A stretch of 63,666 nucleotides of DNA, filler included, from Licmophora abbreviata (taxonomy: Eukaryota), in the NCBI GenBank assembly GCA_900291995.1. It is 22 parts of 22 records of this genome, joined end to end, with 100 filler letters (N's around TTAATTAATTAA, not from the genome) between each part and the next. Parts side by side here need not be neighbours in the genome. Positions count along the whole stretch, not along the records: positions 25,625 to 29,431 come from OLMU01005023.1; positions 29,532 to 31,936 come from OLMU01005024.1; positions 32,037 to 34,980 come from OLMU01005025.1; positions 35,081 to 39,080 come from OLMU01005026.1; 18 more parts are not named here. One strand, written 5' to 3'. A program made the translations under genes and the position numbers. Below the pieces are notes generated by a model. That model did not search any database. It had not been told where the DNA came from and worked only from the letters and a program-made list of their open reading frames with translations. Positions 1 through 63,666 of the stretch are shown here, piece by piece. Every line of letters begins with the position of its first letter. Positions within the stretch are counted from its first letter, which is position 1.

Positions 1-864
1 CTTTGTCTGGTCGCGCGGCGAAGAGCTGATGACGGACGGTTCCCGGAATTTGCAGGGCTGGCGGGGATGCTGCCTGACGGCACCGTGCTGGATGGGGAAA
101 TCCTGCCCTTCGATGGCGAAAACCCACTTCCTTTCAACGCCTTGCAAAAACGTCTTGGGCGCAAGACCGTCCCCGCCAAACTGCTGCGCGAAGCGCCGGT
201 GATCCTGCTGGCCTATGACCTGCTGGAAGAGCGGGGCGAGGACCTGCGCGCGCGCCCGCTGTCCGAGCGGCGCGCACGGCTGGACCGGCTGCTGGACGCC
301 ACCCCGCCAGATAGCCCCATCCGATCCTCGCCGCTTGTGGCCCATGACACATGGGAGGATCTGGCCCGGTTGCGCGAGACATCGCGCGACAGGCGGGCCG
401 AAGGGCTGATGCTCAAGCGGCGCGACAGCGCCTATCACGCGGGCCGCAAGAAAGGCGATTGGTGGAAATGGAAGCTGGATCCCCTGACCATGGACGCGGT
501 GATGATCTATGCCCAGCAGGGACATGGGCGGCGCGCCAACCTGTTCACCGATTTCACCTTTGCGGTCTGGAACGGCAACGATTTGGTGCCGTTCACCAAG
601 GCCTATTCCGGGCTGACGGATGCCGAGTTCCGGCAGATCACCGCATGGGTGCGCAAGAACACCCTGCAACGTTTTGGCCCTGTCCGTCAGGTGCGCCCCG
701 AGCATGTGTTCGAGATCGCGTTCGAGGGGATCGCCCCCTCACCCCGGCACAAATCCGGTGTGGCACTGCGCTTTCCGCGCATGAAACGCTGGCGGCACGA
801 CAAACCCGTGCAAGAGGCGGGCACGCTGACGGATCTCAAAGAGATGCTCGCGCAATACGGATGA
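1..864 (+). CDS. ATP-dependent DNA ligase, C-terminal part (5'-truncated; apparent 1-nt frameshift near nt 37)
   Basis: Ligase motifs VLDGEI, EGLMLK, WWKWKLDP, ALRFPRM. Upstream FVWSRGEELMTD is in another frame. Confidence 0.9.
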   Translation, partial: LCLVARRRADDGRFPEFAGLAGMLPDGTVLDGEILPFDGENPLPFNALQKRLGRKTVPAKLLREAPVILLAYDLLEERGEDLRARPLSERRARLDRLLDATPPDSPIRSSPLVAHDTWEDLARLRETSRDRRAEGLMLKRRDSAYHAGRKKGDWWKWKLDPLTMDAVMIYAQQGHGRRANLFTDFTFAVWNGNDLVPFTKAYSGLTDAEFRQITAWVRKNTLQRFGPVRQVRPEHVFEIAFEGIAPSPRHKSGVALRFPRMKRWRHDKPVQEAGTLTDLKEMLAQYG

Positions 865-867
865 AGG

Positions 868-894
868 CTTGAGCCGCCCTGCCCCGCACCATAT
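868..894 (+). promoter_or_regulatory. RpoH (sigma-32)-type promoter for pepF
   Basis: CTTG-N17-CCATAT about 30 nt upstream of the ATG; matches the alphaproteobacterial RpoH consensus. Confidence 0.55.
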
Positions 895-926
895 GTCTGA
901 AGCAAGAAAACAAAGGAGATTTCCGC

Positions 927-2747
927 ATGTTCCACCTGCCCTCCCCCGCCCATGACGCCAATGCCGGTTCCGGCGACGACAATCTGGGCCGTTTGCCGGA
1001 ATGGGACCTGACGGATCTTTATGAAAGCCCCGATGCCCCTGCGCTCAAGCGGGATATGGACTGGTTGGAAAAGGCCTGCGCCGATTTCGCCGCCGATTAC
1101 GAAGGCAAGCTGGCCGATCTGGATGCGGCGGGGATGCTGGACTGTCTCAAGCGCGACGAGAAGATCAGCAATATCGCCGGGCGGGTCATGTCCTTTGCGG
1201 TGCTGCGCTATCAGCAGCAGACCACGGATGGCGACCGCGCAAAGTTTCTGTCGGATTGTCAGGAAAAGGTGACCACCTACACCACGCCGCTGGTGTTCTT
1301 CACGCTGGAGCTGAACCGGCTGGAGGAGGACGCGCTGAACGCCCTCTATGAGGCGAGCGCAGAGTTGGCGCGCTACAAGCCGGTGCTGGACCGTATCCGC
1401 GCGATGAAGCCCTACCAACTGTCTGATGAGCTTGAGAAATTCCTGCATGACATGGGTGTGGTCGGCGATGCCTGGGAACGGCTGTTCGACGAGACGATCT
1501 CGGGCCTCAGCTTCACCGTGGATGGTGAGGAGTTGGGGATCGAATCCACCCTCAACCTGCTGACCGATCAGGACCGCAGCCAGCGCGAGGCGGCGGCACG
1601 GGAACTGGCGCGGGTGTTCGGCGCCAATGTCCGGACCTTTGCCCGGGTCCACAACACCAGCGCAAAAGAAAAAGAAGTCATCGACCGCTGGCGCGGCATG
1701 CCGACGCCGCAGACGGGCCGTCACCTGTCCAACGATGTGGAGCCCGAGGTGGTCGAGGCGCTGCGCGATGCGGTGGTGAACGCCTATCCCAAGCTGAGCC
1801 ACCGGTATTACGACCTCAAGCGCAAATGGCTGGGGCTGGACGTGATGCAGGTCTGGGACCGCAATGCGCCGCTGCCGATCGAAGACAAGAAGATCATGGA
1901 CTGGACCAGTGCCCGCGACATCGTGATGGAGGCCTATTCGGCCTTCGATCCGCGCATGGGAGAGCTGGCAGAGCCTTTCTTTTCAAAGGGTTGGATAGAT
2001 GCGGGCGTGAAGCCGGGCAAGGCGCCGGGTGCTTTCGCGCATCCCACGGTGACGGATGTGCACCCCTATGTGATGCTCAATTATCTGGGCAAACCACGGG
2101 ACGTGATGACGCTGGCGCATGAGCTGGGCCACGGGGTGCATCAGGTGCTGGCCGCCGGTCAGGGCGAGTTGCTGGCCAATACGCCGCTGACCCTGGCCGA
2201 GACAGCAAGCGTCTTTGGCGAGATGCTGACCTTCCGCAAGATGCTGGAAAAGGCCGCCACCGACACCGAGCGCAAGGTGCTGCTGGCGGGCAAGGTCGAG
2301 GACATGATCAACACCGTGGTGCGGCAGATCGCGTTCTACGATTTCGAATGCAAACTGCATGACGCCCGCCGTGGCGGAGAGCTGACACCCAATGATATCA
2401 ATGCCTTGTGGATGTCAGTTCAGGCGGAATCCCTTGGGCCAGCATTCGAGTTCATGGACGGCTACGAGACCTTCTGGGCCTATATCCCGCATTTCGTCCA
2501 CTCGCCCTTCTATGTCTATGCCTATGCCTTTGGCGACGGGCTGGTGAATGCGCTTTATGCTGTCTACGAGGAAAGCCCCGAAGGGTTCGAGGACAAGTAT
2601 TTCGACATGCTCAAGGCGGGCGGATCGAAGCACCACAAGGCCTTGCTGGAGCCGTTCGGACTGGATGCCAGCGACCCGGCGTTCTGGGACAAGGGGTTGA
2701 GCATGATTTCGCGGCTGATCGACGAGTTGGAGGCAATGGAGGATTAA
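927..2747 (+). CDS. pepF: M3 family oligoendopeptidase F
   Basis: 606 aa; HELGH zinc motif, GKAPGAF, LAETASVF; AAGGAG RBS. Confidence 0.92.
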   Translation: MFHLPSPAHDANAGSGDDNLGRLPEWDLTDLYESPDAPALKRDMDWLEKACADFAADYEGKLADLDAAGMLDCLKRDEKISNIAGRVMSFAVLRYQQQTTDGDRAKFLSDCQEKVTTYTTPLVFFTLELNRLEEDALNALYEASAELARYKPVLDRIRAMKPYQLSDELEKFLHDMGVVGDAWERLFDETISGLSFTVDGEELGIESTLNLLTDQDRSQREAAARELARVFGANVRTFARVHNTSAKEKEVIDRWRGMPTPQTGRHLSNDVEPEVVEALRDAVVNAYPKLSHRYYDLKRKWLGLDVMQVWDRNAPLPIEDKKIMDWTSARDIVMEAYSAFDPRMGELAEPFFSKGWIDAGVKPGKAPGAFAHPTVTDVHPYVMLNYLGKPRDVMTLAHELGHGVHQVLAAGQGELLANTPLTLAETASVFGEMLTFRKMLEKAATDTERKVLLAGKVEDMINTVVRQIAFYDFECKLHDARRGGELTPNDINALWMSVQAESLGPAFEFMDGYETFWAYIPHFVHSPFYVYAYAFGDGLVNALYAVYEESPEGFEDKYFDMLKAGGSKHHKALLEPFGLDASDPAFWDKGLSMISRLIDELEAMED

Positions 2748-2797
2748 CCCGCGTCGCGAATCGCCCCAAGCCTCTGGTTAACAAGGAAAAATGGCTT

Positions 2798-2839
2798 TCG
2801 GTATTGCGTCGGTATCACGTCGGTATCGCGTCGGTATCC
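2798..2839. repeat. 11-bp tandem repeat (CGTCGGTATCN, about 4 copies) between convergent genes
   Basis: TCGGTATTG CGTCGGTATCA CGTCGGTATCG CGTCGGTATCC read directly. Confidence 0.8.
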
Positions 2840-2928
2840 GGCACCGAAAAGGCGATGGTTAACGGAACGACCGCACGTATCGGGACGATCCGTACACAGG
2901 TTTGGTACGACATCGCCACGCACGGGGA

Positions 2929-4032
2929 TCAATTTCTGACGGGCAGGACCGGGCCATCGGGCTGGGCTTCGAGGACCATGTAATCCTCGAACCCGCCATC
3001 CCCGGAACTGGCCTGCTGGATCAACCCGCTGAGCACCCGGATCGCCGCCGGAGAGGTGGCGGGCACCGCATGGTTCAGCCCCTCGCCATCGGCGAGCGCG
3101 GTGAAGTCGATCACCTTCACATCCAGACCCGCCACCGCCTCGGGGCCGTCGATCACACCAAGGCGCGGCTTGCGACCGGTGATGAAACTGGCGAGCGAAA
3201 GCGCACGATCCTGCCGCGACACGAAGATCATGAAGGGCTGGGGCAACTGACCGATCGCTTCGGCCTGACTGCGGAAGAGATCGGGGTCAAGATCGGGTGA
3301 CATCAGGATCACACCGCTGATCCGCGACAAAAGCCGCCTGTCGCCGCGCAGCGCGGCCTGACGCATCACCTCCATCACGAGATGCGCGCCCATCGAATGA
3401 GCCAGCAGAAGCACTCGGTCGCCAGAGCCGCGTGTCAGCTCGGACAGGACCGTTTCAAGATCGTCACGGGCAAACAGCACGCTGTCGCGGTCATAGATAT
3501 AGCCGCGCGGATCACCAGAGGAGAGCCACGAGAACAGAACCGAGGGCATCCGGATGTCGAAATCCACCTGAATTTGAGCCAGTCGATACATCGCGTCGGA
3601 CAAGGTGTTGTTGTAGCCATGCACAAAGAGCATCGTCTCAGAGCCGCTCCCGTCGCGTTTGGCGCTGGCCACGAAGCGCGATGGCGTGTCGTAGACCTGT
3701 GTTTCGGTCACCACGAAATGCCGCGCGGGATCGGCGGGTTCCCCCGGCTCGGCCCATTCGACCTTTCCGGGCTGGTGGACCGGCGGGATCGAGATGGCGG
3801 CCCGGAAGAAATTGAGTTCTTCGTTGCGGGGCTGGCCGAATTCCTGCCTTGGGTGATCGAGGGCGCGTTGCGTGGCAATGTAGACGTTTTCGATATGCGC
3901 TCCGGGAAGAGCAAGGCCACGATCGGCCAAGGGGCGCGGGGCACAGGCCGCCAGCACGACAAAAGCCGCAAACATCAGACCACCCAAGGCGCGGCGATGC
4001 GAAGCACCGGTGTGAAATGCTGTTTGTGACAT
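2929..4032 (-). CDS. Alpha/beta hydrolase (DUF900-like esterase), probable lipoprotein
   Basis: FVHGYN and AHSMG nucleophile elbow, LAAC lipobox; start placed at MSQTAF. Confidence 0.8.
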   Translation of the reverse strand: MSQTAFHTGASHRRALGGLMFAAFVVLAACAPRPLADRGLALPGAHIENVYIATQRALDHPRQEFGQPRNEELNFFRAAISIPPVHQPGKVEWAEPGEPADPARHFVVTETQVYDTPSRFVASAKRDGSGSETMLFVHGYNNTLSDAMYRLAQIQVDFDIRMPSVLFSWLSSGDPRGYIYDRDSVLFARDDLETVLSELTRGSGDRVLLLAHSMGAHLVMEVMRQAALRGDRRLLSRISGVILMSPDLDPDLFRSQAEAIGQLPQPFMIFVSRQDRALSLASFITGRKPRLGVIDGPEAVAGLDVKVIDFTALADGEGLNHAVPATSPAAIRVLSGLIQQASSGDGGFEDYMVLEAQPDGPVLPVRN

Positions 4033-4093
4033 GGAAAAGCCCCTTGCGGTGTCCCGCAAGAGGCTACCGGTTTTCAGGTCCGGGTCCAAGGGA

Positions 4094-4990
4094 TCACGCA
4101 GCGGGAAGCATACCCTTTTCCGCCGCCAGTTCGCGCATGCGGTCCTGAAGCTTTTCAAAGGCCCGCACCTCAATCTGGCGAATGCGTTCGCGGCTGACAT
4201 CGTATTGCGTGCTCAGATCTTCCAGCGTCACCGTCTCGTCGCTGAGGCGGCGTTGGGTGAGAATGTCGCGCTCGCGCTCGTTGAGCACGTCCATCGCGCG
4301 GGCCAGCATCTCGCGGCGGGCTTCAAGCTCGTCGCGGCGCTCGTAATCCGACGCCTGATCGGCGTCTTCATCCTCGAGCCAGTCCTGCCACTCCATCGAG
4401 CCTTCGCCATCCGAGCCGATCTGCGCATTGAGCGAGGCATCGCCACCGGACATGCGGCGGTTCATCGAGATCACCTCGGTTTCGGTCACACCGAGATCAT
4501 GGGCGATCTGCTTGACGTTTTCGGGGCGCAAATCGCCTTCTTCGAGGGCGCCGATCTTGGCCTTGGCCTTGCGCAGGTTGAAGAACAGCTTTTTCTGCGC
4601 CGAGGTGGTGCCAAGCTTCACCATCGACCAGCTGCGCAGGATGTATTCCTGAATGCTGGCGCGAATCCACCACATCGCGTAGGTCGCAAGCCGAAAGCCG
4701 CGTTCGGGATCGAAGCGCTTGACCGCCTGCATGAGGCCGACATTCGCCTCGGAGATCACCTCGGCCGTGGGCAGGCCATAGCCGCGATAGCCCATGGCGA
4801 TCTTGGCCGCGAGACGCAGATGGCTGGTGACCATGCGATGCGCGGCCTCGGTATCCTGTTCCTCGACCCACCGCTTGGCCAGCATGTATTCTTCTTCCGG
4901 CTCAAGCAGGGGAAACTTGCGGATTTCCTGCAGATACCGGTTCAACCCGCCTTCGGGCGATGGTGCGGGAAGATTCTTGTAGTTACTCAC
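4094..4990 (-). CDS. rpoH: RNA polymerase sigma factor RpoH
   Basis: GFRLATYAMWWIRA, RpoH box QKKLFFNLRK, SRERIRQIE. Confidence 0.96.
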   Translation of the reverse strand: MSNYKNLPAPSPEGGLNRYLQEIRKFPLLEPEEEYMLAKRWVEEQDTEAAHRMVTSHLRLAAKIAMGYRGYGLPTAEVISEANVGLMQAVKRFDPERGFRLATYAMWWIRASIQEYILRSWSMVKLGTTSAQKKLFFNLRKAKAKIGALEEGDLRPENVKQIAHDLGVTETEVISMNRRMSGGDASLNAQIGSDGEGSMEWQDWLEDEDADQASDYERRDELEARREMLARAMDVLNERERDILTQRRLSDETVTLEDLSTQYDVSRERIRQIEVRAFEKLQDRMRELAAEKGMLPAA

Positions 4991-5027
4991 CTTTTATGTC
5001 CCCCTAATGTATACGCCTTTAACATGG

Positions 5028-5056
5028 ATGTGGGCGTCTTTGGGCCTGATTTCAAG
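5028..5056 (-). promoter_or_regulatory. RpoH-type (autoregulatory) promoter of rpoH
   Basis: Minus strand CTTG-N18-CCCACAT upstream of rpoH. Confidence 0.55.
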
Positions 5057-5127
5057 GGCAATGCCCCATGAACCTTAAGGGAATATGACCATGCCCGCGT
5101 TGCTTTGCGATAATTGTGACAGTCGCC

Positions 5128-6174
5128 TCACGCATCCGTGCGCGAAGGTGCGGCGCGCAGCGCGTCGATCAGCGCGGTCATGTCGTCGGGCAAGGGGGCT
5201 TCGAATTCCAACGCCTCGCCACTGACCGGGTGCACAAAGCCCAGAACGGCGGCATGGAGCGCCTGCCGGGGGAAATCGCGCGCGGCCTTCAGCCCGGCTT
5301 CGGACAGGGCGCGGAGCGGCAGCTTGCGCCGCCCGCCATAGACCGGATCGCCCACCAGCCCATGCCCGGCATGGGCCATGTGTACACGGATCTGATGGGT
5401 GCGACCGGTTTCCAGCCAGCATTCCATCAGGGCTGCGACCGGCGGCTGACCGAACGTGTCGACCACACGGGCGCGGGTGACAGCGTGGCGTCCGCCCTCG
5501 AAGGTGACGGCCTGTTTCTGCCGGTCGGTGCGATGGCGGGCAAGGCCGCTGGTGACCTTGATGATATTGCCCGTCTCGAAGCTGACGCCGCGCAACCCGC
5601 GCAGGCGCGGATCGGCGGCATCGGGCACGCCGTAGACCACGGCCCGGTAATAGCGCTCGACGCTGTGATCTTCGAACTGGGCGGCAAGCCCGTGATGGGC
5701 GCGATCCGATTTGGCAACCACCAGCAGGCCCGAGGTGTCCTTGTCGATTCGGTGTACGATGCCGGGGCGTTTCATGCCGCCGACGCCCGAAAGCGTGTCG
5801 CCGCAATGGTGCAGAAGCGCGTTGACCAGCGTGCCGCCGGGGCTGCCGGGGGCGGGATGCACCACCATGCCGGCAGGCTTGTCGATCACGATCAAGTCGT
5901 CATCCTCGAACACGATATCGAGCGGGATGGATTCGGCGACGATATGGGTGTCCTGCGCCTGAGGGACGGTGATGGCGATGCTGTCGCCCTCGCGGATGCG
6001 GCTTTTGGGATCGGTGACGGGGGTGCCGTTGACCGACACCGCACCTTCGGCGATCAGGCGGGCCAGACGGGTGCGCGACAGCGCCGCATCCTCTGGCACA
6101 TCGCGGGACAACGCCTTATCAAGGCGGGGCGGCGGATCGGCGGCGATCCGGAAGGTCACAAGGGTGGACAGCAT
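5128..6174 (-). CDS. rluD: RluA-family pseudouridine synthase (RluD type, with S4 domain)
   Basis: VHRIDKDTSGLL, LETGRTHQIRVH; N-terminal S4-like RLDKAL; adjacent to rpoH. Confidence 0.9.
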   Translation of the reverse strand: MLSTLVTFRIAADPPPRLDKALSRDVPEDAALSRTRLARLIAEGAVSVNGTPVTDPKSRIREGDSIAITVPQAQDTHIVAESIPLDIVFEDDDLIVIDKPAGMVVHPAPGSPGGTLVNALLHHCGDTLSGVGGMKRPGIVHRIDKDTSGLLVVAKSDRAHHGLAAQFEDHSVERYYRAVVYGVPDAADPRLRGLRGVSFETGNIIKVTSGLARHRTDRQKQAVTFEGGRHAVTRARVVDTFGQPPVAALMECWLETGRTHQIRVHMAHAGHGLVGDPVYGGRRKLPLRALSEAGLKAARDFPRQALHAAVLGFVHPVSGEALEFEAPLPDDMTALIDALRAAPSRTDA

Positions 6175-6274
6175 NNNNNNNNNNNNNNNNNNNNNNNNNN
6201 NNNNNNNNNNNNNNNNNNTTAATTAATTAANNNNNNNNNNNNNNNNNNNNNNNNNNNNNNNNNNNNNNNNNNNN
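6175..6274. other. Artificial contig spacer (first of 21 identical 100-nt N44-TTAATTAATTAA-N44 linkers)
   Basis: Others start at 8340, 10852, 13358, 19456, 22810, 25525, 29432, 31937, 34981, 39081, 43503, 45130, 46302, 48997, 50303, 54184, 56751, 58514, 60226, 62397. Confidence 0.99.
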
Positions 6275-6276
6275 AC

Positions 6277-6402
6277 AAACTGGCAAAGGGCCGCTCGACC
6301 GGCCGGATCGACGCGGCGGCGGCAACGGTGCTGGCCGTGGCGCAGGGCGTTCGGATGATCGGCGCACCGAAAAGCAAAGGAGGGCGGATCGCATGGACCT
6401 GA
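6277..6402 (+). CDS. Phage terminase large subunit, C-terminal fragment
   Basis: Manual translation KLAKGRSTGRIDAAAATVLAVAQG...RIAWT*; the K-x-RS-x-GRID-x3-A motif is typical of the terminase nuclease C-terminus. Confidence 0.75.
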   Translation, partial: KLAKGRSTGRIDAAAATVLAVAQGVRMIGAPKSKGGRIAWT

Positions 6403-6755
6403 CCGCAAGAGCAAGCCGGATCATCGCGGCGCAAGGGCGCGCGGTGACGTTGAAACGCGAGGCACCGGGCGAGCCTGACGGCTTCGGCGGCATGTCGCCG
6501 GGCACGGTGACGGACTATCCCGCGACGGCCGCAACGGCGCGCTACAGCGAAGAATTGGCGGCGCTGGCCGGTGGGCTTCTGGAGGTGGGCGACCTGCGCC
6601 TGTTCATGGCGGTGGACGTGGCAGTGACACCGCAACCCGATGACCGCGTGACGGCCGAGGGCGAGGATTACCGCGTGGTGCGCGTATCGCCTGTCGGGAC
6701 GGCGGGCACGGCTCACTATTACGACATGCAGGTGCGACGTGACCCGGCGGTATAG
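6393..6755 (+). CDS. Putative phage head-closure/head-tail adaptor protein
   Basis: 120 aa; G-x-x-VTL-x-R N-terminus and PQPDDRV...YRVVRV...YYDMQVRR pattern like head-completion proteins; phage context. Confidence 0.55.
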   Translation: MDLTARASRIIAAQGRAVTLKREAPGEPDGFGGMSPGTVTDYPATAATARYSEELAALAGGLLEVGDLRLFMAVDVAVTPQPDDRVTAEGEDYRVVRVSPVGTAGTAHYYDMQVRRDPAV

Positions 6756-7059
6756 CAGGCATATCACGCGCGGCCCGCGTTGGCGGGCGTTGCGGCTGGA
6801 GGCGCTGCGCCGCGATGGCTGGGCCTGCGTCCAGTGCGGCGGGCGTCACCGGCTGGAGATCGACCATATCAAGGCGGTGCGCATCGCGCCTGAACGCGCC
6901 TTCGATCTGACCAATCTGCAAACGCTCTGCGCGGCCTGTCACACGCGCAAGACCCGAATTGAGTGCGGGCATCCCGTTCTCAGTCCCGAGCGCCAGAAAT
7001 GGCGCGACCTGCTGACCATGCAGGACAACCTTTCGAGCACAGGAGATCACAATGCTTGA
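6739..7059 (+). CDS. HNH endonuclease (packaging-associated)
   Basis: RDGWACVQCG...EIDHIK...NLQTLCAACHTRKT. Confidence 0.9.
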   Translation: MTRRYSRHITRGPRWRALRLEALRRDGWACVQCGGRHRLEIDHIKAVRIAPERAFDLTNLQTLCAACHTRKTRIECGHPVLSPERQKWRDLLTMQDNLSSTGDHNA

Positions 7060-8314
7060 ATCGAAGAAACTGGAGCTTCGCCGCTCCGAAATCCGGCAAG
7101 AGCTGGCAACGCTGGCAGCAAAGCCGGAACCGACCGAGGATGAAGTGCGCAGCATGGAATCGCTCGACAAGGAATATCGCACGGCCGAGACCCGCTATCG
7201 CGCGGCGCTTGTGGCCGAGGATGAAGAACGGCGCGAGGCCGGGGGCGAATTGGAAACCCGCGATTCGAAGGAATGGGCCGAGATGCTGGGCCGCTTCGAG
7301 GTGCGCCAAGTCGCGGCGGCGCTCGACCACGGGCACCAAATCGACGGCGAGACGGCCGAGATCGTGCAAGAGCTGCGCAGCCAAGGGGCCTATCAGGGCA
7401 TCCCGGTGCCGTGGCAGGCGCTGGAGCGCCGGGCCGGTGAAACCATCGCAAGCGGCACCCCGGACCCGATGCAGACCCGGCCGATCATCGACCGTCTGTT
7501 CCCGCAATCGGTGGCAAGCCGCATGGGCGGGCAAATGGTCAATGTCGGGCAAGGCGAGCTGGAATATCCGGTTGCCACGTCCGGCGCATCGGTGGGCTGG
7601 CAGGCGTCGGAGACGGGCGACGTTGCAAGCCCGAGTGCCTACGCCACGACCGACAAGCCGCTTGCGCCTGACAACACGCTGGGCGTGCAGATGCGCATCA
7701 CGCGCAAGACCCTGAAACAATCGGGTGCGGCTCTGGAGCAAGCGGTGCGGCGTGACATGAACGGCGCGATTGCGCAGGAAATGGACCGCGCGGCCTTCCT
7801 GGGCGCGGGTTCCAATGGCGAGCCTCTGGGCGTCATCGCGGGCGCTTCGACCTATGGCATCACGGAAACGGCCGTTGATGCGGCGGCGGCATGGTCGGCG
7901 TTCCGGTCGGCGGTGGTGCGGTTTATGACGGCGAACGCGGCGGGCAGCCCGGACGCGGTGCGCCTGCTGATCCGGCCCGAGGTTTGGGACGCAATGGACG
8001 GCACCTATATCGACACCGGCACGGGCGTTACCGAATGGGACCGGCTCACCCGCAACATTCCGGCGGGCAATGTCGCCATGTCTCCGAACGCGCTTGCCGA
8101 TCCGACCGGCAGCCCGGCGGCGTCCAATGCGCTGTTGACCACGAACGCGGGCGGCGTCTCGCCTTTCTTCGTGGCGACGTGGGGCGCGGTCGATCTGATC
8201 CGCGACCCCTACACCGACGCGGCGTCCGGTGGCCTGCGCCTCACGGCGCTTGCGACGATGGACATCACGGTTGCGCGGGCCGCGCAGCTCGAAGTCCTGA
8301 CGGGCATCCAGTGA
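7052..8314 (+). CDS. Phage major capsid protein (HK97 family)
   Basis: 420 aa; coiled-coil N-terminal delta domain, EMDRAAFLGAGSNGEPLGV, LIRDPYT; AGGAG RBS. Confidence 0.88.
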   Translation: MLESKKLELRRSEIRQELATLAAKPEPTEDEVRSMESLDKEYRTAETRYRAALVAEDEERREAGGELETRDSKEWAEMLGRFEVRQVAAALDHGHQIDGETAEIVQELRSQGAYQGIPVPWQALERRAGETIASGTPDPMQTRPIIDRLFPQSVASRMGGQMVNVGQGELEYPVATSGASVGWQASETGDVASPSAYATTDKPLAPDNTLGVQMRITRKTLKQSGAALEQAVRRDMNGAIAQEMDRAAFLGAGSNGEPLGVIAGASTYGITETAVDAAAAWSAFRSAVVRFMTANAAGSPDAVRLLIRPEVWDAMDGTYIDTGTGVTEWDRLTRNIPAGNVAMSPNALADPTGSPAASNALLTTNAGGVSPFFVATWGAVDLIRDPYTDAASGGLRLTALATMDITVARAAQLEVLTGIQ

Positions 8315-8339
8315 TGCTCTGGGGCGGAGTAGCAGGCGG
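8314..8339 (+). CDS. Start of next gene (probably HK97-type prohead protease), truncated by gap
   Basis: ATG overlaps the capsid stop (TGATG) and reads MLWGGVAG; identity inferred only from context. Confidence 0.35.
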
Positions 8340-8439
8340 NNNNNNNNNNNNNNNNNNNNNNNNNNNNNNNNNNNNNNNNNNNNTTAATTAATTAANNNNN
8401 NNNNNNNNNNNNNNNNNNNNNNNNNNNNNNNNNNNNNNN

Positions 8440-9225
8440 GACCGGCTTGTGCCCGTATCGGATTGGGATTTGTCCACCCGCGACGGCGAGCCGCGGGCCT
8501 ATCGGCTGAGCGTGTCGGAAGCGGGCGGAGGGCGCACGCAAACCGCCTTGGCGGGCGAGGTGCTGCACCTGCGTATCGGATCCGATCCGGTTGCGCCTTG
8601 GCTGGGCGTTGCACCGCTCAGGCGGGCGCAGCTCACGGCCGGGATGCTGCACGCGGTCGAGACTGCGCTTTCCGAGGCTTTCGAGAATATGCCGCTTGGC
8701 TCTCAGATCGTGCCTTTTCCCGAAACCGAGGATACCGACCTGACCAAGCTGGCGCGGGGCTTCAAGGGCGCGCGCGGCAAGCTGCTGTTGCGGGAATCGG
8801 TGCAGGTGACGGCGGCGGGCGGGCCTGCCCCTGCGCAGGACTGGAGGCCAAGCGATGTAACCCCGGACCTGAGCCGGGCCATGACGCGCGAGACGCTCAC
8901 AGCGGCGCGGGATGCGATTTGCGGCGCGTTCGGCGTCCTGCCGGGCTTGCTCTACAACGCGACCACGGGGCCGCTTGTGCGCGAAGCACAACGCCACCTT
9001 GCAACATACACGCTCCAGCCCGTCGCGGCGCTCTTGGCCGAGGAAGCAACGGTGAAGCTGGGGCAGCCGGTTGCGGTGGACGTGATGCAGCCGCTCCAAG
9101 CCTATGACGCGGGCGGGCGTGCCCGAGCGGCGGCCGGGATCGTTCAGGCGCTGGCGCAGGCGAAAGAGGCGGGCGTAGATGCTGACACGGCAATGAAGCT
9201 GGTGGGCTGGAATGCCGAGGGCTGA
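8440..9225 (+). CDS. Phage portal protein (5'-truncated)
   Basis: EVLHLRIG..PW.GVAPL and RDAICGAFGVLPGLL motifs typical of HK97-like portals. Confidence 0.8.
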   Translation, partial: DRLVPVSDWDLSTRDGEPRAYRLSVSEAGGGRTQTALAGEVLHLRIGSDPVAPWLGVAPLRRAQLTAGMLHAVETALSEAFENMPLGSQIVPFPETEDTDLTKLARGFKGARGKLLLRESVQVTAAGGPAPAQDWRPSDVTPDLSRAMTRETLTAARDAICGAFGVLPGLLYNATTGPLVREAQRHLATYTLQPVAALLAEEATVKLGQPVAVDVMQPLQAYDAGGRARAAAGIVQALAQAKEAGVDADTAMKLVGWNAEG

Positions 9226-9253
9226 GCGGCAAAAGGTCAGATCGGCTCAACGC

Positions 9254-9607
9254 ATGGCAAGGACAATGGCGATTGTCATTGTGCGCGACTTTCGCGACGG
9301 CGTGATCGGCTCCAAGTTCGCCTATGAAGGCTGTTTCATCGCGGAATTGAGATCGTCGCTTTGCCTTGCGGGCTGGCCGTGGCCGGTGGCAGATCAAGCC
9401 GCGCGCAATGTCGTGGCCGAGGCGCTACGGCTTGCGCGGGCATCTAGGCCAACATGGGCCGAGGGGCAGCGGGCCTTTGCCGGCGTCGAGGTTAAGGATT
9501 CCGTCTGTCGCCAGTGTGGCGTCGGACTGCGCGAGCGGCAGGTGCACTATTGTTCCAACAGGTGCGCAAAAGCGTGGAACGCGGCGTTCAATGCCGAAGC
9601 CGCTTAG
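9254..9607 (+). CDS. Hypothetical protein with C-terminal CxxC...CxxxC zinc module
   Basis: VCRQCG...YCSNRC; co-oriented after the portal; start uncertain (9212 or 9254). Confidence 0.6.
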   Translation: MARTMAIVIVRDFRDGVIGSKFAYEGCFIAELRSSLCLAGWPWPVADQAARNVVAEALRLARASRPTWAEGQRAFAGVEVKDSVCRQCGVGLRERQVHYCSNRCAKAWNAAFNAEAA

Positions 9608-9992
9608 CTTTCTGGAACCGCCTGCGTTTTGCGAGTGGTGCGGCAGTCAACTGCCACCCGAGGCCGAGCGCGTTCATAACAAGGTCTATTGCAACCGGGA
9701 TTGTCGTGCGGCGCACTATGCCGAGCTCTGCAAGAATCCGGTCAGGCGGCTGGATTGCCCGCATTGCGGCGCGGCATTCAAGACGACCGACCCGCGCAAG
9801 CGATTCTGCACCCCGCGTTGCGCAAGGCTGGATTACAAAAGGCGCACGCGGCCGAAACCGCCCGTGCCTGCGCCGCGCGCCTGTCCCGAGTGCGGCACCA
9901 CATTCCAGCCCAAGACCGACAGGCGCGTGTTCTGTTGCCATACCTGCGCCTGCGTTTTTGGCAACCGGCGCAGGCGGCGGGCCAAGGGCTGA
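9591..9992 (+). CDS. Triple zinc-finger (treble-clef-like) protein
   Basis: Three repeats: CEWC..YCNRDC, CPHC..FCTPRC, CPEC..FCCHTC; basic C-terminus. Confidence 0.7.
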   Translation: MPKPLSFLEPPAFCEWCGSQLPPEAERVHNKVYCNRDCRAAHYAELCKNPVRRLDCPHCGAAFKTTDPRKRFCTPRCARLDYKRRTRPKPPVPAPRACPECGTTFQPKTDRRVFCCHTCACVFGNRRRRRAKG

Positions 9993-10081
9993 CACGGATT
10001 TTCTGTTGGCGGGTAGGATGTGCCACTCCCTGCGGAACAGCGCCCTAAGCAATTGAATAAAAACAATAATAATGAAGAAAG

Positions 10082-10171
10082 TGGCGGAGACGATGGGATT
10101 CGAACCCACGAGACCCTTCCGGGCCTACTCCCTTAGCAGGGGAGCGCCTTCGACCACTCGGCCACGTCTCC
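10082..10171 (-). tRNA. tRNA-Ser(GCT)
   Basis: Reverse complement GGAGACGTGGCCGAGTGGTCGAAGGCGCTCCCCT-GCT-AAGGGAGTAGGCCCGGAAGGGTCTCGTGGGTTCGAATCCCATCGTCTCCGCCA; 90 nt, long variable arm, encoded CCA. Confidence 0.97.
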
Positions 10172-10435
10172 GCCGACGCGTATAGCCGGGCGGTGACACT
10201 GTTTACAAGGCGAAATTTCAGGAAACCGACATATGGTGGCGATTGGTGCAGCGCTGGTGAAATATCGCGGACAAACAGCGTCATCCGAGACTGACGGCCT
10301 GTCCACCGAGGCGAGGTCGCAAATGCGTGGCGCGCTGGAGCAAGGGGCCTGCCGGGCCGATATGGGTGTGGCCAGCCAGAGGGGATCTGGCGTAACATAG
10401 GGTGTGCAGACTTTGGGTAATGGAAGGCCAACGCA

Positions 10436-10851
10436 TTGATAAGGTACATGTTTTCCCTTCTCTTGACCCTCGCCTTGGCGCTTCCGGCATGGGCGCAGGA
10501 CCGTCAGCAGATCGAGCGTCAGTTCCAGAGCTGGCTGGAGCAGACGATCTGGCCAGAGGCGCAAAGGACAGGCGTTTCGCGGCGCACGTTCGATGCTGCG
10601 GTGGAGGGTGTGCGGCTCAATTGGGAGCTGCCGGATCTGGTTGTGCCGGGACAAAAGGCCCAAGTTCCGACACGGCAGAGACAGGCGGAATTCGGGGCGC
10701 CGTCGCGCTATTTCAACGGGGTCGAGACGGATGCGGCGGTGGGGCGGCAGATGGGGCAACGGCACGCGAAGGCGCTGGCGGAGGCGGAGCGCAAGACCGG
10801 TGTGCCGGGGCGGATCGTGCTGGGAATCTGGGGCCGGGAAAGCGCATATGG
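10436..10851 (+). CDS. Lytic murein transglycosylase (MltB-like), 3'-truncated
   Basis: Signal peptide; GVS..TFD.A, QAEF, and GVP..IVLGIWGRES motif with the catalytic Glu. Confidence 0.85.
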
Positions 10852-10951
10852 NNNNNNNNNNNNNNNNNNNNNNNNNNNNNNNNNNNNNNNNNNNNTTAAT
10901 TAATTAANNNNNNNNNNNNNNNNNNNNNNNNNNNNNNNNNNNNNNNNNNNN

Positions 10952-11064
10952 TGCCTCCGGCGGGGATATTTGGGGCCATAAGAAACCCCGGGGCGGCGGC
11001 GGCTTCTTCTGGCCGGAAATATCCCGGGGGAGTCGCGGCGAAGATGCGACGGGGGCTGGCCCCC
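10952..11064 (-). repeat. Composite palindromic intergenic repeat (REP/REPIN-like), copy 1
   Basis: Reverse complement aligns with 52845-52971: GGGGGCCAGCCCCC-hairpin-CTCCCCCGGGATATTTCCGGCCAGAAGAA-spacer-...CCCCAAATA.TCCCGCCGGAGGCA. Confidence 0.85.
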
Positions 11065-11181
11065 TACGCGGCCCGACGCTGCGAATTGGGCCTTTTCAAT
11101 AGGGGCGATCCGGTCTATACGCGCGGCTTCACGCGGGGTTACAGCCTTGGAGGAACCCCGCCCTAACCTATGGAGAACAAC

Positions 11182-11838
11182 ATGGCTGGAGAAATTCCTG
11201 ATCTTCACGCCCAGGAACGCACGGGGACAGGCAAGGGCGCCGCTCGTGCTGTGCGCCGCGCACATATGGTTCCGGGCATCGTATTCGGTGGCGACGTCGA
11301 TCCACTTCCGATCCAGATTCCCTACAACGTGCTGATCAAGAAGCTGAAAGAGGGCCGGTTCAAGTCGACCCTGTTCAACCTCAAGGTCGAAGGGCATGAC
11401 GATGTGCGGGTGATCTGCCGCGACGTGCAGCGCGATGTGGTCAAGGATCTGCCGACCCATCTGGACCTGATGCGTCTGCGCCGGACGACGAAGATCAACC
11501 TGTTCATCCCGGTGACCTTCACCGGCGAGGACGTGGCACCCGGCCTCAAGAAGGGCGGCGTTCTGACCGTGGTCCGTAACGAGATCGAGCTGGTCGTGAC
11601 GGCGGGCGATATTCCCGAGGAGGTCACCGTGGACCTGTCGAGCATGGATATCGGCGACACGCTGACCATCAGCCAGGTGACGCTGCCGGAAGGCGCGCAG
11701 ACGACGATCGACCGCGATTTCGTGATCTGCAACATCTCGGCCCCGTCGGCGCTGAGATCGGCAGAGGACGAGGACGAGGGCGACTCGGCCGAGGTTCCGA
11801 CCGTCGGCGAGACGGAAGCCGAGGGCGACGAGGGCTGA
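11182..11838 (+). CDS. rplY: 50S ribosomal protein L25/Ctc
   Basis: [33 protein letters not shown]; acidic tail. Confidence 0.95.
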
Positions 11839-11879
11839 GCCCGTCACGCGCTCCGGTCCGGAGCCGCGGCAAGACAGCG

Positions 11880-11912
11880 AACGCGGGATGGCAGCGCCGT
11901 CCCGCGTTTTTT
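11880..11912 (+). terminator. Rho-independent terminator after rplY
   Basis: AACGCGGGATGGC-AGC-GCCGTCCCGCGTT followed by a T run. Confidence 0.75.
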
Positions 11913-12592
11913 CATGCGCTGCGCAGTCGCCGCATGCACAGGATCCGGCCGCGCGACGGGCCGGGATCATAGGTCAGGCCCGATGCGGACAGGCAATCGA
12001 CAATGCGCTTGATCACCATGTCCGGATATCGGGCCGGGTGCAGTTCCATCATCACCGAGCGCACATGATCCGGCCATGGCGCATCGAAGAGATGTTCCTC
12101 CGCACCTTCGACATCCATGATCACCACATGGGGCCGATAGCGCGCCAGCAGATCGCCCAGCACAAGGCGCGGCACATGGATTACCGAAGCGGAGCGGGCG
12201 TCGGGGGCGGCGATATGCGCCCCCCAGAAGGCCGAGCCGGTCTGAAAGCCGATCCTGTCCGGGCCCTCCGCCTGCCCTGTCACCGCACCATGCAGCAAGG
12301 TCACGCCGGCGACATCGTTGCGCGCGAGATTGGCCTCGATCACCGGCAGCATATGCGGGTTGGCCTCGACCGTGACGACGTTTTCAGCCCCGGTGATCCC
12401 GGCACAGAGCGTCGCGATATAGCCAAGCCCCGAGCCCAGTTCGAGCACACGCTGGCCCGGGCGCAGGCGCATCAGGGCGGCGCGCGCCTCATGCGCCTCA
12501 TAGCCGCCCGAGACCAGCTTGTCCCGGATCCGGCCGGTCAGCATCGCATCGGGCAGCGCCAGTTGCACCCCGTTCACCTCATACTCGGCCAT
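11912..12592 (-). CDS. FkbM-family methyltransferase
   Basis: VLELGSGLG, VEANP, MDVEGAE motifs. Confidence 0.85.
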   Translation of the reverse strand: MAEYEVNGVQLALPDAMLTGRIRDKLVSGGYEAHEARAALMRLRPGQRVLELGSGLGYIATLCAGITGAENVVTVEANPHMLPVIEANLARNDVAGVTLLHGAVTGQAEGPDRIGFQTGSAFWGAHIAAPDARSASVIHVPRLVLGDLLARYRPHVVIMDVEGAEEHLFDAPWPDHVRSVMMELHPARYPDMVIKRIVDCLSASGLTYDPGPSRGRILCMRRLRSA

Positions 12593-12665
12593 ACCCTGCC
12601 CCTGATCGTTGATTCCATCGCCCATGCCGCGTAGACCAGCATCACCAAAGATGGGGGCCGCGGCA

Positions 12666-13357
12666 ATGCTGCTATTCGTGGGGCTGGGAAATCCCGGTGC
12701 GAAATATGCCGGAAACCGGCACAATATCGGCTTCATGGCCATCGACCGCATCGCGGAAGACCATGGGTTCGGGCCGTGGAAGGGAAAATTCCAGGGCGAG
12801 ATCGCCGAGGGCCAGTTGGGCGGGCAGAAGGTGATGCTGCTCAAGCCCGGCACCTTCATGAATCTCAGCGGGCAGTCGGTGGGCGAGGCGATGCGCTTTT
12901 ACAAGCTGGAGCCGGGCGATGTGACCGTGTTCCATGACGAGCTCGATCTGGCGCCGGGCAAGGTCCGGGTCAAGACGGGTGGCGGCCATGCGGGGCATAA
13001 CGGGTTGCGCTCGATCCATCAGCATGTCGGAGAGGCCTATCAGCGCGTGCGGCTTGGTATCGGGCATCCGGGCCGCAAGGAGCTTGTGGCACAGTATGTT
13101 CTGCAGGATTTCGCCAAGGCGGATGCCGATTGGCTGGACGATCTGATGCGCGGCATGTCCGATGGCGCCGCAGAGCTGGCGGCGGGCCGCAAGGACAGGT
13201 TCCTGAATGCCATCGCGCAGCGCATGGCCCCTGCCGGGGCGCCGCCTGCGCCGAAATCCGATGCGGCGGGCGCAGCGCCCAAGGCGCGGCCGGCTGTCAA
13301 GCCGGAAGAGCCGGCCGCGGACAACCGCAGCCCGCTGCAACGTCTGGTCGACAGGTT
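12666..13357 (+). CDS. pth: Peptidyl-tRNA hydrolase (3' end at gap)
   Basis: VGLGNPG, RHNIGF, FMNLSG, HDELDL, GHAGHNG. Confidence 0.96.
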
Positions 13358-13459
13358 NNNNNNNNNNNNNNNNNNNNNNNNNNNNNNNNNNNNNNNNNNN
13401 NTTAATTAATTAANNNNNNNNNNNNNNNNNNNNNNNNNNNNNNNNNNNNNNNNNNNNCG

Positions 13460-14598
13460 ATGCGCGCGGTGCTGATGGCGCTTTTGGCGATGGTGGTCAT
13501 CGGTCTGTGGAAGCGCGACGAGATCCTGAGATTATGGGCGGTCAACACGCTCTTTGACGAGGGCCGGATCGTCGAGAATTTCTCGCATATGGACCGGGCG
13601 TTCCTGACGGTGCCGCTGGGGCGCGGCGAGGGGCCGGTCTCGGGCCTGCCCGAGGGGCCGCCGCTTGCGCTGCCGCAGGGCACGGAGGCATGGATCGAGG
13701 CGCGGGGCGTCACCTCGCTGATGGTGCTGCATGAGGGCCGGGTGGTGCATGAAAGCTATCACCTGGGCACCGGGCCGGAAGATCGGCGGATCGGCTGGTC
13801 GCTGTCGAAAAGCTATCTCTCTGCGCTTTTCGGTCTTCTGGTGGAGGATGGCACGATCGCGTCGCTTGACGTGCCGGTGACGCACTATGACCCGCGCCTG
13901 ATCGGGGGGCCTATGACGGGGTGACGATCCGGCAGGTCTTGCAGATGACCAGTGGTGTGGAGTTCGACGAGGATTATCTGGACTATCATTCGGATATCAA
14001 CCGGATGGGCCGGGTGCTGGCGCTTGGCGGCACGATGGACGGGTTCGCGGCGGGGCTGATGGCGCGGGCGGCGCAGCCCGGAGCGCAGTGGGAGTATGTC
14101 TCGATCGACACGCATGTTCTGGGCATGGTGGTGCGTGGTGCGACGGGCCGGGACATTCCGGACTTGCTGACCGAGAGGATCCTGGCGCCTCTGGGGCTTG
14201 AGGACGCGCCCTATTATCTGAGCGATGGCGAGGGCGTGGCTTTTGTGCTTGGCGGTCTGAACATGCGCACGAGGGATCATGCCCGGTTCGGGCTGATGTA
14301 TGCGCAGATGGGTGCCTATGAGGGGCGGCAGGTGGTGCCGGCCGATTGGGTGCGTCTGTCGACGCGCGCCAGCGCGCCGACACAGCCGGGAAAGATCGGC
14401 TATGGCTATCAGTGGTGGATCCCGGTGGGCGCGCCGGATGGGGTTTTCATGGCGCGCGGCATTTATGGGCAGTATATCTATATCGATCAGACCCAGGATG
14501 CGGTGATCGTGGTGACCGGCGCGGATCGGGGCTTTCGCCAAGAGGGCGTGCACGAGGCCAATGTGGAAATGATGCGCCGGATCGCCGAGGCGCTGTGA
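13460..14598 (+). CDS. Serine hydrolase (beta-lactamase/6-aminohexanoate hydrolase family), split by a 1-nt frameshift in the G run near 13904-13909
   Basis: SxxK motif WSLSKS in ORF1; LQMTSG, YVS, YGYQWW, RGIYGQ in ORF2; adding one G restores GG-AYDGVTIR. Confidence 0.85.
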
Positions 14599-14671
14599 CG
14601 GGTTGAAGAGACAGCACTGGCGCTATTTACTGTGGGCACAGCCACGGATCAGCAGACAAGGACGCAAGGGC

Positions 14672-14992
14672 ATGAGTTACATCGCCATGAACAGGTTTCA
14701 GGTGCGCCACGGGTTCGAGGAGAGCTTCGAGACCATGTGGGCCAAGCGGGAAAGCCGGTTGAAGGAGATGGACGGGTTTCGCGAATTCCGCCTTTTGAAA
14801 GGGCCGGATGGAGACGGGTTCCGGCAGTATATCAGCCATGCGATCTGGGACAGTCACAAGGCCTTCGAGGCGTGGACGAAATCGCAGCAGTTCCGCGATG
14901 CGCACAAGGGGGCGGGCCAATCGCAGACACGCGATGCGCTGATGGGGGCGCCTGTCTTCGAGGGGTACGAGACGGTGCTGCACGAGGCGTGA
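14672..14992 (+). CDS. Antibiotic biosynthesis monooxygenase/heme-degrading (HmoA-like) protein
   Basis: YIAMNRF, FE..W..RES.L, AFEAWTKS..FRDAH. Confidence 0.85.
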   Translation: MSYIAMNRFQVRHGFEESFETMWAKRESRLKEMDGFREFRLLKGPDGDGFRQYISHAIWDSHKAFEAWTKSQQFRDAHKGAGQSQTRDALMGAPVFEGYETVLHEA

Positions 14993-15041
14993 GCGGCAAG
15001 CGACGCCACGGCCCACTTCCGATGCAAGAGGAGCACGCGGG

Positions 15042-15419
15042 ATGATGACGAAAGACGAGGCGGTCAATGTTCTGGGCGGTGATCTAGAGCTGTGTTCGCA
15101 AGACCCCGTGACCGGCTTTTTCCGGGACGGGCATTGCAATACATGCACCGAAGATCGGGGCAGCCATACGGTCTGTGCGCTGATGACGGCGGAGTTTCTG
15201 GCCTATTCGAAATATGTGGGCAACGACCTGAGCACGCCGCGACCGGAATTCGGCTTTGCCGGATTGCGGCCCGGCGATCAATGGTGCCTGTGCGCGGCGC
15301 GGTTCCTGCAGGCGCATGACGAAGGCTGCGCGCCGAAGGTGCGGCTCTCGGCCACGCATATGCGCGCGCTGGATATCGTGCCGCTGCATGTGTTGCAGGA
15401 GCATGCGACCGAAAACTGA
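15042..15419 (+). CDS. DUF2237 family protein
   Basis: NVLG..L..CS.DP.TGFFRDG.C, GNDLSTPRPEFGF.GL.PGDQWCLCA.R. Confidence 0.9.
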   Translation: MMTKDEAVNVLGGDLELCSQDPVTGFFRDGHCNTCTEDRGSHTVCALMTAEFLAYSKYVGNDLSTPRPEFGFAGLRPGDQWCLCAARFLQAHDEGCAPKVRLSATHMRALDIVPLHVLQEHATEN

Positions 15420-15436
15420 GATGCCGACGCCATGCG

Positions 15437-15484
15437 CCAAACGCCTTCAAAGGCGGTTGGCCAAGGCGCTTTGAGGCGCCCTGG
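15437..15484. repeat. Two tandem 24-bp imperfect palindromes between convergent genes
   Basis: CCAAACGCC-TTCAAA-GGCGGTTGG then CCAAGGCGC-TTTGAG-GCGCCCTGG. Confidence 0.65.
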
Positions 15485-15492
15485 GGCAAGTT

Positions 15493-16722
15493 TCAGTCGG
15501 CGTCGTCCATGTCGAAGCCCAGATGGCGGGCGACGGTGTAGATGTCTTTGTCGCCCCGGCCGCACATATTCATGATCAGCAGGTGATCGGAAGGAAGGTC
15601 GGGCGCGATCTTCATGACATGGGCCAGCGCATGGCTGGGTTCGAGCGCCGGGATGATCCCTTCAAGCTCGCAGCACAGCTGGAACGCCTCGAGCGCCTCG
15701 CGGTCGGTGATCGAGACGTATTTCGCGCGGCCGATATCGTGCAGCCAGCTGTGCTCGGGGCCGATGCCGGGATAATCGAGCCCTGCCGAAATCGAATAGC
15801 CCTCGAGGATCTGGCCGTCATCGTCCTGCAGAAGATAAGTGCGGTTGCCATGCAGAACGCCGGGGCGCCCGCCGGTGAGTGAGGCGCAATGCTCCATCTT
15901 TTCGTCGACGCCGCGGCCCCCGGCCTCGACCCCGATGATGTTCACGCTGGAATCGTCGAGAAAGGGATAGAACAGGCCCATGGCGTTCGAGCCGCCACCG
16001 ATCGCGGCGATGATCGTGTCGGGCAGACGGCCTTCGGCGGCCTGCATCTGTTCCTTGGCTTCCTTGCCGATGATCGACTGGAAATCGCGCACCATGGCCG
16101 GATAGGGATGCGGGCCGGCGACGGTGCCGATGCAATAGAACGTGTCGCGCACATTGGTAACCCAGTCGCGCAGCGCGTCGTTCATCGCGTCCTTGAGCGT
16201 GCCACGGCCCGAGGTGACCGGGATCACTTCGGCGCCCAGAAGGCGCATGCGGAAGACGTTGGGTTTCTGGCGCTGGACGTCATGGGCGCCCATATAGACC
16301 ACGCATTTCAGGCCGAACTTGGCGCAGACCGTGGCGGTGGCGACGCCGTGCTGACCGGCGCCGGTTTCGGCGATGATCCGGGTCTTGCCCATGCGGCGGG
16401 CGAGAATGATCTGGCCCAGCACATTGTTGATCTTGTGCGCGCCGGTGTGGTTGAGCTCGTCGCGCTTGAGATAGATCTTGGCACCGCCCAGATGTTTGGT
16501 CAGCCGGTCCGCATAATAGAGCGGGCTGGGGCGGCCCACGTAATGGGTCCACAGATCATGCATTTCGTCCCAGAAGGACTGGTCGGTTTTGGCGTGCTCA
16601 TACTGCTCTTCCAGCTCGAGGATGAGCGGCATCAGGGTTTCGGACACGAAGCGACCGCCGAAGTCGCCGAAGCGGCCTTTTTCGTCGGGTCCTGTCATGA
16701 AGGAATTGAAAAGATCGTTCAT
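15493..16722 (-). CDS. trpB: Tryptophan synthase beta chain
   Basis: [50 protein letters not shown]; start MNDLFNSF. Confidence 0.97.
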
Positions 16723-16816
16723 CGCTGCGTGCCTTCCGGTCTGGGCCTTGGTCCTTGGGTTCAATATGGGACGCACAGGGGATTTTCCAGCGAAAACCGA
16801 CGGAACCGGGGCTGGT

Positions 16817-16912
16817 AAGGCGTTTCGAAACGCCTTTTGTGCGCGGTTTAGAAACCGCGCGGGACGCCGCGCCGGCGCGGCGTGGTCAAGGGCTTTCGAA
16901 AGCCCTTGACCA
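16817..16912. repeat. Array of four back-to-back ~20-nt palindromes at a 23-24 nt period
   Basis: AAGGCGTTTCGAAACGCCTT (16817), GCGCGGTTTAGAAACCGCGC (16841), ACGCCGCGCCGGCGCGGCGT (16864), AAGGGCTTTCGAAAGCCCTT (16888; extends to a 30-nt perfect palindrome). Confidence 0.9.
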
Positions 16913-16916
16913 AAGA

Positions 16917-17150
16917 TCAACGCCGCGCGCGGCGGATCGGCAGGGCGTTGCAGAATATCACGAAGTGGCGGCCATTCTCGATGGCCTGGAACCCGCGGCG
17001 TTCCACCTCGGCCAGAAAGGCCTGACGACCGGCGAGGCGCTCGACATCGCGGATCTGGCGCTTGACGACCCCGCCGCGCAGTGCCTCGGTCGAGGTGAAG
17101 ACCTGGGTGATCCAGCGCTCGGGCGTCAGGTGATCGGGCAAACGGCTCAT
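16917..17150 (-). CDS. Small conserved hypothetical protein
   Basis: 77 aa; W..QVF.S..A..GGVVKR..RDVER..G, A.ENG..FVIFCN..PI resembles a small Rhodobacteraceae family often misannotated as PRA isomerase. Confidence 0.7.
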
Positions 17151-17173
17151 GCAGAGAGCCTGCCACCGCCACG

Positions 17174-17189
17174 GTTAACACAAGGTTAA
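17174..17189 (-). promoter_or_regulatory. CtrA-binding box
   Basis: Minus strand TTAA-CCTTGTG-TTAAC, an exact TTAA-N7-TTAAC match 24 nt upstream of the 77-aa ORF start. Confidence 0.7.
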
Positions 17190-17196
17190 AGCGGGA

Positions 17197-17832
17197 TCAC
17201 AGCATCCGCATCACATGGAGCCGGGACCACAGCTCTGGTTCGGCCAGAAGATAGGGGCGGAACGGGACGCTGATTTCGACCTCTTCCCAGTGACCGGCAG
17301 CCTTGAGGCCGTCGATCACCGCCGGAAAGCCCTGGCTTTCCCATGTGGCGCTCAGAAGGTTGAACACGCCGATCCCGCCGGGTCGCGTGACGCGCGCGAG
17401 GTCCCGAAGGCTTTCAGGCGGGGCGTGTCCGGGGCCGAAAGAGCCGATGCAGGTGAAGGCCGCGAAGGCATTGTCCGCGAAAGGCAGACCTGTGGCCATG
17501 TTGGCGACGGTGACATCGGCATAGACCCCGGTGCGCCGCGCCGCCGCGATCATTTCCGGCGAGAGGTCGCACCCGGTGATCGGACCATAGCCCAGGATCG
17601 CCAGCGTCTCGCCCACCAGCCCGGTGCCGCAGCCCGCATCGAGGATCGGACCTGACACGGATGAGCCGAGGTGCCGCGCCAACAGCCCCGCCGCGAGGGA
17701 CGGCAACCGAAAGCCCTTGCGCAGATTGTCCGCATCATAGCTGCGCGACCAGTCGTCATAGAGTTTGCGCGCGGCCTCGGGCGTCTTGGCGCCATAGACA
17801 TCGCCGAGATCTTCGGATTTCTGTTCGGTCAA
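17197..17832 (-). CDS. Class I SAM-dependent methyltransferase
   Basis: YDDWS.SYD, ILDAGCGTGLVG, CDLSPEM; TTG start after GGAGG RBS. Confidence 0.88.
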   Translation of the reverse strand: MTEQKSEDLGDVYGAKTPEAARKLYDDWSRSYDADNLRKGFRLPSLAAGLLARHLGSSVSGPILDAGCGTGLVGETLAILGYGPITGCDLSPEMIAAARRTGVYADVTVANMATGLPFADNAFAAFTCIGSFGPGHAPPESLRDLARVTRPGGIGVFNLLSATWESQGFPAVIDGLKAAGHWEEVEISVPFRPYLLAEPELWSRLHVMRML

Positions 17833-17865
17833 TTGCCCCTCCTGTTGTTCGTGGACCGGACGGGC

Positions 17866-18522
17866 TCAATCCTCGGAGGCGGCGCGGGCCCTGTCAATGA
17901 AGGCGCGCATGAGATCCGCGTCCTTTTCACCCGGAGCGCGTTCGACACCCGAGGAGACATCGAGTTGCCGTGCGCCTGTCTGGTGGACCGCATCCGCCAC
18001 GTTGTCGGGGTTCAGGCCACCGGCCAGCATCCACGGTTTCGACCAGCGCCGCCCCGAAAGAAGCGTCCAATCGAAGGCCATGGCATTGCCACCGGGACGA
18101 TCGGCGCCTGCGGGGGGCTTGGCATCGACAAGGATCTGATCGGCGACCTTTTCGTAGAAATCGATCTGCGTCAGGTCGGTTTCATCCGCGACGCCCACCG
18201 CCTTCATCACCGGCAGGCCGGTGCGCTGTTTGATCTGCGTGACGCGCGCGGGCGTTTCGTGACCATGCAGCTGGATCATGTCGATCTGGACATGGGCGGT
18301 CAGCGCATCGAGCAGAGCATCATCGGGATCGACCGTAAGAGCCACGCGGATGATCCCCTCGGGCACAGCAGCGGCCATGAAGGCCGCGGCTTCGAGATCG
18401 AGGTTGCGGGGCGATTTGGGAAAGAACACGAACCCCACATAGGAGGCCCCCGCGAGGATCGCGGCGGGCACGTCGGCGGGATCGGTCAACCCGCAGATCT
18501 TGACCTTGATGTCATCGGGCAT
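17866..18522 (-). CDS. trpF: Phosphoribosylanthranilate isomerase
   Basis: [40 protein letters not shown]. Confidence 0.96.
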
Positions 18523-18529
18523 GGCGCGC

Positions 18530-18880
18530 TCAGCTGGCCTTGTCGAGCAGGGCCAGAACCTCGTCCTTGCCCTCGTGGGTCTCGCCCTTGAGGCGTTTCA
18601 CCTCGGCGCGCAGGGCGCGCAATTCGCGCATCTGGCGCGCGGCGGCGGCCCGCTCGCCATATTCGCGGATCCATTCCCAGATGAAACCGACCACAAGCCC
18701 GGCGGCCACACCTGCGAAGATCACCACGAACAAAGGCACTTCGTGGCTGGGGTTGAGCGCCGCAAGGCCCGACAATTCGTCCGGCACCAGACGCACCTCG
18801 ACCAAGGCGCGATTGGCGAGGGCCACAAGAACAAGCGCCACGGCGAAGATGGCGATGGACGCATAGCGGATGTAACGCAT
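18530..18880 (-). CDS. LapA/DUF1049-domain membrane protein
   Basis: Two TM segments, ALANR, WEWIRE; coupled to ihfB. Confidence 0.8.
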
Positions 18881-19164
18881 CAGGATTTTCCGTTCAGTCG
18901 GTCACGCAACAGCTTGCCCGTCTTGAAGAACGGCACATGCTTTTCCTCTACATGGACCGCCTCGCCGGTCCGGGGATTGCGACCAGTGCGCGCATCGCGC
19001 TGTTTCACTGAGAACGCCCCGAAGCCACGCAATTCCACACGGTTGCCTTCGGCCATGGCATTGGTGATCTCGTTGAAAATGGTATTAACGATACGCTCAA
19101 CATCCCGCTGATAAAGATGCGGATTTTCTTCGGCAATTTTTTGGATCAACTCCGACCGGATCAT
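18880..19164 (-). CDS. ihfB: Integration host factor beta
   Basis: [34 protein letters not shown]. Confidence 0.97.
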
Positions 19165-19555
19165 TGGCTCTCCCCCGGGTTTCTTGGTTCTTGGCGCAGA
19201 CGGCAGTTGGGATGACTATAGTTAGAAACACTCGGAACCTAAACAGAAACACACCCGGGCGAAACGGTCAATCGCAGTAATTTTCGCGTAAAACGGGAAT
19301 TAAGGGAGCACCGACAAGGTCCAGAGCGGCAGCAAGAGCAAAAACGGGGCTTTTTGCGGTCGCAGCAAAGCCGTTGATTCGCAAAGGGAAAGCACGGCTG
19401 CCAAGCTAGGCGATCGGGGTGCAGGAAGTGGCCCAATGTGAAACGGCCCCGCCGGNNNNNNNNNNNNNNNNNNNNNNNNNNNNNNNNNNNNNNNNNNNNT
19501 TAATTAATTAANNNNNNNNNNNNNNNNNNNNNNNNNNNNNNNNNNNNNNNNNNNN

Positions 19556-21223
19556 CTTGAGAGCTGCGCCGAGAATGTCACCCAGCGAGGCGCCCGAGTC
19601 CGAGCTGCCATACTGCTGCACGGCTTCTTTTTCCTCGGCGATCTCGCGGGCCTTGATCGACAGACCCAGACGACGTGTCTTGGAGTCGACATTGGTCACA
19701 CGCACATCGACCTTGTCGCCGACTGTGAAACGCTCGGGGCGCTGCTCGGAGCGGTCACGGCTGAGGTCGGAGCGGCGGATGAAGGACTTGAGCCCGTCAT
19801 ACTGAACTTCGATCCCGCCATCCTCGATCGAGGTCACTTCGACCGTGATGATCGAGCCGCGCTTCACGCCGCCGACAGCATCCGCGAAGGGATCGCCGTC
19901 CAGCGCCTTGATGGAGAGCGAGATACGCTCTTTCTCGACATCGACTTCCGAGACGACAGCCTTGACGATATCGCCCTTCTTGTAGTTCTGGATGGCCTCT
20001 TCGCCGCGCTCGTCCCAGCTGAGGTCCGAGAGGTGAACCATGCCGTCGATATCGCCGGGCAGGCCGATGAACAGACCGAATTCGGTGATGTTCTTGACCT
20101 CGCCTTCGACTTCGGTGCCGACGGGGTGGGTTTCTGCGAAGACTTCCCAGGGGTTGCGCTGCGTCTGCTTGAGACCAAGAGACACGCGGCGCTTGGCCTG
20201 GTCGATTTCCAGCACCATGACTTCGACTTCCTGAGAGGTCGAAACGATCTTGCCGGGATGCACGTTCTTCTTGGTCCAGGACATTTCCGAGACGTGCACC
20301 AGACCTTCGACACCGGGCTCCAGCTCGACGAAGGCACCGTAATCGGTGATGTTGGTGACGCGACCGGTATGGACCGAGGCCAGCGGATACTTGGCGGCCA
20401 CCAGATCCCACGGATCTTCCTGCAGCTGCTTCATGCCGAGGCTGATACGGTGGGTTTCCTTGTTGATCTTGATGACCTGGACCTTCACGGTCTCGCCGAT
20501 CGACAGGATCTCGGAGGGGTGGTTGACGCGACGCCATGCCATGTCGGTGACGTGCAGAAGACCGTCAACACCGCCCAGATCGACGAAGGCGCCGTATTCG
20601 GTGATGTTCTTGACCACACCATCCACGGTGTCGCCTTCGGTCAGCTGCGAGATCACCTCGGCGCGCTGTTCGGCGCGGCTTTCTTCGAGGATGGCGCGGC
20701 GCGACACGACGATGTTGCCACGGCGGCGATCCATCTTGAGGATCTGGAACGGCTGCTTGAGACCCATCAGCGGGCCGGCATCGCGCACGGGGCGGACATC
20801 GACCTGAGAGCCGGGCAGGAACGCCACGGCGCCGCCCAGATCAACGGTGAAGCCACCCTTGACGCGGCCGAAGATCGCGCCGTCGACACGCTCTTCGTCG
20901 GCATAGGCCTTTTCAAGACGGTCCCATGCTTCTTCGCGGCGCGCCATCTCACGGCTGATGACGGCTTCGCCACGGGAGTTCTCGGCGGCGCGGAGGAACA
21001 CCTCGACCTCATCGCCAACGGCGATTTCGGGCGCTTCGCCGGGATTTGCGAATTCCTTGAGATCGACGCGGCCTTCCATCTTGTAGCCGACATCGATGAT
21101 GGCCTGGCCCGCTTCGATCGCGATCACCTTGCCCTTGACGACAGACCCCTCATCGGGCGTGTCCATTTCGAGACTTTCATTAAGGAGGGTCTCGAATTCC
21201 TCCATGGATGCGTTATGAGCCAT
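19556..21223 (-). CDS. rpsA: 30S ribosomal protein S1 (3' end at gap)
   Basis: Repeated S1 domains (VKNITEYGAFVDLGG, DGLLHV); C-terminal SGASLGDILGAAL. Confidence 0.97.
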
Positions 21224-21488
21224 GTGGCGTGGTTTTCCTTTACAAGTGCATTTTTCCGGCCGCGCGGTTGTCTCCGCCGGTCTTGGGGTTTCGTTGGTCA
21301 GACGTACCACAAAACAAAGAGGGCCGGTGACCCGACCCTGCTCGATCTCTTTGTTATATGGCCTTGATCGCCTTATCGACAGGGGCGCACATATCCGCTT
21401 GCGCCATGCTTTGCAAGCCCCTCGTGCCGTCGGGCATGGCAAAGGCCGGCGCGCGCCAATCGGGCGTGCCGGGTCGCTGCGGTGCGCG

Positions 21489-22100
21489 TCAGCGGTTCAG
21501 GCGGCCTTCGATAAGCGAAATGGCCGCCGAGACGGCCTCGTCGATCGACATCTGCGACGTGTCGAGCAGCACCGCATCCACGGCCGGCTTGAGCGGGGCG
21601 GCGGCGCGGGCGCTGTCACGCTCGTCGCGCGTTCGAAGATCGCGCAGAACGTCCTCGAGGCTGTCGGCATGACCCTTTTCTTTCAGTTCTTTCCAGCGGC
21701 GCTCGGCGCGGATGTCGTCCGTGGCGGTGATGAAGAGCTTCACTTCGGCGTCAGGGCAGATCACCGTGCCGATGTCGCGCCCGTCGAGCACCGCCCCCCC
21801 TGTCCTGCGGGCAAAGGCGCGTTGAAAATCCAGCAGGGCCGCACGCACATCGGGAAGAGCGGCAACGCGGCTTGCGGCCTGCGCCACGTCTGGGGTGCGC
21901 AGATCCTCGGCCTCGAGATCGGAGGCCTGCAGGGTGCGCGCGGCCTCGACCGGGTCGGTGCCATCCAGCGTGCGGCGCCCGGTGGCGCGATACAGCAGGC
22001 CGGTATCCAGATGCGCAAAGCCGAAATGGGCCGCGACAGCGCGCGAGACCGTGCCCTTGCCGGCGGCTGCCGGGCCATCGATCGCGATGGTGAATGCCAT
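21489..22100 (-). CDS. cmk: Cytidylate kinase
   Basis: [37 protein letters not shown]; upstream of rpsA. Confidence 0.95.
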
Positions 22101-22338
22101 GATGTCATCCTTTGCTGATGGGCGCATGGGTATGCCATGCGACCGGCACGCTCAAGCCCCAGCGCCGCACCTGCGCCGCCCGGAGAGGCGTTTGCGCAGG
22201 TTTCGAGACTTGGCCCAGAACAGACTGTTTACGGACCCGGGGCTCCCAAAATGCGAAAGCTTGGGGTAAGCTGTGCCCATTATTGAACGCCTTATCCGGA
22301 TCACATGAGACTTTGAGCTATTTCAACGGGATGAAATT

Positions 22339-22659
22339 ATGATCGACACCGAGGACCATCCTCGTCCCAACAGTCATTCCTCCGGCATCACCAGAAACGA
22401 GGGTCTGACGACCGTCGGCTCGGACCCGCAGGACAAAGCGGAGCAACTGCGCCGCAAGGCCTTGACGCAGCCGGGAAATTTTCCAAACAGCCCGCGCCTT
22501 GTGCGCTGGTGGGATACGCGATCATTGAATTGGCTGCCCGGTCTCGAGGTGGTCATCCTGCTGATTGCGATCCTGATGATGTCGATCGCGCTGCCGCTTC
22601 AGGCCGGATTGATCCCGTTTGGAACGGATGAACCGCACAGCGAAACACCGTTAGAGTAA
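22339..22659 (+). CDS. Hypothetical membrane protein
   Basis: 106-aa ORF filling the intergenic space, one C-terminal hydrophobic helix; no recognised family. Confidence 0.5.
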   Translation: MIDTEDHPRPNSHSSGITRNEGLTTVGSDPQDKAEQLRRKALTQPGNFPNSPRLVRWWDTRSLNWLPGLEVVILLIAILMMSIALPLQAGLIPFGTDEPHSETPLE

Positions 22660-22692
22660 CCTGGCGACTGGCCGTGCTGCGTGCCGGAATGT

Positions 22693-22766
22693 TGGAGCGG
22701 GTAACGGGAATCGAACCCGTAACTTAAGCTTGGGAAGCTCGCGTGATACCTTTTCACCATACCCGC
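22693..22766 (-). tRNA. tRNA-Gly(CCC)
   Basis: Reverse complement GCGGGTATGGTGAAAAGGTATCACGCGAGCTT-CCC-AAGCTTAAGTTACGGGTTCGATTCCCGTTACCCGCTCCA; 74 nt. Confidence 0.95.
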
Positions 22767-22909
22767 CCGGGCGACCGTCTAGGTATGAAATCCGCCTTGC
22801 CCGGTCAAGNNNNNNNNNNNNNNNNNNNNNNNNNNNNNNNNNNNNNNNNNNNNTTAATTAATTAANNNNNNNNNNNNNNNNNNNNNNNNNNNNNNNNNNN
22901 NNNNNNNNN

Positions 22910-24023
22910 GACAGGGCCACGGCGGCGGCGTCGGCCCCCACATGGCCCGCGATGCAAGGCAGGATATAGGTGCGCGCACGCGGGTTGATCGCCGTCAGAT
23001 CCAATTCGCGGGCCGGCATCGAGATCGAGTCCGAGGTCGCCAGCGCAAAAGGCGCCTGCCCCAGTTCGACCGGGTCGATGCCCAGAAGCAGGTGGTGCAT
23101 CACCGGGTTGCAGACAAACACGGTTTCCACGATCAGATGCGGATCGATCCCCGCCTCCTTGGCGATCTCATCGGTCAATGTGTCGATCGCCTCGCGCACG
23201 GCGCGGGTCATCTCGCGGTCGCCGCCGGGGTTCATCATGGAATAGCTGACCCGGCTCATCAGGTCTTCGCCGAAGCGGATCTGGGGGTTCATGATGCCTG
23301 AAGACGCCTTGACCTCGCCGGTGTCGAGATCGGTCAGATGCGCGGCGATGGTGGTGGAGCCAAGATCGATGGCCAGCCCATACAGACCGTCTTCGTGCAG
23401 TCCCGGCCAGATCTCGATCAGGCGGGCCACGTCATCGGTGTGGGATTTGTGCAGCGCGACGGTGACCTGGAACTTGCCCTTGCGCAACACCGGCTGCAGC
23501 TTGGACAGCAGCGACTGGTCGGCGCGGATCGCGGGGATATCCCATTCGCGCGACAGTGCGCGTTCCAACCGCTCCAGATCGCCCGTGGGTTCGTGCATGT
23601 CGGGCTCGTCCACCTCGACGAAATAGAGCCGGGTGGCGGGGTCCATCTCGATCACGCGGGCCGAGGCAGCCTTGCGCACCACTTGCCGATGGACCTGACT
23701 TTCGGGGGCACGTCGATCACCACATCGCCCATGACCTGCGCCTGACAGCCCAGACGGCGGCCCGGCTTGAGGCCGCGTTTCTGGTCATAGCGTTCCTCGA
23801 CCGCGTTCCATTCCGACAGGGCGTCCTGATGGACGGTCACGCCATGTTTGGAAAATTCTCCGTAGGAGGGCGTGATCTGGCATTTCGAGCAGATGCCACG
23901 CCCGCCGCAGACCGAATCGAGATCGACCCCCAATTGCCGTGCAGCGGTCAGCACCGGGGTTCCCTTGGGAAACCGGCCGCGCTTGCCCGAGGGGGTGAAG
24001 ACGACGAGGGGGTCTTGCGACAT
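22910..24023 (-). CDS. 2Fe-2S/ASKHA-domain protein (RACo/DUF4445, corrinoid reactivation family); 1-nt frameshift near 23704-23709, truncated by gap
   Basis: CGGRGICSKC...RLGCQ ferredoxin; AIDLGSTT, NPQIRFGEDLMSR, GHVGAD. Confidence 0.85.
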
Positions 24024-24163
24024 CGGGATATGTCCTTATCCGTGACATTCTGGTTGCACGGCGGAACATAAGGCAATGCCCGCCGGGTTACAGCCTGCAA
24101 CCGTCAGAAAATGTCACAGGCGCGGCATGACGGTCATGCAGGCATCACAAGACGGGCCCGCTC

Positions 24164-25318
24164 TCAGGACGCGTCACGCGCCAGCCAATCGAGGATCGCC
24201 GCGCGGTCCCCATCGAGTTCGGGCGCCGGTCCCCGCGTTGTGGGATCCTCCATCCCACTGATCTTGATGGGATTTCCTGCTGCGGTGAAGGCTGGCTTGC
24301 CAACGGCATCCAGCACATCGACCACCATGTTGCGAGCAAGGATCTGCGGATCGCGCATCGCTTCGGCGACATTCTGAATCGGGCCGGTGGGCACACCGGC
24401 GGTTTCCAGGCGCTCGATCCAGTGCGCCTTGGGTTGATCGATTGTCACCGCTTCGATCAGGCGCTTGAGCATCCGGGCATTTTCGCAGCGCGCGGGATTG
24501 GTCGCAAAGCGCGGATCCTCGGCCAGAGGCAGGCCGAGCACATCGCATAACCGCGCAAAGAGCGCGTCATTGCCCGCGGCGATGACGAACAGACCATCCG
24601 CGGCATGATAGGTCTCGAACGGGGTGATCGAGGGATGCCGCGCCCCCGAGGGACCGGGCGGGGTGCCGGTGACCGAGGTGATGGCGACGGCATGTTCGAG
24701 GATAGCCAGCTGACCATCCAGCATAGCCACATCCACCTTGCGCCCCAGCCCGGTCCTTTCGCGGTCGTAAAGCGCCGCCAGCACGCCCTGGAGCATGTAC
24801 ATCCCGGCGATGATGTCGCCGATGCTGGCGCCGACGCGGACAGGCTCGCGATCCTTCTCGCCGGTGATCGACATCACGCCGCCGCGCGCCTGCACGACCA
24901 TGTCATAGGCCGGGCGCAGCGCATCGGGACCGGTATGGCCGAAGCCGCTGACCGCCCCATAGATCAGGCGTGGATGGCGGGCATGAAGGGTCTCCCAGCC
25001 ATAGCCCAGTTTTTCCATGGTGCCCGGGCGGTAATTTTCGAGAATCACATCGGCCCGCGCCAAAAGCCGGTCGAACAGCGCGCGGTCGGCATCGGCCTTG
25101 AGATCGAGTGCGACCGACTGCTTGCCGCGATTGAGCGTGGCGAAATAGGCGCTCTTGTCGGCCTTGAAAGGCGGAAAGGACCGTGTGTCATCGCCGCTTC
25201 CGGGCCGCTCCACCTTGATGACATGCGCACCGAGGTCGGCCATCGTCATCGAGGCGAAAGGCCCGGCCAGCACATGGGTCAGATCGAGAACGGTGATCGG
25301 TGCGAGAGGGGCGGTCAT
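24164..25318 (-). CDS. CaiB/BaiF family III CoA-transferase
   Basis: VLDLTHVLAGP, DLGA.VIKVE, NRGKQS, ENYRPG, AYDMVVQA. Confidence 0.92.
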   Translation of the reverse strand: MTAPLAPITVLDLTHVLAGPFASMTMADLGAHVIKVERPGSGDDTRSFPPFKADKSAYFATLNRGKQSVALDLKADADRALFDRLLARADVILENYRPGTMEKLGYGWETLHARHPRLIYGAVSGFGHTGPDALRPAYDMVVQARGGVMSITGEKDREPVRVGASIGDIIAGMYMLQGVLAALYDRERTGLGRKVDVAMLDGQLAILEHAVAITSVTGTPPGPSGARHPSITPFETYHAADGLFVIAAGNDALFARLCDVLGLPLAEDPRFATNPARCENARMLKRLIEAVTIDQPKAHWIERLETAGVPTGPIQNVAEAMRDPQILARNMVVDVLDAVGKPAFTAAGNPIKISGMEDPTTRGPAPELDGDRAAILDWLARDAS

Positions 25319-25624
25319 GGCGGGTCTCCTGTTTGCGGCGTGGTCCGGTCCAGTCCTAGAGCATCGGCATGACATGACACTGACACGGATCAAACCCGGT
25401 TCTTGCCTCTGGCCGGGGAATTGTGCAGACGAAAGCTTGAGTGCAGGTACGAGGGAGGCCGAGGTATGACCGGGCGATGCTGTCCTTATCCGGGCAGGCG
25501 GCAATGATCTGGGCCGCGATGACCNNNNNNNNNNNNNNNNNNNNNNNNNNNNNNNNNNNNNNNNNNNNTTAATTAATTAANNNNNNNNNNNNNNNNNNNN
25601 NNNNNNNNNNNNNNNNNNNNNNNN

Positions 25625-25912
25625 GTGGAACTGGCGCCCGCGTTTCGCGGCATGGCCGATCATGTGATCGTCAAGCCGGTGGAAGACGGATTCGAAACCG
25701 GCGCGCTGGATGCGCTGCTGGATATGCTGCGCGTCGGTCGGCTGCGACTTGTGGGGCGCGAGGGCTGCGCGGGGCTGGCGCGCACCGCGCAGGGCGCGCT
25801 CAATCGAGGTTATGAGGTGGAGTTGGTGCGCGACGGGATCGCCGCCACGGACAGTGCCGCCTTCGATGCCGTGCTCGAGGCGCTGACCAGCCAGGGCGCG
25901 CGGGTCGTCTGA
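25625..25912 (+). CDS. Isochorismatase-like/cysteine hydrolase, C-terminal fragment
   Basis: K...DGFETG.LD.LL, VG...C...RTA.GAL.RGY.V.LV.D pattern. Confidence 0.55.
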   Translation: MELAPAFRGMADHVIVKPVEDGFETGALDALLDMLRVGRLRLVGREGCAGLARTAQGALNRGYEVELVRDGIAATDSAAFDAVLEALTSQGARVV

Positions 25913-25942
25913 ACGACGCCGCATGCGCCCGGCCGGGCCGGA

Positions 25943-27292
25943 TCAGCCATCGCGACGGATATCGGCGCCAAGCGAGGCCATGAGCGGTTCGAAAATCGGG
26001 AAGGAGGTGGCGATCGGGCCGCCGTCATCCACCGTGACAGGCTGGTTCGCGGCCAGCCCCATCACCAGAAAGGACATGGCGATACGGTGGTCCAGATGGC
26101 TGGCACAGGTCGCGCCCCCCGGCACATCGCCATGTCCCCGGCCATGCACGATCCACCAGTCGGGACCGTCCTCGACCTTGATGCCGTTGGCGCGCAGACC
26201 GGTGGCCATGGCCTCGATCCGGTCGGATTCCTTGACGCGCAATTCCTTGACGCCGCGCATGACCGTGGCACCGTGGGCGAAGGCCGCGACGACCGACAGC
26301 ACGGGGTATTCGTCGATCATCGATGCGGCACGCTCGGGCGGAACCTCGATCCCCTTGAGGTCCGGAGAAAAGCGGGCGCGCAGATCGGCCACCGGCTCGC
26401 CGCCCTCCTCGCGCAGGTTTTCATAGCTCAGATCGGCGCCCATCTCCTGCAGGGTGGTGAACAGGCCCGCACGGGTCGGGTTCAGCCCGATATTGGGCAC
26501 CAGCACATCCGAGCCTTCGGTGATCAGCGCGGCACAGACAGGAAAGGCCGCCGAGCTGGGATCGCGGGGCACGGTGATGGTTTGAGGCGACAGCTCGGGC
26601 TGGCCTTCGAGGGTGATGATGCGGCCCTCTGCGGTGTCTTCGGTGGTGATCTGCGCCCCGAACCCCGCCAGCATCCGTTCGGTATGGTCGCGGGTCGCCT
26701 CGTGCTCGATCACGACGGTCTGGCCGGGTGCGTTCAACCCTGCCAGCAGCACGGCCGATTTCACCTGCGCTGAAGGAACGGGCACGGTGTAGCGCACCGG
26801 CAAGGGATCGCGCGCGCCCACGATGGTCATGGGCAAGCGCCCCCCCGACCGGCCAACCGCCTGCGCGCCGAAAAGAGCCAGCGGATCGGTTACCCGCGCC
26901 ATGGGCCGCTTGTTCAGGCTGGCATCGCCCGTGAAGGTGGCGGTCACCGGCGAGGTCGCCATCGCCCCCATGATGAGCCGCACACCGGTGCCGGAATTGC
27001 CACAATCGATCACCTGATCGGGCTCGGCGAAGCCCCCGACACCGACGCCGTGAATGCGCCACGTGCCCTCGTCATCGCGCGCCACCTCGGCGCCGAAGGC
27101 GCGCATGGCGCGGGCCGTGTCCAGCACGTCCTGACCTTCAAGCAGGCCGGTGACCATGGTTTCGCCGACCGACAGCGCCCCGAGGATCAGCGCGCGATGC
27201 GAGATCGACTTGTCGCCGGGAATATCGGCCGTGCCGGCAAGCCCGGTCGAGCGGTACGAGGTCATGGGAATCGGAGCGCCGTGGCCGGACAT
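25943..27292 (-). CDS. aroA: EPSP synthase (class II)
   Basis: [47 protein letters not shown]. Confidence 0.97.
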
Positions 27293-27382
27293 GGGGATGC
27301 CTTTCGTCAATGGATCGCCCGCCTGATAGCGCAAGCATCCGGCCGCGTCCATTGCCGTTGCGCTGCCACGGGCGCAGAGGCC

Positions 27383-27420
27383 GGACGCCTCCGGCGGGAG
27401 TATTTTGGGAACGATGAAAG
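27383..27420 (-). repeat. Half-unit of the composite intergenic repeat (copy 2)
   Basis: Reverse complement CTTTCATCGTTCCCAAAATACTCCCGCCGGAGGCGTCC is near-identical to 52934-52971. Confidence 0.85.
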
Positions 27421-27457
27421 GCGGGCCGCGCGAAAGACCGGGCGGCCCGGCACCGGC

Positions 27458-27808
27458 TCAGGGAAGAGCGGCGGTGATGATCAGCTCGACCTTGTAGTCG
27501 GGCGTGGCCAGTTTCGCCTCGCCACAAGCGCGGGTCGGGGCGTGGCCCTCGGGCACCCAGGCGTCCCAGACGGCGTTCATCTCGGCGAAATCGGCCATGT
27601 CGGCCAGCCAGATCGTGCAGCTGAGCATGCGGGTTGCGTCGGTGCCGGCCTCGGCCAGAAGGGCCTCGACCTTTTCGATGCAGCTTTGGGTCTGTGCGGT
27701 GACGCTTTCGCCGGGGGCGCCGACCTGACCGGCGAGATAGGCGATGCCGTTATGGATGACCATCTGGCTCATGCGCGGGCCGGTATGATGGCGGGTGATG
27801 TCGCTCAT
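27458..27808 (-). CDS. RidA/YjgF family protein (YoaB-like)
   Basis: RMSQ.V, YLAGQV, FAEMNAVWDAW, P.RAC.EA.LA, VE. Confidence 0.9.
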   Translation of the reverse strand: MSDITRHHTGPRMSQMVIHNGIAYLAGQVGAPGESVTAQTQSCIEKVEALLAEAGTDATRMLSCTIWLADMADFAEMNAVWDAWVPEGHAPTRACGEAKLATPDYKVELIITAALP

Positions 27809-27819
27809 GGGGTGTCCTT

Positions 27820-28923
27820 TCAGGAGCTGTGAAACCGGGCGGGCGAAAGCGCCGCGACCGTGGCATCCGATAGACCGGGTTCGGCCCCGGTGACAAGCGC
27901 CGCCGTGAGCCGCGCGAGGGCCGGGGCTGTCTGAACACCGTAGCCGCCCTGCCCTGCCAGCCAGAAAAATCCGTCAGCATCAGGCGCGAAGCCTGCGACG
28001 GGTGTCCTGTCCGCGGCAAAGCTGCGCAGGCCTGCCCAGCTGTGATCGACACGGGTGACGGGGATCGTCACGGCCTGTTCATAGCGGTGCAGACCTTCGG
28101 CCAGCACCATGTCATCGGGCCAGGCATCATGGGGCGCGACCGGGTCCTCATCGGCGGGCGAGACCATCAGCTTGCCCGCATCGGGCTTGGCATACCAGGT
28201 TTCGGAGATCGAGCCGAAAAGCGGCCAGTGCGCGATATCATGCCCTGTGGGCGCGGGCAAAAGCGCCGCGGAGCGGCGCATCGGCGTGATGCCTACCGGC
28301 GCCACGCCCGCCAAACGCGCCACCGGATCGGCCCAGGCTCCGGCGGCGTTCACCAGCACGGGCGCGGTGAATGGCCTGTCGCCCGCGGTGACCTGCCAGG
28401 CGGCATGCCCACGCCGGATGCCGGTGACGGGGGCGCTGGTCACCACCTGCCCGCCCCGTGCTTTGAGCAGCCGGGCATAGCCCTGCAGCATGCGATCCAC
28501 GTCGATGTCCTGAGCATCACGTTCCAGAGCGGCCCGGACGATGCGCTCGGGGCGCAGGATGGGGACCAGATCGACCGCGTCACCGGCCTCCAGCAGGTCG
28601 ATCCCGGAGGCGCCATCGCAATAGGCCTGCAGCGCGCCGAGCTCGTCCTCGCCTGCCAGCAGCAACTCGCCGCGCGGCGACAGGAGCGAGCGGTCACTGA
28701 TGCCCTCTGGTGCCTCGAATACCGGAGCGGCGGCGGCATTGAGCGCACGCAGGGTGGCGTTGCCGTAATTGCGGATGAAAATCGCGGCCGAGCGCCCGGT
28801 GGAATGATACCCGAGCTGCGCTTCGGTCTCGATCACGGTGACGCGGGCATGGGCGGCCAGTTCAGCGGCGGCGCTGATGCCGGCGATCCCGCCTCCGATG
28901 ACGATGATGTCGGGATGTGTCAT
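27820..28923 (-). CDS. FAD-dependent oxidoreductase (D-amino acid dehydrogenase, DauA-like)
   Basis: GGGIAG, GYHSTGRSAA, VNAAGAWAD, WAGLRSF..DR.P, GQGGYG.QTAPA. Confidence 0.88.
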   Translation of the reverse strand: MTHPDIIVIGGGIAGISAAAELAAHARVTVIETEAQLGYHSTGRSAAIFIRNYGNATLRALNAAAAPVFEAPEGISDRSLLSPRGELLLAGEDELGALQAYCDGASGIDLLEAGDAVDLVPILRPERIVRAALERDAQDIDVDRMLQGYARLLKARGGQVVTSAPVTGIRRGHAAWQVTAGDRPFTAPVLVNAAGAWADPVARLAGVAPVGITPMRRSAALLPAPTGHDIAHWPLFGSISETWYAKPDAGKLMVSPADEDPVAPHDAWPDDMVLAEGLHRYEQAVTIPVTRVDHSWAGLRSFAADRTPVAGFAPDADGFFWLAGQGGYGVQTAPALARLTAALVTGAEPGLSDATVAALSPARFHSS

Positions 28924-30067
28924 GCGCCCTCGAAGCCGGTCAGCACGGCGGTCAGGTTATGGCCGAGCTCGTCGCAGAGATAGCCGCCTTCCTGCACGAA
29001 CAGCGTGGGCAGCCCCAGCCCTGCGATCGCGGCCCCGATCCGGGAAAATCCGGGTGTCGTGACGGCGAAGCCCTTGAAGGGATCGCCCTCATAGGCGTCA
29101 AGACCGAGGGCCACCACCACCACATCCGCCCCAAAGGCGGATATGCGCGCGAGCGCCGTATCGAGAGCGCGCAGAAAACCCTCGTCATCGGTGCCGCGCG
29201 GCAAGGGCAGGTTGAGGTTGTAGCCAAGGCCCCGGCCGGTGCCGCGCTCTTCGGCATGGCCCCAGAAGAACGGGTAGAAACGGGCCGGGTCGGCATGGAG
29301 CGAGACGGTCAGCACGTCGTCGCGATCATAGAAGATGCCTTGCGTGCCATTGCCGTGATGCACATCCACATCGAGGATCGCCGGGCGAAGCCCCCGGGCG
29401 CGCAGCCGTTCGGCGGCAATGCCGGAATTGTNNNNNNNNNNNNNNNNNNNNNNNNNNNNNNNNNNNNNNNNNNNNTTAATTAATTAANNNNNNNNNNNNN
29501 NNNNNNNNNNNNNNNNNNNNNNNNNNNNNNNCGTTCGGCGGCAATGCCGGAATTGTTCAGGAAACAGAAGCCCCCCGCCAGATCGCCGAAGGCATGATGC
29601 CCCGGCGGACGCGACAGCGCATATGAGGCGCGCGCGCCCGACACCAGAAGATCGGCGCCGGTGATCGCCACCTGTGCGGACCAGTAGGCCGCCTCCCAGG
29701 TACCCTCACCGATCGGGCAGGCGGTGTCGGCCTGATGATAGCCCGCCTGCCCCACCGCCGAGCGAGGGTAGCTGTCGGTGCGGTTGGCGGGGTGAATATT
29801 GGGGATCACCTCGTCTCCGGCGCCATCGATGCGCTGCCAGCGGGTGTAGATCGTTTGAAGGAAGGACAGGTATTCGGGCGAATGCAAAGCGGCGAGCGGG
29901 CCCATTCCGGCATCGTCGGGCGTCTGCATCGCGCAACCGGCGGCACGCGCGCCCTCGATCAGCTTGGCGATGCGCGCGGGTTGTTCGGGGCTTGGCAGAA
30001 CCTTGCCGTTGGCCATGAAATGCCGAGGGTCATGCCGCCATTGCCGGTCGTCGAAAATCGCTTTCAT
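28920..30067 (-). CDS. Histone deacetylase family / acetylpolyamine amidohydrolase-like protein (spans gap)
   Basis: RPPGHHA, GGFCFLNN, DVDVHHGNGTQ, VQEGGY. Confidence 0.92.
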
Positions 30068-30552
30068 CCTGCGTCCTTCATCATCTCGAGGCACCCTTCG
30101 CGATCCAGGGTCATCACGGTTGCACCGGTACGCGGGACGAGACCCAACCGGTCATAAAACGCACGCGACGCAACCGAATGATCGTAGACGGCCAGGGTCA
30201 ACCATTCAGCCCGCCAAGTCTGTGAGGCGCGGCGCACAACCGCGGCCAGCAACCTGCGGCCAAGGCCAGAGCCACGCACCGTTTCATTGACCCAAAGGTC
30301 CGACACATAGACCCCCGCAGCCCCCCGCGCCGTCGAATAGGTGGGGCTGAAAAGAGCCGCCCCGCAGAGTGTGTCACCCTGCATCGCCAGCAGACCATGC
30401 GCCGGCGCGACCTCGGACAGAAGCGCCGATGCCAAGCAGGCGCGGCTGGCCTTGTGGGTATCGCCCAGATCGGTGCTGAGCGCGCGCAGCGCGCCGTCCA
30501 GCAGCGTCAGGTCGTCGTCGGTCCGAACGGGGCGGAAGGTGATCGCGGTCAT
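30064..30552 (-). CDS. GNAT N-acetyltransferase (SSAT-like)
   Basis: YST..G, YVSDLWV, RGSGLGRRLL, AFYDRLG. Confidence 0.88.
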   Translation of the reverse strand: MTAITFRPVRTDDDLTLLDGALRALSTDLGDTHKASRACLASALLSEVAPAHGLLAMQGDTLCGAALFSPTYSTARGAAGVYVSDLWVNETVRGSGLGRRLLAAVVRRASQTWRAEWLTLAVYDHSVASRAFYDRLGLVPRTGATVMTLDREGCLEMMKDAG

Positions 30553-30556
30553 GATG

Positions 30557-31483
30557 TCAGATCGCGGTCCTGTCCGCGCCTTTGAGGCCGAGCATATCAC
30601 GCGCACGGGCGGGGCTGGCAACCGTGCGGCCCAGATCCTCGACGATGCGGCGGATCTTGGCGACCTGCGCGGCGTTGCTGGTGGCCAGCTCGCCCCGGGC
30701 AATGGTCAGGCTGTCCTCGAGCCCGACACGCACATGCCCGCCCATGGCGGCGGCCATGGTGATCATCGGCATCTGGTGGCGGCCTGCCGCAAGCACCGAG
30801 AACATGTAATTCGCACCAAAGAGCTTGTCGGCAATTCGGACCATATGGGTCAGGTTTTCAGGATCCGGCCCGACCCCTCCCAGCACGCCGAACACGAACT
30901 GGATGAAGAATGGCGGCTGGATCATGCCGCGATCTGCGAAATGGCGCAGCATGTAGAGATGCGAGAGATCGTAGCATTCGAACTCGAACCGCGCGCCGCG
31001 CTCGGTGCCCAATTCGGTCAGGATGCGGGCGATATCGCGAGGGGTATTCTTGAAGACCAGATCATCCGTGCCTTCCAGAAACGGTTTTTCCCAGTCCTGC
31101 TGCCAGTCGGTGAACCGCTCGGCCATCGGATAGAGTGCGAAATTCATCGACCCCATGTTGAGCGAGGCCATCTCGGGGGCGGCAAGGCGCGGGGCGGCCA
31201 GACGCTCATCGAGGCTCATGATTGCGCTGCCACCGGTCGAGAGATTGAGGATCGCGTCACAGCCCTGATGGATGCGCGGCAGAAAGGCCATGAAATGCTC
31301 GACCGAGGCCGAAGGCCGGCCGGTTTCGGGATCGCGCGCATGCAGATGCAGGATCGCGGCCCCTGCCTCGGCGGCACCGAGGGCCTGTGCGGTGATCTCG
31401 TCGCCGGTCACCGGAAGATGCGGTGACATCGACGGCGTGTGGATCGAGCCCGTGATGGCGCAGGTGATGATGATATCGGACAT
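30557..31483 (-). CDS. Beta-keto acid cleavage enzyme (BKACE/Kce, DUF849)
   Basis: IITCAITG, AGAAILHLHAR, EMASLNMGSMN, FECYD, GGHVRVGLED. Confidence 0.92.
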   Translation of the reverse strand: MSDIIITCAITGSIHTPSMSPHLPVTGDEITAQALGAAEAGAAILHLHARDPETGRPSASVEHFMAFLPRIHQGCDAILNLSTGGSAIMSLDERLAAPRLAAPEMASLNMGSMNFALYPMAERFTDWQQDWEKPFLEGTDDLVFKNTPRDIARILTELGTERGARFEFECYDLSHLYMLRHFADRGMIQPPFFIQFVFGVLGGVGPDPENLTHMVRIADKLFGANYMFSVLAAGRHQMPMITMAAAMGGHVRVGLEDSLTIARGELATSNAAQVAKIRRIVEDLGRTVASPARARDMLGLKGADRTAI

Positions 31484-31496
31484 GCGGGGCCTTGTC

Positions 31497-32982
31497 TTAT
31501 GCGATGCGATCCAGTTCGGGGTGGATCTCGTCGGTGAATTGAGCCAGCGACAGGTCGAGCATCTCGGTGATCTCGTCGAGATGGGTTTCGGTCACGATCA
31601 TCGGGGGGGCAACGATGATATGATCCCCCTCCAGCCCCATGCGGGTGCGCCGCGAATAGACGATCAGCCCGTTGTCATAGGCGATGTTCACAAAGCGGTC
31701 GAACGCCTTGATGTGCTTGGGCAGTGGCGCCTTGGTGCGACGGTCCGACATGAATTCGAACGCCGTCAGAAGGCCCATGCCGCGCACGTCGCCGATGATC
31801 GGATAGCGTTGCATCAGACCGGTCAAACGTTCCATCAGACGCGCGCCCATCACCGCCGAATTCCGGGTGAGATCATTGCGTTCGATCTCGTCGATCACGG
31901 CGACACCCGCCGCACAGGCCAAGGGATTCCCGGCATNNNNNNNNNNNNNNNNNNNNNNNNNNNNNNNNNNNNNNNNNNNNTTAATTAATTAANNNNNNNN
32001 NNNNNNNNNNNNNNNNNNNNNNNNNNNNNNNNNNNNCACCCGCCGCACAGGCCAAGGGATTCCCGGCATAGGTATAGCCATGCAGGAACCCGCCATCGTC
32101 CAGAACCGCCTCGACCAGACGTTCATGCGCCGCCATCGCGCCGAGCGGCACATAGCCTGCGGCAAAGCCCTTGGACATGACGATGATATCGGGGGTCAGG
32201 TTCCAATGCTCGGCGGCGAGGAACGCGCCGGTGCGGCCCGCGCCGGTCATGACCTCGTCGAGGATGAACAGCACGCCGTATTTGCGACAGATCTGCTGCA
32301 CGCGCTCCATGTAGCCACGCGGCGGCGGCAGCGCCCCGGTCGAGGCACCGCCCACCGGCTCGACCATGAAGGCCAGCACGCTTTCGGGGCCTTCCTCGAG
32401 GATCTTCGCCTCGAGCATGTCGGCATAGTGATGACCCGTCGCCTCGTCATCGGGGTCGAGCCCGTCAAGATAGGCGGTGGGCGCGGGGATCTTGGGCATC
32501 GCCTGCATCATCGGCGCGAAGGGTTCCGTCAGCGGATCGTAGCCGGTGATCGCCAACGCGCCGAGCGTGCAGCCATGATAGCTGGGCGCGCGGGTGATGA
32601 TCTTCCAGCGGCTGCCCTCGCCGGTGGCCAGCGCGTATTGCCGCGCCAGTTTCATCGCGCTTTCCACCGCTTCCGAGCCGCCCGAGACGAAAAAGATCCG
32701 GTTCAGGCCTTCTGGGCAGAGGGTGGCTGTCTTCGCGGCCAGTTTCTCGGAGGCCTCGGTTTCGAAATGCAGACGATAGCCGAAGGTCGATTTCTCCATC
32801 TGGCGGCGCATCGCTTCGAGCACGTTCTCGTTGGAATGTCCGATATTGCAGACCATCGCGCCGGAGGATCCGTCGAGATAGCGTTTGCCGTCCACATCCC
32901 ACATGTAGACGCCGCGCGCCTGATCCAGAACCGGACGGCGCTGGCGGCCCTGGTAGAACAGATGGCTGGGTCTTTGTGTCAT
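31497..32982 (-). CDS. Class III (omega/beta-amino acid) aminotransferase (spans gap)
   Basis: YLDGSSG, SGGSEA, SYHG.T, EPVGG, DEVMTG.GRTG, SKG, HGYTY.GNP, DVRGMGLL. Confidence 0.92.
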
Positions 32983-32986
32983 GGCA

Positions 32987-34057
32987 TTATCCGGGCAAGG
33001 CGGCGCAATCCTGCGGCCGCAGATGAAGATTGACCTTGGTGCCCACCGGGAAGGGGTGCCCATCGATCATGTTGATGGCTTGCAGCTGCGTGTCGCCGGC
33101 CTGCACGAAATAGCGGACCGACTGGCCCTGGTAATCCACGGTCTGCACGGTAGCGGGAACCGAAATCACGCCATCGGGCGCGGGCGATGTGGACAACACC
33201 AGCTTTTCGGCGCGCACCACCAGTTTCGCGGGGCCTTCGGTGGTGATCCTCGGGGCTTTGGCCGCCGGGATCGGCACGGTGCCGAAGGTCTTTTCATGCA
33301 AGGTCACGGCACCGCCCGACACCGCGCCGCGCGCCGCAAGGATATTCGATGCCCCAAGGAACTGCGCCACGAATTCGCTGGCGGGCGTGTTGTAGACCTC
33401 TTCAGGGGCGCCCACCTGTTCGACCCGGCCTTCGGACATCACGACGATCTGGTCGGACATCGCCAGCGCCTCGGACTGGTCATGGGTGACGAAGACGGTG
33501 GTCACGCCGATCCGTTCCTGAATGCGCTTCAATTCAACGCGCATGTCTTCGCGCAGATTGGCATCCAGCGCCGAAAGCGGCTCGTCCAGAAGCAGCACGT
33601 CGGGTTCTATGACAATCGCCCGGGCAAGTGCGATACGCTGTTGCTGCCCGCCCGAAAGCGCCTTGGGGTAGCGATCCCCGACATTTGGAAGCTGCACGAG
33701 ATCCAGCGCGTCTTGCACGCGGCGCGGTATGTCCGAGGACGGCACGTTGCGGTATTTCAGCCCGAACGCCACGTTTTCGGCCACAGTCTTGTGCGGGAAA
33801 AGCGCGTAGTTCTGGAACACGAGACCAAGGTTGCGTTTGTGAATGGGCACGTCGTTGACGCGTCTGCCACCGATCAGGATCTCGCCTTCGGTCGGATCCA
33901 GCAGACCCGCGATCATGCGCAGGTTGGTCGTCTTGCCGCAGCCCGACGGCCCCAGAAGCGTGACAAACGCCCCCTCGGGTATTTCAAGCGACGAGCGATG
34001 CACGGCAGTGAAGGTGCCGAACCGCTTGACGATGTTGTTCAGAGTGACCGAGCTCAT
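32987..34057 (-). CDS. ABC transporter ATP-binding subunit (PotA-like)
   Basis: GPSGCGKTT, LSGGQQQR, LLLDEPLS, TOBE-like C-terminus. Confidence 0.93.
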   Translation of the reverse strand: MSSVTLNNIVKRFGTFTAVHRSSLEIPEGAFVTLLGPSGCGKTTNLRMIAGLLDPTEGEILIGGRRVNDVPIHKRNLGLVFQNYALFPHKTVAENVAFGLKYRNVPSSDIPRRVQDALDLVQLPNVGDRYPKALSGGQQQRIALARAIVIEPDVLLLDEPLSALDANLREDMRVELKRIQERIGVTTVFVTHDQSEALAMSDQIVVMSEGRVEQVGAPEEVYNTPASEFVAQFLGASNILAARGAVSGGAVTLHEKTFGTVPIPAAKAPRITTEGPAKLVVRAEKLVLSTSPAPDGVISVPATVQTVDYQGQSVRYFVQAGDTQLQAINMIDGHPFPVGTKVNLHLRPQDCAALPG

Positions 34058-34136
34058 CCATGGTCTCCGATGGCGGGTAATTGGGGGCGACCGGCCCCGG
34101 CGCACAAGGCTGTGGGACCGGTCTTGATCGTCTGGC

Positions 34137-35267
34137 TCAATAGCCCTTTTGCACGCGGCCGAAGGTCTTGGACCATTCCTGCTCGTTGCCGTTCCAATAG
34201 GCCGGGTCGGCGAAGGTCAGGCCCGACAGTTTGCCCGTTGGATCGAAGGCGGGCAGGGTCGGGATCTTGGCGCCCAGATCCACCTTCTGCGGATCAAGGG
34301 CCGGCGGATAGTTCTGCCCCTCGGCCACCGCGATCGAGGTTTCCGGCGCGAGCATGAAGTTCAGCAGCTCTTCGCAAGCTTCCATCGGGCTGCCCTTGAT
34401 GACGAACAGGCATTCCTGCCAGCCCATGCCATTGGGCGGGTCGATATAGCCGATGTCGTGGCCCTGTTCCTGCAGGGCATAGATGCGGCCGGACCAGCCT
34501 TCGGTCACATAGATTTCCTCCTCGGCCAGAAGGCTCATCAGCTCGGCACCCGACCCCCAGTATTTCAGGCTCAGATCGCGATGCTGGCGCACGGCATCCC
34601 AGACGGCGTCCATATCCTCGATCGCATTCGGGTTCTGGCCGGTTTGAAGCGCGGCATACCAGATACGCGTGCGCCAATCGCTCCAACCGGCGATCTTGCC
34701 CTTGTAGGCCGCGTCGATCAACAGATCCGCACCCTTCTCCTTGGCCTCTTCGTCCGAGATATGCTTGCGGTTATAAGCAAGCCCAGTGGTGCCGTAGTCG
34801 TAAGGCACACAAGACAGCTTGCCATCCGAGACACCGCGGAACACGTCGACCAATTTGGGAATGACGTATTGCAGGTTGGGGATGTTGTCCTCGTTCAGCA
34901 CGGTGCTGAGGCCGAGATTATGGTAGCGGGCATAGTCGAACACGCCCGACAGATGCGCGATGTTGTACTCGCCTTCCTGGNNNNNNNNNNNNNNNNNNNN
35001 NNNNNNNNNNNNNNNNNNNNNNNNTTAATTAATTAANNNNNNNNNNNNNNNNNNNNNNNNNNNNNNNNNNNNNNNNNNNNCCCAGCCGTCAAAGCGAACC
35101 TGGCTCACGGTCTGTGCATGGGCGAATTTGGCGAAGGGCGTCTGCACACCGTAAGCAAGGCCCGCGGCCCCGATCAGCCCCAGAAAGCCGCGCCGGTCGA
35201 TATCGCCGTTCATGTAACGCTCGCGCAGACGCTCGTAGCGGGTTGTGTTGTCCATTTTCCTGGTCAT
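34137..35267 (-). CDS. ABC transporter periplasmic substrate-binding protein (PotD-like), Tat signal (spans gap)
   Basis: IDRRGFLG twin-arginine motif; PYDYGTTGLAYN, WSGRI, P..G. Confidence 0.85.
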
Positions 35268-35311
35268 AGGTCACTCCTTGTTGACATGGGTTCAGTTTGC
35301 ATCGGCGGTTC

Positions 35312-36115
35312 TTAAGTGCCGCTCTTGGTCGAAAGTTTCCGGGCAATCGCCAGCCCCAGCAGAGGCAGCCCGACCGTCATCAGGATCATCACCGTGCCAA
35401 GCGCATTGATTTCGGGACTGATCGAATTGCGCAGCATGGCAAAAATCTGGGTCGGGACGGTTTCCACACCACCGGGCTTCCAGAACAGCGTGCCGGTGAT
35501 GTCGTCAAAACTGATGGTGAAGGCAAAAAGCGCCCCCGCCAGAACCGCCGGCAGCATCAGCGGCAGGGTGATCTGAAAGAAGGTCTGGCGCGGACTGGCC
35601 CCAAGGCTCATCGCGGCCTCTTCGACATCGCGCTTGATGCTGACCAGACGGGCCTGCACCACAAGGATGACGAAGGGCAGGGTAAAGATCACATGGCCCA
35701 GCAAAAGCAGGGTGAAGCTTTTGTTGATCTGCAGGAAGTTCAGGAACAGCAGCAGCGCCACCGCAAGAACCACCTCTGGCACCAGAATTGGCGCGATCAG
35801 CAGCGTGGAAATCAGGTTCGACCCCGGCACCCGGTAGCGCACCAGCGCAAGGCTGGCCAGAACACCCAAGGTGGTCGAGATCGCCGCCGTCAGCAGCCCC
35901 AGCACGATCGAGGTGCGAAACGCCCGCAGGATCGCGTCGTTATGCGCCAGCTCCACGAACCAACGGAAGGAAAACCCGGTCATCGGAAAACTTCCGAACT
36001 GGCTGGCGTTGAAGGACAAGAGCACAACGACCGCCACCGGCAGGAACATGAACATGTAGACCAGCAGGGTCCATGCGCGCACCAATGCCCAGCCCAGTGA
36101 TCCCGACTCGCGCAT
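35312..36115 (-). CDS. ABC transporter permease (PotC-like)
   Basis: EEAAMSLGA, FTISFDD, PEINAL. Confidence 0.92.
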   Translation of the reverse strand: MRESGSLGWALVRAWTLLVYMFMFLPVAVVVLLSFNASQFGSFPMTGFSFRWFVELAHNDAILRAFRTSIVLGLLTAAISTTLGVLASLALVRYRVPGSNLISTLLIAPILVPEVVLAVALLLFLNFLQINKSFTLLLLGHVIFTLPFVILVVQARLVSIKRDVEEAAMSLGASPRQTFFQITLPLMLPAVLAGALFAFTISFDDITGTLFWKPGGVETVPTQIFAMLRNSISPEINALGTVMILMTVGLPLLGLAIARKLSTKSGT

Positions 36116-36981
36116 CAGCCCAGCCCCTTCATCAGCTGCGCCATGCCAAGATAGCGGTTGTAGATCAGAACCAGAACCCCCAGCACCGCCAGCAGCATCA
36201 GGCTGAGAGCCGATCCGAGCGGCCAGTTGAGCTGTGTGATGATCGCCTCGAATACAAGATTGGCGAACATCGCATCGGTCGGCCCGCCCAGAACCAGCGG
36301 CGTGATATAGGTGCCTGCCCCCAGAACGAAACACAGCAGCCCGCCCGCCGCCAGCCCCGGCAGCGACAGCGGCAATGTCACCTGCAGGAACGCCTGCCAG
36401 CGTGTCGCGCCAAGCGAATTGGCGGCATCTTCGAGATTGGTGTCGATCCCGTCCAGACTGACAAAGACATTCAGCACCATGAAGGGCAGCAGGAAATGCA
36501 CCAGACCCAGGATCACGGTGGTTTCGTTATAAAGCATCTGGATCGGCTCGGCGATGATGCCAAGCGCCAGAAGCGCGCTGTTGAATGCCCCAGACACGCC
36601 AAGGATGTTGATCCAGCTCATCGTGCGGATGATGTAGCTGATCCAGAAGGGCAGCATCAGCAGCAGCAGCAGGATCGCCTTGTTCCCCTTGGACCGGGCA
36701 ATGAAATAGGCCGCGGGATAGCCCATGACCGCGCAGACGAACGTCGTGATCGCGGCGATCTTGAGCGTGTTGAGCAGAATGTCGCGGTAAAACGCGTCCG
36801 TCAGCGCCTCTTGCCAGTTATCCAGAAAGAAGCCCACCTGATCGGCGCCCGTCGCGGTGCGCAACCAGAACGAATAGACGACGATGAACAGCAAGGGCAC
36901 GAACAGCAGCAACGCCACTGCCGTGAGCGCTGGAGATAGCAATATCCAAGGCTGTCGGGCCTCTCGGGCTTCGACCGACAT
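36115..36981 (-). CDS. ABC transporter permease (PotB-like)
   Basis: LPFWISY, LEDAANSLGA, NWPLGSA. Confidence 0.92.
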   Translation of the reverse strand: MSVEAREARQPWILLSPALTAVALLLFVPLLFIVVYSFWLRTATGADQVGFFLDNWQEALTDAFYRDILLNTLKIAAITTFVCAVMGYPAAYFIARSKGNKAILLLLLMLPFWISYIIRTMSWINILGVSGAFNSALLALGIIAEPIQMLYNETTVILGLVHFLLPFMVLNVFVSLDGIDTNLEDAANSLGATRWQAFLQVTLPLSLPGLAAGGLLCFVLGAGTYITPLVLGGPTDAMFANLVFEAIITQLNWPLGSALSLMLLAVLGVLVLIYNRYLGMAQLMKGLG

Positions 36982-37092
36982 GAGACTCCCTCTTTGTTCC
37001 CTAGCCCGTTGTCACCGGGCTTGGCTTGACGATGCAAAGGGGGCATGCATTAATCAAATAAATAATCGGAATTTTGACTATTGACAGAAACT

Positions 37093-38052
37093 ATGGAAAC
37101 CCCTGACGGCGCTGTCCGTCTGATGCGAGAACTGGACTGGAACCTGCTGCGAACATTCGTCGTGCTGGGGCAGTCCCGCTCGATCACCGAAGCGGCACAC
37201 CGGCTGCGGCTCACGCAGCCTTCGGTCTCGACTGCGCTCAAACGGCTGGAGGACCGCGTCGGCCGTCGCCTGATCGACCGCAAACCGGGGCATTTTGAAC
37301 TGACGAAAGCGGGGCAGGTTCTTTATCGCGAGGCGGTAGACATCCAGGGATCGATCCTGCGCCTATCCACCCAGATGCGCGAAATGACTGACGAGGTGAC
37401 AGGGCATGTGCGCATCGCGCTGGCCAGCCACGTGATCTGCCCGCTTTTCGACGCCGTCCTGTCGGAATTTCACGCCGAGCACCCCAAGGCCACGCTGTCG
37501 ATCGACGTGCTGTCCTCGTCTGAGGCCGTCGAAAGCGTCTCGGGGCGGTTTTCATCCTTTGCCGTATGTCTTGTGAACCGGCGGAACCCGACCCTTGAAT
37601 ACATGCGCATCTACCGGGAATTCTTTGGCCTGTTCTGTGGGCCGCCGCATCCTTTGTTCGGGCGCGAGAACCTCACACGCGAGGATCTGGCCGGGCATTC
37701 CGCCGTCAGTTTCGACACAGACCGCCTGCAGGACGCGCTGAAGCCGGTGGCCGTGATGCGGGCCGAGGCCAATATGGAGGATCTGATCGTGGGCACATCC
37801 GGCCACCTTGAAGAGGTGCGGCGGATGGTCATCGCCGGACTGGGGATCGGCCCCCTGCCGGTTCATGTCACCAAGCGCGATGTGCAGGACGGTGTCATGT
37901 GGCAATTGCCCCCCTACGACACGCCGCCCGCGATAGATGTGCATGTGGTCTGGAACCCCAAGGCGAGCCTCAATCGCGCCGAGCAGTCCTTTCTGGACCG
38001 GCTGCTCAAGCGGATCGAAGCGACCCCCATGGAAGACCGAACTTATCGGTAA
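37093..38052 (+). CDS. LysR-family transcriptional regulator, divergent from the ABC operon
   Basis: LDWNLLRTF, SITEAA..L.LTQPSVS..LKRLE helix-turn-helix. Confidence 0.93.
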   Translation: METPDGAVRLMRELDWNLLRTFVVLGQSRSITEAAHRLRLTQPSVSTALKRLEDRVGRRLIDRKPGHFELTKAGQVLYREAVDIQGSILRLSTQMREMTDEVTGHVRIALASHVICPLFDAVLSEFHAEHPKATLSIDVLSSSEAVESVSGRFSSFAVCLVNRRNPTLEYMRIYREFFGLFCGPPHPLFGRENLTREDLAGHSAVSFDTDRLQDALKPVAVMRAEANMEDLIVGTSGHLEEVRRMVIAGLGIGPLPVHVTKRDVQDGVMWQLPPYDTPPAIDVHVVWNPKASLNRAEQSFLDRLLKRIEATPMEDRTYR

Positions 38053-38099
38053 TGGGCCGGGGCCAGCCCCCTGCCCCAGCCCCGGCCAAGCTGCCGCGA

Positions 38100-38885
38100 T
38101 CAGGTCGCGCGGGCCTTTCGGCGCCCGAAGGCCACCATTCCGCCAATTGCCCCGAGAAGCAAAGGCAGCGTCGCCGGCAGCGGGATCGGTGCGGTCGTGA
38201 TCCGAGCGTAGATATCCGCGGAGACAGGCTGCGCGCCAGTCCATGACTCGAAGACGATAAGATCGTTGGTATAGGTCACCGATCCAGCCCCAGCCGTGCC
38301 CAATCCCAGAAGATCGAACCTGTAGCGTTGGCCATCCATCTCGAAGAAGCGCACAACCGGGGGTGAGGCGACAGCGGTGATATCGGCATCCGCGGGCGCA
38401 GACTGGCCCTCATTGGTGGTTGTCGTCACTTCGAACTGATAGTCAAAATCCAGAATGGACGATCCGAGGAAGATTTCAAGCCCCAGGGTCGCGCCTTTGA
38501 AGTCGTGGCTGATCGCATAGCTGGTGCCGTTGCGATAGGTGAACGTGCCTATCGAGAACGCATCGTTCAGGCTCACGTTCCAGCCCGGACCGCCGTCCGA
38601 GCCGACGCCGTCGAACCGCCAATAGCTGCTGTCGGGACCAGACGTTGCAAGGGTGTTTGCGACATAGGTGTCGATCCATCCGGCTTCGTCCGTATTATGG
38701 CCGTTTTGCCATTCGACGCCCCAAGTGACATCGGCGGTGCCCCCTTTATCTTGGTTGGACACCTCGAAACCCTTGGTGGCGTCGATTGGTCCCCAAGCCC
38801 CGACCGCCGAGCCTGAAAGGCTTGCCGCATGGACCGCTCCTGCCGCAGAGAGCACCAGCGCTGTGGAAAGACATAATACCTTCAT
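38100..38885 (-). CDS. Secreted VPLPA-CTERM (PEP-CTERM-like) protein; passenger resembles choice-of-anchor K
   Basis: Signal peptide; C-terminal PIPLPATLPLLLGAIGGMVAFGRRK; FSIGTFTYRNGT motif. Confidence 0.85.
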   Translation of the reverse strand: MKVLCLSTALVLSAAGAVHAASLSGSAVGAWGPIDATKGFEVSNQDKGGTADVTWGVEWQNGHNTDEAGWIDTYVANTLATSGPDSSYWRFDGVGSDGGPGWNVSLNDAFSIGTFTYRNGTSYAISHDFKGATLGLEIFLGSSILDFDYQFEVTTTTNEGQSAPADADITAVASPPVVRFFEMDGQRYRFDLLGLGTAGAGSVTYTNDLIVFESWTGAQPVSADIYARITTAPIPLPATLPLLLGAIGGMVAFGRRKARAT

Positions 38886-38992
38886 AACAAAACTCCTTTT
38901 CAATAACTTCTGTGGCTCGGTCAGTGCTGGCGCTTGCGCGATTTTGTTAAGCGCAGCGGCACGGCACCGGGCTTGGCTGAGTGGGCGGACGT

Positions 38993-39532
38993 TCAGTTCG
39001 TCACTCCACCCGGAGGACCACCTGTTCCACCACCAGCGCCACCGCCGGCTCCACCGCCTGCTCCACCACCAGCGCCACCGNNNNNNNNNNNNNNNNNNNN
39101 NNNNNNNNNNNNNNNNNNNNNNNNTTAATTAATTAANNNNNNNNNNNNNNNNNNNNNNNNNNNNNNNNNNNNNNNNNNNNCACCAGCGCCGCCAACTCCG
39201 CCGGGGCCTCCGCCGCCATCGGCACCGACACCCGGCCCGTTGCCGACGCCCGATGCAGCGGCAGTCGAGAAGGTCTCGACCTCGGTCAGCACAACTGCCA
39301 GACCGGGGCATGCCAATTGGGTTTCGGCCAGGATGGATGCGAAACTGGCGCTGCGCTGAAGCTGGGCGACAAAGCCACGGGTCACGCGATCACAGTCGCA
39401 CAAATCGTCGACCGATGATGTCGTCATGGCCGTCCAGGCGGTGCATCTTGTATCAGCGATTGCAGGGGCGGCCAAAGTTGCCAGAGAGCAAAATGCTCCG
39501 ATCGTGGTCAAAGCCACAAATTTGCGTTTCAA
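38993..39532 (-). CDS. Secreted Cys-containing protein with long Gly-rich tail (spans gap)
   Basis: Signal peptide, C..CDC..C, then GGGA repeats on both sides of the gap ending GPPGGVTN*; TTG start with GGGAG RBS. Confidence 0.7.
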
Positions 39533-39913
39533 AGTTATTCTCCCAAAGTCTGCTTTTTACGCCCCCACAGCGGAACACCAACTTTCACTTAATAAATGAT
39601 CTGAACAATTTTGATTCTTACCGTATTCTCGCCAGATTTTCGACACATTCCACCTATTTCCATAGCGAAGGATTTGTGCAAAAGTCAAGATGTTGATTTT
39701 TGGAAGGTTGAATTGCAACATATAGTGTTATTATTGCCAAAACTGGACATAAACTTTTTCAGTTTTGGAAACTATGAGACGCAATGTGCGTTTCACGAGG
39801 CCGTGCAATGAGCCGGTGATGTGCCGAAAGTGCTCATATTTGAAACAATAAAGCCGCGCGCCTCGCTTGCGCGGGGCGTGCGGCCTCCGGTCTTTCAGGT
39901 AAGTTCAGCAGGG

Positions 39914-40507
39914 TCAGCCTTGCTGAAAACCACCGACCCAGCTGCGCGGGTTTTGCGGGTTCTGCATTCTCAGAAAGATATATCTCGAGGATCGCCAATC
40001 GCGGATATCGTTCGTCAGATTGTCCAGCAAGAGGTCGCCCCGATCCGATCGGTAGACCAGAACCGCATGCGGCACCCTTTTGCGGTCAAGGACCGTCGCC
40101 AGCAACAGCTTGCGGTGATCCACGCCAAGGCGCACCAGCTCGCGTTTCTTGAGCAGAGCGAAATCTTCACAATCGCCCCCCGACGCCGTCGGTAAGGACC
40201 AGTAATCCCCACTTCGGAATTGCCCACGATCCGAGGCGGGCTTCACCGATGAATTGACCTGAGTGTTGATCTTCTTGACCAATGCCAGTTCCTGCTCGAC
40301 GCCGAGCGATGCCTTGACCTGACCGCCACAGGCCCAATCGTATTTCGCGCAGATATTCTTCGCCCCGTTCGGCGGCGGCATCTCAACGCTTGCAAGCAGG
40401 AAGGTATTGCCCGCGGTTGCGGCAGCGGCAGACATCACCATGCCGATCGCCCCGAAAAGAAGGGAGCGTGGCGCTTGAGATACTAAAAACTTCTGAATGA
40501 TATGCAT
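39914..40507 (-). CDS. Transglutaminase-like cysteine peptidase (BTLCP/LapG family)
   Basis: Signal peptide; D.W..P, GDCEDFAL, HAVL, LDNL (Cys-His-Asp triad). Confidence 0.9.
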   Translation of the reverse strand: MHIIQKFLVSQAPRSLLFGAIGMVMSAAAATAGNTFLLASVEMPPPNGAKNICAKYDWACGGQVKASLGVEQELALVKKINTQVNSSVKPASDRGQFRSGDYWSLPTASGGDCEDFALLKKRELVRLGVDHRKLLLATVLDRKRVPHAVLVYRSDRGDLLLDNLTNDIRDWRSSRYIFLRMQNPQNPRSWVGGFQQG

Positions 40508-40697
40508 CTTGCAGGTATCCTCACTATCGCGACAAATGGTCGACAGCGCCGAAACTCGGCATGGCGATACCGCAAGATCCGTGCCAAAGATGACGTAAGT
40601 TTGGCGAAACTATTCTGATCTCATGGCGCGGCCCGAGGGACAGGTGATCGCGGCGCGACCCTGTAAACGCGGCGTGTTGCGCAATGAAAGGCGCGCC

Positions 40698-41819
40698 TCA
40701 GCCGCGCTCGACCAGCACCGAGCCCACGGAATATCCCGCCCCGAAGGAACAGATCAGACCGGCATCCCCGGGCTTGAGGTCATCCGAATACTTGGAGAAC
40801 GCGATGATCGACCCCGCAGACGAGGTATTGGCGTAATCCTGCAGGATATTGGGCTGTTCGTCGGGGGTGGGCACGCGGCCCATGACCTTCTTGCCGATGA
40901 AATCATTCATCGACTTGTTCGCCTGATGCAGCCACAGACGCCGCAAATCGCTGGCCTCCACGGCTTCGTCGGACAGATGCGCCGCAATATGCGCCGAGAC
41001 CATAGGCAGCACTTCCTTGAAGACCTTGCGGCCTTCCTGCATGAACTGCATGTCGCGGCGATCTTTCAGGCCATCGGGCCGGGTGCGGCGCAGAAACCCG
41101 TTATTGTTCCGTATATTGTTGGAAAACTGCGTGGCGCAGCGCGTGGAGCGCACGACGAAATGTGCGCCTTTGGCGTCTTTGGCGCGTTCCAGCACAAGCG
41201 CCGTGCAGACATCTCCGAAGATGAAATGACAATCCCTGTCGCGCCATTCCAGATGGCCCGAGCAGATCTCGGGGCTGACCACCAGCGCACAGCGCACCGA
41301 CCCAGAGCGGATCATGTCGGAGGCCGCCTGAATGCCGAACGTGGCCGAGGAACAGGCGACATTCATATCGAAGGCAAAGCCGCCAGCGCCCAGAAGCTGC
41401 TGAATTTCAATGGCAATAGCGGGATAGGGGCGCTCGTGGTTGGAGGCGGCACAAATCACCAGATCGACTTCATCGGCGCGCCGCCCGGCCTGTTCAAGCG
41501 CCTTGCGTCCGGCATCCAGCGCCATCTCCGACATGATCGACGGCTCATCATCGCTTCGCTGGCGAAACTGTGGATGCATCACGGCAGGGTCCAGAACGCC
41601 GGTTTTGTCCATGACATGACGTTGCTCGATCCCCGAGGCGCCGAGGATGAACTCCGAAGAGGACGGGGCCTTGGCCGCAATCTGGCCTGCCGCGATGGCA
41701 TCCGCGTTTTCGGAATTGAAACGCTCGGCATAGGCGTTAAAGGCGGCGACCAGCTCATCATTGGTGATGACCTGATCGGGCGTGAAAACGCCGCTGCCTG
41801 TGATGGCGGGTCTGTGCAT
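40698..41819 (-). CDS. Beta-ketoacyl-ACP synthase III-like protein
   Basis: FDMNVACSS, FGD, HQAN, YANTSSA, CSFGAG. Confidence 0.9.
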   Translation of the reverse strand: MHRPAITGSGVFTPDQVITNDELVAAFNAYAERFNSENADAIAAGQIAAKAPSSSEFILGASGIEQRHVMDKTGVLDPAVMHPQFRQRSDDEPSIMSEMALDAGRKALEQAGRRADEVDLVICAASNHERPYPAIAIEIQQLLGAGGFAFDMNVACSSATFGIQAASDMIRSGSVRCALVVSPEICSGHLEWRDRDCHFIFGDVCTALVLERAKDAKGAHFVVRSTRCATQFSNNIRNNNGFLRRTRPDGLKDRRDMQFMQEGRKVFKEVLPMVSAHIAAHLSDEAVEASDLRRLWLHQANKSMNDFIGKKVMGRVPTPDEQPNILQDYANTSSAGSIIAFSKYSDDLKPGDAGLICSFGAGYSVGSVLVERG

Positions 41820-41908
41820 CGGGCCCCTCCTCCGGATGACGCGACAAGATCATCCTATGGCTGCCGCTAGGTCAAGCGTGACGGCGCGGCAGCCCGGCTT
41901 TGATGCAT

Positions 41909-42868
41909 CTAAATCACTAGGTTTGGAGGGGTTTCCCCTTGTAAAGCGGCATAAAGATTATCGACCGCCATCATCCCCATCGCCTCGCGGACCTCGAGCG
42001 CGGCAGTGCCCAGATGCGGCAAGAGCGTCACGTTTTCCATGCTGCGCAAGGCGCTCGGAACCTCGGGTTCATGCTCGTACACATCAAGGCCTGCACCCGC
42101 GATATGGCCAGCCTGCAGCGCGGCGATCAGCGCCACCTCATTGACCACGTCGCCACGGGCGATGTTGACGAAATGTGCGGTTGGCTTCATCGCGGCAAAG
42201 AGATCGGCACCGATCATGTGATGCGTCTCGGCCCCACCCGGCACAGCGACAACGACGATATCTGCCTGTTCGGCCAGCGATTGCAGGGTTTCGACGCGGG
42301 TGGCGGGAAAGGCCAGTTCCTTTTCGGAGCGGTTGTAATAGACCACATTCATCCCGAACCCCATGTGACAGCGCTGTGCGATCGCCTGACCGATCCGGCC
42401 CATGCCGATGATCCCCACCGTCTTGCCCGAGACATGGAGCCCCAGCATCTGCGTCGGGTGCCAGCCCTCCCATGTGCCGGCGCGCACCAGCCGCTCACCC
42501 TCGCCTGCGCGGCGCGCGCTCATCAGGATCAGGGTCATGGCGATATCGGCGGTGGCATCGGTGACGGCGCCAGGGGTGTTGGTGACCATGACGCCCGCCG
42601 CGCGGGCGGCGCGCACGTCGATATGGTTGTATCCCACCCCGAAATTGGCCAGCACCTTGCAGCGCGGGTTCTCGGTATCCAGGAATACCTCGGCCGAGAA
42701 CATGTCGCCAAGCGTCGGCAACACCCCATCATAGAGTGCCAGCGCGGCCCGCATCTGCCCTATCTTGAGAGGGGCAGTCTCTTCGCGCACTTCAACCTCG
42801 TCGAAGAGATCCCGGGCACGGGCAAGAACGCGGTCAGGCAGCGGGCGGGTCAGGTATACGCGGCTCAA
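41909..42868 (-). CDS. D-2-hydroxyacid dehydrogenase (glyoxylate reductase/D-glycerate dehydrogenase)
   Basis: FGVGYNHID, NTPG, GMGRIG, NIARG, LDVYEHEP, LPHLG. Confidence 0.92.
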   Translation of the reverse strand: MSRVYLTRPLPDRVLARARDLFDEVEVREETAPLKIGQMRAALALYDGVLPTLGDMFSAEVFLDTENPRCKVLANFGVGYNHIDVRAARAAGVMVTNTPGAVTDATADIAMTLILMSARRAGEGERLVRAGTWEGWHPTQMLGLHVSGKTVGIIGMGRIGQAIAQRCHMGFGMNVVYYNRSEKELAFPATRVETLQSLAEQADIVVVAVPGGAETHHMIGADLFAAMKPTAHFVNIARGDVVNEVALIAALQAGHIAGAGLDVYEHEPEVPSALRSMENVTLLPHLGTAALEVREAMGMMAVDNLYAALQGETPPNLVI

Positions 42869-43206
42869 TGCATCTTCTCCCCGTTGGGCACAGGTGTGTC
42901 GGGGGCCAGCAGGACGATCTGGCCATTTTCATCGGACAGGCCAAGCACCAGCACTTCGGACATGAAGGGGCCGATCTGGCGGGCCGGAAAGTTGGTGACG
43001 GCGATCACCTGACGCCCCGGCAGATCGTCGGGGTTGTAATGCGCGGTGATCTGGGCGCTTGTTTTCTTTTCGCCAAGCTCGGGGCCGAAGTCGATCCAGA
43101 GCTTGATCGCGGGTTTGCGGGCCTCGGGGAAGGGTTCGGCGCGGATCACGGTGCCGACGCGGATATCGACCTTGAGGAAATCGTCGATCGAGATCGGGTC
43201 AGCCAT
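42865..43206 (-). CDS. csaA: tRNA-binding/protein secretion chaperone CsaA
   Basis: DDF.KVDIRVGT, ARKPA.KL.IDFG, NFP.RQIG.FMSEVL.LG. Confidence 0.88.
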   Translation of the reverse strand: MADPISIDDFLKVDIRVGTVIRAEPFPEARKPAIKLWIDFGPELGEKKTSAQITAHYNPDDLPGRQVIAVTNFPARQIGPFMSEVLVLGLSDENGQIVLLAPDTPVPNGEKMH

Positions 43207-44122
43207 TGCGCAGCTCCCGCGAGCGGTCGGCGGCGGCGGCAATGGTCTTTTTCATCAATAAAGGCAAGCCCTTGGCCTCGTCCATCAGCACCTCGAGACC
43301 GGCCTGCGTGGTCCCGTTGGGGCTTGTTACATTGACCCTGAGCTGCGCGGGCGTCTCGTCGGCGGCTTCGGCGAGAGCGCCGGCGCCGGCGACGGTGGCT
43401 TGGGCCAGTTGCATTGCAAGCTCGGGCGAGAGGCCCTGGGCTTCGCCGGCGCGGGCCATGCATTCTATCATGTGGAAGACATAGGCCGGACCGGAGCCGG
43501 AGNNNNNNNNNNNNNNNNNNNNNNNNNNNNNNNNNNNNNNNNNNNNTTAATTAATTAANNNNNNNNNNNNNNNNNNNNNNNNNNNNNNNNNNNNNNNNNN
43601 NNAGCCGGAGACGCCGGTGACGGCGTCCATCTGATCCTCGTTTTCGAGGCGCACCACCTGTCCTACGGCGGAAAGAAGCGTTTCGGCCAGATCAAGATGT
43701 TGTGGTTGCGCATGGGCGTTACCGATGATCGCGGTGATGCCCCGACCCACGGCGGCGGGGGTGTTGGGCATCGCGCGGATGATCGGGCTTTGGGCGCCAA
43801 GGGCTTGTTCGAAAGAGGAAATTGGCGTTCCGGCAGCGACCGAGACAAAGAGCGTTTCGGCATTGCCCATCGCGGCGATGTCAGGAAGGGCATCCCCCAT
43901 CATCTGGGGTTTGACGGCGATCAGCACGATGGCGGGGCTGGCGGGCAGATCGGCGTTGATGTTCACACCGGTCGATTGCAGCCACTCCGAGGGGTTGGGA
44001 TCGATCACCCAGACGGATTTGGGGGGCAGTCCGCCGGACAGCCAGCCCTGCAGCATGGCCGATCCCATCTTGCCGCAGCCCAGTAAAACAAGGCCTTTGC
44101 GCGCCAATTCGTCCATATTCAT
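43199..44122 (-). CDS. proC: Pyrroline-5-carboxylate reductase (spans gap)
   Basis: GCGKMG, AVKPQ, RAMPNTP, AVTGVSGSGPAY, VTSPNGTT. Confidence 0.95.
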
Positions 44123-44213
44123 GATCCGATTCCCGTTCCCAATTTGCGATCAGGGTAGGGATACGCGCGGCGCCGGGGGGGTGCAATGGCGCCGCGGAGA
44201 GGTTTTTCCGAGG

Positions 44214-44714
44214 TCAGGCGCGGCCGAAGGCTTCGGCGATGGCGACCTGAATGGCCTGTTCCGGAGTTTGATCGCCCCATACAACCAATTGAAAAGCCGG
44301 GTAAAAACGCTCGCAATTGGTGAAGGCGGCATGGATCAGGGTATCCACTTGGTCGGGACTGACGGCTTGGGCGCCGGTCATCACCAGACCGTAGCGGTAG
44401 ACCATCAGTTTCTGTTCATCCCAATAGGTGAAAGCGCCGGCCCAGCACTGATCGTTTACATCGTTAAGTATATGATAAAGCGCAGGAATCTTCTCCTCGG
44501 GAGGCTCCATCTCGAAGGTGCAGACCATGCGGAGGGTCTCATCATAGGAGGACCAGGCAAGTGTGATCGAGTAGGTGCGCCACTGGCCCTCGACGGCCAT
44601 TGCGATCTGATCGTCGCCGATACGATCGAACTCCCAGTCGTGATGTTCGGCAAGATGTTCAACGATATCAATCGGATGGAGATCTTCTTGCAAGAACTGC
44701 TCGGACAGTGCCAT
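44214..44714 (-). CDS. YbjN-domain protein
   Basis: HPID.VE.LA...W.FDR, EG.WRTY, CERFYPAFQ.V.W; usual position upstream of proC. Confidence 0.85.
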   Translation of the reverse strand: MALSEQFLQEDLHPIDIVEHLAEHHDWEFDRIGDDQIAMAVEGQWRTYSITLAWSSYDETLRMVCTFEMEPPEEKIPALYHILNDVNDQCWAGAFTYWDEQKLMVYRYGLVMTGAQAVSPDQVDTLIHAAFTNCERFYPAFQLVVWGDQTPEQAIQVAIAEAFGRA

Positions 44715-45066
44715 CGCGCCACCTCATTTTGCTGTAGCGCCGGGGCTTTGCAGCGCCCCAAGCGCTAGGTGCCTGCTCTAAGGAAGGGGGAGGATTCCAC
44801 CCATCCTACAAGATATGGTGCGTGGTTTGGCATACCCTGTAAAGCTATTTGTTGAGGATAACCGCAATAAGTTGTGGATGACTTCAAAATGGCCTCAAGA
44901 TGCAGCAGGCCGTTCCAGAGGCGATTTCCACCAGTGTGACAGCGGCATGACGGCGTGGCCCCGTCGCCGGGAAAAATGCGTATGTTTCGTACAAATCCTA
45001 CACGCGTTTGGGACGAAATCGGGCGCGCAAACCGGGAGTTGTGTCCATCCCGTACACAACTCGCGT

Positions 45067-45129
45067 ATTTCGCCCCCTGCCCCGCCCCCAATTTCCGCCC
45101 CCTGCCCCGCCCCCTAATTTCGCCCCCTG
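45067..45129. repeat. ~25-bp C-rich tandem repeat at contig end
   Basis: ATTTC(C)GCCCCCTGCCCCGCCCCC(T)A x2.5, running into the gap. Confidence 0.8.
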
Positions 45130-45229
45130 NNNNNNNNNNNNNNNNNNNNNNNNNNNNNNNNNNNNNNNNNNNNTTAATTAATTAANNNNNNNNNNNNNNN
45201 NNNNNNNNNNNNNNNNNNNNNNNNNNNNN

Positions 45230-45365
45230 CGCGCAGCTCGGCGATGATCTGGGCACGCTCGACCGGGTCAGTCTCGTGGCCCAGCGCTTCGCGCAGGCGG
45301 CGGGCCTGCGCCAGCGTGTCTTCCAGAGCACGCAGAAGATCGGAGGCTGGATCGCAGCCGGTCAT
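45230..45365 (-). CDS. Small hypothetical protein (truncated by gap), divergent from the HTH gene
   Basis: MTGCDPASDLLRALEDTLAQARRLREALG..., helical/coiled composition. Confidence 0.45.
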
Positions 45366-45533
45366 CGCGGACCATCCAAAGAAGGCTGGCGCCGGGCTGC
45401 GCAACCTTGGGGGGCAACAGTTTTTTCGGGTTCCTCGTACACGCGTAAGCCATGATAATTGCGTCACTAATCACACATTGTGTAATCAATTAACCTTCTG
45501 GTCAACAAAGGAGTTTCGTGCAAACTCGCGCCT

Positions 45534-46241
45534 GTGACACAGTTCAGTTTCGACATCCTGAGAGACGGTATCAACGAGGGCATCGCCCGGCACGGGTTGC
45601 GAGGCTATGCGCGAAAGCTGGGGATCGATCTGAACATGCTGCGCAGCATCCGGGACGGTCGCGATATCCAGACATCGAAGCTGGTCGAGGTTGTGGACGC
45701 GATGGGCTTGCGGCTGACGCTGAACGATGGTGGCGCGGAGCCGCGCAACGGCGCGCAACCGGGATTCGGCGAGCCGGGCGGCGGGGCCGAGGGGCCGAAA
45801 CCGGGTTTCCTGCCGATTCCGTTTCATCCCAGCGAGCGGCGCTATGGGCAGACCGCGCCGATCGGTCTTGCGCGCGAGTGGCTGGAGATGCGTGGGCTGA
45901 AGCCCGAAAAGCTGAGTTTCGTGATCGCGCCGGATGACCGGCTGTCACCGCTGGTGGTCGAGGGGGCGCTGTGCCTTGTCGATGGCGGGCAACGCAAGGT
46001 CACGGGCCACGCGATCCGGGCCTATCTGCGCAACGGGCGGCTGGGGATGAGTTATGTGTCTCAGCCTGAGCCGGGGCTGATGATTTTGTCGGGGCTCAAA
46101 CGCTCCGAGCCGCCTTGTGTGGTCCGGGGTCCGGCGCTGGACGAGCTGACCATTCTGGGAACCGTGGTCTGGCGCGGGGCGGACACGGAAGCGGATGCCG
46201 ACACGAATACAGGCGTGCGGGCGTCCGCGCCCGAGGAGTAG
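45534..46241 (+). CDS. CI/LexA-like regulator: XRE-type HTH plus degenerate S24-like domain
   Basis: RGYARKLGIDLNML.SI..G HTH; DDRLSPLV.EGALCLVD aligns to GDSM.P....GD.VLVD; C-terminal ILG.VVW. Confidence 0.7.
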   Translation: MTQFSFDILRDGINEGIARHGLRGYARKLGIDLNMLRSIRDGRDIQTSKLVEVVDAMGLRLTLNDGGAEPRNGAQPGFGEPGGGAEGPKPGFLPIPFHPSERRYGQTAPIGLAREWLEMRGLKPEKLSFVIAPDDRLSPLVVEGALCLVDGGQRKVTGHAIRAYLRNGRLGMSYVSQPEPGLMILSGLKRSEPPCVVRGPALDELTILGTVVWRGADTEADADTNTGVRASAPEE

Positions 46242-46249
46242 AGCGCCTG

Positions 46250-46599
46250 TCAGCCGCGAGATGCGGCTTCGAGGGCGTCGAGGCGGGATTTGAGCGCTTC
46301 GNNNNNNNNNNNNNNNNNNNNNNNNNNNNNNNNNNNNNNNNNNNNTTAATTAATTAANNNNNNNNNNNNNNNNNNNNNNNNNNNNNNNNNNNNNNNNNNN
46401 NGTTTTCCTCGCGGGCCTTTTGGGCCATGGCGCGCACGGCGTCGAATTCCTCGCGGGTGACGAAATCGCGGTCCGCCAGCCAGCGGTCGATCATGGATTT
46501 CATCGCAGTCTCGGCCTCTTCGCGGGCACCCTGAGCGACGCCCATGGCGTTGGTCATGAGTTGCGAGATATCGTCCAGAACCTTGTTGCGGGTTTGCAT
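46250..46599 (-). CDS. ubiK: Accessory factor UbiK/BMFP family (spans gap)
   Basis: DFVTREEFDAVRAMAQKAREEN, continuing after the gap as EALKSRLDALEA. Confidence 0.85.
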
Positions 46600-46696
46600 G
46601 GGTCTCTCCGGCATTGCAGTTTCCCCCTATATGGAGCCTGCGCCCGGCCGGGACAAGGATTGACTTCTTTCGACAACCAAAGGCACACAGTCGCGC

Positions 46697-47584
46697 ATGA
46701 AGGCCATGATCCCCTTTCCAGATATCTCGCCGGAGATTTTCACCATCGCGCTGTTCGGGATGGAATTTTCGCTGCGTTGGTATGCGCTGGCCTATATCGC
46801 AGGAATCGTGATCGGCTGGCGGCTGGTGGTGGCGGCGGTGCGCAGGCCGCATCTGTGGCCCGGCGGTCAGGCGCCGATGGATGCGCGCGCGGTCGAGGAC
46901 CTGCTGACATGGGTGATCCTTGGGGTGATCCTTGGCGGGCGGCTGGGATTCGTGCTGTTTTACCAGCCGGGCTATTATCTGGCGAACCCGCTTGAGATCC
47001 TGCAGGTCTGGCAAGGCGGCATGGCGTTTCATGGCGGGCTTCTGGGTGTGGTGGTGGCCTGTATCCTGTTCGCGCGCAAACGCGGCATCCCGGTGCTGTC
47101 GGTGGCCGATGCGCTGTGCATGGCGACGCCGGTGGGGCTGCTGCTGGGGCGGATCGCGAATTTCATCAATGCCGAGCTTTGGGGGCGGCCAACCGATATG
47201 CCCTGGGGCGTCGTTTTCCCCACGGCGCGGGCGCAGGATTGCCCCGGGATCGAGGGGCCCTGCGCACGGCATCCGTCGCAGCTTTATGAGGCGGGGCTGG
47301 AAGGGCTGCTGCTGGGGGCGATCCTGTTGTGGATGGTCTGGGGGCGCGGCGCGCTGAGGCGGCCCGGTCTGGTGGCGGGTGTGTTCTTTGCGGGCTACGG
47401 GCTGTCGCGGTTCGTGGTGGAGTTCGTGCGGCAGGCGGATGCGCAGTTCATCACGCCCGACAACCCGATGGGCTATGCCTGGCAGATGGGGCAGATGGGG
47501 CTGAGCATGGGGCAGATCCTGTCGCTGCCGATGGTGGTGCTGGGTCTGGTGCTGATCGTGCGGGCGCGTCGCGCGGGCGCATGA
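46697..47584 (+). CDS. lgt: Prolipoprotein diacylglyceryl transferase
   Basis: [43 protein letters not shown]. Confidence 0.97.
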
Positions 47585-48657
47585 GCGGACTGCGCGATAT
47601 CCTGATCGCACGCATCCGGGCGGACGGGCCGATGACGCTGGCCGACTATATGGCCGACTGCCTGATGCATCCCGAACATGGCTATTACGCCACGCGCGAC
47701 CCGCTGGGAGCGGCGGGCGATTTCACCACGGCGCCCGAAATCAGCCAGATGTTCGGAGAGCTTCTGGGCCTGTCGCTGGCACAGGCGTGGATGGATCAGG
47801 GATCGCCGGAGGCGTTCACGCTGGCGGAATGCGGGCCGGGGCGCGGGACGCTGATGGCCGATGTGCTGCGCGCGACAAGGCCGGTGCCGGGGTTTCCCGC
47901 GGCGATGCGGGTGCATCTGGTCGAGACATCGGCCACGCTGCGGGCGGTGCAGGGGGCGACGCTGGCCAAGTCTCTGGGACGCGATGATATCACGTGGCAC
48001 GATCATGTGGACGCGCTTCCCGATGCGCCGCTGTTTCTGCTGGCCAACGAGTTCTTCGACGCGCTGCCGATCCGGCAGCTGCAGCGCGAGGGCGGGATGT
48101 GGCGCGAGCGCTGTGTCGGGCTGAGCGGCGACACGCTGACCCTTGGGTTGAGCGCGCCCAAGCCGGTGGCGGCGCTGGCGCATCGGCTGGAGGATACGCG
48201 CGATGGCGATATCGTCGAGATCTGCGCGGGCGCGCAGGCCATGGCGGGGGCGATCGGCGCGCGAATCGGGGCGCATGGCGGTGCGGCGCTGATCGTGGAT
48301 TATGGCGACTGGCGGTCGCTGGGCGATACGTTTCAGGCGGTGGCGGGGCATGAAGCCGCCGATCCGCTGGCCGATCCCGGCGGGGCGGATTTGACCGCGC
48401 ATGTGGATTTCGAGGCGCTGGCGCAGGCCGCTGCCCCGGCAAAGCATAGCCGTCTGACCCCGCAGGGGGTGTTTCTGGAGCGTCTGGGCATCACCGCGCG
48501 GGCGCAGGCGCTGGCGCAGGGACTTGAGGGTGCGGCTCTGGAGGCGCATGTCGCGGCACATCGGCGCTTGACCCATCCCGCGGAAATGGGGACGGTCTTC
48601 AAAGTGCTTGGGCTATTCCCCGAAACAGCGGCGCCGCCGCCCGGACTTGAGACATGA
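47581..48657 (+). CDS. MidA/NDUFAF7-family SAM-dependent methyltransferase
   Basis: [42 protein letters not shown]. Confidence 0.93.
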
Positions 48658-49506
48658 CGCTGGAAATCATCACCGCCGACAGCCTGTCGCCCTTCCGTCA
48701 CGGGTTCTTCACCCGGCGCGGAGGCGCGTCTTCGGGGGTGTTCCAGGGGCTGAATTGCGGGCCGGGATCGTCGGACCAGTCCGAGATCGTGAGCATCAAC
48801 CGCGCGCGGGTGGCCACGGCGATGGGGGTGGCGCCAGATCATCTGGTGACGCTGCATCAGGTGCATTCGGCGGATGTGATCCCGGTGAGCGGGCCATTGA
48901 CCGACCGCCCGCGCGCCGATGCGCTGGTGAGTGCCACGCCGGGTGTGGCGCTGGCGGTGCTGACCGCCGATTGCCAGCCGGTGCTGTTCGCAGACCNNNN
49001 NNNNNNNNNNNNNNNNNNNNNNNNNNNNNNNNNNNNNNNNTTAATTAATTAANNNNNNNNNNNNNNNNNNNNNNNNNNNNNNNNNNNNNNNNNNNNATGC
49101 AGGCGTCGTGGGTGCGGCCCATGCGGGCTGGCGCGGCGCGCTGGACGGTGTGCTGGAGGCCACGGTCGATGCGATGGAAACCTTGGGCGCCAAGCGCGAG
49201 GCGATCCGGGCCGTCATCGGCCCGTCGATCAGCCAGAGGACCTATGAGGTAGGGCCGGAACTGCTTGAGGATTTCATGGCCGATGACGCGGGCAATGCCC
49301 GTTTCTTCGCCAATGGCGAGGGCGACCGGTATCTGTTCGATCTGCCGGGGTTTGGCCTGCACCGGCTGCGGCAGGCCGGGATCGGTCAGTGCGAATGGAC
49401 GCGGCATTGCACCTATTCGGACCCCGAGCGGTTCTTTTCCTATCGCCGCACGACCCATGCGGGAGAGGCGGATTACGGGCGGTTGATCTCGGTTATCCGG
49501 ATCTGA
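48654..49506 (+). CDS. pgeF: PgeF/YfiH (purine nucleoside phosphorylase/laccase-domain) protein (spans gap)
   Basis: FFTR.GG.S, QVHS, TADC.PVL, AHAGWRG, FFSYRR. Confidence 0.93.
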
Positions 49507-49786
49507 GCCGGGAAATCCGGGATTGGGGCCGATCCGGGGCGAGCACGTCCACAGGATTGCCAAAATTGGGGCGGGCTGCGACGGGGCGCGATTGTTCGAA
49601 TCCTCGCAACCACCTGATTTAAAACGACTTCCATAAATTCGGTCCCATTTCACAATTCGCACCGCGGATTGGCAAAAAAATTGCATCACCGATGGTTGCG
49701 GTCAAATCGCGGCCCCAAAGCGCGGGCATAGTGATGCCGATGACGGACAATACGTCGAGCAGTGACAGTTGTATGAGGACAAGACC

Positions 49787-49894
49787 ATGAAAAAGCGTTG
49801 GATGAAATCGGTGATCGAGACGAGCCTGCAGCCGATGCCCGCCCTGCCCTATGGCCGCAAGGCGCGTCGCAAGGTCGAAACGCAAGCGGCCTGA
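49787..49894 (+). CDS. 35-aa small protein
   Basis: GAGG RBS; MKKRWMKSVIETSLQPMPALPYGRKARRKVETQAA; below the ORF-track cutoff. Confidence 0.6.
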   Translation: MKKRWMKSVIETSLQPMPALPYGRKARRKVETQAA

Positions 49895-50052
49895 GGCGGC
49901 AAGAGGACCGACACAGCAGCGGTCCGATGTGGTCCGGGACAGGCGGAGCGGCCCAGCCGCGCGCCTGAGGTACGACTGAACACGGTTTCACGTCCTTTTG
50001 TCGTCGTCGGTGGGGGCCGGCGCGGTTGTAACGATCCTGAAGGTGACACAAC

Positions 50053-50302
50053 ATGACGATCCCCTATTCGGCGGCCTCGATCAGAGTGAGCCGTCGCCCC
50101 GAAGACAGAGCGCAACCGGGCAGCAATGCCCCGGCCACCGGCACCGCACGCAAGGCGCGGATGCTGCGCAAATATCGCATCATGGCGGAGCTGGCGGACG
50201 GATCGATTCACGAGTCCGAGAATATCGGGCCTGCGATCCCTGCCTTTGAATGCGCCTTTTCCGCCTTTGCGCGCGGCACGCTCATCCGCACCCCCCAAGG
50301 AC
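50053..50302 (+). CDS. Hint-domain protein, N-terminal fragment
   Basis: Ends AFSAFARGTLIRTPQG, the Hint block A pattern (C)F..GTLI.T..G. Confidence 0.7.
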
Positions 50303-50402
50303 NNNNNNNNNNNNNNNNNNNNNNNNNNNNNNNNNNNNNNNNNNNNTTAATTAATTAANNNNNNNNNNNNNNNNNNNNNNNNNNNNNNNNNNNNNNNNNN
50401 NN

Positions 50403-50624
50403 GACCATGGCGAAGACCTGCACCTCGAAGCCCAGCTCGCGCGGATCGACATCGGCATGATAGCCGCGAATATAACCCTGCTCCTCGAGCGTGCGGACCC
50501 TGCGCAGACAGGGCGGCGCCGAGATTCCGACGCGGCGCGCCAGCTCCACATTGGTCATCCGTCCATCTGCCTGAAGTTCGGACAGAATCTTGCGATCAAT
50601 CTCGTCCAGACGGGTTGCGGACAT
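50403..50624 (-). CDS. Lrp/AsnC-family regulator (truncated by gap)
   Basis: LDEIDRKIL.ELQADGR.TNVELARRVGISAPPCLRRVR.LE. Confidence 0.93.
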
Positions 50625-50995
50625 GATTCGCTCCAAAGGTTTGAATTGGTGAAAGTTATAACGCCACCGCAGGCGCGCGCAATATTGTTTCAATAACTCG
50701 CAACTTTGTTAGGCGCAACCGGAGAAATCGGGACAGAATGGCTGTCTTTTCGGGAGGATGCCTGCGTGAAAATGGCCAATTCGGGCAGGAATATGTTCAT
50801 CAGATGGTCAAAACGTGGTAGGGTGATATCGTTTGAAAGAGGGCAAACCCGTGTTTTGTGTCGCGGGTGCCGTCGTCCCGAGCCTGTTGCCATGTGCCTT
50901 GTTTCCCGTTCCCCGTGACGTCGGCTTTCGCGGCCTTGACGCGGTCAATTATGGGCCGCTGCGGCCCTGAAGATATTTGAAAAGGGGGAAGACCC

Positions 50996-51751
50996 ATGAA
51001 GATTAGGCAATTTCTTGCAGCCGGACTTGTTTCATTGGGGTTGGCAGCACCAGCATCCGCAGTGACGACACCGACGGCAGTCGACCTGGAACTGCAATTG
51101 CTCGTTGATGTTTCCGGCAGCGTAGACAGCAGCGAATTTGAGCTGCAACGAGACGGATACGTGGCGGCTTTCAAAGATTCGTCGATCATTAACGCAATTA
51201 CCAGTGGAACGATCGGATCGATTGCTGCGCAGTTTGTTTATTGGTCTGGAAGCACAGAACAAGTTGTAAGCGTTGCGTGGACGCACATTTATGATGCCGC
51301 CACCTCAACTGCTTTTGCCGATGCCATTGCGGCGGTTGCTCGTCCATTTAGTGGCTTTACCAATATCGAAGATGCGATTTTGTTCGCCAATCCGAAGTTC
51401 GATAACAACGGTTTTGATGGCACGCGGCTCGTCATGGATATTTCCGGCGATGGAACCAGCAACACCTCGCAAACCGAGGCTGCGCGTGATGCTGCGGAAT
51501 CGCTTGGCATCACGATCAACGGACTTCCGATTGGCGGGAGTAGTGGCGTAGAAGATTTTTACAAAAACAGCGTTATCACGTCTGATGGCTTTTCGATCGC
51601 GGCAAGCAGCTTCGCAGACTTCGAATCTGCTGTGAAAACGAAGCTGAGGACTGAGATTTCCGGCCAGATCCCGCTGCCGGCCGGTGGCTGGCTCTTGCTG
51701 ACCGGGCTGGGCGGGCTGGCGGCGCTGCGTCGCAAGCGCCGGGCTGCCTGA
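50996..51751 (+). CDS. DUF1194 (vWA-like) domain protein with VPLPA-CTERM sorting signal
   Basis: DLEL.LLVDVSGSVD MIDAS motif, DISGDG, TINGL; tail IPLPAGGWLLLTGLGGLAALRRKRR. Confidence 0.88.
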   Translation: MKIRQFLAAGLVSLGLAAPASAVTTPTAVDLELQLLVDVSGSVDSSEFELQRDGYVAAFKDSSIINAITSGTIGSIAAQFVYWSGSTEQVVSVAWTHIYDAATSTAFADAIAAVARPFSGFTNIEDAILFANPKFDNNGFDGTRLVMDISGDGTSNTSQTEAARDAAESLGITINGLPIGGSSGVEDFYKNSVITSDGFSIAASSFADFESAVKTKLRTEISGQIPLPAGGWLLLTGLGGLAALRRKRRAA

Positions 51752-51778
51752 AGGCACTGCACGACCTGAAAACCATCC

Positions 51779-51813
51779 AAGGGCCCGCCGCTTCGTCGCG
51801 CGGGCCCTTCTTT
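51779..51813 (+). terminator. Rho-independent terminator
   Basis: AAGGGCCCGC...GCGGGCCCTT followed by CTTT. Confidence 0.65.
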
Positions 51814-51886
51814 CATCTCGCATGGGGTTTCCCCCGGACGCGGGCAAGGCTATATCCCGCCTGACCCGACCACACGGAGAGCCCAG

Positions 51887-52831
51887 ATGCCCGAGACGCG
51901 CCACACCAAATGCCTCATCATAGGGTCCGGCCCCGCCGGCTATACGGCGGGCGTCTATGCCAGCCGCGCCATGCTGGAGCCGATCCTCGTGCAGGGGATC
52001 GAGCCGGGCGGGCAGCTGACCACCACCACCGAAGTCGAGAACTGGCCCGGCGACACCGAAGTGCAGGGCCCCGACCTGATGGTGCGGATGCAGGACCATG
52101 CGAAGGCGATGGGCTGCGAGATCATCGGCGACATCATCACCGAGCTCGATGTCGAGGCACGCCCCTTCGTGGCCAAAGGCGACAGCGGCGCGACCTATAC
52201 GGCGGATTCGGTGATCCTGGCGACGGGCGCGCGGGCCAAATGGCTGGGCCTGCCCTCGGAAGAGGCCTACAAGGGCTTCGGCGTCTCGGCCTGCGCCACC
52301 TGCGACGGGTTCTTCTATCGCGGCGAAGAGATCGTGGTGGTCGGCGGCGGCAATACCGCCGTGGAAGAGGCTCTGTTCCTGACCAATTTCGCGTCGAAAG
52401 TGACGCTCATCCACCGCCGCGATACGCTGCGCGCCGAACAAATCCTGCAGAACCGTTTGTTCAAGCACCCCAAGATCGAGACGCTTTGGTTCCACGAATT
52501 GCAGGAGGTGCTGGGCGAGGACATGCCCAAGGGCGTCACCGGCATTCGGGTCAAGAACACCCAGACCGGCGAGACAAGCGACATCGCCTGCAAGGGCGTG
52601 TTCATCGCCATCGGCCACGCGCCCGCAAACGAGCTGGTCAAGGGCAAGCTCGATATGCATCATGGCGATTACGTCAAGGTGGAGCCCGGCAGCACCCGCA
52701 CCTCGATCCCCGGCATCTTCGCCGCCGGCGACCTGACCGACCATGTCTATCGTCAGGCGGTGACCAGCGCCGGGATGGGCTGCATGGCGGCGCTTGATGC
52801 CGAGAAATTCATCGCCGAACTCGAAGGCTGA
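51887..52831 (+). CDS. trxB: Thioredoxin reductase
   Basis: [37 protein letters not shown]. Confidence 0.97.
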
Positions 52832-52844
52832 GGCCGCGACATAT

Positions 52845-52971
52845 GGGGGCCAGCCCCCAACGTTGAAAATCCAGGGATTTTCAACGCCTCCCCCGGGATA
52901 TTTCCGGCCAGAAGAAACGCGCGCGCGGCACGTCTTTCATCGTTCCCCAAATACTCCCGCCGGAGGCATCC
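52845..52971 (+). repeat. Composite palindromic intergenic repeat, copy 3
   Basis: Same architecture as 10952-11064; internal perfect hairpin CGTTGAAAATCC-AG-GGATTTTCAACG. Confidence 0.85.
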
Positions 52972-53071
52972 CCGGCCTGCCCGATGCATTGCCGCGAGGA
53001 TCGGCGGACAAGAAAGAACCGGCGCGGGCGGGGCCTGCGCCGGTCTGGTGTCATGGGGGGCGAGCCGGGGC

Positions 53072-54130
53072 TCAATTGGGGATCACTTCGCCCGTCGGAT
53101 GGGGGGTCGTCGCCGTTTCGGCGGGCAGGATCGGGTAGATCACCTCGGGCATCTTGCCGGTGAGCGAGCCGAGGAAGGCCACGATATCGTCGACCTCGGG
53201 TTCGGTCAGTTCGGCGCCCAATTGCGAGGTGCCCATGATCGCCACCGCGACGCGCAGGTCCCACACCTTGCCGGAATGGAAATAGGGCGCGGTCTGGTCG
53301 ATATTGCGCAGGGGCGAGGCGCGGAACACATAGGAATCATCCGCCGTCTTGGTGACTTCGAACCGTCCCTTGTCATCGGGCGGCAGCACGTCGGCGCCGG
53401 GCTTTTCGATCAGGCCGAAGGGGAAATAGCCCGTGCCGCCCAAGTTGACGCCGTTGTGGCAGGCCGAGCAGCCCTTTTCCATGAAGAGATCAAGCCCCGC
53501 TTTCTGCTGATCGGTGAGCGCGTTGTCGTCGCCATTGAGGAAGGCATCGAACGGCGCGGGCGTGATCAGGGTGGCCTCAAACGCCTCGATCGCCTTGGCG
53601 AAATTGTCGAAGGTCACGGGATCGTCCTGACCGGGGAAGGACGCGCGGAACCATTCCTGATATTGCGGCATGGAATTCAACGTGGCGAGCACGTTGTCGG
53701 GGGTGTTGGCCATTTCGACGCCTGCCTGCACCGGGCCCTTGGCCTGTTCGGCAAGATCGGCGGCGCGGCCATCCCAGAACTGCGCTTCGTTGAAGACAGC
53801 GTTCAGCACTGTGGGCGAGTTGCGCGGCCCCTGCTGCCAGCCATGGCCGATCGAGGTGGGCATGTTGTCATCGCCGCCGGTCGCCAGGTTATGGCAGGAA
53901 TTGCAAGAGAACACCCCCGAGGCCGACATCCGGGGATCGAAGAACAGCGCCTTGCCGAGATCGACCTTTTCATCGGTGATGATGTTGTCGTTCAGCGCCG
54001 GGACGGTCGAGGGCAGGGCCGCGAACATGTCGAGCGCGCGGTCGCGCAGATCAGAGGCGTGGACGCCGCTTGCAACGGCGATGGCGAGGGCGGACACGGT
54101 TCCCAGCGTGAGGGGGCGGTGTGAGGGCAT
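53072..54130 (-). CDS. Di-heme cytochrome c peroxidase
   Basis: Two CxxCH motifs (CNSCH, CSACH), LFFDPR.S, QFWDGRA, TAPYFH.G. Confidence 0.93.
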   Translation of the reverse strand: MPSHRPLTLGTVSALAIAVASGVHASDLRDRALDMFAALPSTVPALNDNIITDEKVDLGKALFFDPRMSASGVFSCNSCHNLATGGDDNMPTSIGHGWQQGPRNSPTVLNAVFNEAQFWDGRAADLAEQAKGPVQAGVEMANTPDNVLATLNSMPQYQEWFRASFPGQDDPVTFDNFAKAIEAFEATLITPAPFDAFLNGDDNALTDQQKAGLDLFMEKGCSACHNGVNLGGTGYFPFGLIEKPGADVLPPDDKGRFEVTKTADDSYVFRASPLRNIDQTAPYFHSGKVWDLRVAVAIMGTSQLGAELTEPEVDDIVAFLGSLTGKMPEVIYPILPAETATTPHPTGEVIPN

Positions 54131-54163
54131 TGAGGTCTCCAGGCAGTTGATATCGGTCGCGCG

Positions 54164-54180
54164 TCTGGAAGTATTCTAAT
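54164..54180. promoter_or_regulatory. Irr/ICE-like iron-control element upstream of the peroxidase
   Basis: TCTGGAA-GTA-TTCTAAT compared with consensus TTTAGAA-N3-TTCTAAA. Confidence 0.5.
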
Positions 54181-54303
54181 TCGNNNNNNNNNNNNNNNNN
54201 NNNNNNNNNNNNNNNNNNNNNNNNNNNTTAATTAATTAANNNNNNNNNNNNNNNNNNNNNNNNNNNNNNNNNNNNNNNNNNNNTCGAAGATGTGAACCCC
54301 GAT

Positions 54304-54317
54304 TTGATCTGCGTCAG
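54304..54317. promoter_or_regulatory. FNR-like box
   Basis: TTGAT-CTGC-GTCAG (2 mismatches to TTGAT-N4-ATCAA); across a gap from the peroxidase. Confidence 0.35.
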
Positions 54318-54519
54318 ATGAGCGCCGCGTTTCGCCGCCCGGGCCTGCGACAAAATATCCTTCCGCCTCGGGGCGGGATGGTGGCATTGCTGCCTCGTTT
54401 CACGAAAAGGTCCAACTCAGCCTTGAATCCGGCCACAATGCGGGGCTAAGCCGCATGTCAGACAAGCGGTGCCCGGGCCGGGCGCCGCACCTTCATGCAA
54501 CAGCCATTCGAGAGTTCCG

Positions 54520-56232
54520 ATGTACCAGCAAAATCTGGCCCCTATCCCCGAGTTGTTCGTTTCTTACGAGTCCGCCCAGAAGCTGAAGATCGAAGCCGGC
54601 GATCTGACAAGCTGGGATCTGACTCCGCGTCAGATCTGCGATCTGGAGCTGCTCATGAATGGCGGGTTCAACCCGTTGAAGGGCTTTCTGAGCGAAGCCG
54701 ATTACGACAGCGTCGTCGAGACCATGCGGCTGGCGGATGGCACGCTCTGGCCGATGCCGATCACGCTTGATGTCTCGGAAAGCTTTGCCGAGGCGCTGGA
54801 GCTTGGGCAGGATATCGCGCTGCGCGATCAGGAGGGTGTGATCCTTGGCACGATGACGGTCACCGACCGCTGGACGCCCGACAAGGCGCGGGAGGCCGAG
54901 AAGGTATTCGGCGCGGACGATGCGGCGCATCCGGCGGTAAACTACCTGCACAACACGGCCGGCAAGGTCTATCTGGGCGGGCCGGTCACCGGCATCCAGC
55001 AACCGGTGCATTACGATTTCCGGGGGCGCCGCGACACGCCCAACGAATTGCGCGCGCTCTTTCGCAAGCTGGGCTGGCGCAAGGTCGTGGCCTTCCAGAC
55101 CCGCAACCCGCTGCACCGCGCGCATCAGGAGCTGACGTTCCGCGCCGCGCGCGAAGCGCAGGCCAACCTGCTGATCCATCCGGTCGTGGGCATGACCAAG
55201 CCGGGCGATGTGGATCATTTCACCCGGGTGCGCTGCTATGAGGCGGTGCTGGACAAATACCCCAACGCCACCACCACGATGAGCCTGCTCAATCTGGCGA
55301 TGCGCATGGCCGGCCCGCGCGAGGCGGTGTGGCACGGGCTGATCCGGCGCAACCATGGTTGCACGCATTTCATCGTCGGGCGCGACCATGCCGGCCCCGG
55401 CAAGAACAGCGCCGGGGAGGATTTCTATGGCCCCTATGACGCGCAGGATCTGTTCCGCGAGCATGAGGCCGAGATCGGCATCGAAATGGTCGACTTCAAG
55501 CACATGGTCTATGTGCAGGAGCGCGCCCAATACGAGGCGATCGACGAGATCGAGGATCGCGACAACGTCACCATCCTGAACATCTCGGGCACCGAGTTGC
55601 GCCGGCGTCTGCAGGAGGGGCTTGAGATCCCGGACTGGTTCTCGTTTCCCGAGGTGGTGGCCGAGTTGCGCCGCACCCGACCGCCCCGCAGCCAGCAGGG
55701 ATTCACCGTGTTCTTCACGGGCTTTTCCGGCTCGGGCAAGTCGACCATTGCGAACGCGCTCATGGTCAAGCTGATGGAGATGGGCGGGCGCCCGGTGACG
55801 CTTCTGGATGGCGATATCGTGCGCAAGAACCTGTCGTCGGAGCTGGGCTTTTCCAAGGAGCACCGCGATCTGAACATCCGGCGCATCGGCTATGTCGCCT
55901 CGGAGATCACCAAGAATGGCGGGATCGCCATTTGCGCGCCGATCGCGCCCTATGCCACGACGCGGCGGGCCGTGCGCGAGGAGATCGAGCAATATGGCGC
56001 CTTTGTCGAGGTGCATGTCGCCACCAGCCTCGAGGAATGCGAACGCCGCGACCGCAAGGGGCTCTACCGGCTGGCGCGCGAAGGCAAGATCAAAGAATTC
56101 ACCGGCATTTCGGACCCTTATGACGTGCCGGAAGATCCCGAATTGCGGGTCGAGACCGAGAATGTCGAGGTCGACAATTGCGCGCACCAGGTGCTTCTGA
56201 AGCTGGAGCAGATGGGGCTGATCGCGGGCTGA
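54520..56232 (+). CDS. sat: Bifunctional sulfate adenylyltransferase/adenylylsulfate kinase
   Basis: AFQTRNPLHRAH, HFIVGRDHAG, GFSGSGKST, FTGISDPY. Confidence 0.95.
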   Translation: MYQQNLAPIPELFVSYESAQKLKIEAGDLTSWDLTPRQICDLELLMNGGFNPLKGFLSEADYDSVVETMRLADGTLWPMPITLDVSESFAEALELGQDIALRDQEGVILGTMTVTDRWTPDKAREAEKVFGADDAAHPAVNYLHNTAGKVYLGGPVTGIQQPVHYDFRGRRDTPNELRALFRKLGWRKVVAFQTRNPLHRAHQELTFRAAREAQANLLIHPVVGMTKPGDVDHFTRVRCYEAVLDKYPNATTTMSLLNLAMRMAGPREAVWHGLIRRNHGCTHFIVGRDHAGPGKNSAGEDFYGPYDAQDLFREHEAEIGIEMVDFKHMVYVQERAQYEAIDEIEDRDNVTILNISGTELRRRLQEGLEIPDWFSFPEVVAELRRTRPPRSQQGFTVFFTGFSGSGKSTIANALMVKLMEMGGRPVTLLDGDIVRKNLSSELGFSKEHRDLNIRRIGYVASEITKNGGIAICAPIAPYATTRRAVREEIEQYGAFVEVHVATSLEECERRDRKGLYRLAREGKIKEFTGISDPYDVPEDPELRVETENVEVDNCAHQVLLKLEQMGLIAG

Positions 56233-56266
56233 GGCCGGATTGGCGCTTGTGCAGGTATTTCACGCG

Positions 56267-56295
56267 AAGGGCCGCCCGGAATGGGGCGGCCCTTT
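56267..56295. terminator. Hairpin between convergent genes
   Basis: AAGGGCCGCCC-GGAATG-GGGCGGCCCTT. Confidence 0.55.
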
Positions 56296-56348
56296 GGCTT
56301 GAAAGCGGCGCGCCGTTCGGCGCGCAAGGCGCAAACGGCGCCCGCGCT

Positions 56349-56576
56349 TTAGTGGACGGTGACCGGAGTCATGTTGTTCTGACGTGCCAGCACGAAGGCC
56401 AGACGGCGGTCGCGCACCAACGCCAGACGCTCCCCTTCGGCGGAATGGAGCGCGTAGAGCGTCGTGCTGCCCATCGCCTGCTCACGCATGTCTTCGGGCA
56501 GGTCGGCCACGCTCACGGGCCGGACATAGACGATGGGACGGCCCTCGTCGGCACCGAAATCATATCTTGTCTGCAT
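56349..56576 (-). CDS. DUF1150 family protein
   Basis: IVYVRPV, LYA.H..EG..LALV.DR..AF..ARQ..M.PV.VH; downstream of hsp20. Confidence 0.85.
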   Translation of the reverse strand: MQTRYDFGADEGRPIVYVRPVSVADLPEDMREQAMGSTTLYALHSAEGERLALVRDRRLAFVLARQNNMTPVTVH

Positions 56577-56582
56577 CTTGCA

Positions 56583-57082
56583 TTACCCCTTGTTGATCCG
56601 GATTCTCTGCACCACGGGTTCCGGCTCGGCGCGGGTCAGGTCCACATGCAGCAGACCGTTTTCCATGATCGCCTCGCCCACCTCGACACCGTCGGCCAGC
56701 ACGAAGGAGCGCTGGAACTGGCGGGCCGCGATGCCACGATGCAGATAGATNNNNNNNNNNNNNNNNNNNNNNNNNNNNNNNNNNNNNNNNNNNNTTAATT
56801 AATTAANNNNNNNNNNNNNNNNNNNNNNNNNNNNNNNNNNNNNNNNNNNNCGTCGCCCTGCCGGCCACGGATCACCAGTTGGCGATCCTCGACCGTGATC
56901 GACAGATCATCCTCGGAGAACCCGGCCACGGCCAGCGTGATCCGGTACGACGTCTGCGACGTCTGTTCGATATTGAACGGAGGATAGCCTTCATTGCCGG
57001 ATTTCGCACTGCGTTCCAGCATACGCTCAAGCTGCTCGAACCCCAGCATGTAGGGGTGCGACCCCAGCGTCAGTTTCGTCAT
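56583..57082 (-). CDS. ibpA: Small heat-shock protein Hsp20 (spans gap)
   Basis: LGFE, YPPFNIE, YRITLAVAGF; after the gap HRGIAARQFQRSF, ENGLLH.DL. Confidence 0.9.
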
Positions 57083-57146
57083 CGACACGTCCTTCATCAA
57101 AGCGACAGTCCCTGCCGGACCCCGTTCTGGCGACCCAACGCCATGA

Positions 57147-57175
57147 ATATGGGCATCGAAAAGGACGGGTGCAAG
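57147..57175 (-). promoter_or_regulatory. RpoH-type promoter of hsp20
   Basis: Minus strand CTTG-N18-CCCATAT. Confidence 0.65.
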
Positions 57176-57239
57176 GGCTTTGCCTGCGGGGGCAAAAGCG
57201 GTATCTTCAAGGGCCCGGAGTTTGAAAGGAATCACGCAG

Positions 57240-57464
57240 ATGAACGCCTTCAGCGATCTGTCCATGAAGTCGGACGAGGTGCTGCGCGTCGAGCTGGAGG
57301 AATTCCGCCGCCAGCATCGCGATCTCGACGAGGCGATCAGCGCTCTGCAGGCCATGGGCTCGGGTGATCCGCTGACGATCAAGCGGCTGAAGAAGCAGAA
57401 ACTGCAACTCAAGGACCGGATCGCCTATATCGAGGACCGGCTCTATCCCGACATCATCGCGTGA
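57240..57464 (+). CDS. YdcH/DUF465 family protein
   Basis: HRDLDEAI, RLKKQKL.LKD.I, PDIIA. Confidence 0.88.
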   Translation: MNAFSDLSMKSDEVLRVELEEFRRQHRDLDEAISALQAMGSGDPLTIKRLKKQKLQLKDRIAYIEDRLYPDIIA

Positions 57465-57603
57465 CCGTGCAGGCGTGCGGAGCCTGCGTGACAGGGCCCG
57501 GTTGACAGGGTCCCGGGCATGGCGGTGCCTGCCGTCGTCTGTCTGATTGCACCTGCCCGCGCGATGGGTATAGTGCGCGCGCAGACGGCAGGAGGCCAGT
57601 GAC

Positions 57604-58092
57604 ATGGGCAAGGTCAAAGTGGGCATCATCATGGGCAGCCAGTCGGACTGGCCGACCATGCGCGCGGCCGCGGACATTCTGGACGAGCTCGAGGTGCCTT
57701 ACGAGGCGAAGATCGTCTCGGCGCATCGCACCCCGGACCGGTTGTGGGACTACGGCCGCACCGCTGCAGACCGTGGCCTTCAGGTGATTATTGCAGGCGC
57801 GGGCGGTGCCGCGCATCTGCCCGGCATGATGGCGTCGAAAACGCGGGTGCCGGTGATCGGCGTGCCGGTGCAGACCAAGGCGCTGTCCGGTGTCGACAGT
57901 CTTTATTCCATCGTGCAGATGCCGCGCGGCTTTCCGGTGGCCACGATGGCGATCGGTGCGGCGGGTGCGGCCAATGCCGGGCTGATGGCGGCGGCGATCC
58001 TTGCCAATGGCGATCCGTCGCTGGCGCAGCGCCTCGATGCGTGGCGTGCCGCGCTGTCGGCCTCTATTCCGGACGAGCCTCAAGATGACTGA
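57604..58092 (+). CDS. purE: N5-CAIR mutase
   Basis: [38 protein letters not shown]. Confidence 0.97.
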
Positions 58093-58513
58093 TCCCCTGA
58101 CGACCGGCGCCACCATCGGTATCCTTGGCGGCGGCCAGCTGGGCCGCATGCTGGCGGTGGCCGCCTCGCGCCTCGGCTTCAAGACCTGTGTGTTCGAGCC
58201 GGGCGGCGATTGCCCGGCGAGCCATGTGGCGAACTACCATTTTCAGGCCGAATACGAGGACGAGGACGCGCTGCGCCGCTTTGCCGCCGCGGTCGATGTG
58301 GTGACCTATGAATTCGAGAATATCCCCACTTCCGCGCTGGATGTGCTGGACAGCTTCGGCAAACCGGTGCGACCGGGGCGCAACGCGCTGCGGATCAGCC
58401 AGGATCGTCTGACCGAAAAGGCGTTCCTGTCGGAGCTGGGCCTGGCCACGGCGCCCTTCGCGGCGGTGGATGACGAGATCGATCTGGCCGAGGCGATCGC
58501 CGAGATCGGACTG
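58085..58513 (+). CDS. purK: N5-CAIR synthase (3'-truncated)
   Basis: [26 protein letters not shown]. Confidence 0.95.
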
Positions 58514-58613
58514 NNNNNNNNNNNNNNNNNNNNNNNNNNNNNNNNNNNNNNNNNNNNTTAATTAATTAANNNNNNNNNNNNNNNNNNNNNNNNNNNNNNN
58601 NNNNNNNNNNNNN

Positions 58614-59676
58614 CGTCGAGCACCAGGATATCGGCGCGCTGCCCAGGCGTCAGGCTGCCGCGATCATTCAGCCCCAGAATGGCGGCGGGGCCTGCCGAGA
58701 CGAGCCGCCAGGCGTCGGCGAGGGGCAGCAGGCCGGCATCGGAGACGAGGAAGGCGGCACGGCGCAAGGAGGGGTAGTGGTAGTCCGAGGCCAGCGCCGT
58801 GCACAGGCCCATGGCAATGAGGTCCGTTGCGCTGACATTGCCGTTGTGAGAGCCGCCGCGCACCACATTGGGCGCGCCGAGGATCACCGCATCGCCCGCG
58901 GCATGGGCCGCTTCGGCGGCTGCGAGGGTTTCGGGGAACTCGGAAATATGCACGCCACGGGCGCGCCACTCGGCGCGGGTTTCGGGGGTGCGGTCGTCAC
59001 GGCTGCCCATGATCACGCCGGCTGCCGACAGATCGGCGCAGAGCGCATCGAGGGCGGGCGGCAGTTGTGGCATCCGCGCATGCAGGGCGTGCATGTATTC
59101 GAGGTGTTTTTCCGGGTTGCGGCCGATCCGGAGCGCCTGCCCCGTCAGGCGCGGCGGGCGTTTGCCCGTGCCCAGCGCCTCGTGCGGGAGATGGTCGTTG
59201 AACACCACGTAAGGAATGGCATGGGCCGCCACCAGCGCCTGCATTGCGGCGTAATCCTCGAGCATCGGTGTTTCGAAGCGAAGCTGCGCCAGCAGCCGGG
59301 TGACGAGGCGCGGGCGGACCTGATCCAGCGCGGCCAGCACGCGGCGCGCGAAATCGGGGCCACGCATCCCGCCTTCCCAGCTGTAGAACTGCGCCAGAAC
59401 GGCGGTGGTGATGCCGTTGGCGGCGAGCTCGGCCTCGGCGGCGATCAGCCCCTGATCGAGATCCTTCATGGCGCCGCGCCGGGGCGCGAGGTGTTTTTCG
59501 AACGCATCGCCATGGATGTCGACGATCCCCGACAGCACCAGATAGCCCGACAGGTCCACGTCGCGTCCGACGTCACCGGCCACGATCCGGCCCGAGGACA
59601 GCGACAGGGGCGCGTCGCACAGGCCGTCGGGCCTGAGGACTTGCGCGCCCACCAGCCGAAGGTCCGGCAGCATCAT
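58614..59676 (-). CDS. phnM: Alpha-D-ribose 1-methylphosphonate 5-triphosphate diphosphatase-like amidohydrolase (3'-truncated)
   Basis: [41 protein letters not shown]. Confidence 0.85.
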
Positions 59677-60225
59677 TCGCCGGTCCCCCAGATCAGATCA
59701 CCGAGGCTCAGATCGTGGTCGAAGCGGCCGAGGCGCAGGAATTCCAGCGTCTGGGCGATCACGAGGGGGTTGTTCATCATGAAGGTATGGGTCACCGGCA
59801 GCGTGATGTGATCGGCCATGCCCGAGACACGGGTGGAGGCGACCGAGACCTTGCCATCGTCCGGGCCGTCAATCAGGCTGGAGAAATAGGGGTTGAGCGA
59901 GCGGGTTCCGGCGATCACGCCAAGCTCGAAATCCACCGGGGGCAGGGTTTCGGGCAGGCCGTCCGCGCCGGTTTCGAGCTGCATCCCCGCAGGTCCGTTG
60001 AGCCATGCGAAAAGATCGAGCCCGCCCAGTTCGTCCACCAGCTCGGAGCCGTGATTGGGGGGGCCAGCATCACGACCCGGCCCATGCGCGAGGGCCGGTT
60101 GTCACGCAGCCAATGGCGCAGCAGGATGCCGCCCATCGAATGGGTGACGAAATGCACCCGCGCCGCGCCGCAGACCCGGACCGCATAGGGCAGGGTTTCC
60201 TCGGCCAGCGTGGCGATATCGAGCT
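59673..60225 (-). CDS. Alpha/beta hydrolase (lipase-like), 5'-truncated, 1-nt frameshift near 60057-60063
   Basis: [15 protein letters not shown](N)HGSE across the shift, DDGKVSV, HTFMM. Confidence 0.8.
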
Positions 60226-60325
60226 NNNNNNNNNNNNNNNNNNNNNNNNNNNNNNNNNNNNNNNNNNNNTTAATTAATTAANNNNNNNNNNNNNNNNNNN
60301 NNNNNNNNNNNNNNNNNNNNNNNNN

Positions 60326-60874
60326 ACGACATTCTTCGAGCCGCTGGAAGTGATCAAGGACCCCGTCGAGATCAAGACCGTCCCCCTGCAGGAGGCCGAG
60401 GGAATCGTCTGCACCGGGCCGTTCGATCCGACCGCCGACCCGTCCGAGTATCGCGCCGATTTCCTCTATGCCAAGACCAAGGGGATGAAGCTGCTCTGTG
60501 CCAATCCCGATATCGTGGTGGACCGGGGCGAGCGGCGCGAATGGTGCGCCGGCGCGCTGGCGCGGCTGTATACCGAGATGGGGGGCGAGAGCCTTTATTT
60601 CGGCAAGCCGCACCCGCCGATCTATGATCTGGCCCGCAGGCGTCTGGCCGCGATGGGGCGCGATGCCGAAAGCGCCGCGATTCTGGCGATCGGTGACGGC
60701 ATCCAGACCGATATCGCGGGCGCCGTGGGCGAGGATATCGATTCGCTGTTCATCACCGGCGGGCTGGCCGCGAAAGAGACGAAAACCAACCGGCATCCCG
60801 ACGAAAGCGCGCTTGAGGCCTATCTTCAGGACGAGCAGATGCACCCCACCTATGCGATCGGCTTTTTGCGTTAA
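60326..60874 (+). CDS. HAD-superfamily class IIA hydrolase (5'-truncated)
   Basis: CANPD, GKPHPPIY, IGDG..TDI.GA. Confidence 0.88.
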   Translation, partial: TTFFEPLEVIKDPVEIKTVPLQEAEGIVCTGPFDPTADPSEYRADFLYAKTKGMKLLCANPDIVVDRGERREWCAGALARLYTEMGGESLYFGKPHPPIYDLARRRLAAMGRDAESAAILAIGDGIQTDIAGAVGEDIDSLFITGGLAAKETKTNRHPDESALEAYLQDEQMHPTYAIGFLR

Positions 60875-60987
60875 AGCGTTCCTTGAGCAGAAAAGGCTTG
60901 ATTTTCTGCATCTGCAAAGTAATAAAGTTCCAACTTTGAGCGGCTGAGTGTCGCGATTATTACCCACCAGCCGGTCAGGAGGGGCGA

Positions 60988-61431
60988 ATGTTGGACAACA
61001 TGCCACGCGGAACCATCACCATCGAGCAAATCGAGATGGGCATGACCCGCAGCCTGCGCAAAGTCGTCACCGACGAGGATATCGAGATGTTCGCGCAGGT
61101 CTCGACCGACCGCAACCCGGTGCATCTGGACGATGCCTATGCGCAGGACACCATTTTTGAGGGCCGGATCGCTCACGGGATGCTGACCGCCGGGCTGATT
61201 TCGGCGGTGATCGGGGAACAGCTTCCGGGGCACGGCACGGTCTATATGGGCCAGACGCTCAAGTTTCTGGCCCCCGTGCGCCCCGGCGACATGGTGCTGG
61301 CGGAGGTCGAGGTGATCGGCATCGACCATTCCAAGCGCCGCGTGCAACTGGATTGCCGCTGTCTGGTCAACGGCAAGAAGGTGCTGATCGGCGAGGCCAC
61401 GGTGCTGGCGCCATCGGGCAAATTCGACTGA
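60988..61431 (+). CDS. MaoC-family (R)-enoyl-CoA hydratase
   Basis: DRNPVHLD, IAHGML, LPG.G, F.APV..GD. Confidence 0.92.
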   Translation: MLDNMPRGTITIEQIEMGMTRSLRKVVTDEDIEMFAQVSTDRNPVHLDDAYAQDTIFEGRIAHGMLTAGLISAVIGEQLPGHGTVYMGQTLKFLAPVRPGDMVLAEVEVIGIDHSKRRVQLDCRCLVNGKKVLIGEATVLAPSGKFD

Positions 61432-61562
61432 TCCTGCGCGCTATCCCGCCGCAAAACAGGGACGATCCGCCTGCCCCTTGATCGGGCGGGCGCCTCTTGT
61501 GGTACAGTTTTCCCCCATGCGGGCGTGTGCATCGCACCGTCCCGGCCAAAGGAGGAGACATC

Positions 61563-61745
61563 ATGCAAACCGCAAAGACAACGGAATATGCCCGCGCGCT
61601 TCTGTCGTCCTATGGATCGAAGGCGCCGGTGATCGCCGCCCGCAGGATGCGCGAATCGGACGAGGCCGGCGAGACGCAGGAAGCCGAAAACTGGAAGCGC
61701 ATCCGCTTGGCCATCGCCGAGATGCGCGGCCCGCACCAAAGCTGA
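61563..61745 (+). CDS. 60-aa hypothetical protein
   Basis: Strong AAGGAGGAG RBS; YARAL...G..A...AA...W..IR.AI.EMRGP. Confidence 0.7.
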   Translation: MQTAKTTEYARALLSSYGSKAPVIAARRMRESDEAGETQEAENWKRIRLAIAEMRGPHQS

Positions 61746-61813
61746 TCGCCGAGCCCGGGGCGCGGGCGCGTATCGCGCTTGCACCTGCGCGGACATGGGG
61801 CTACCCCTGCGCC

Positions 61814-62396
61814 ATGCAGATTGTCCGCGACTATGACTATGTGGATCAGGCCGACCGGGGCGCATCCGTCGCCATCGGCAATTTCGACGGCGTGCATCTG
61901 GGTCATCAATCGGTGATCGACATCGCCCGCGAGCATGCCGCGGCACTGGGCGCGCCGCTCGGGGTGCTGACCTTCGAGCCGCACCCGAGGGAATATTTCG
62001 CCCCCGATGCGCCGCCTTTCCGGCTGATGAGCCGCGAGGCACGCGCGCATCGGCTGCAGAAACTGGGGATCGAAAAGCTCTATGAGCTGAATTTCAACGC
62101 CGCGATGGCGGCGCTTTCACCTTATGAGTTCGCGCGCAACGTGATCGCGCGCGGGCTTGGGTTGCGCCATGTGGTGGTGGGCGCGGATTTCTGTTTCGGC
62201 AAGGGGCGCGCGGGCGACGCGCGCGATCTGGAGCGGTTCGGCCGCGAGATGGGGTTCGGCGTCACCATCGCCGAGCTGCTCGAGGGGCGGACCGGGCAGG
62301 TCTCGTCCACCGCGATCCGCGCCGCCCTGTCCGAAGGACGCCCGCGCGACGCCGCCGCCATGCTGGGGCACTGGCACCGGATCGACGGCCCGGTGG
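61814..62396 (+). CDS. ribF: Bifunctional riboflavin kinase/FAD synthetase (3'-truncated)
   Basis: IGNFDGVHLGH, TFEPHP, VG.DF.FG, VSSTAIR. Confidence 0.95.
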
Positions 62397-62496
62397 NNNN
62401 NNNNNNNNNNNNNNNNNNNNNNNNNNNNNNNNNNNNNNNNTTAATTAATTAANNNNNNNNNNNNNNNNNNNNNNNNNNNNNNNNNNNNNNNNNNNN

Positions 62497-62697
62497 CATC
62501 TCTACTGGATGCCCGAGACCTGCGCCTACAAGCTGCTCTATCACGGCAAGCCGCTTTACGACTGGCACCCGCTGATCTCGGGTGATCCGGACAGCGTGCA
62601 CCGCGCGGGCGTATCGGTACAGAATGCCACCATCCCCGAGTTCGAGGTCGATGAGGACGACTGGGAAGACCATCTGATCGAGGAGCCAGGCACATGA
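62497..62697 (+). CDS. YcgN-family cysteine-cluster protein, C-terminal fragment
   Basis: WMP.TCAY, L..WHPLISGD..SVH.AG.SV. Confidence 0.85.
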   Translation, partial: HLYWMPETCAYKLLYHGKPLYDWHPLISGDPDSVHRAGVSVQNATIPEFEVDEDDWEDHLIEEPGT

Positions 62698-63666
62698 CAT
62701 TCGCCTCCGACAATTGCGGCCCTGCACATCCGCGGATCATCGAGGCCCTGGCGCGCGCGAATGACGGTTATGCCGCCTCCTACGGCGCGGATGATCTGAT
62801 GGCGCAGACCCGGGCGCGCCTGCGCGAGATCTTCGAGGCCCCCGAGGCGATGGTGCATCTGGTGGCCACCGGCACTGCCGCCAATGCGCTGGCGCTGGCG
62901 ACGCTGGCGCAGCCTTGGCAGACGATCTATTGCACGCCGCTCGCGCATATCAACTGCGACGAATGCCAGGCGCCGGAATTCTACACCGGCGGCTGCAAGC
63001 TGTCGCTGGTGGGCGAGGCCGACAAGATGACCCCGGCCGCGCTGTCCGCCGCCATCGCCGAGGCTGGCCATGGCAATGTGCATACAGCCCAGCCCGGTCC
63101 GGTTTCACTCACCCAAGTGACGGAAATGGGGCAGCTTTACACGCTCGAGGAATTGCAGGCCCTGACGGGCGTGGCGGCGGCGCATGGTCTGCCGGTGCAT
63201 CTGGATGGCGCGCGCTTTGCCAATGCGCTGGTGGCGCTTGGCTGCACCCCCGCCGAGATGACATGGAAGGCCGGGATCGACGCGGTCAGCTTCGGTGGCA
63301 CCAAGAACGGCTGTCTCGGCGTCGAGGCGGTGATCGTCTTCAACCCCGCCCATTCTTGGGAATTCGAGCTGCGCCGCAAGCGTGCGGGACATCTGTTTTC
63401 CAAGCACCGGTTCCTGTCGGCGCAGATGCTGGCCTATCTCGCCGATGATCTATGGCTCGACATGGCGCGCGCCGCCAATGCACGCGCCGCGCGTCTGGCC
63501 GATGGGTTGCGCGGCCTGCCGGACTGCGCCTTCCTGGCCGAACCTCAGGCCAACATGATCTTCGCCACCCTGCCCCGCGCCACCCATCAGCGCCTGCATG
63601 CGGCGGGCGCGCCTTACGGTCTGCGCGCGGGCCAGCTTGACGGCGCGGACCCGGCAGAGCCACTGT
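62694..63666 (+). CDS. ltaE: Low-specificity L-threonine aldolase (runs off the window)
   Basis: Manual translation MTFASDN, YGAD, TGTAAN, HLDGARFANA, SFGGTKNG, KRAGHLFSK. Confidence 0.9.
   Translation, partial: MTFASDNCGPAHPRIIEALARANDGYAASYGADDLMAQTRARLREIFEAPEAMVHLVATGTAANALALATLAQPWQTIYCTPLAHINCDECQAPEFYTGGCKLSLVGEADKMTPAALSAAIAEAGHGNVHTAQPGPVSLTQVTEMGQLYTLEELQALTGVAAAHGLPVHLDGARFANALVALGCTPAEMTWKAGIDAVSFGGTKNGCLGVEAVIVFNPAHSWEFELRRKRAGHLFSKHRFLSAQMLAYLADDLWLDMARAANARAARLADGLRGLPDCAFLAEPQANMIFATLPRATHQRLHAAGAPYGLRAGQLDGADPAEPL

Follow-up and report, generated by a model that had tools for sequence, protein, structure and literature searches.

The breakdown of beta-lysine (3,6-diaminohexanoate) in Pseudomonas B4 is known from old enzyme work and takes four steps. 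A literature search found no gene assignment for this aerobic route. The four core activities predicted for the operon analysed here correspond to the four steps, and if our reading is true the operon would hold the genes of an enzymologically known route which apparently have never before been assigned.

Three published accounts bear on single members of the operon. The D-arginine dehydrogenase DauA has the active-site residues H48, Y53, E87, R222, E246, Y249 and R305, of which E87 and E246 bind the cationic side chain and R222 and R305 the carboxylate (PMC11193025). The Rid2 proteins PSPTO_0102 and PA5083 deaminate the iminoarginine made by DauA (PMC5619798). The roles of E171 and R254 in BKACE are given in PMC11961710.

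The locus

The window, i.e., the whole stretch of 63,666 nt, consists of 22 short contigs separated by artificial spacers (N44-TTAATTAATTAA-N44). The first-pass annotation claimed a divergent LysR gene and ten operon genes at 27458-38052, and Pfam finds all eleven there, with the minus-strand order as described (Table 1). The cluster is spread over four contigs (25625-29431, 29532-31936, 32037-34980 and 35081-39080), and the HDAC, aminotransferase and SBP genes are each split by a spacer. The Pfam profile ranges of the split halves abut for HDAC and aminotransferase. The nearest compared genome (G001) has a 250-kb contig with one unbroken stretch to which all four align in order, with 94.5-96.2% identity. 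Because the whole cluster is uninterrupted on this single contig, gene order and adjacency are real.

Table 1. Features of the cluster and their positions in the window
Feature	Position	Strand	Evidence or remark
Rid-family imine deaminase, Rid2-like	27458..27808	-	Pfam Ribonuc_L-PSP 82 bits
FAD-dependent dehydrogenase, DauA homologue	27820..28923	-	Pfam DAO 181 bits
HDAC-family deacetylase, C-terminal part	28920..29431	-	Pfam Hist_deacetyl 153 bits, profile 128-296
Artificial spacer	29432..29531		inside HDAC gene; contig ends share exact 25-nt overlap
HDAC-family deacetylase, N-terminal part	29532..30067	-	Pfam Hist_deacetyl 75 bits, profile 2-132
GNAT N-acetyltransferase, SSAT/thialysine-acetyltransferase-like	30064..30552	-	Pfam Acetyltransf_1 45 bits; start at MTAITF
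BKACE	30557..31483	-	Pfam PF05853 359.9 bits, full length; NCBIfam NF053538 494.1 bits (cut-off 430)
Class III aminotransferase, C-terminal part	31497..31936	-	Pfam Aminotran_3 74 bits, profile 291-400
Artificial spacer	31937..32036		inside aminotransferase gene; contig ends share exact 33-nt overlap
Class III (omega-type) aminotransferase, N-terminal part	32037..32982	-	Pfam Aminotran_3 262.6 bits, profile 12-298
ABC ATPase with TOBE domain	32987..34057	-	Pfam ABC_tran and TOBE_2
SBP, C-terminal part	34137..34980	-	Pfam SBP_bac_8 75 bits, SBP_bac_6 51 bits; PotD/PotF-like cluster
Artificial spacer, N44-TTAATTAATTAA-N44	34981..35080		no end overlap; 124 nt of SBP gene missing compared with G001
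SBP, N-terminal part	35081..35267	-	translation; twin-arginine-like signal DRRGFLG
ABC permease, PotC-like	35312..36115	-	Pfam BPD_transp_1; NCBIfam PotC 206.5 bits (below cut-off 326)
ABC permease, PotB-like	36115..36981	-	Pfam BPD_transp_1; NCBIfam PotB 203.7 bits (below cut-off 348)
AT-rich conserved box, lysR-potB intergenic	37047..37072		core 37055-37064, TATTTATTTG on operon strand
LysR-type regulator, divergent	37081..38052	+	Pfam HTH_1 68 bits, LysR_substrate 98 bits

The junction lengths depend on the start codons chosen. PotB and PotC overlap by 1 nt, and gaps of 44 nt (PotC-SBP) and 79 nt (SBP-ATPase) follow. From the ATPase through Rid every junction lies within 1-13 nt, which we count toward an operon structure: there are gaps of 4 nt (ATPase-aminotransferase), 13 nt (aminotransferase-BKACE), 4 nt (BKACE-GNAT) and 11 nt (FAD enzyme-Rid), and overlaps of 4 nt each for GNAT/HDAC and HDAC/FAD enzyme. 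Terminator-like sites inside the operon are at chance level (8 found versus 7.0 expected), and together with the conserved box in the divergent promoter region this likewise speaks for one operon.

The core enzymes

The whole aminotransferase gene (31497-32982) has 3i4j as its closest structure (318 bits), and the full-length G001 protein scores under all NCBIfam cut-offs, the best being PRK07483 (438.7 versus 485). Apart from the accessory DauA-like dehydrogenase it is the sole enzyme of the operon able to turn an amine into a keto group. The solved relatives of the BKACE are 3e02 (412 bits) and BKACE15 of P. denitrificans (8rio, 364 bits), and the alignment keeps the HLH zinc motif, E171, R254 and the GLED glutamate. 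Since these catalytic residues are intact, a beta-keto acid should be required.

The structures closest to the GNAT are 2fe7, the thialysine acetyltransferase 12jc (43 bits), NATA1, which is an ornithine N5-acetyltransferase, and diamine acetyltransferase 2; enzymes of this group place an acetyl group on the far amine of their substrate, be it thialysine, ornithine or a diamine. The whole HDAC gene is 28920-30067, and its full-length G001 orthologue resembles acetylpolyamine amidohydrolases (3men, 332 bits; 9gkz, 320 bits; 6phr; 3q9b). Its closest relatives deacetylate N-acetyl alkylamines. The closer homologies of GNAT, HDAC and FAD enzyme fit a lysine-like side chain, and the Rid2 type of the Rid agrees with such a substrate.

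The transporter and the accessory enzymes

The start of the PotC-like permease was set at MRESGS as in G001, where the orthologue has 267 aa. The whole SBP gene covers 34137-35267, and the full G001 protein has 384 aa. The first-pass annotation called it a Tat-dependent SBP; Pfam confirms the SBP, and the twin-arginine motif was read by eye because the N-terminal 62-aa piece has no Pfam match, a TAT match included. Even the closest solved structures resemble it weakly (putrescine-binding protein 7xjm, 51.5 bits; PotD; GABA-sensor scaffolds), and no NCBIfam model matches the SBP at E<=1e-20. The ATPase scores 354.3 bits with the NCBIfam potA subfamily (cut-off 355.6) and 368.8 with PhnT2 (cut-off 457.7).

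The FAD enzyme aligns with DauA, a dehydrogenase of D-arginine and D-lysine (PDB 3nyc/6p9d), at 307 bits and E 2e-90. It keeps Y53, E87, R222, E246, Y249 and R305, whereas H48 and T50 are replaced by Ile. Retention of E87/E246 together with R222/R305 suggests a substrate with both a cation and a carboxylate. The nearest structures to the Rid are PSPTO_0102 (114 bits) and PA5083 (89 bits), as against 40 bits for E. coli YjgF. The two enzymes are predicted to act on basic D-amino acids as a pair of the DauA/Rid2 type.

Conservation in other genomes

We surveyed the gene neighbourhood of 80 loci from other genomes, split at a BKACE identity of 65%. At or above this value HDAC is present in 50/58 loci, which makes it the most constant partner in this BKACE clade, as against 41/56 for the aminotransferase and 42/59 for GNAT; below it the counts are 3/19, 2/19 and 3/20, respectively. 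The conserved core of what is a widespread bacterial cluster is thus aminotransferase-BKACE-(GNAT)-HDAC, one recurrent and tightly packed unit, and the co-occurrence in other genomes on which the original reading depended is borne out. The ten-gene operon stands as to this core, but not as a fixed set, all ten partners being together in 8/57 fully evaluable loci. Transporter type, FAD enzyme (16/49 loci) and Rid (14/48) are variable add-ons.

In a quick tree the HDAC-linked BKACEs form a clade of 50 rows (44 with HDAC, support 99) and one of 8 rows (8/8). The HDAC label changes 7 times on the tree compared with a shuffle mean of 20.6, and 0/500 shuffles were as low.

A model for the operon

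We consider it an even chance that the operon, under LysR control, serves to import and catabolise a cationic beta-amino acid. Beta-lysine itself is the leading candidate, a tentative one and on balance doubtful; as in the first-pass annotation, the substrate is something we infer. The enzymatic steps are drawn from family membership. The compound would be imported by the PotBC/SBP/ATPase system, and the SSAT-like GNAT would acetylate its distal amine, which would keep the keto acid formed later from cyclising. The class III aminotransferase would convert the 3-amino to a 3-keto group, after which BKACE and acetyl-CoA would give acetoacetate and, with the acyl part passed to CoA, an N-acetyl-omega-aminoacyl-CoA (4-acetamidobutyryl-CoA from beta-lysine). 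The HDAC would then remove the acetyl group to leave GABA, its CoA ester or its lactam, and acetoacetate would be activated by a 3-oxoacid CoA-transferase encoded outside the operon. G001 has two CoA_trans subunit genes, which counts toward acetoacetate use; a point against the scheme is that the operon encodes neither a thioesterase nor a CoA-transferase to deal with the acyl-CoA product. In relatives lacking GNAT the substrate is possibly N-epsilon-acetyl-beta-lysine. Six genomes with the cluster were searched for a KamA-family lysine 2,3-aminomutase and none has one (completeness is 99% for G001, and the other five carry no such figure), which suggests that the substrate is exogenous and imported.

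The DauA-like dehydrogenase and Rid2, present in a minority of relatives, would be an accessory module for oxidative deamination of a basic amino acid of D configuration. This could be D-Lys/D-Arg entering by the shared uptake system, or else the beta-amino acid in its D-like (3R) form.

Alternative substrates

Orthologous cores adjoin five transporter types: PotD/F-like (22/49 loci with BKACE at least 65% identical), SBP_bac_3 polar-amino-acid systems (7 loci and one plasmid), LivJ-type (2 loci), NMT1-type (1 locus) and TRAP of the DctM family (5 loci: L012, L020, L025, L045, L058). The amino-acid and TRAP types argue against plain polyamines as substrate, and this range of transporters fits a compound with both a cation and a carboxylate. 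In NCBIfam the BKACE falls, above cut-off, into a family whose name refers to 3,5-dioxohexanoate, a substrate to which the surrounding genes give no backing. The family name nevertheless counts against beta-lysine, as does the characterised BKACE15, which takes neutral C5-C6 keto acids and has no 6-acetamido-3-oxohexanoate among its listed substrates.

The kept DauA residues which bind an alpha-amino acid point to D-alpha-amino acids. In other operons, too, enzymes acting on alpha-amino acids follow HDAC: a DgcA-like racemase with a DgcN-like acetyltransferase (L009, L022, L037, L054), an M20 amidohydrolase with an alanine-racemase homologue (L017 and plasmid pW43C) and an M19 dipeptidase (four loci). 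Such tails are not explained by beta-lysine. The original claim of beta-lysine degradation thus keeps the core unit and the lysine-like homologies in its favour; against it, FAD dehydrogenase and Rid have no step in the Pseudomonas scheme, and the model for the beta-lysine acetyltransferase AblB gives no match to the GNAT at E<=1e-5. The general scheme is further weakened by the loci where GNAT is missing beside HDAC (9/53) or HDAC occurs without an orthologous aminotransferase (11/50).

The regulator

The LysR protein reaches no NCBIfam equivalog cut-off. An orthologue (at least 40% identity) adjoins the cluster in 29/46 evaluable loci with BKACE at least 65% identical. When 22 lysR-potB intergenic regions are aligned, the columns TATCTATTTG are conserved at 80% or more, and the box which they mark is a candidate regulator-binding site. 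A degenerate pattern, drawn up after alignment of those same regions, occurs in 22/22 of them, 51-73 nt upstream of the potB start, and has 2 matches in the whole window.

Contigs and Gene Order

The window has 44 stretches of 44 N, arranged as 22 pairs with TTAATTAATTAA in the middle of each, and because of these N44-TTAATTAATTAA-N44 spacers it is to be read as 22 contigs of 1.1-6.2 kb and not as one continuous stretch. Since the contigs are joined artificially, the adjacency of any gene or operon across a spacer needs a check. Long exact overlaps between contig ends occur at only 2 of the 21 junctions (25 and 33 nt); at a third the ends overlap by 8 nt. Among the four contigs that carry the cluster, the ends at 29431 and 29532 have 25 nt exactly in common, those at 31936 and 32037 have 33 nt in common, and those at 34980 and 35081 have zero overlap. 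The nearest genome compared, G001, is 99% complete and its BKACE has 98% amino-acid identity to that of the window. The four contigs keep their order and orientation on a 19.5-kb piece of one 250-kb contig of G001, with 94.5-96.2% identity; the G001 contig reproduces the 25- and 33-nt overlaps and shows a 124-nt gap inside the SBP gene. This collinear mapping on a single contig means that the gene order is real. Where full-length proteins were needed, the unbroken G001 genes were used.

The first-pass annotation had described a LysR gene divergent from a series of genes on the minus strand and had given a family for each of them. Families, order and divergent LysR were all borne out by Pfam, with the reservation that separate contigs are joined in the window, and the halves of the genes split by spacers match adjoining parts of their profiles. 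From the ATPase gene to the Rid gene the junctions are gaps of 4-13 nt or overlaps of 4 nt, the PotB and PotC genes overlap by 1 nt, and the SBP gene alone is set apart, by 44 and 79 nt. Terminator-like and promoter-like sites were no more frequent in a consensus scan than in shuffled sequence. The spacer between lysR and potB is 99 nt long; when 22 of these spacers, taken from different genera, are aligned, they share a conserved AT-rich box with the consensus TATCTATTTG, which always lies 51-73 nt before the potB start, the pattern having been written after the alignment. The box is a plausible candidate for the LysR site.

In an RNA library 0.05 of the sampled words were found, with contigs on the G001 locus at mostly 90-95% likeness; as these contigs possibly come from relatives or from DNA, they do not show that the locus is expressed. 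Run X2 has one contig that covers G001 12184-14620, from the end of the BKACE gene through GNAT and HDAC into the FAD gene, and since X2 may be the window's own sample it gives no independent support.

On the Rid side the cluster is followed on the same strand by aroA, in G001 too. At the other side the last 888 nt of the contig are without a counterpart in the mapped G001 stretch (locus L006). The 267-aa protein encoded there has no Pfam match at E<=1e-6, and its C-terminal tail looks like a sorting signal of the PEP-CTERM type.

Features of the window and of compared loci (L numbers are loci from other genomes around a BKACE relative)
Feature	Location	Strand	Remarks
Spacers	6175-6274, 8340-8439, on to 62397-62496		N44-TTAATTAATTAA-N44
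Contigs carrying the cluster	25625-29431, 29532-31936, 32037-34980, 35081-39080		spacers cut three genes
EPSP synthase (aroA)	25943-27352	-	known by translation only; ~105 nt downstream of Rid
DauA homologue and Rid2-type gene	27458-28923	-	neighbours, 11 nt apart
AT-rich box	37055-37064		window reads TATTTATTTG
267-aa protein	38100-38903	-	signal-like N-terminal segment, C-terminal 'PLPATLPLLLGAIGGMVAFGRRKA' tail
Contig end without G001 counterpart	38193-39080		
Further BKACE-like genes in G001	C1 136405-137277; C1 144535-144927; C6 191901-192716		30-38% identical
DgcA/DgcN-like pair	L009 10963-13018; L022 12424-14485; L037 12409-14467; L054 12430-14500		DgcA-like enolase-superfamily racemase after HDAC, 187-195 bits (cut-off 400), with DgcN-like acetyltransferase, 222-236 bits (cut-off 480)
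DMFA2_C-like amidase, ~550 aa	L075 6934-8580; L084 6907-8592; L058 8332-9972; L074 8230-9969; also L080		Pfam-confirmed, five loci
M20 amidohydrolase and alanine-racemase homologue	L017; plasmid pW43C of Parasedimentitalea marina		after HDAC
Creatininase-like amidase	L021		
M19 dipeptidase	four loci		
CocE/NonD hydrolase	L061		
SBP_bac_3 polar-amino-acid ABC	seven loci, one family		in place of Pot-type; nearest NCBIfam models cystine- and Lys/Arg/Orn-binding, below cut-off
LivJ-type systems	L037, L054		in place of Pot-type
TRAP, DctM family	five loci		in place of Pot-type
NMT1-type SBP	L062		in place of Pot-type

Enzymes and Transporter

The BKACE matches PF05853 over the full length (359.9 bits, profile 2-274 of 274 in Pfam). 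On the NCBIfam equivalog NF053538 ('3,5-dioxohexanoate:acetyl-CoA acetone transferase') it scores 494.1 bits with a cut-off of 430, and on the Kce equivalog of lysine fermentation 238.5 bits, which is below the cut-off of 382. The nearest solved structures are two uncharacterised DUF849 proteins, 3e02 (412 bits) and 3e49 (407), followed by BKACE15 of Paracoccus denitrificans (PDB 8RIO/8RIP/9HNF; 364 bits to 8rio), which is in the same NCBIfam family above the cut-off. Aligned to 8rio, the protein keeps HLHAR, FEFECYD and GGHVRVGLED, and thus also the HLH motif and the GLED glutamate of the BKACE15 alignment; the zinc ligands we take to be the His-x-His and the Glu. Conserved as well are E171 and R254 (BKACE15 numbering), which are the catalytic residues of BKACE15 according to the available part of its description (PMC11961710). 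The same text gives the physiological role of BKACE15 as unknown and its gene context as suggestive of aromatic degradation (PMC11961710), whereas amine-handling genes stand beside the BKACE of the window: the neighbours are aminotransferase, GNAT and HDAC, and the residues at positions 196 and 228 are F/F against T/W in BKACE15. The NCBIfam name goes back to activities that a relative in another context has in vitro, and was not adopted.

With the Kce/BKACE family the protein has the fold, the zinc motif and the catalytic residues in common and, by homology, presumably also the type of reaction, in which a beta-keto acid and acetyl-CoA give acetoacetate and acyl-CoA. In contrast to Kce lysine fermentation kamA, kamDE, kdd and kal are absent here, and the keto acid would come from a transaminase and not from a dehydrogenase. 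G001 has at least three further BKACE-like genes, which indicates that the organism uses the family in several pathways.

The full-length aminotransferase stays under every NCBIfam cut-off (best 438.7 against 485), and its solved relatives are omega-transaminases. The HDAC resembles acetylpolyamine amidohydrolases over the full length (3men 332 bits, 9gkz 320, 6phr 285, 3q9b 280), and the two Hist_deacetyl halves of the window's gene score 75 and 153 bits in Pfam. It shows the HH, DxH, D and GGY motifs, which presumably have the roles known for them in acetylpolyamine amidohydrolases. It differs from those enzymes (PDB 3MEN, 3Q9B; 280-332 bits) in that it has no NCBIfam match and would belong to a beta-keto acid pathway, away from polyamine genes. 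The GNAT has weak likeness to thialysine N-epsilon-acetyltransferases, to ornithine N5-acetyltransferase and to diamine acetyltransferase 2. Its sole NCBIfam match at E<=1e-5 is HaaN with 26 bits, and there is none at 1e-20; the model of the beta-lysine N6-acetyltransferase AblB, which we take to be GNAT_ablB, did not match at E<=1e-5.

The importer has the same component set and families as PotABCD, with PotA, PotB and PotC as the nearest named models, yet no part reaches a curated NCBIfam cut-off. The ATPase scores 349.6 on the PotA equivalog (cut-off 482) and 354.3 on the potA subfamily (355.6), PotB scores 203.7 (348) and PotC 206.5 (326). For the SBP no NCBIfam model was found at E<=1e-20; its solved relatives are PotD/PotF and GABA-sensor scaffolds with weak likeness (about 45-51 bits), and in the ESM Atlas it falls in generic 'solute-binding protein' clusters only. 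The system differs from PotABCD in the Tat-like signal of the SBP and in that orthologous operons swap in amino-acid or TRAP transporters.

The FAD enzyme is a clear homologue of the D-arginine dehydrogenase DauA of P. aeruginosa (307 bits, E 2e-90). According to the available text on DauA the active site consists of H48, Y53, E87, R222, E246, Y249 and R305, with the guanidinium group held by E87/E246 and the alpha-carboxylate by R222/R305 (PMC11193025). In the alignment the FAD enzyme keeps Y53, E87, R222, E246, Y249 and R305, that is six of the seven listed residues, while H48, and also T50, are replaced by Ile. The Rid protein scores best with PSPTO_0102 (114 bits) and PA5083 (89 bits), while E. 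coli YjgF reaches 40 bits; the translation of the window's gene has an Arg in the C-terminal 'PTRAC' stretch, a candidate for the equivalent of RidA Arg-105. PSPTO_0102 and PA5083 are labelled Rid2 in the part of PMC5619798 available to us, so that by bit score the protein is nearer to Rid2 members than to RidA; there, Rid2 and Rid3 but not RidA/Rid1 are reported to deaminate the iminoarginine released by DauA in vitro (PMC5619798). The pair of a DauA homologue and a Rid2 gene recurs in 12 loci of other genera, and this natural linkage supports the in-vitro finding, as given in that text, that Rid2 handles the imine of DauA (PMC5619798). Besides the replaced H48, the arrangement differs from P. 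aeruginosa in that both genes are adjacent in a larger operon and that no gene for DauB, with which DauA converts D- to L-arginine, is found among the eleven genes of the cluster.

Conservation of the Core

In a scan with one genome per species 592 stretches had a BKACE relative, and the best 80 of these 592 were kept (59-84% BKACE identity, flanks of up to 10 kb per side). Partners were searched for by tblastn with the eleven G001 proteins and had to lie at most 9 kb from the BKACE gene with at least 30% query coverage; the minimum identity was set at 50% (aminotransferase), 30% (GNAT), 55% (HDAC and Rid), 45% (FAD enzyme), 60% (transporter parts) and 40% (LysR). A locus was evaluable for a gene when it was long enough to contain it. 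All counts were taken from tblastn because the GC3-based gene caller errs on the opposite strand.

Partner genes near BKACE in evaluable loci among the best 80 of 592, by BKACE identity
Partner	BKACE identity >=65%	BKACE identity below 65%
HDAC	50/58	3/19
Aminotransferase	41/56	2/19
GNAT	42/59	3/20
LysR	29/46	0/18
Pot-type SBP	22/49	0/18
FAD enzyme	16/49	1/18
Rid	14/48	0/18

The most constant genes are BKACE and the enzymes surrounding it. Among the best 80 of 592 loci, aminotransferase, GNAT and HDAC all stand beside BKACE in 32 of 72 evaluable ones. GNAT is missing, with BKACE and HDAC abutting, in 9 of the 53 HDAC-bearing loci of this set, and the orthologous aminotransferase is missing in 11 of 50; in one of these loci, L029, a class III enzyme with 39% identity takes its place. 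All ten partners are found in only 8 of the 57 fully evaluable loci of the best 80, from Roseovarius, Labrenzia, Breoghania, three Hoeflea and an uncultured alphaproteobacterium. Cultured strains with the cluster include Roseovarius mucosus DSM 17069 (L019), Hoeflea marina DSM 16791 (L056, with all ten genes), Pelagimonas varians DSM 23678 (L017, which lacks GNAT) and Parasedimentitalea marina W43 (plasmid pW43C). Thus what held of the ten-gene operon in the first-pass annotation is a conserved core of four genes, and the set of ten is one of several variants. Of the 15 evaluable loci that have the FAD enzyme, 14 have the Pot-type SBP too, again among the best 80.

A quick maximum-likelihood tree was made of 80 BKACEs, with locus L040 left out because of a stop in the BKACE match. 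In it, 44 of the 50 rows of one clade, which has support 99 and contains G001, are HDAC-linked; a second clade of eight (support 98) is HDAC-linked throughout, and in a clade of 22 there are 19 unlinked to HDAC. The HDAC label changes 7 times on the tree, against a mean of 20.6 after shuffling, and none of 500 shuffles was as low. A few differences between the linked sequences and the mostly unlinked clade are nearly fixed, the clearest being F196 and F228. At position 196, 98% of 52 HDAC-linked BKACEs have F and 17 of 22 of the mostly unlinked clade have T; at position 228, 98% of the same 52 have F and all 22 of the other clade have W. BKACE15 and 3e49 both have T at 196 and W at 228.

Around the core the transporters and the genes following HDAC vary. 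The DgcA/DgcN-like genes, paralogues of a racemase and acetyltransferase pair of the D-glutamate pathway, lie 3' of HDAC with overlapping starts and stops; their names rest on NCBIfam models only, of which they reach about half the cut-off scores, and their substrate is probably not D-glutamate. In Ensifer, Mesorhizobium, Arenimonas and Ferirhizobium the dimethylformamidase-like DMFA2_C protein, for which no NCBIfam match was found, is encoded directly upstream of the aminotransferase or BKACE gene and may be an amidase feeding the same core. A protein from L043 that had been taken as a sixth member matched PepSY_TM in Pfam instead.

Proposed Pathway and Alternatives

The aerobic degradation of L-beta-lysine in Pseudomonas sp. 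B4 reportedly starts with N6-acetylation followed by an N6-acetyl-beta-lysine transaminase (EC 2.6.1.65), and is said to end with the cleavage of 3-keto-6-acetamidohexanoate and a 4-acetamidobutyryl-CoA deacetylase (EC 3.5.1.51). We know of no sequences for these enzymes. At the level of families the four reaction types are found together in the window, where GNAT, class III aminotransferase, BKACE and HDAC genes are adjacent in a single translationally packed unit, and the core would correspond to the B4 scheme step for step. The uptake system and the regulator fit a catabolic role, as in that scheme. The differences are that the scheme has no counterpart of the FAD dehydrogenase and Rid, and that the carriers of the cluster are mostly Rhodobacterales and Hyphomicrobiales and not Pseudomonas.

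The mechanism we propose is as follows. BKACE would require a beta-keto acid, and the adjacent transaminase would be the only enzyme of the operon able to make a keto group from an amine, if the accessory DauA-like dehydrogenase is set aside. An acetyltransferase of the distal-amine type and a deacetylase for N-acetyl-alkylamines would keep a second amine masked while the 3-keto acid exists. The logic of the four-gene core, to protect, transaminate, cleave and deprotect, is well supported by conservation and by the finer homology. A pathway of the beta-lysine type had been suggested from the outset, and this logic and the core are the parts of the suggestion that have stood; its substrate is arrived at by inference. 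That polyamine-like, amino-acid-type and TRAP systems all stand beside this core agrees with a substrate bearing a cationic amine as well as a carboxylate, as would the cation- and carboxylate-binding residues kept in the DauA homologue; for these two reasons plain polyamines are disfavoured. A lysine 2,3-aminomutase of the KamA family was found in none of six cluster-bearing genomes (G001 and five others), so that a beta-amino acid substrate would be imported and not derived from lysine. G001 can activate the by-product acetoacetate, because it has two CoA-transferase subunit genes; no match over the cut-off was found in it for acetoacetyl-CoA synthetase (TIGR01217).

We offer, as a tentative possibility, that aminotransferase, BKACE, GNAT and HDAC are the missing gene set of the aerobic beta-lysine pathway, that the BKACE has a new specificity for N-acyl-amino-keto acids marked by F196 and F228, and that the DauA-like enzyme and Rid2 form a flavin-dependent bypass for a D-like enantiomer. 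If so, marine and saline Rhodobacterales and Rhizobiales could harvest beta-lysine and N-acetyl-beta-lysine from other microbes. What fits poorly with beta-lysine are the DauA-like/Rid2 and DgcA/DgcN-like genes and the racemase, which would act on D-alpha-amino acids and none of which is needed for it. They may be separate D-Lys/D-Arg modules sharing uptake and control, they may recycle the amino-acid product of the transaminase, or they may point to another substrate, for instance a beta-amino acid conjugated to a D-amino acid. By homology the FAD enzyme and Rid are a DauA/Rid2 module outside the classical scheme, present in 16/49 and 14/48 of the loci with a BKACE of at least 65% identity. 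The idea that the flavoenzyme replaces the transaminase was dropped as well: its sole support was a locus (L049) without an aminotransferase in the operon, and that genome has a 65%-identical orthologue on another contig.

One alternative is a polyamine, acetylpolyamine or beta-alanine route. A Pot-like system would import spermidine, putrescine or an acetylpolyamine, GNAT and HDAC would interconvert acetylated forms, the aminotransferase would act on a polyamine-derived amine or on beta-alanine, and BKACE would cleave malonate semialdehyde or a small keto acid. The transporter is indeed most like PotA/B/C (on the potA subfamily the 354.3 bits come close to the cut-off of 355.6) and the solved relatives of the SBP are only PotD/PotF and GABA binders, but all Pot models stay under their cut-offs, the SBP reaches only ~50 bits with PotD/F, and orthologous cores go with amino-acid-type ABC and TRAP transporters, which take carboxylates. 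The best relatives of the HDAC are acetylpolyamine amidohydrolases, the GNAT resembles SSAT2, and the aminotransferase has putrescine and polyamine:pyruvate transaminases among its solved relatives (248-264 bits); the operon, however, has no aldehyde dehydrogenase, which is required after transamination in polyamine routes. BKACE15 turns malonate semialdehyde into formyl-CoA, an activity that its authors call non-native in the available text (PMC11961710), and there is no known role of a BKACE in polyamine catabolism. Altogether polyamines appear unlikely. The BKACE could also be what its NCBIfam name says, a 3,5-dioxohexanoate:acetyl-CoA transferase for a nitrogen-free diketo or hydroxy-keto acid, as in phloroglucinol-type or aromatic breakdown, with the amine enzymes unrelated to it. 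This takes its strength from the equivalog score (NF053538, 494.1 against 430). But the role of BKACE15 is given as unknown and its context as aromatic degradation in the available text (PMC11961710), the cluster holds no genes for aromatic degradation, aminotransferase and HDAC genes accompany this BKACE clade in different families and on different replicons, and positions 196/228 differ from BKACE15 and the HDAC-free clade (F/F against T/W), so that this explanation is highly improbable.

The main business of the operon might instead be D-Arg, D-Lys or D-Orn, with the DauA homologue and Rid2 giving a 2-oxo acid, the class III enzyme re-aminating this to the L-form or racemizing, GNAT and HDAC handling N-acetyl forms, and BKACE being downstream or unrelated. 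The DauA homologue with its 307 bits and 6/7 listed active-site residues, a Rid2 of the type that acts on the product of DauA in the available account (PMC5619798), the DgcA/DgcN-like genes (187-236 bits, below cut-offs) and alanine-racemase homologue that handle D-alpha-amino acids in the tails of other cores, and the racemases of class III fold among the matches of the aminotransferase would all agree with this. However, aminotransferase, BKACE and HDAC persist without both the FAD enzyme and Rid among the best 80 of 592 loci, there is no known chemistry from the 2-oxo acid of Lys, Arg or Orn to a beta-keto acid, the operon has no DauB-like partner, and no role is left for BKACE, the best-conserved gene; we consider D-basic amino acids an improbable main substrate. 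A further alternative is a substrate that joins a beta-amino acid to a D-amino acid in an amide conjugate or lactam, for instance a peptide-like natural product or a cell-wall fragment; the HDAC-type enzyme would then be an amidase, and the variable tails would dispose of the released D-amino acid. In relatives extra amidases do stand beside the core (DMFA2_C-like, creatininase-like, M20, M19 and CocE/NonD), and the tails (DauA/Rid2, DgcA/DgcN-like, racemase) would all process D-alpha-amino acids. The operon of the window, on the other hand, has no amidase besides HDAC, no candidate compound can be named, and the accessory genes vary from locus to locus and may for that reason be separate modules, which makes a conjugate quite improbable.

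Consequences of a Possible Beta-Lysine Assignment

To our knowledge EC 2.6.1.65, the enzyme cleaving 3-keto-6-acetamidohexanoate and EC 3.5.1.51 have never been matched to genes. A search of the literature on intermediates, enzymes and EC numbers, in which subscription journals were mostly absent, gave no gene assignment for the beta-lysine route, and lysine, deacetylase and acetyltransferase are not mentioned in the available main text of the NetSyn preprint on BKACE neighbourhoods. If the assignment to beta-lysine is true, three activities described decades ago gain sequences, a large BKACE clade now named for an in-vitro substrate gets a physiological role, and bacterial consumption of compounds of the beta-lysine type, among them an osmolyte of methanogens, becomes testable in cultured strains. 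Whatever the substrate is, function discovery has a well-defined target in the four conserved genes.

BKACE relatives at E<=1e-80 occur in 158 plasmid records. Variants of the core are found on two large non-mobilizable plasmids, pW43C of Parasedimentitalea marina (L087) and a plasmid of Phyllobacterium zundukense (L088). On two plasmid copies the RefSeq names are generic: 'aspartate aminotransferase family protein', '3-keto-5-aminohexanoate cleavage protein', 'GNAT family N-acetyltransferase' and 'histone deacetylase family protein'.
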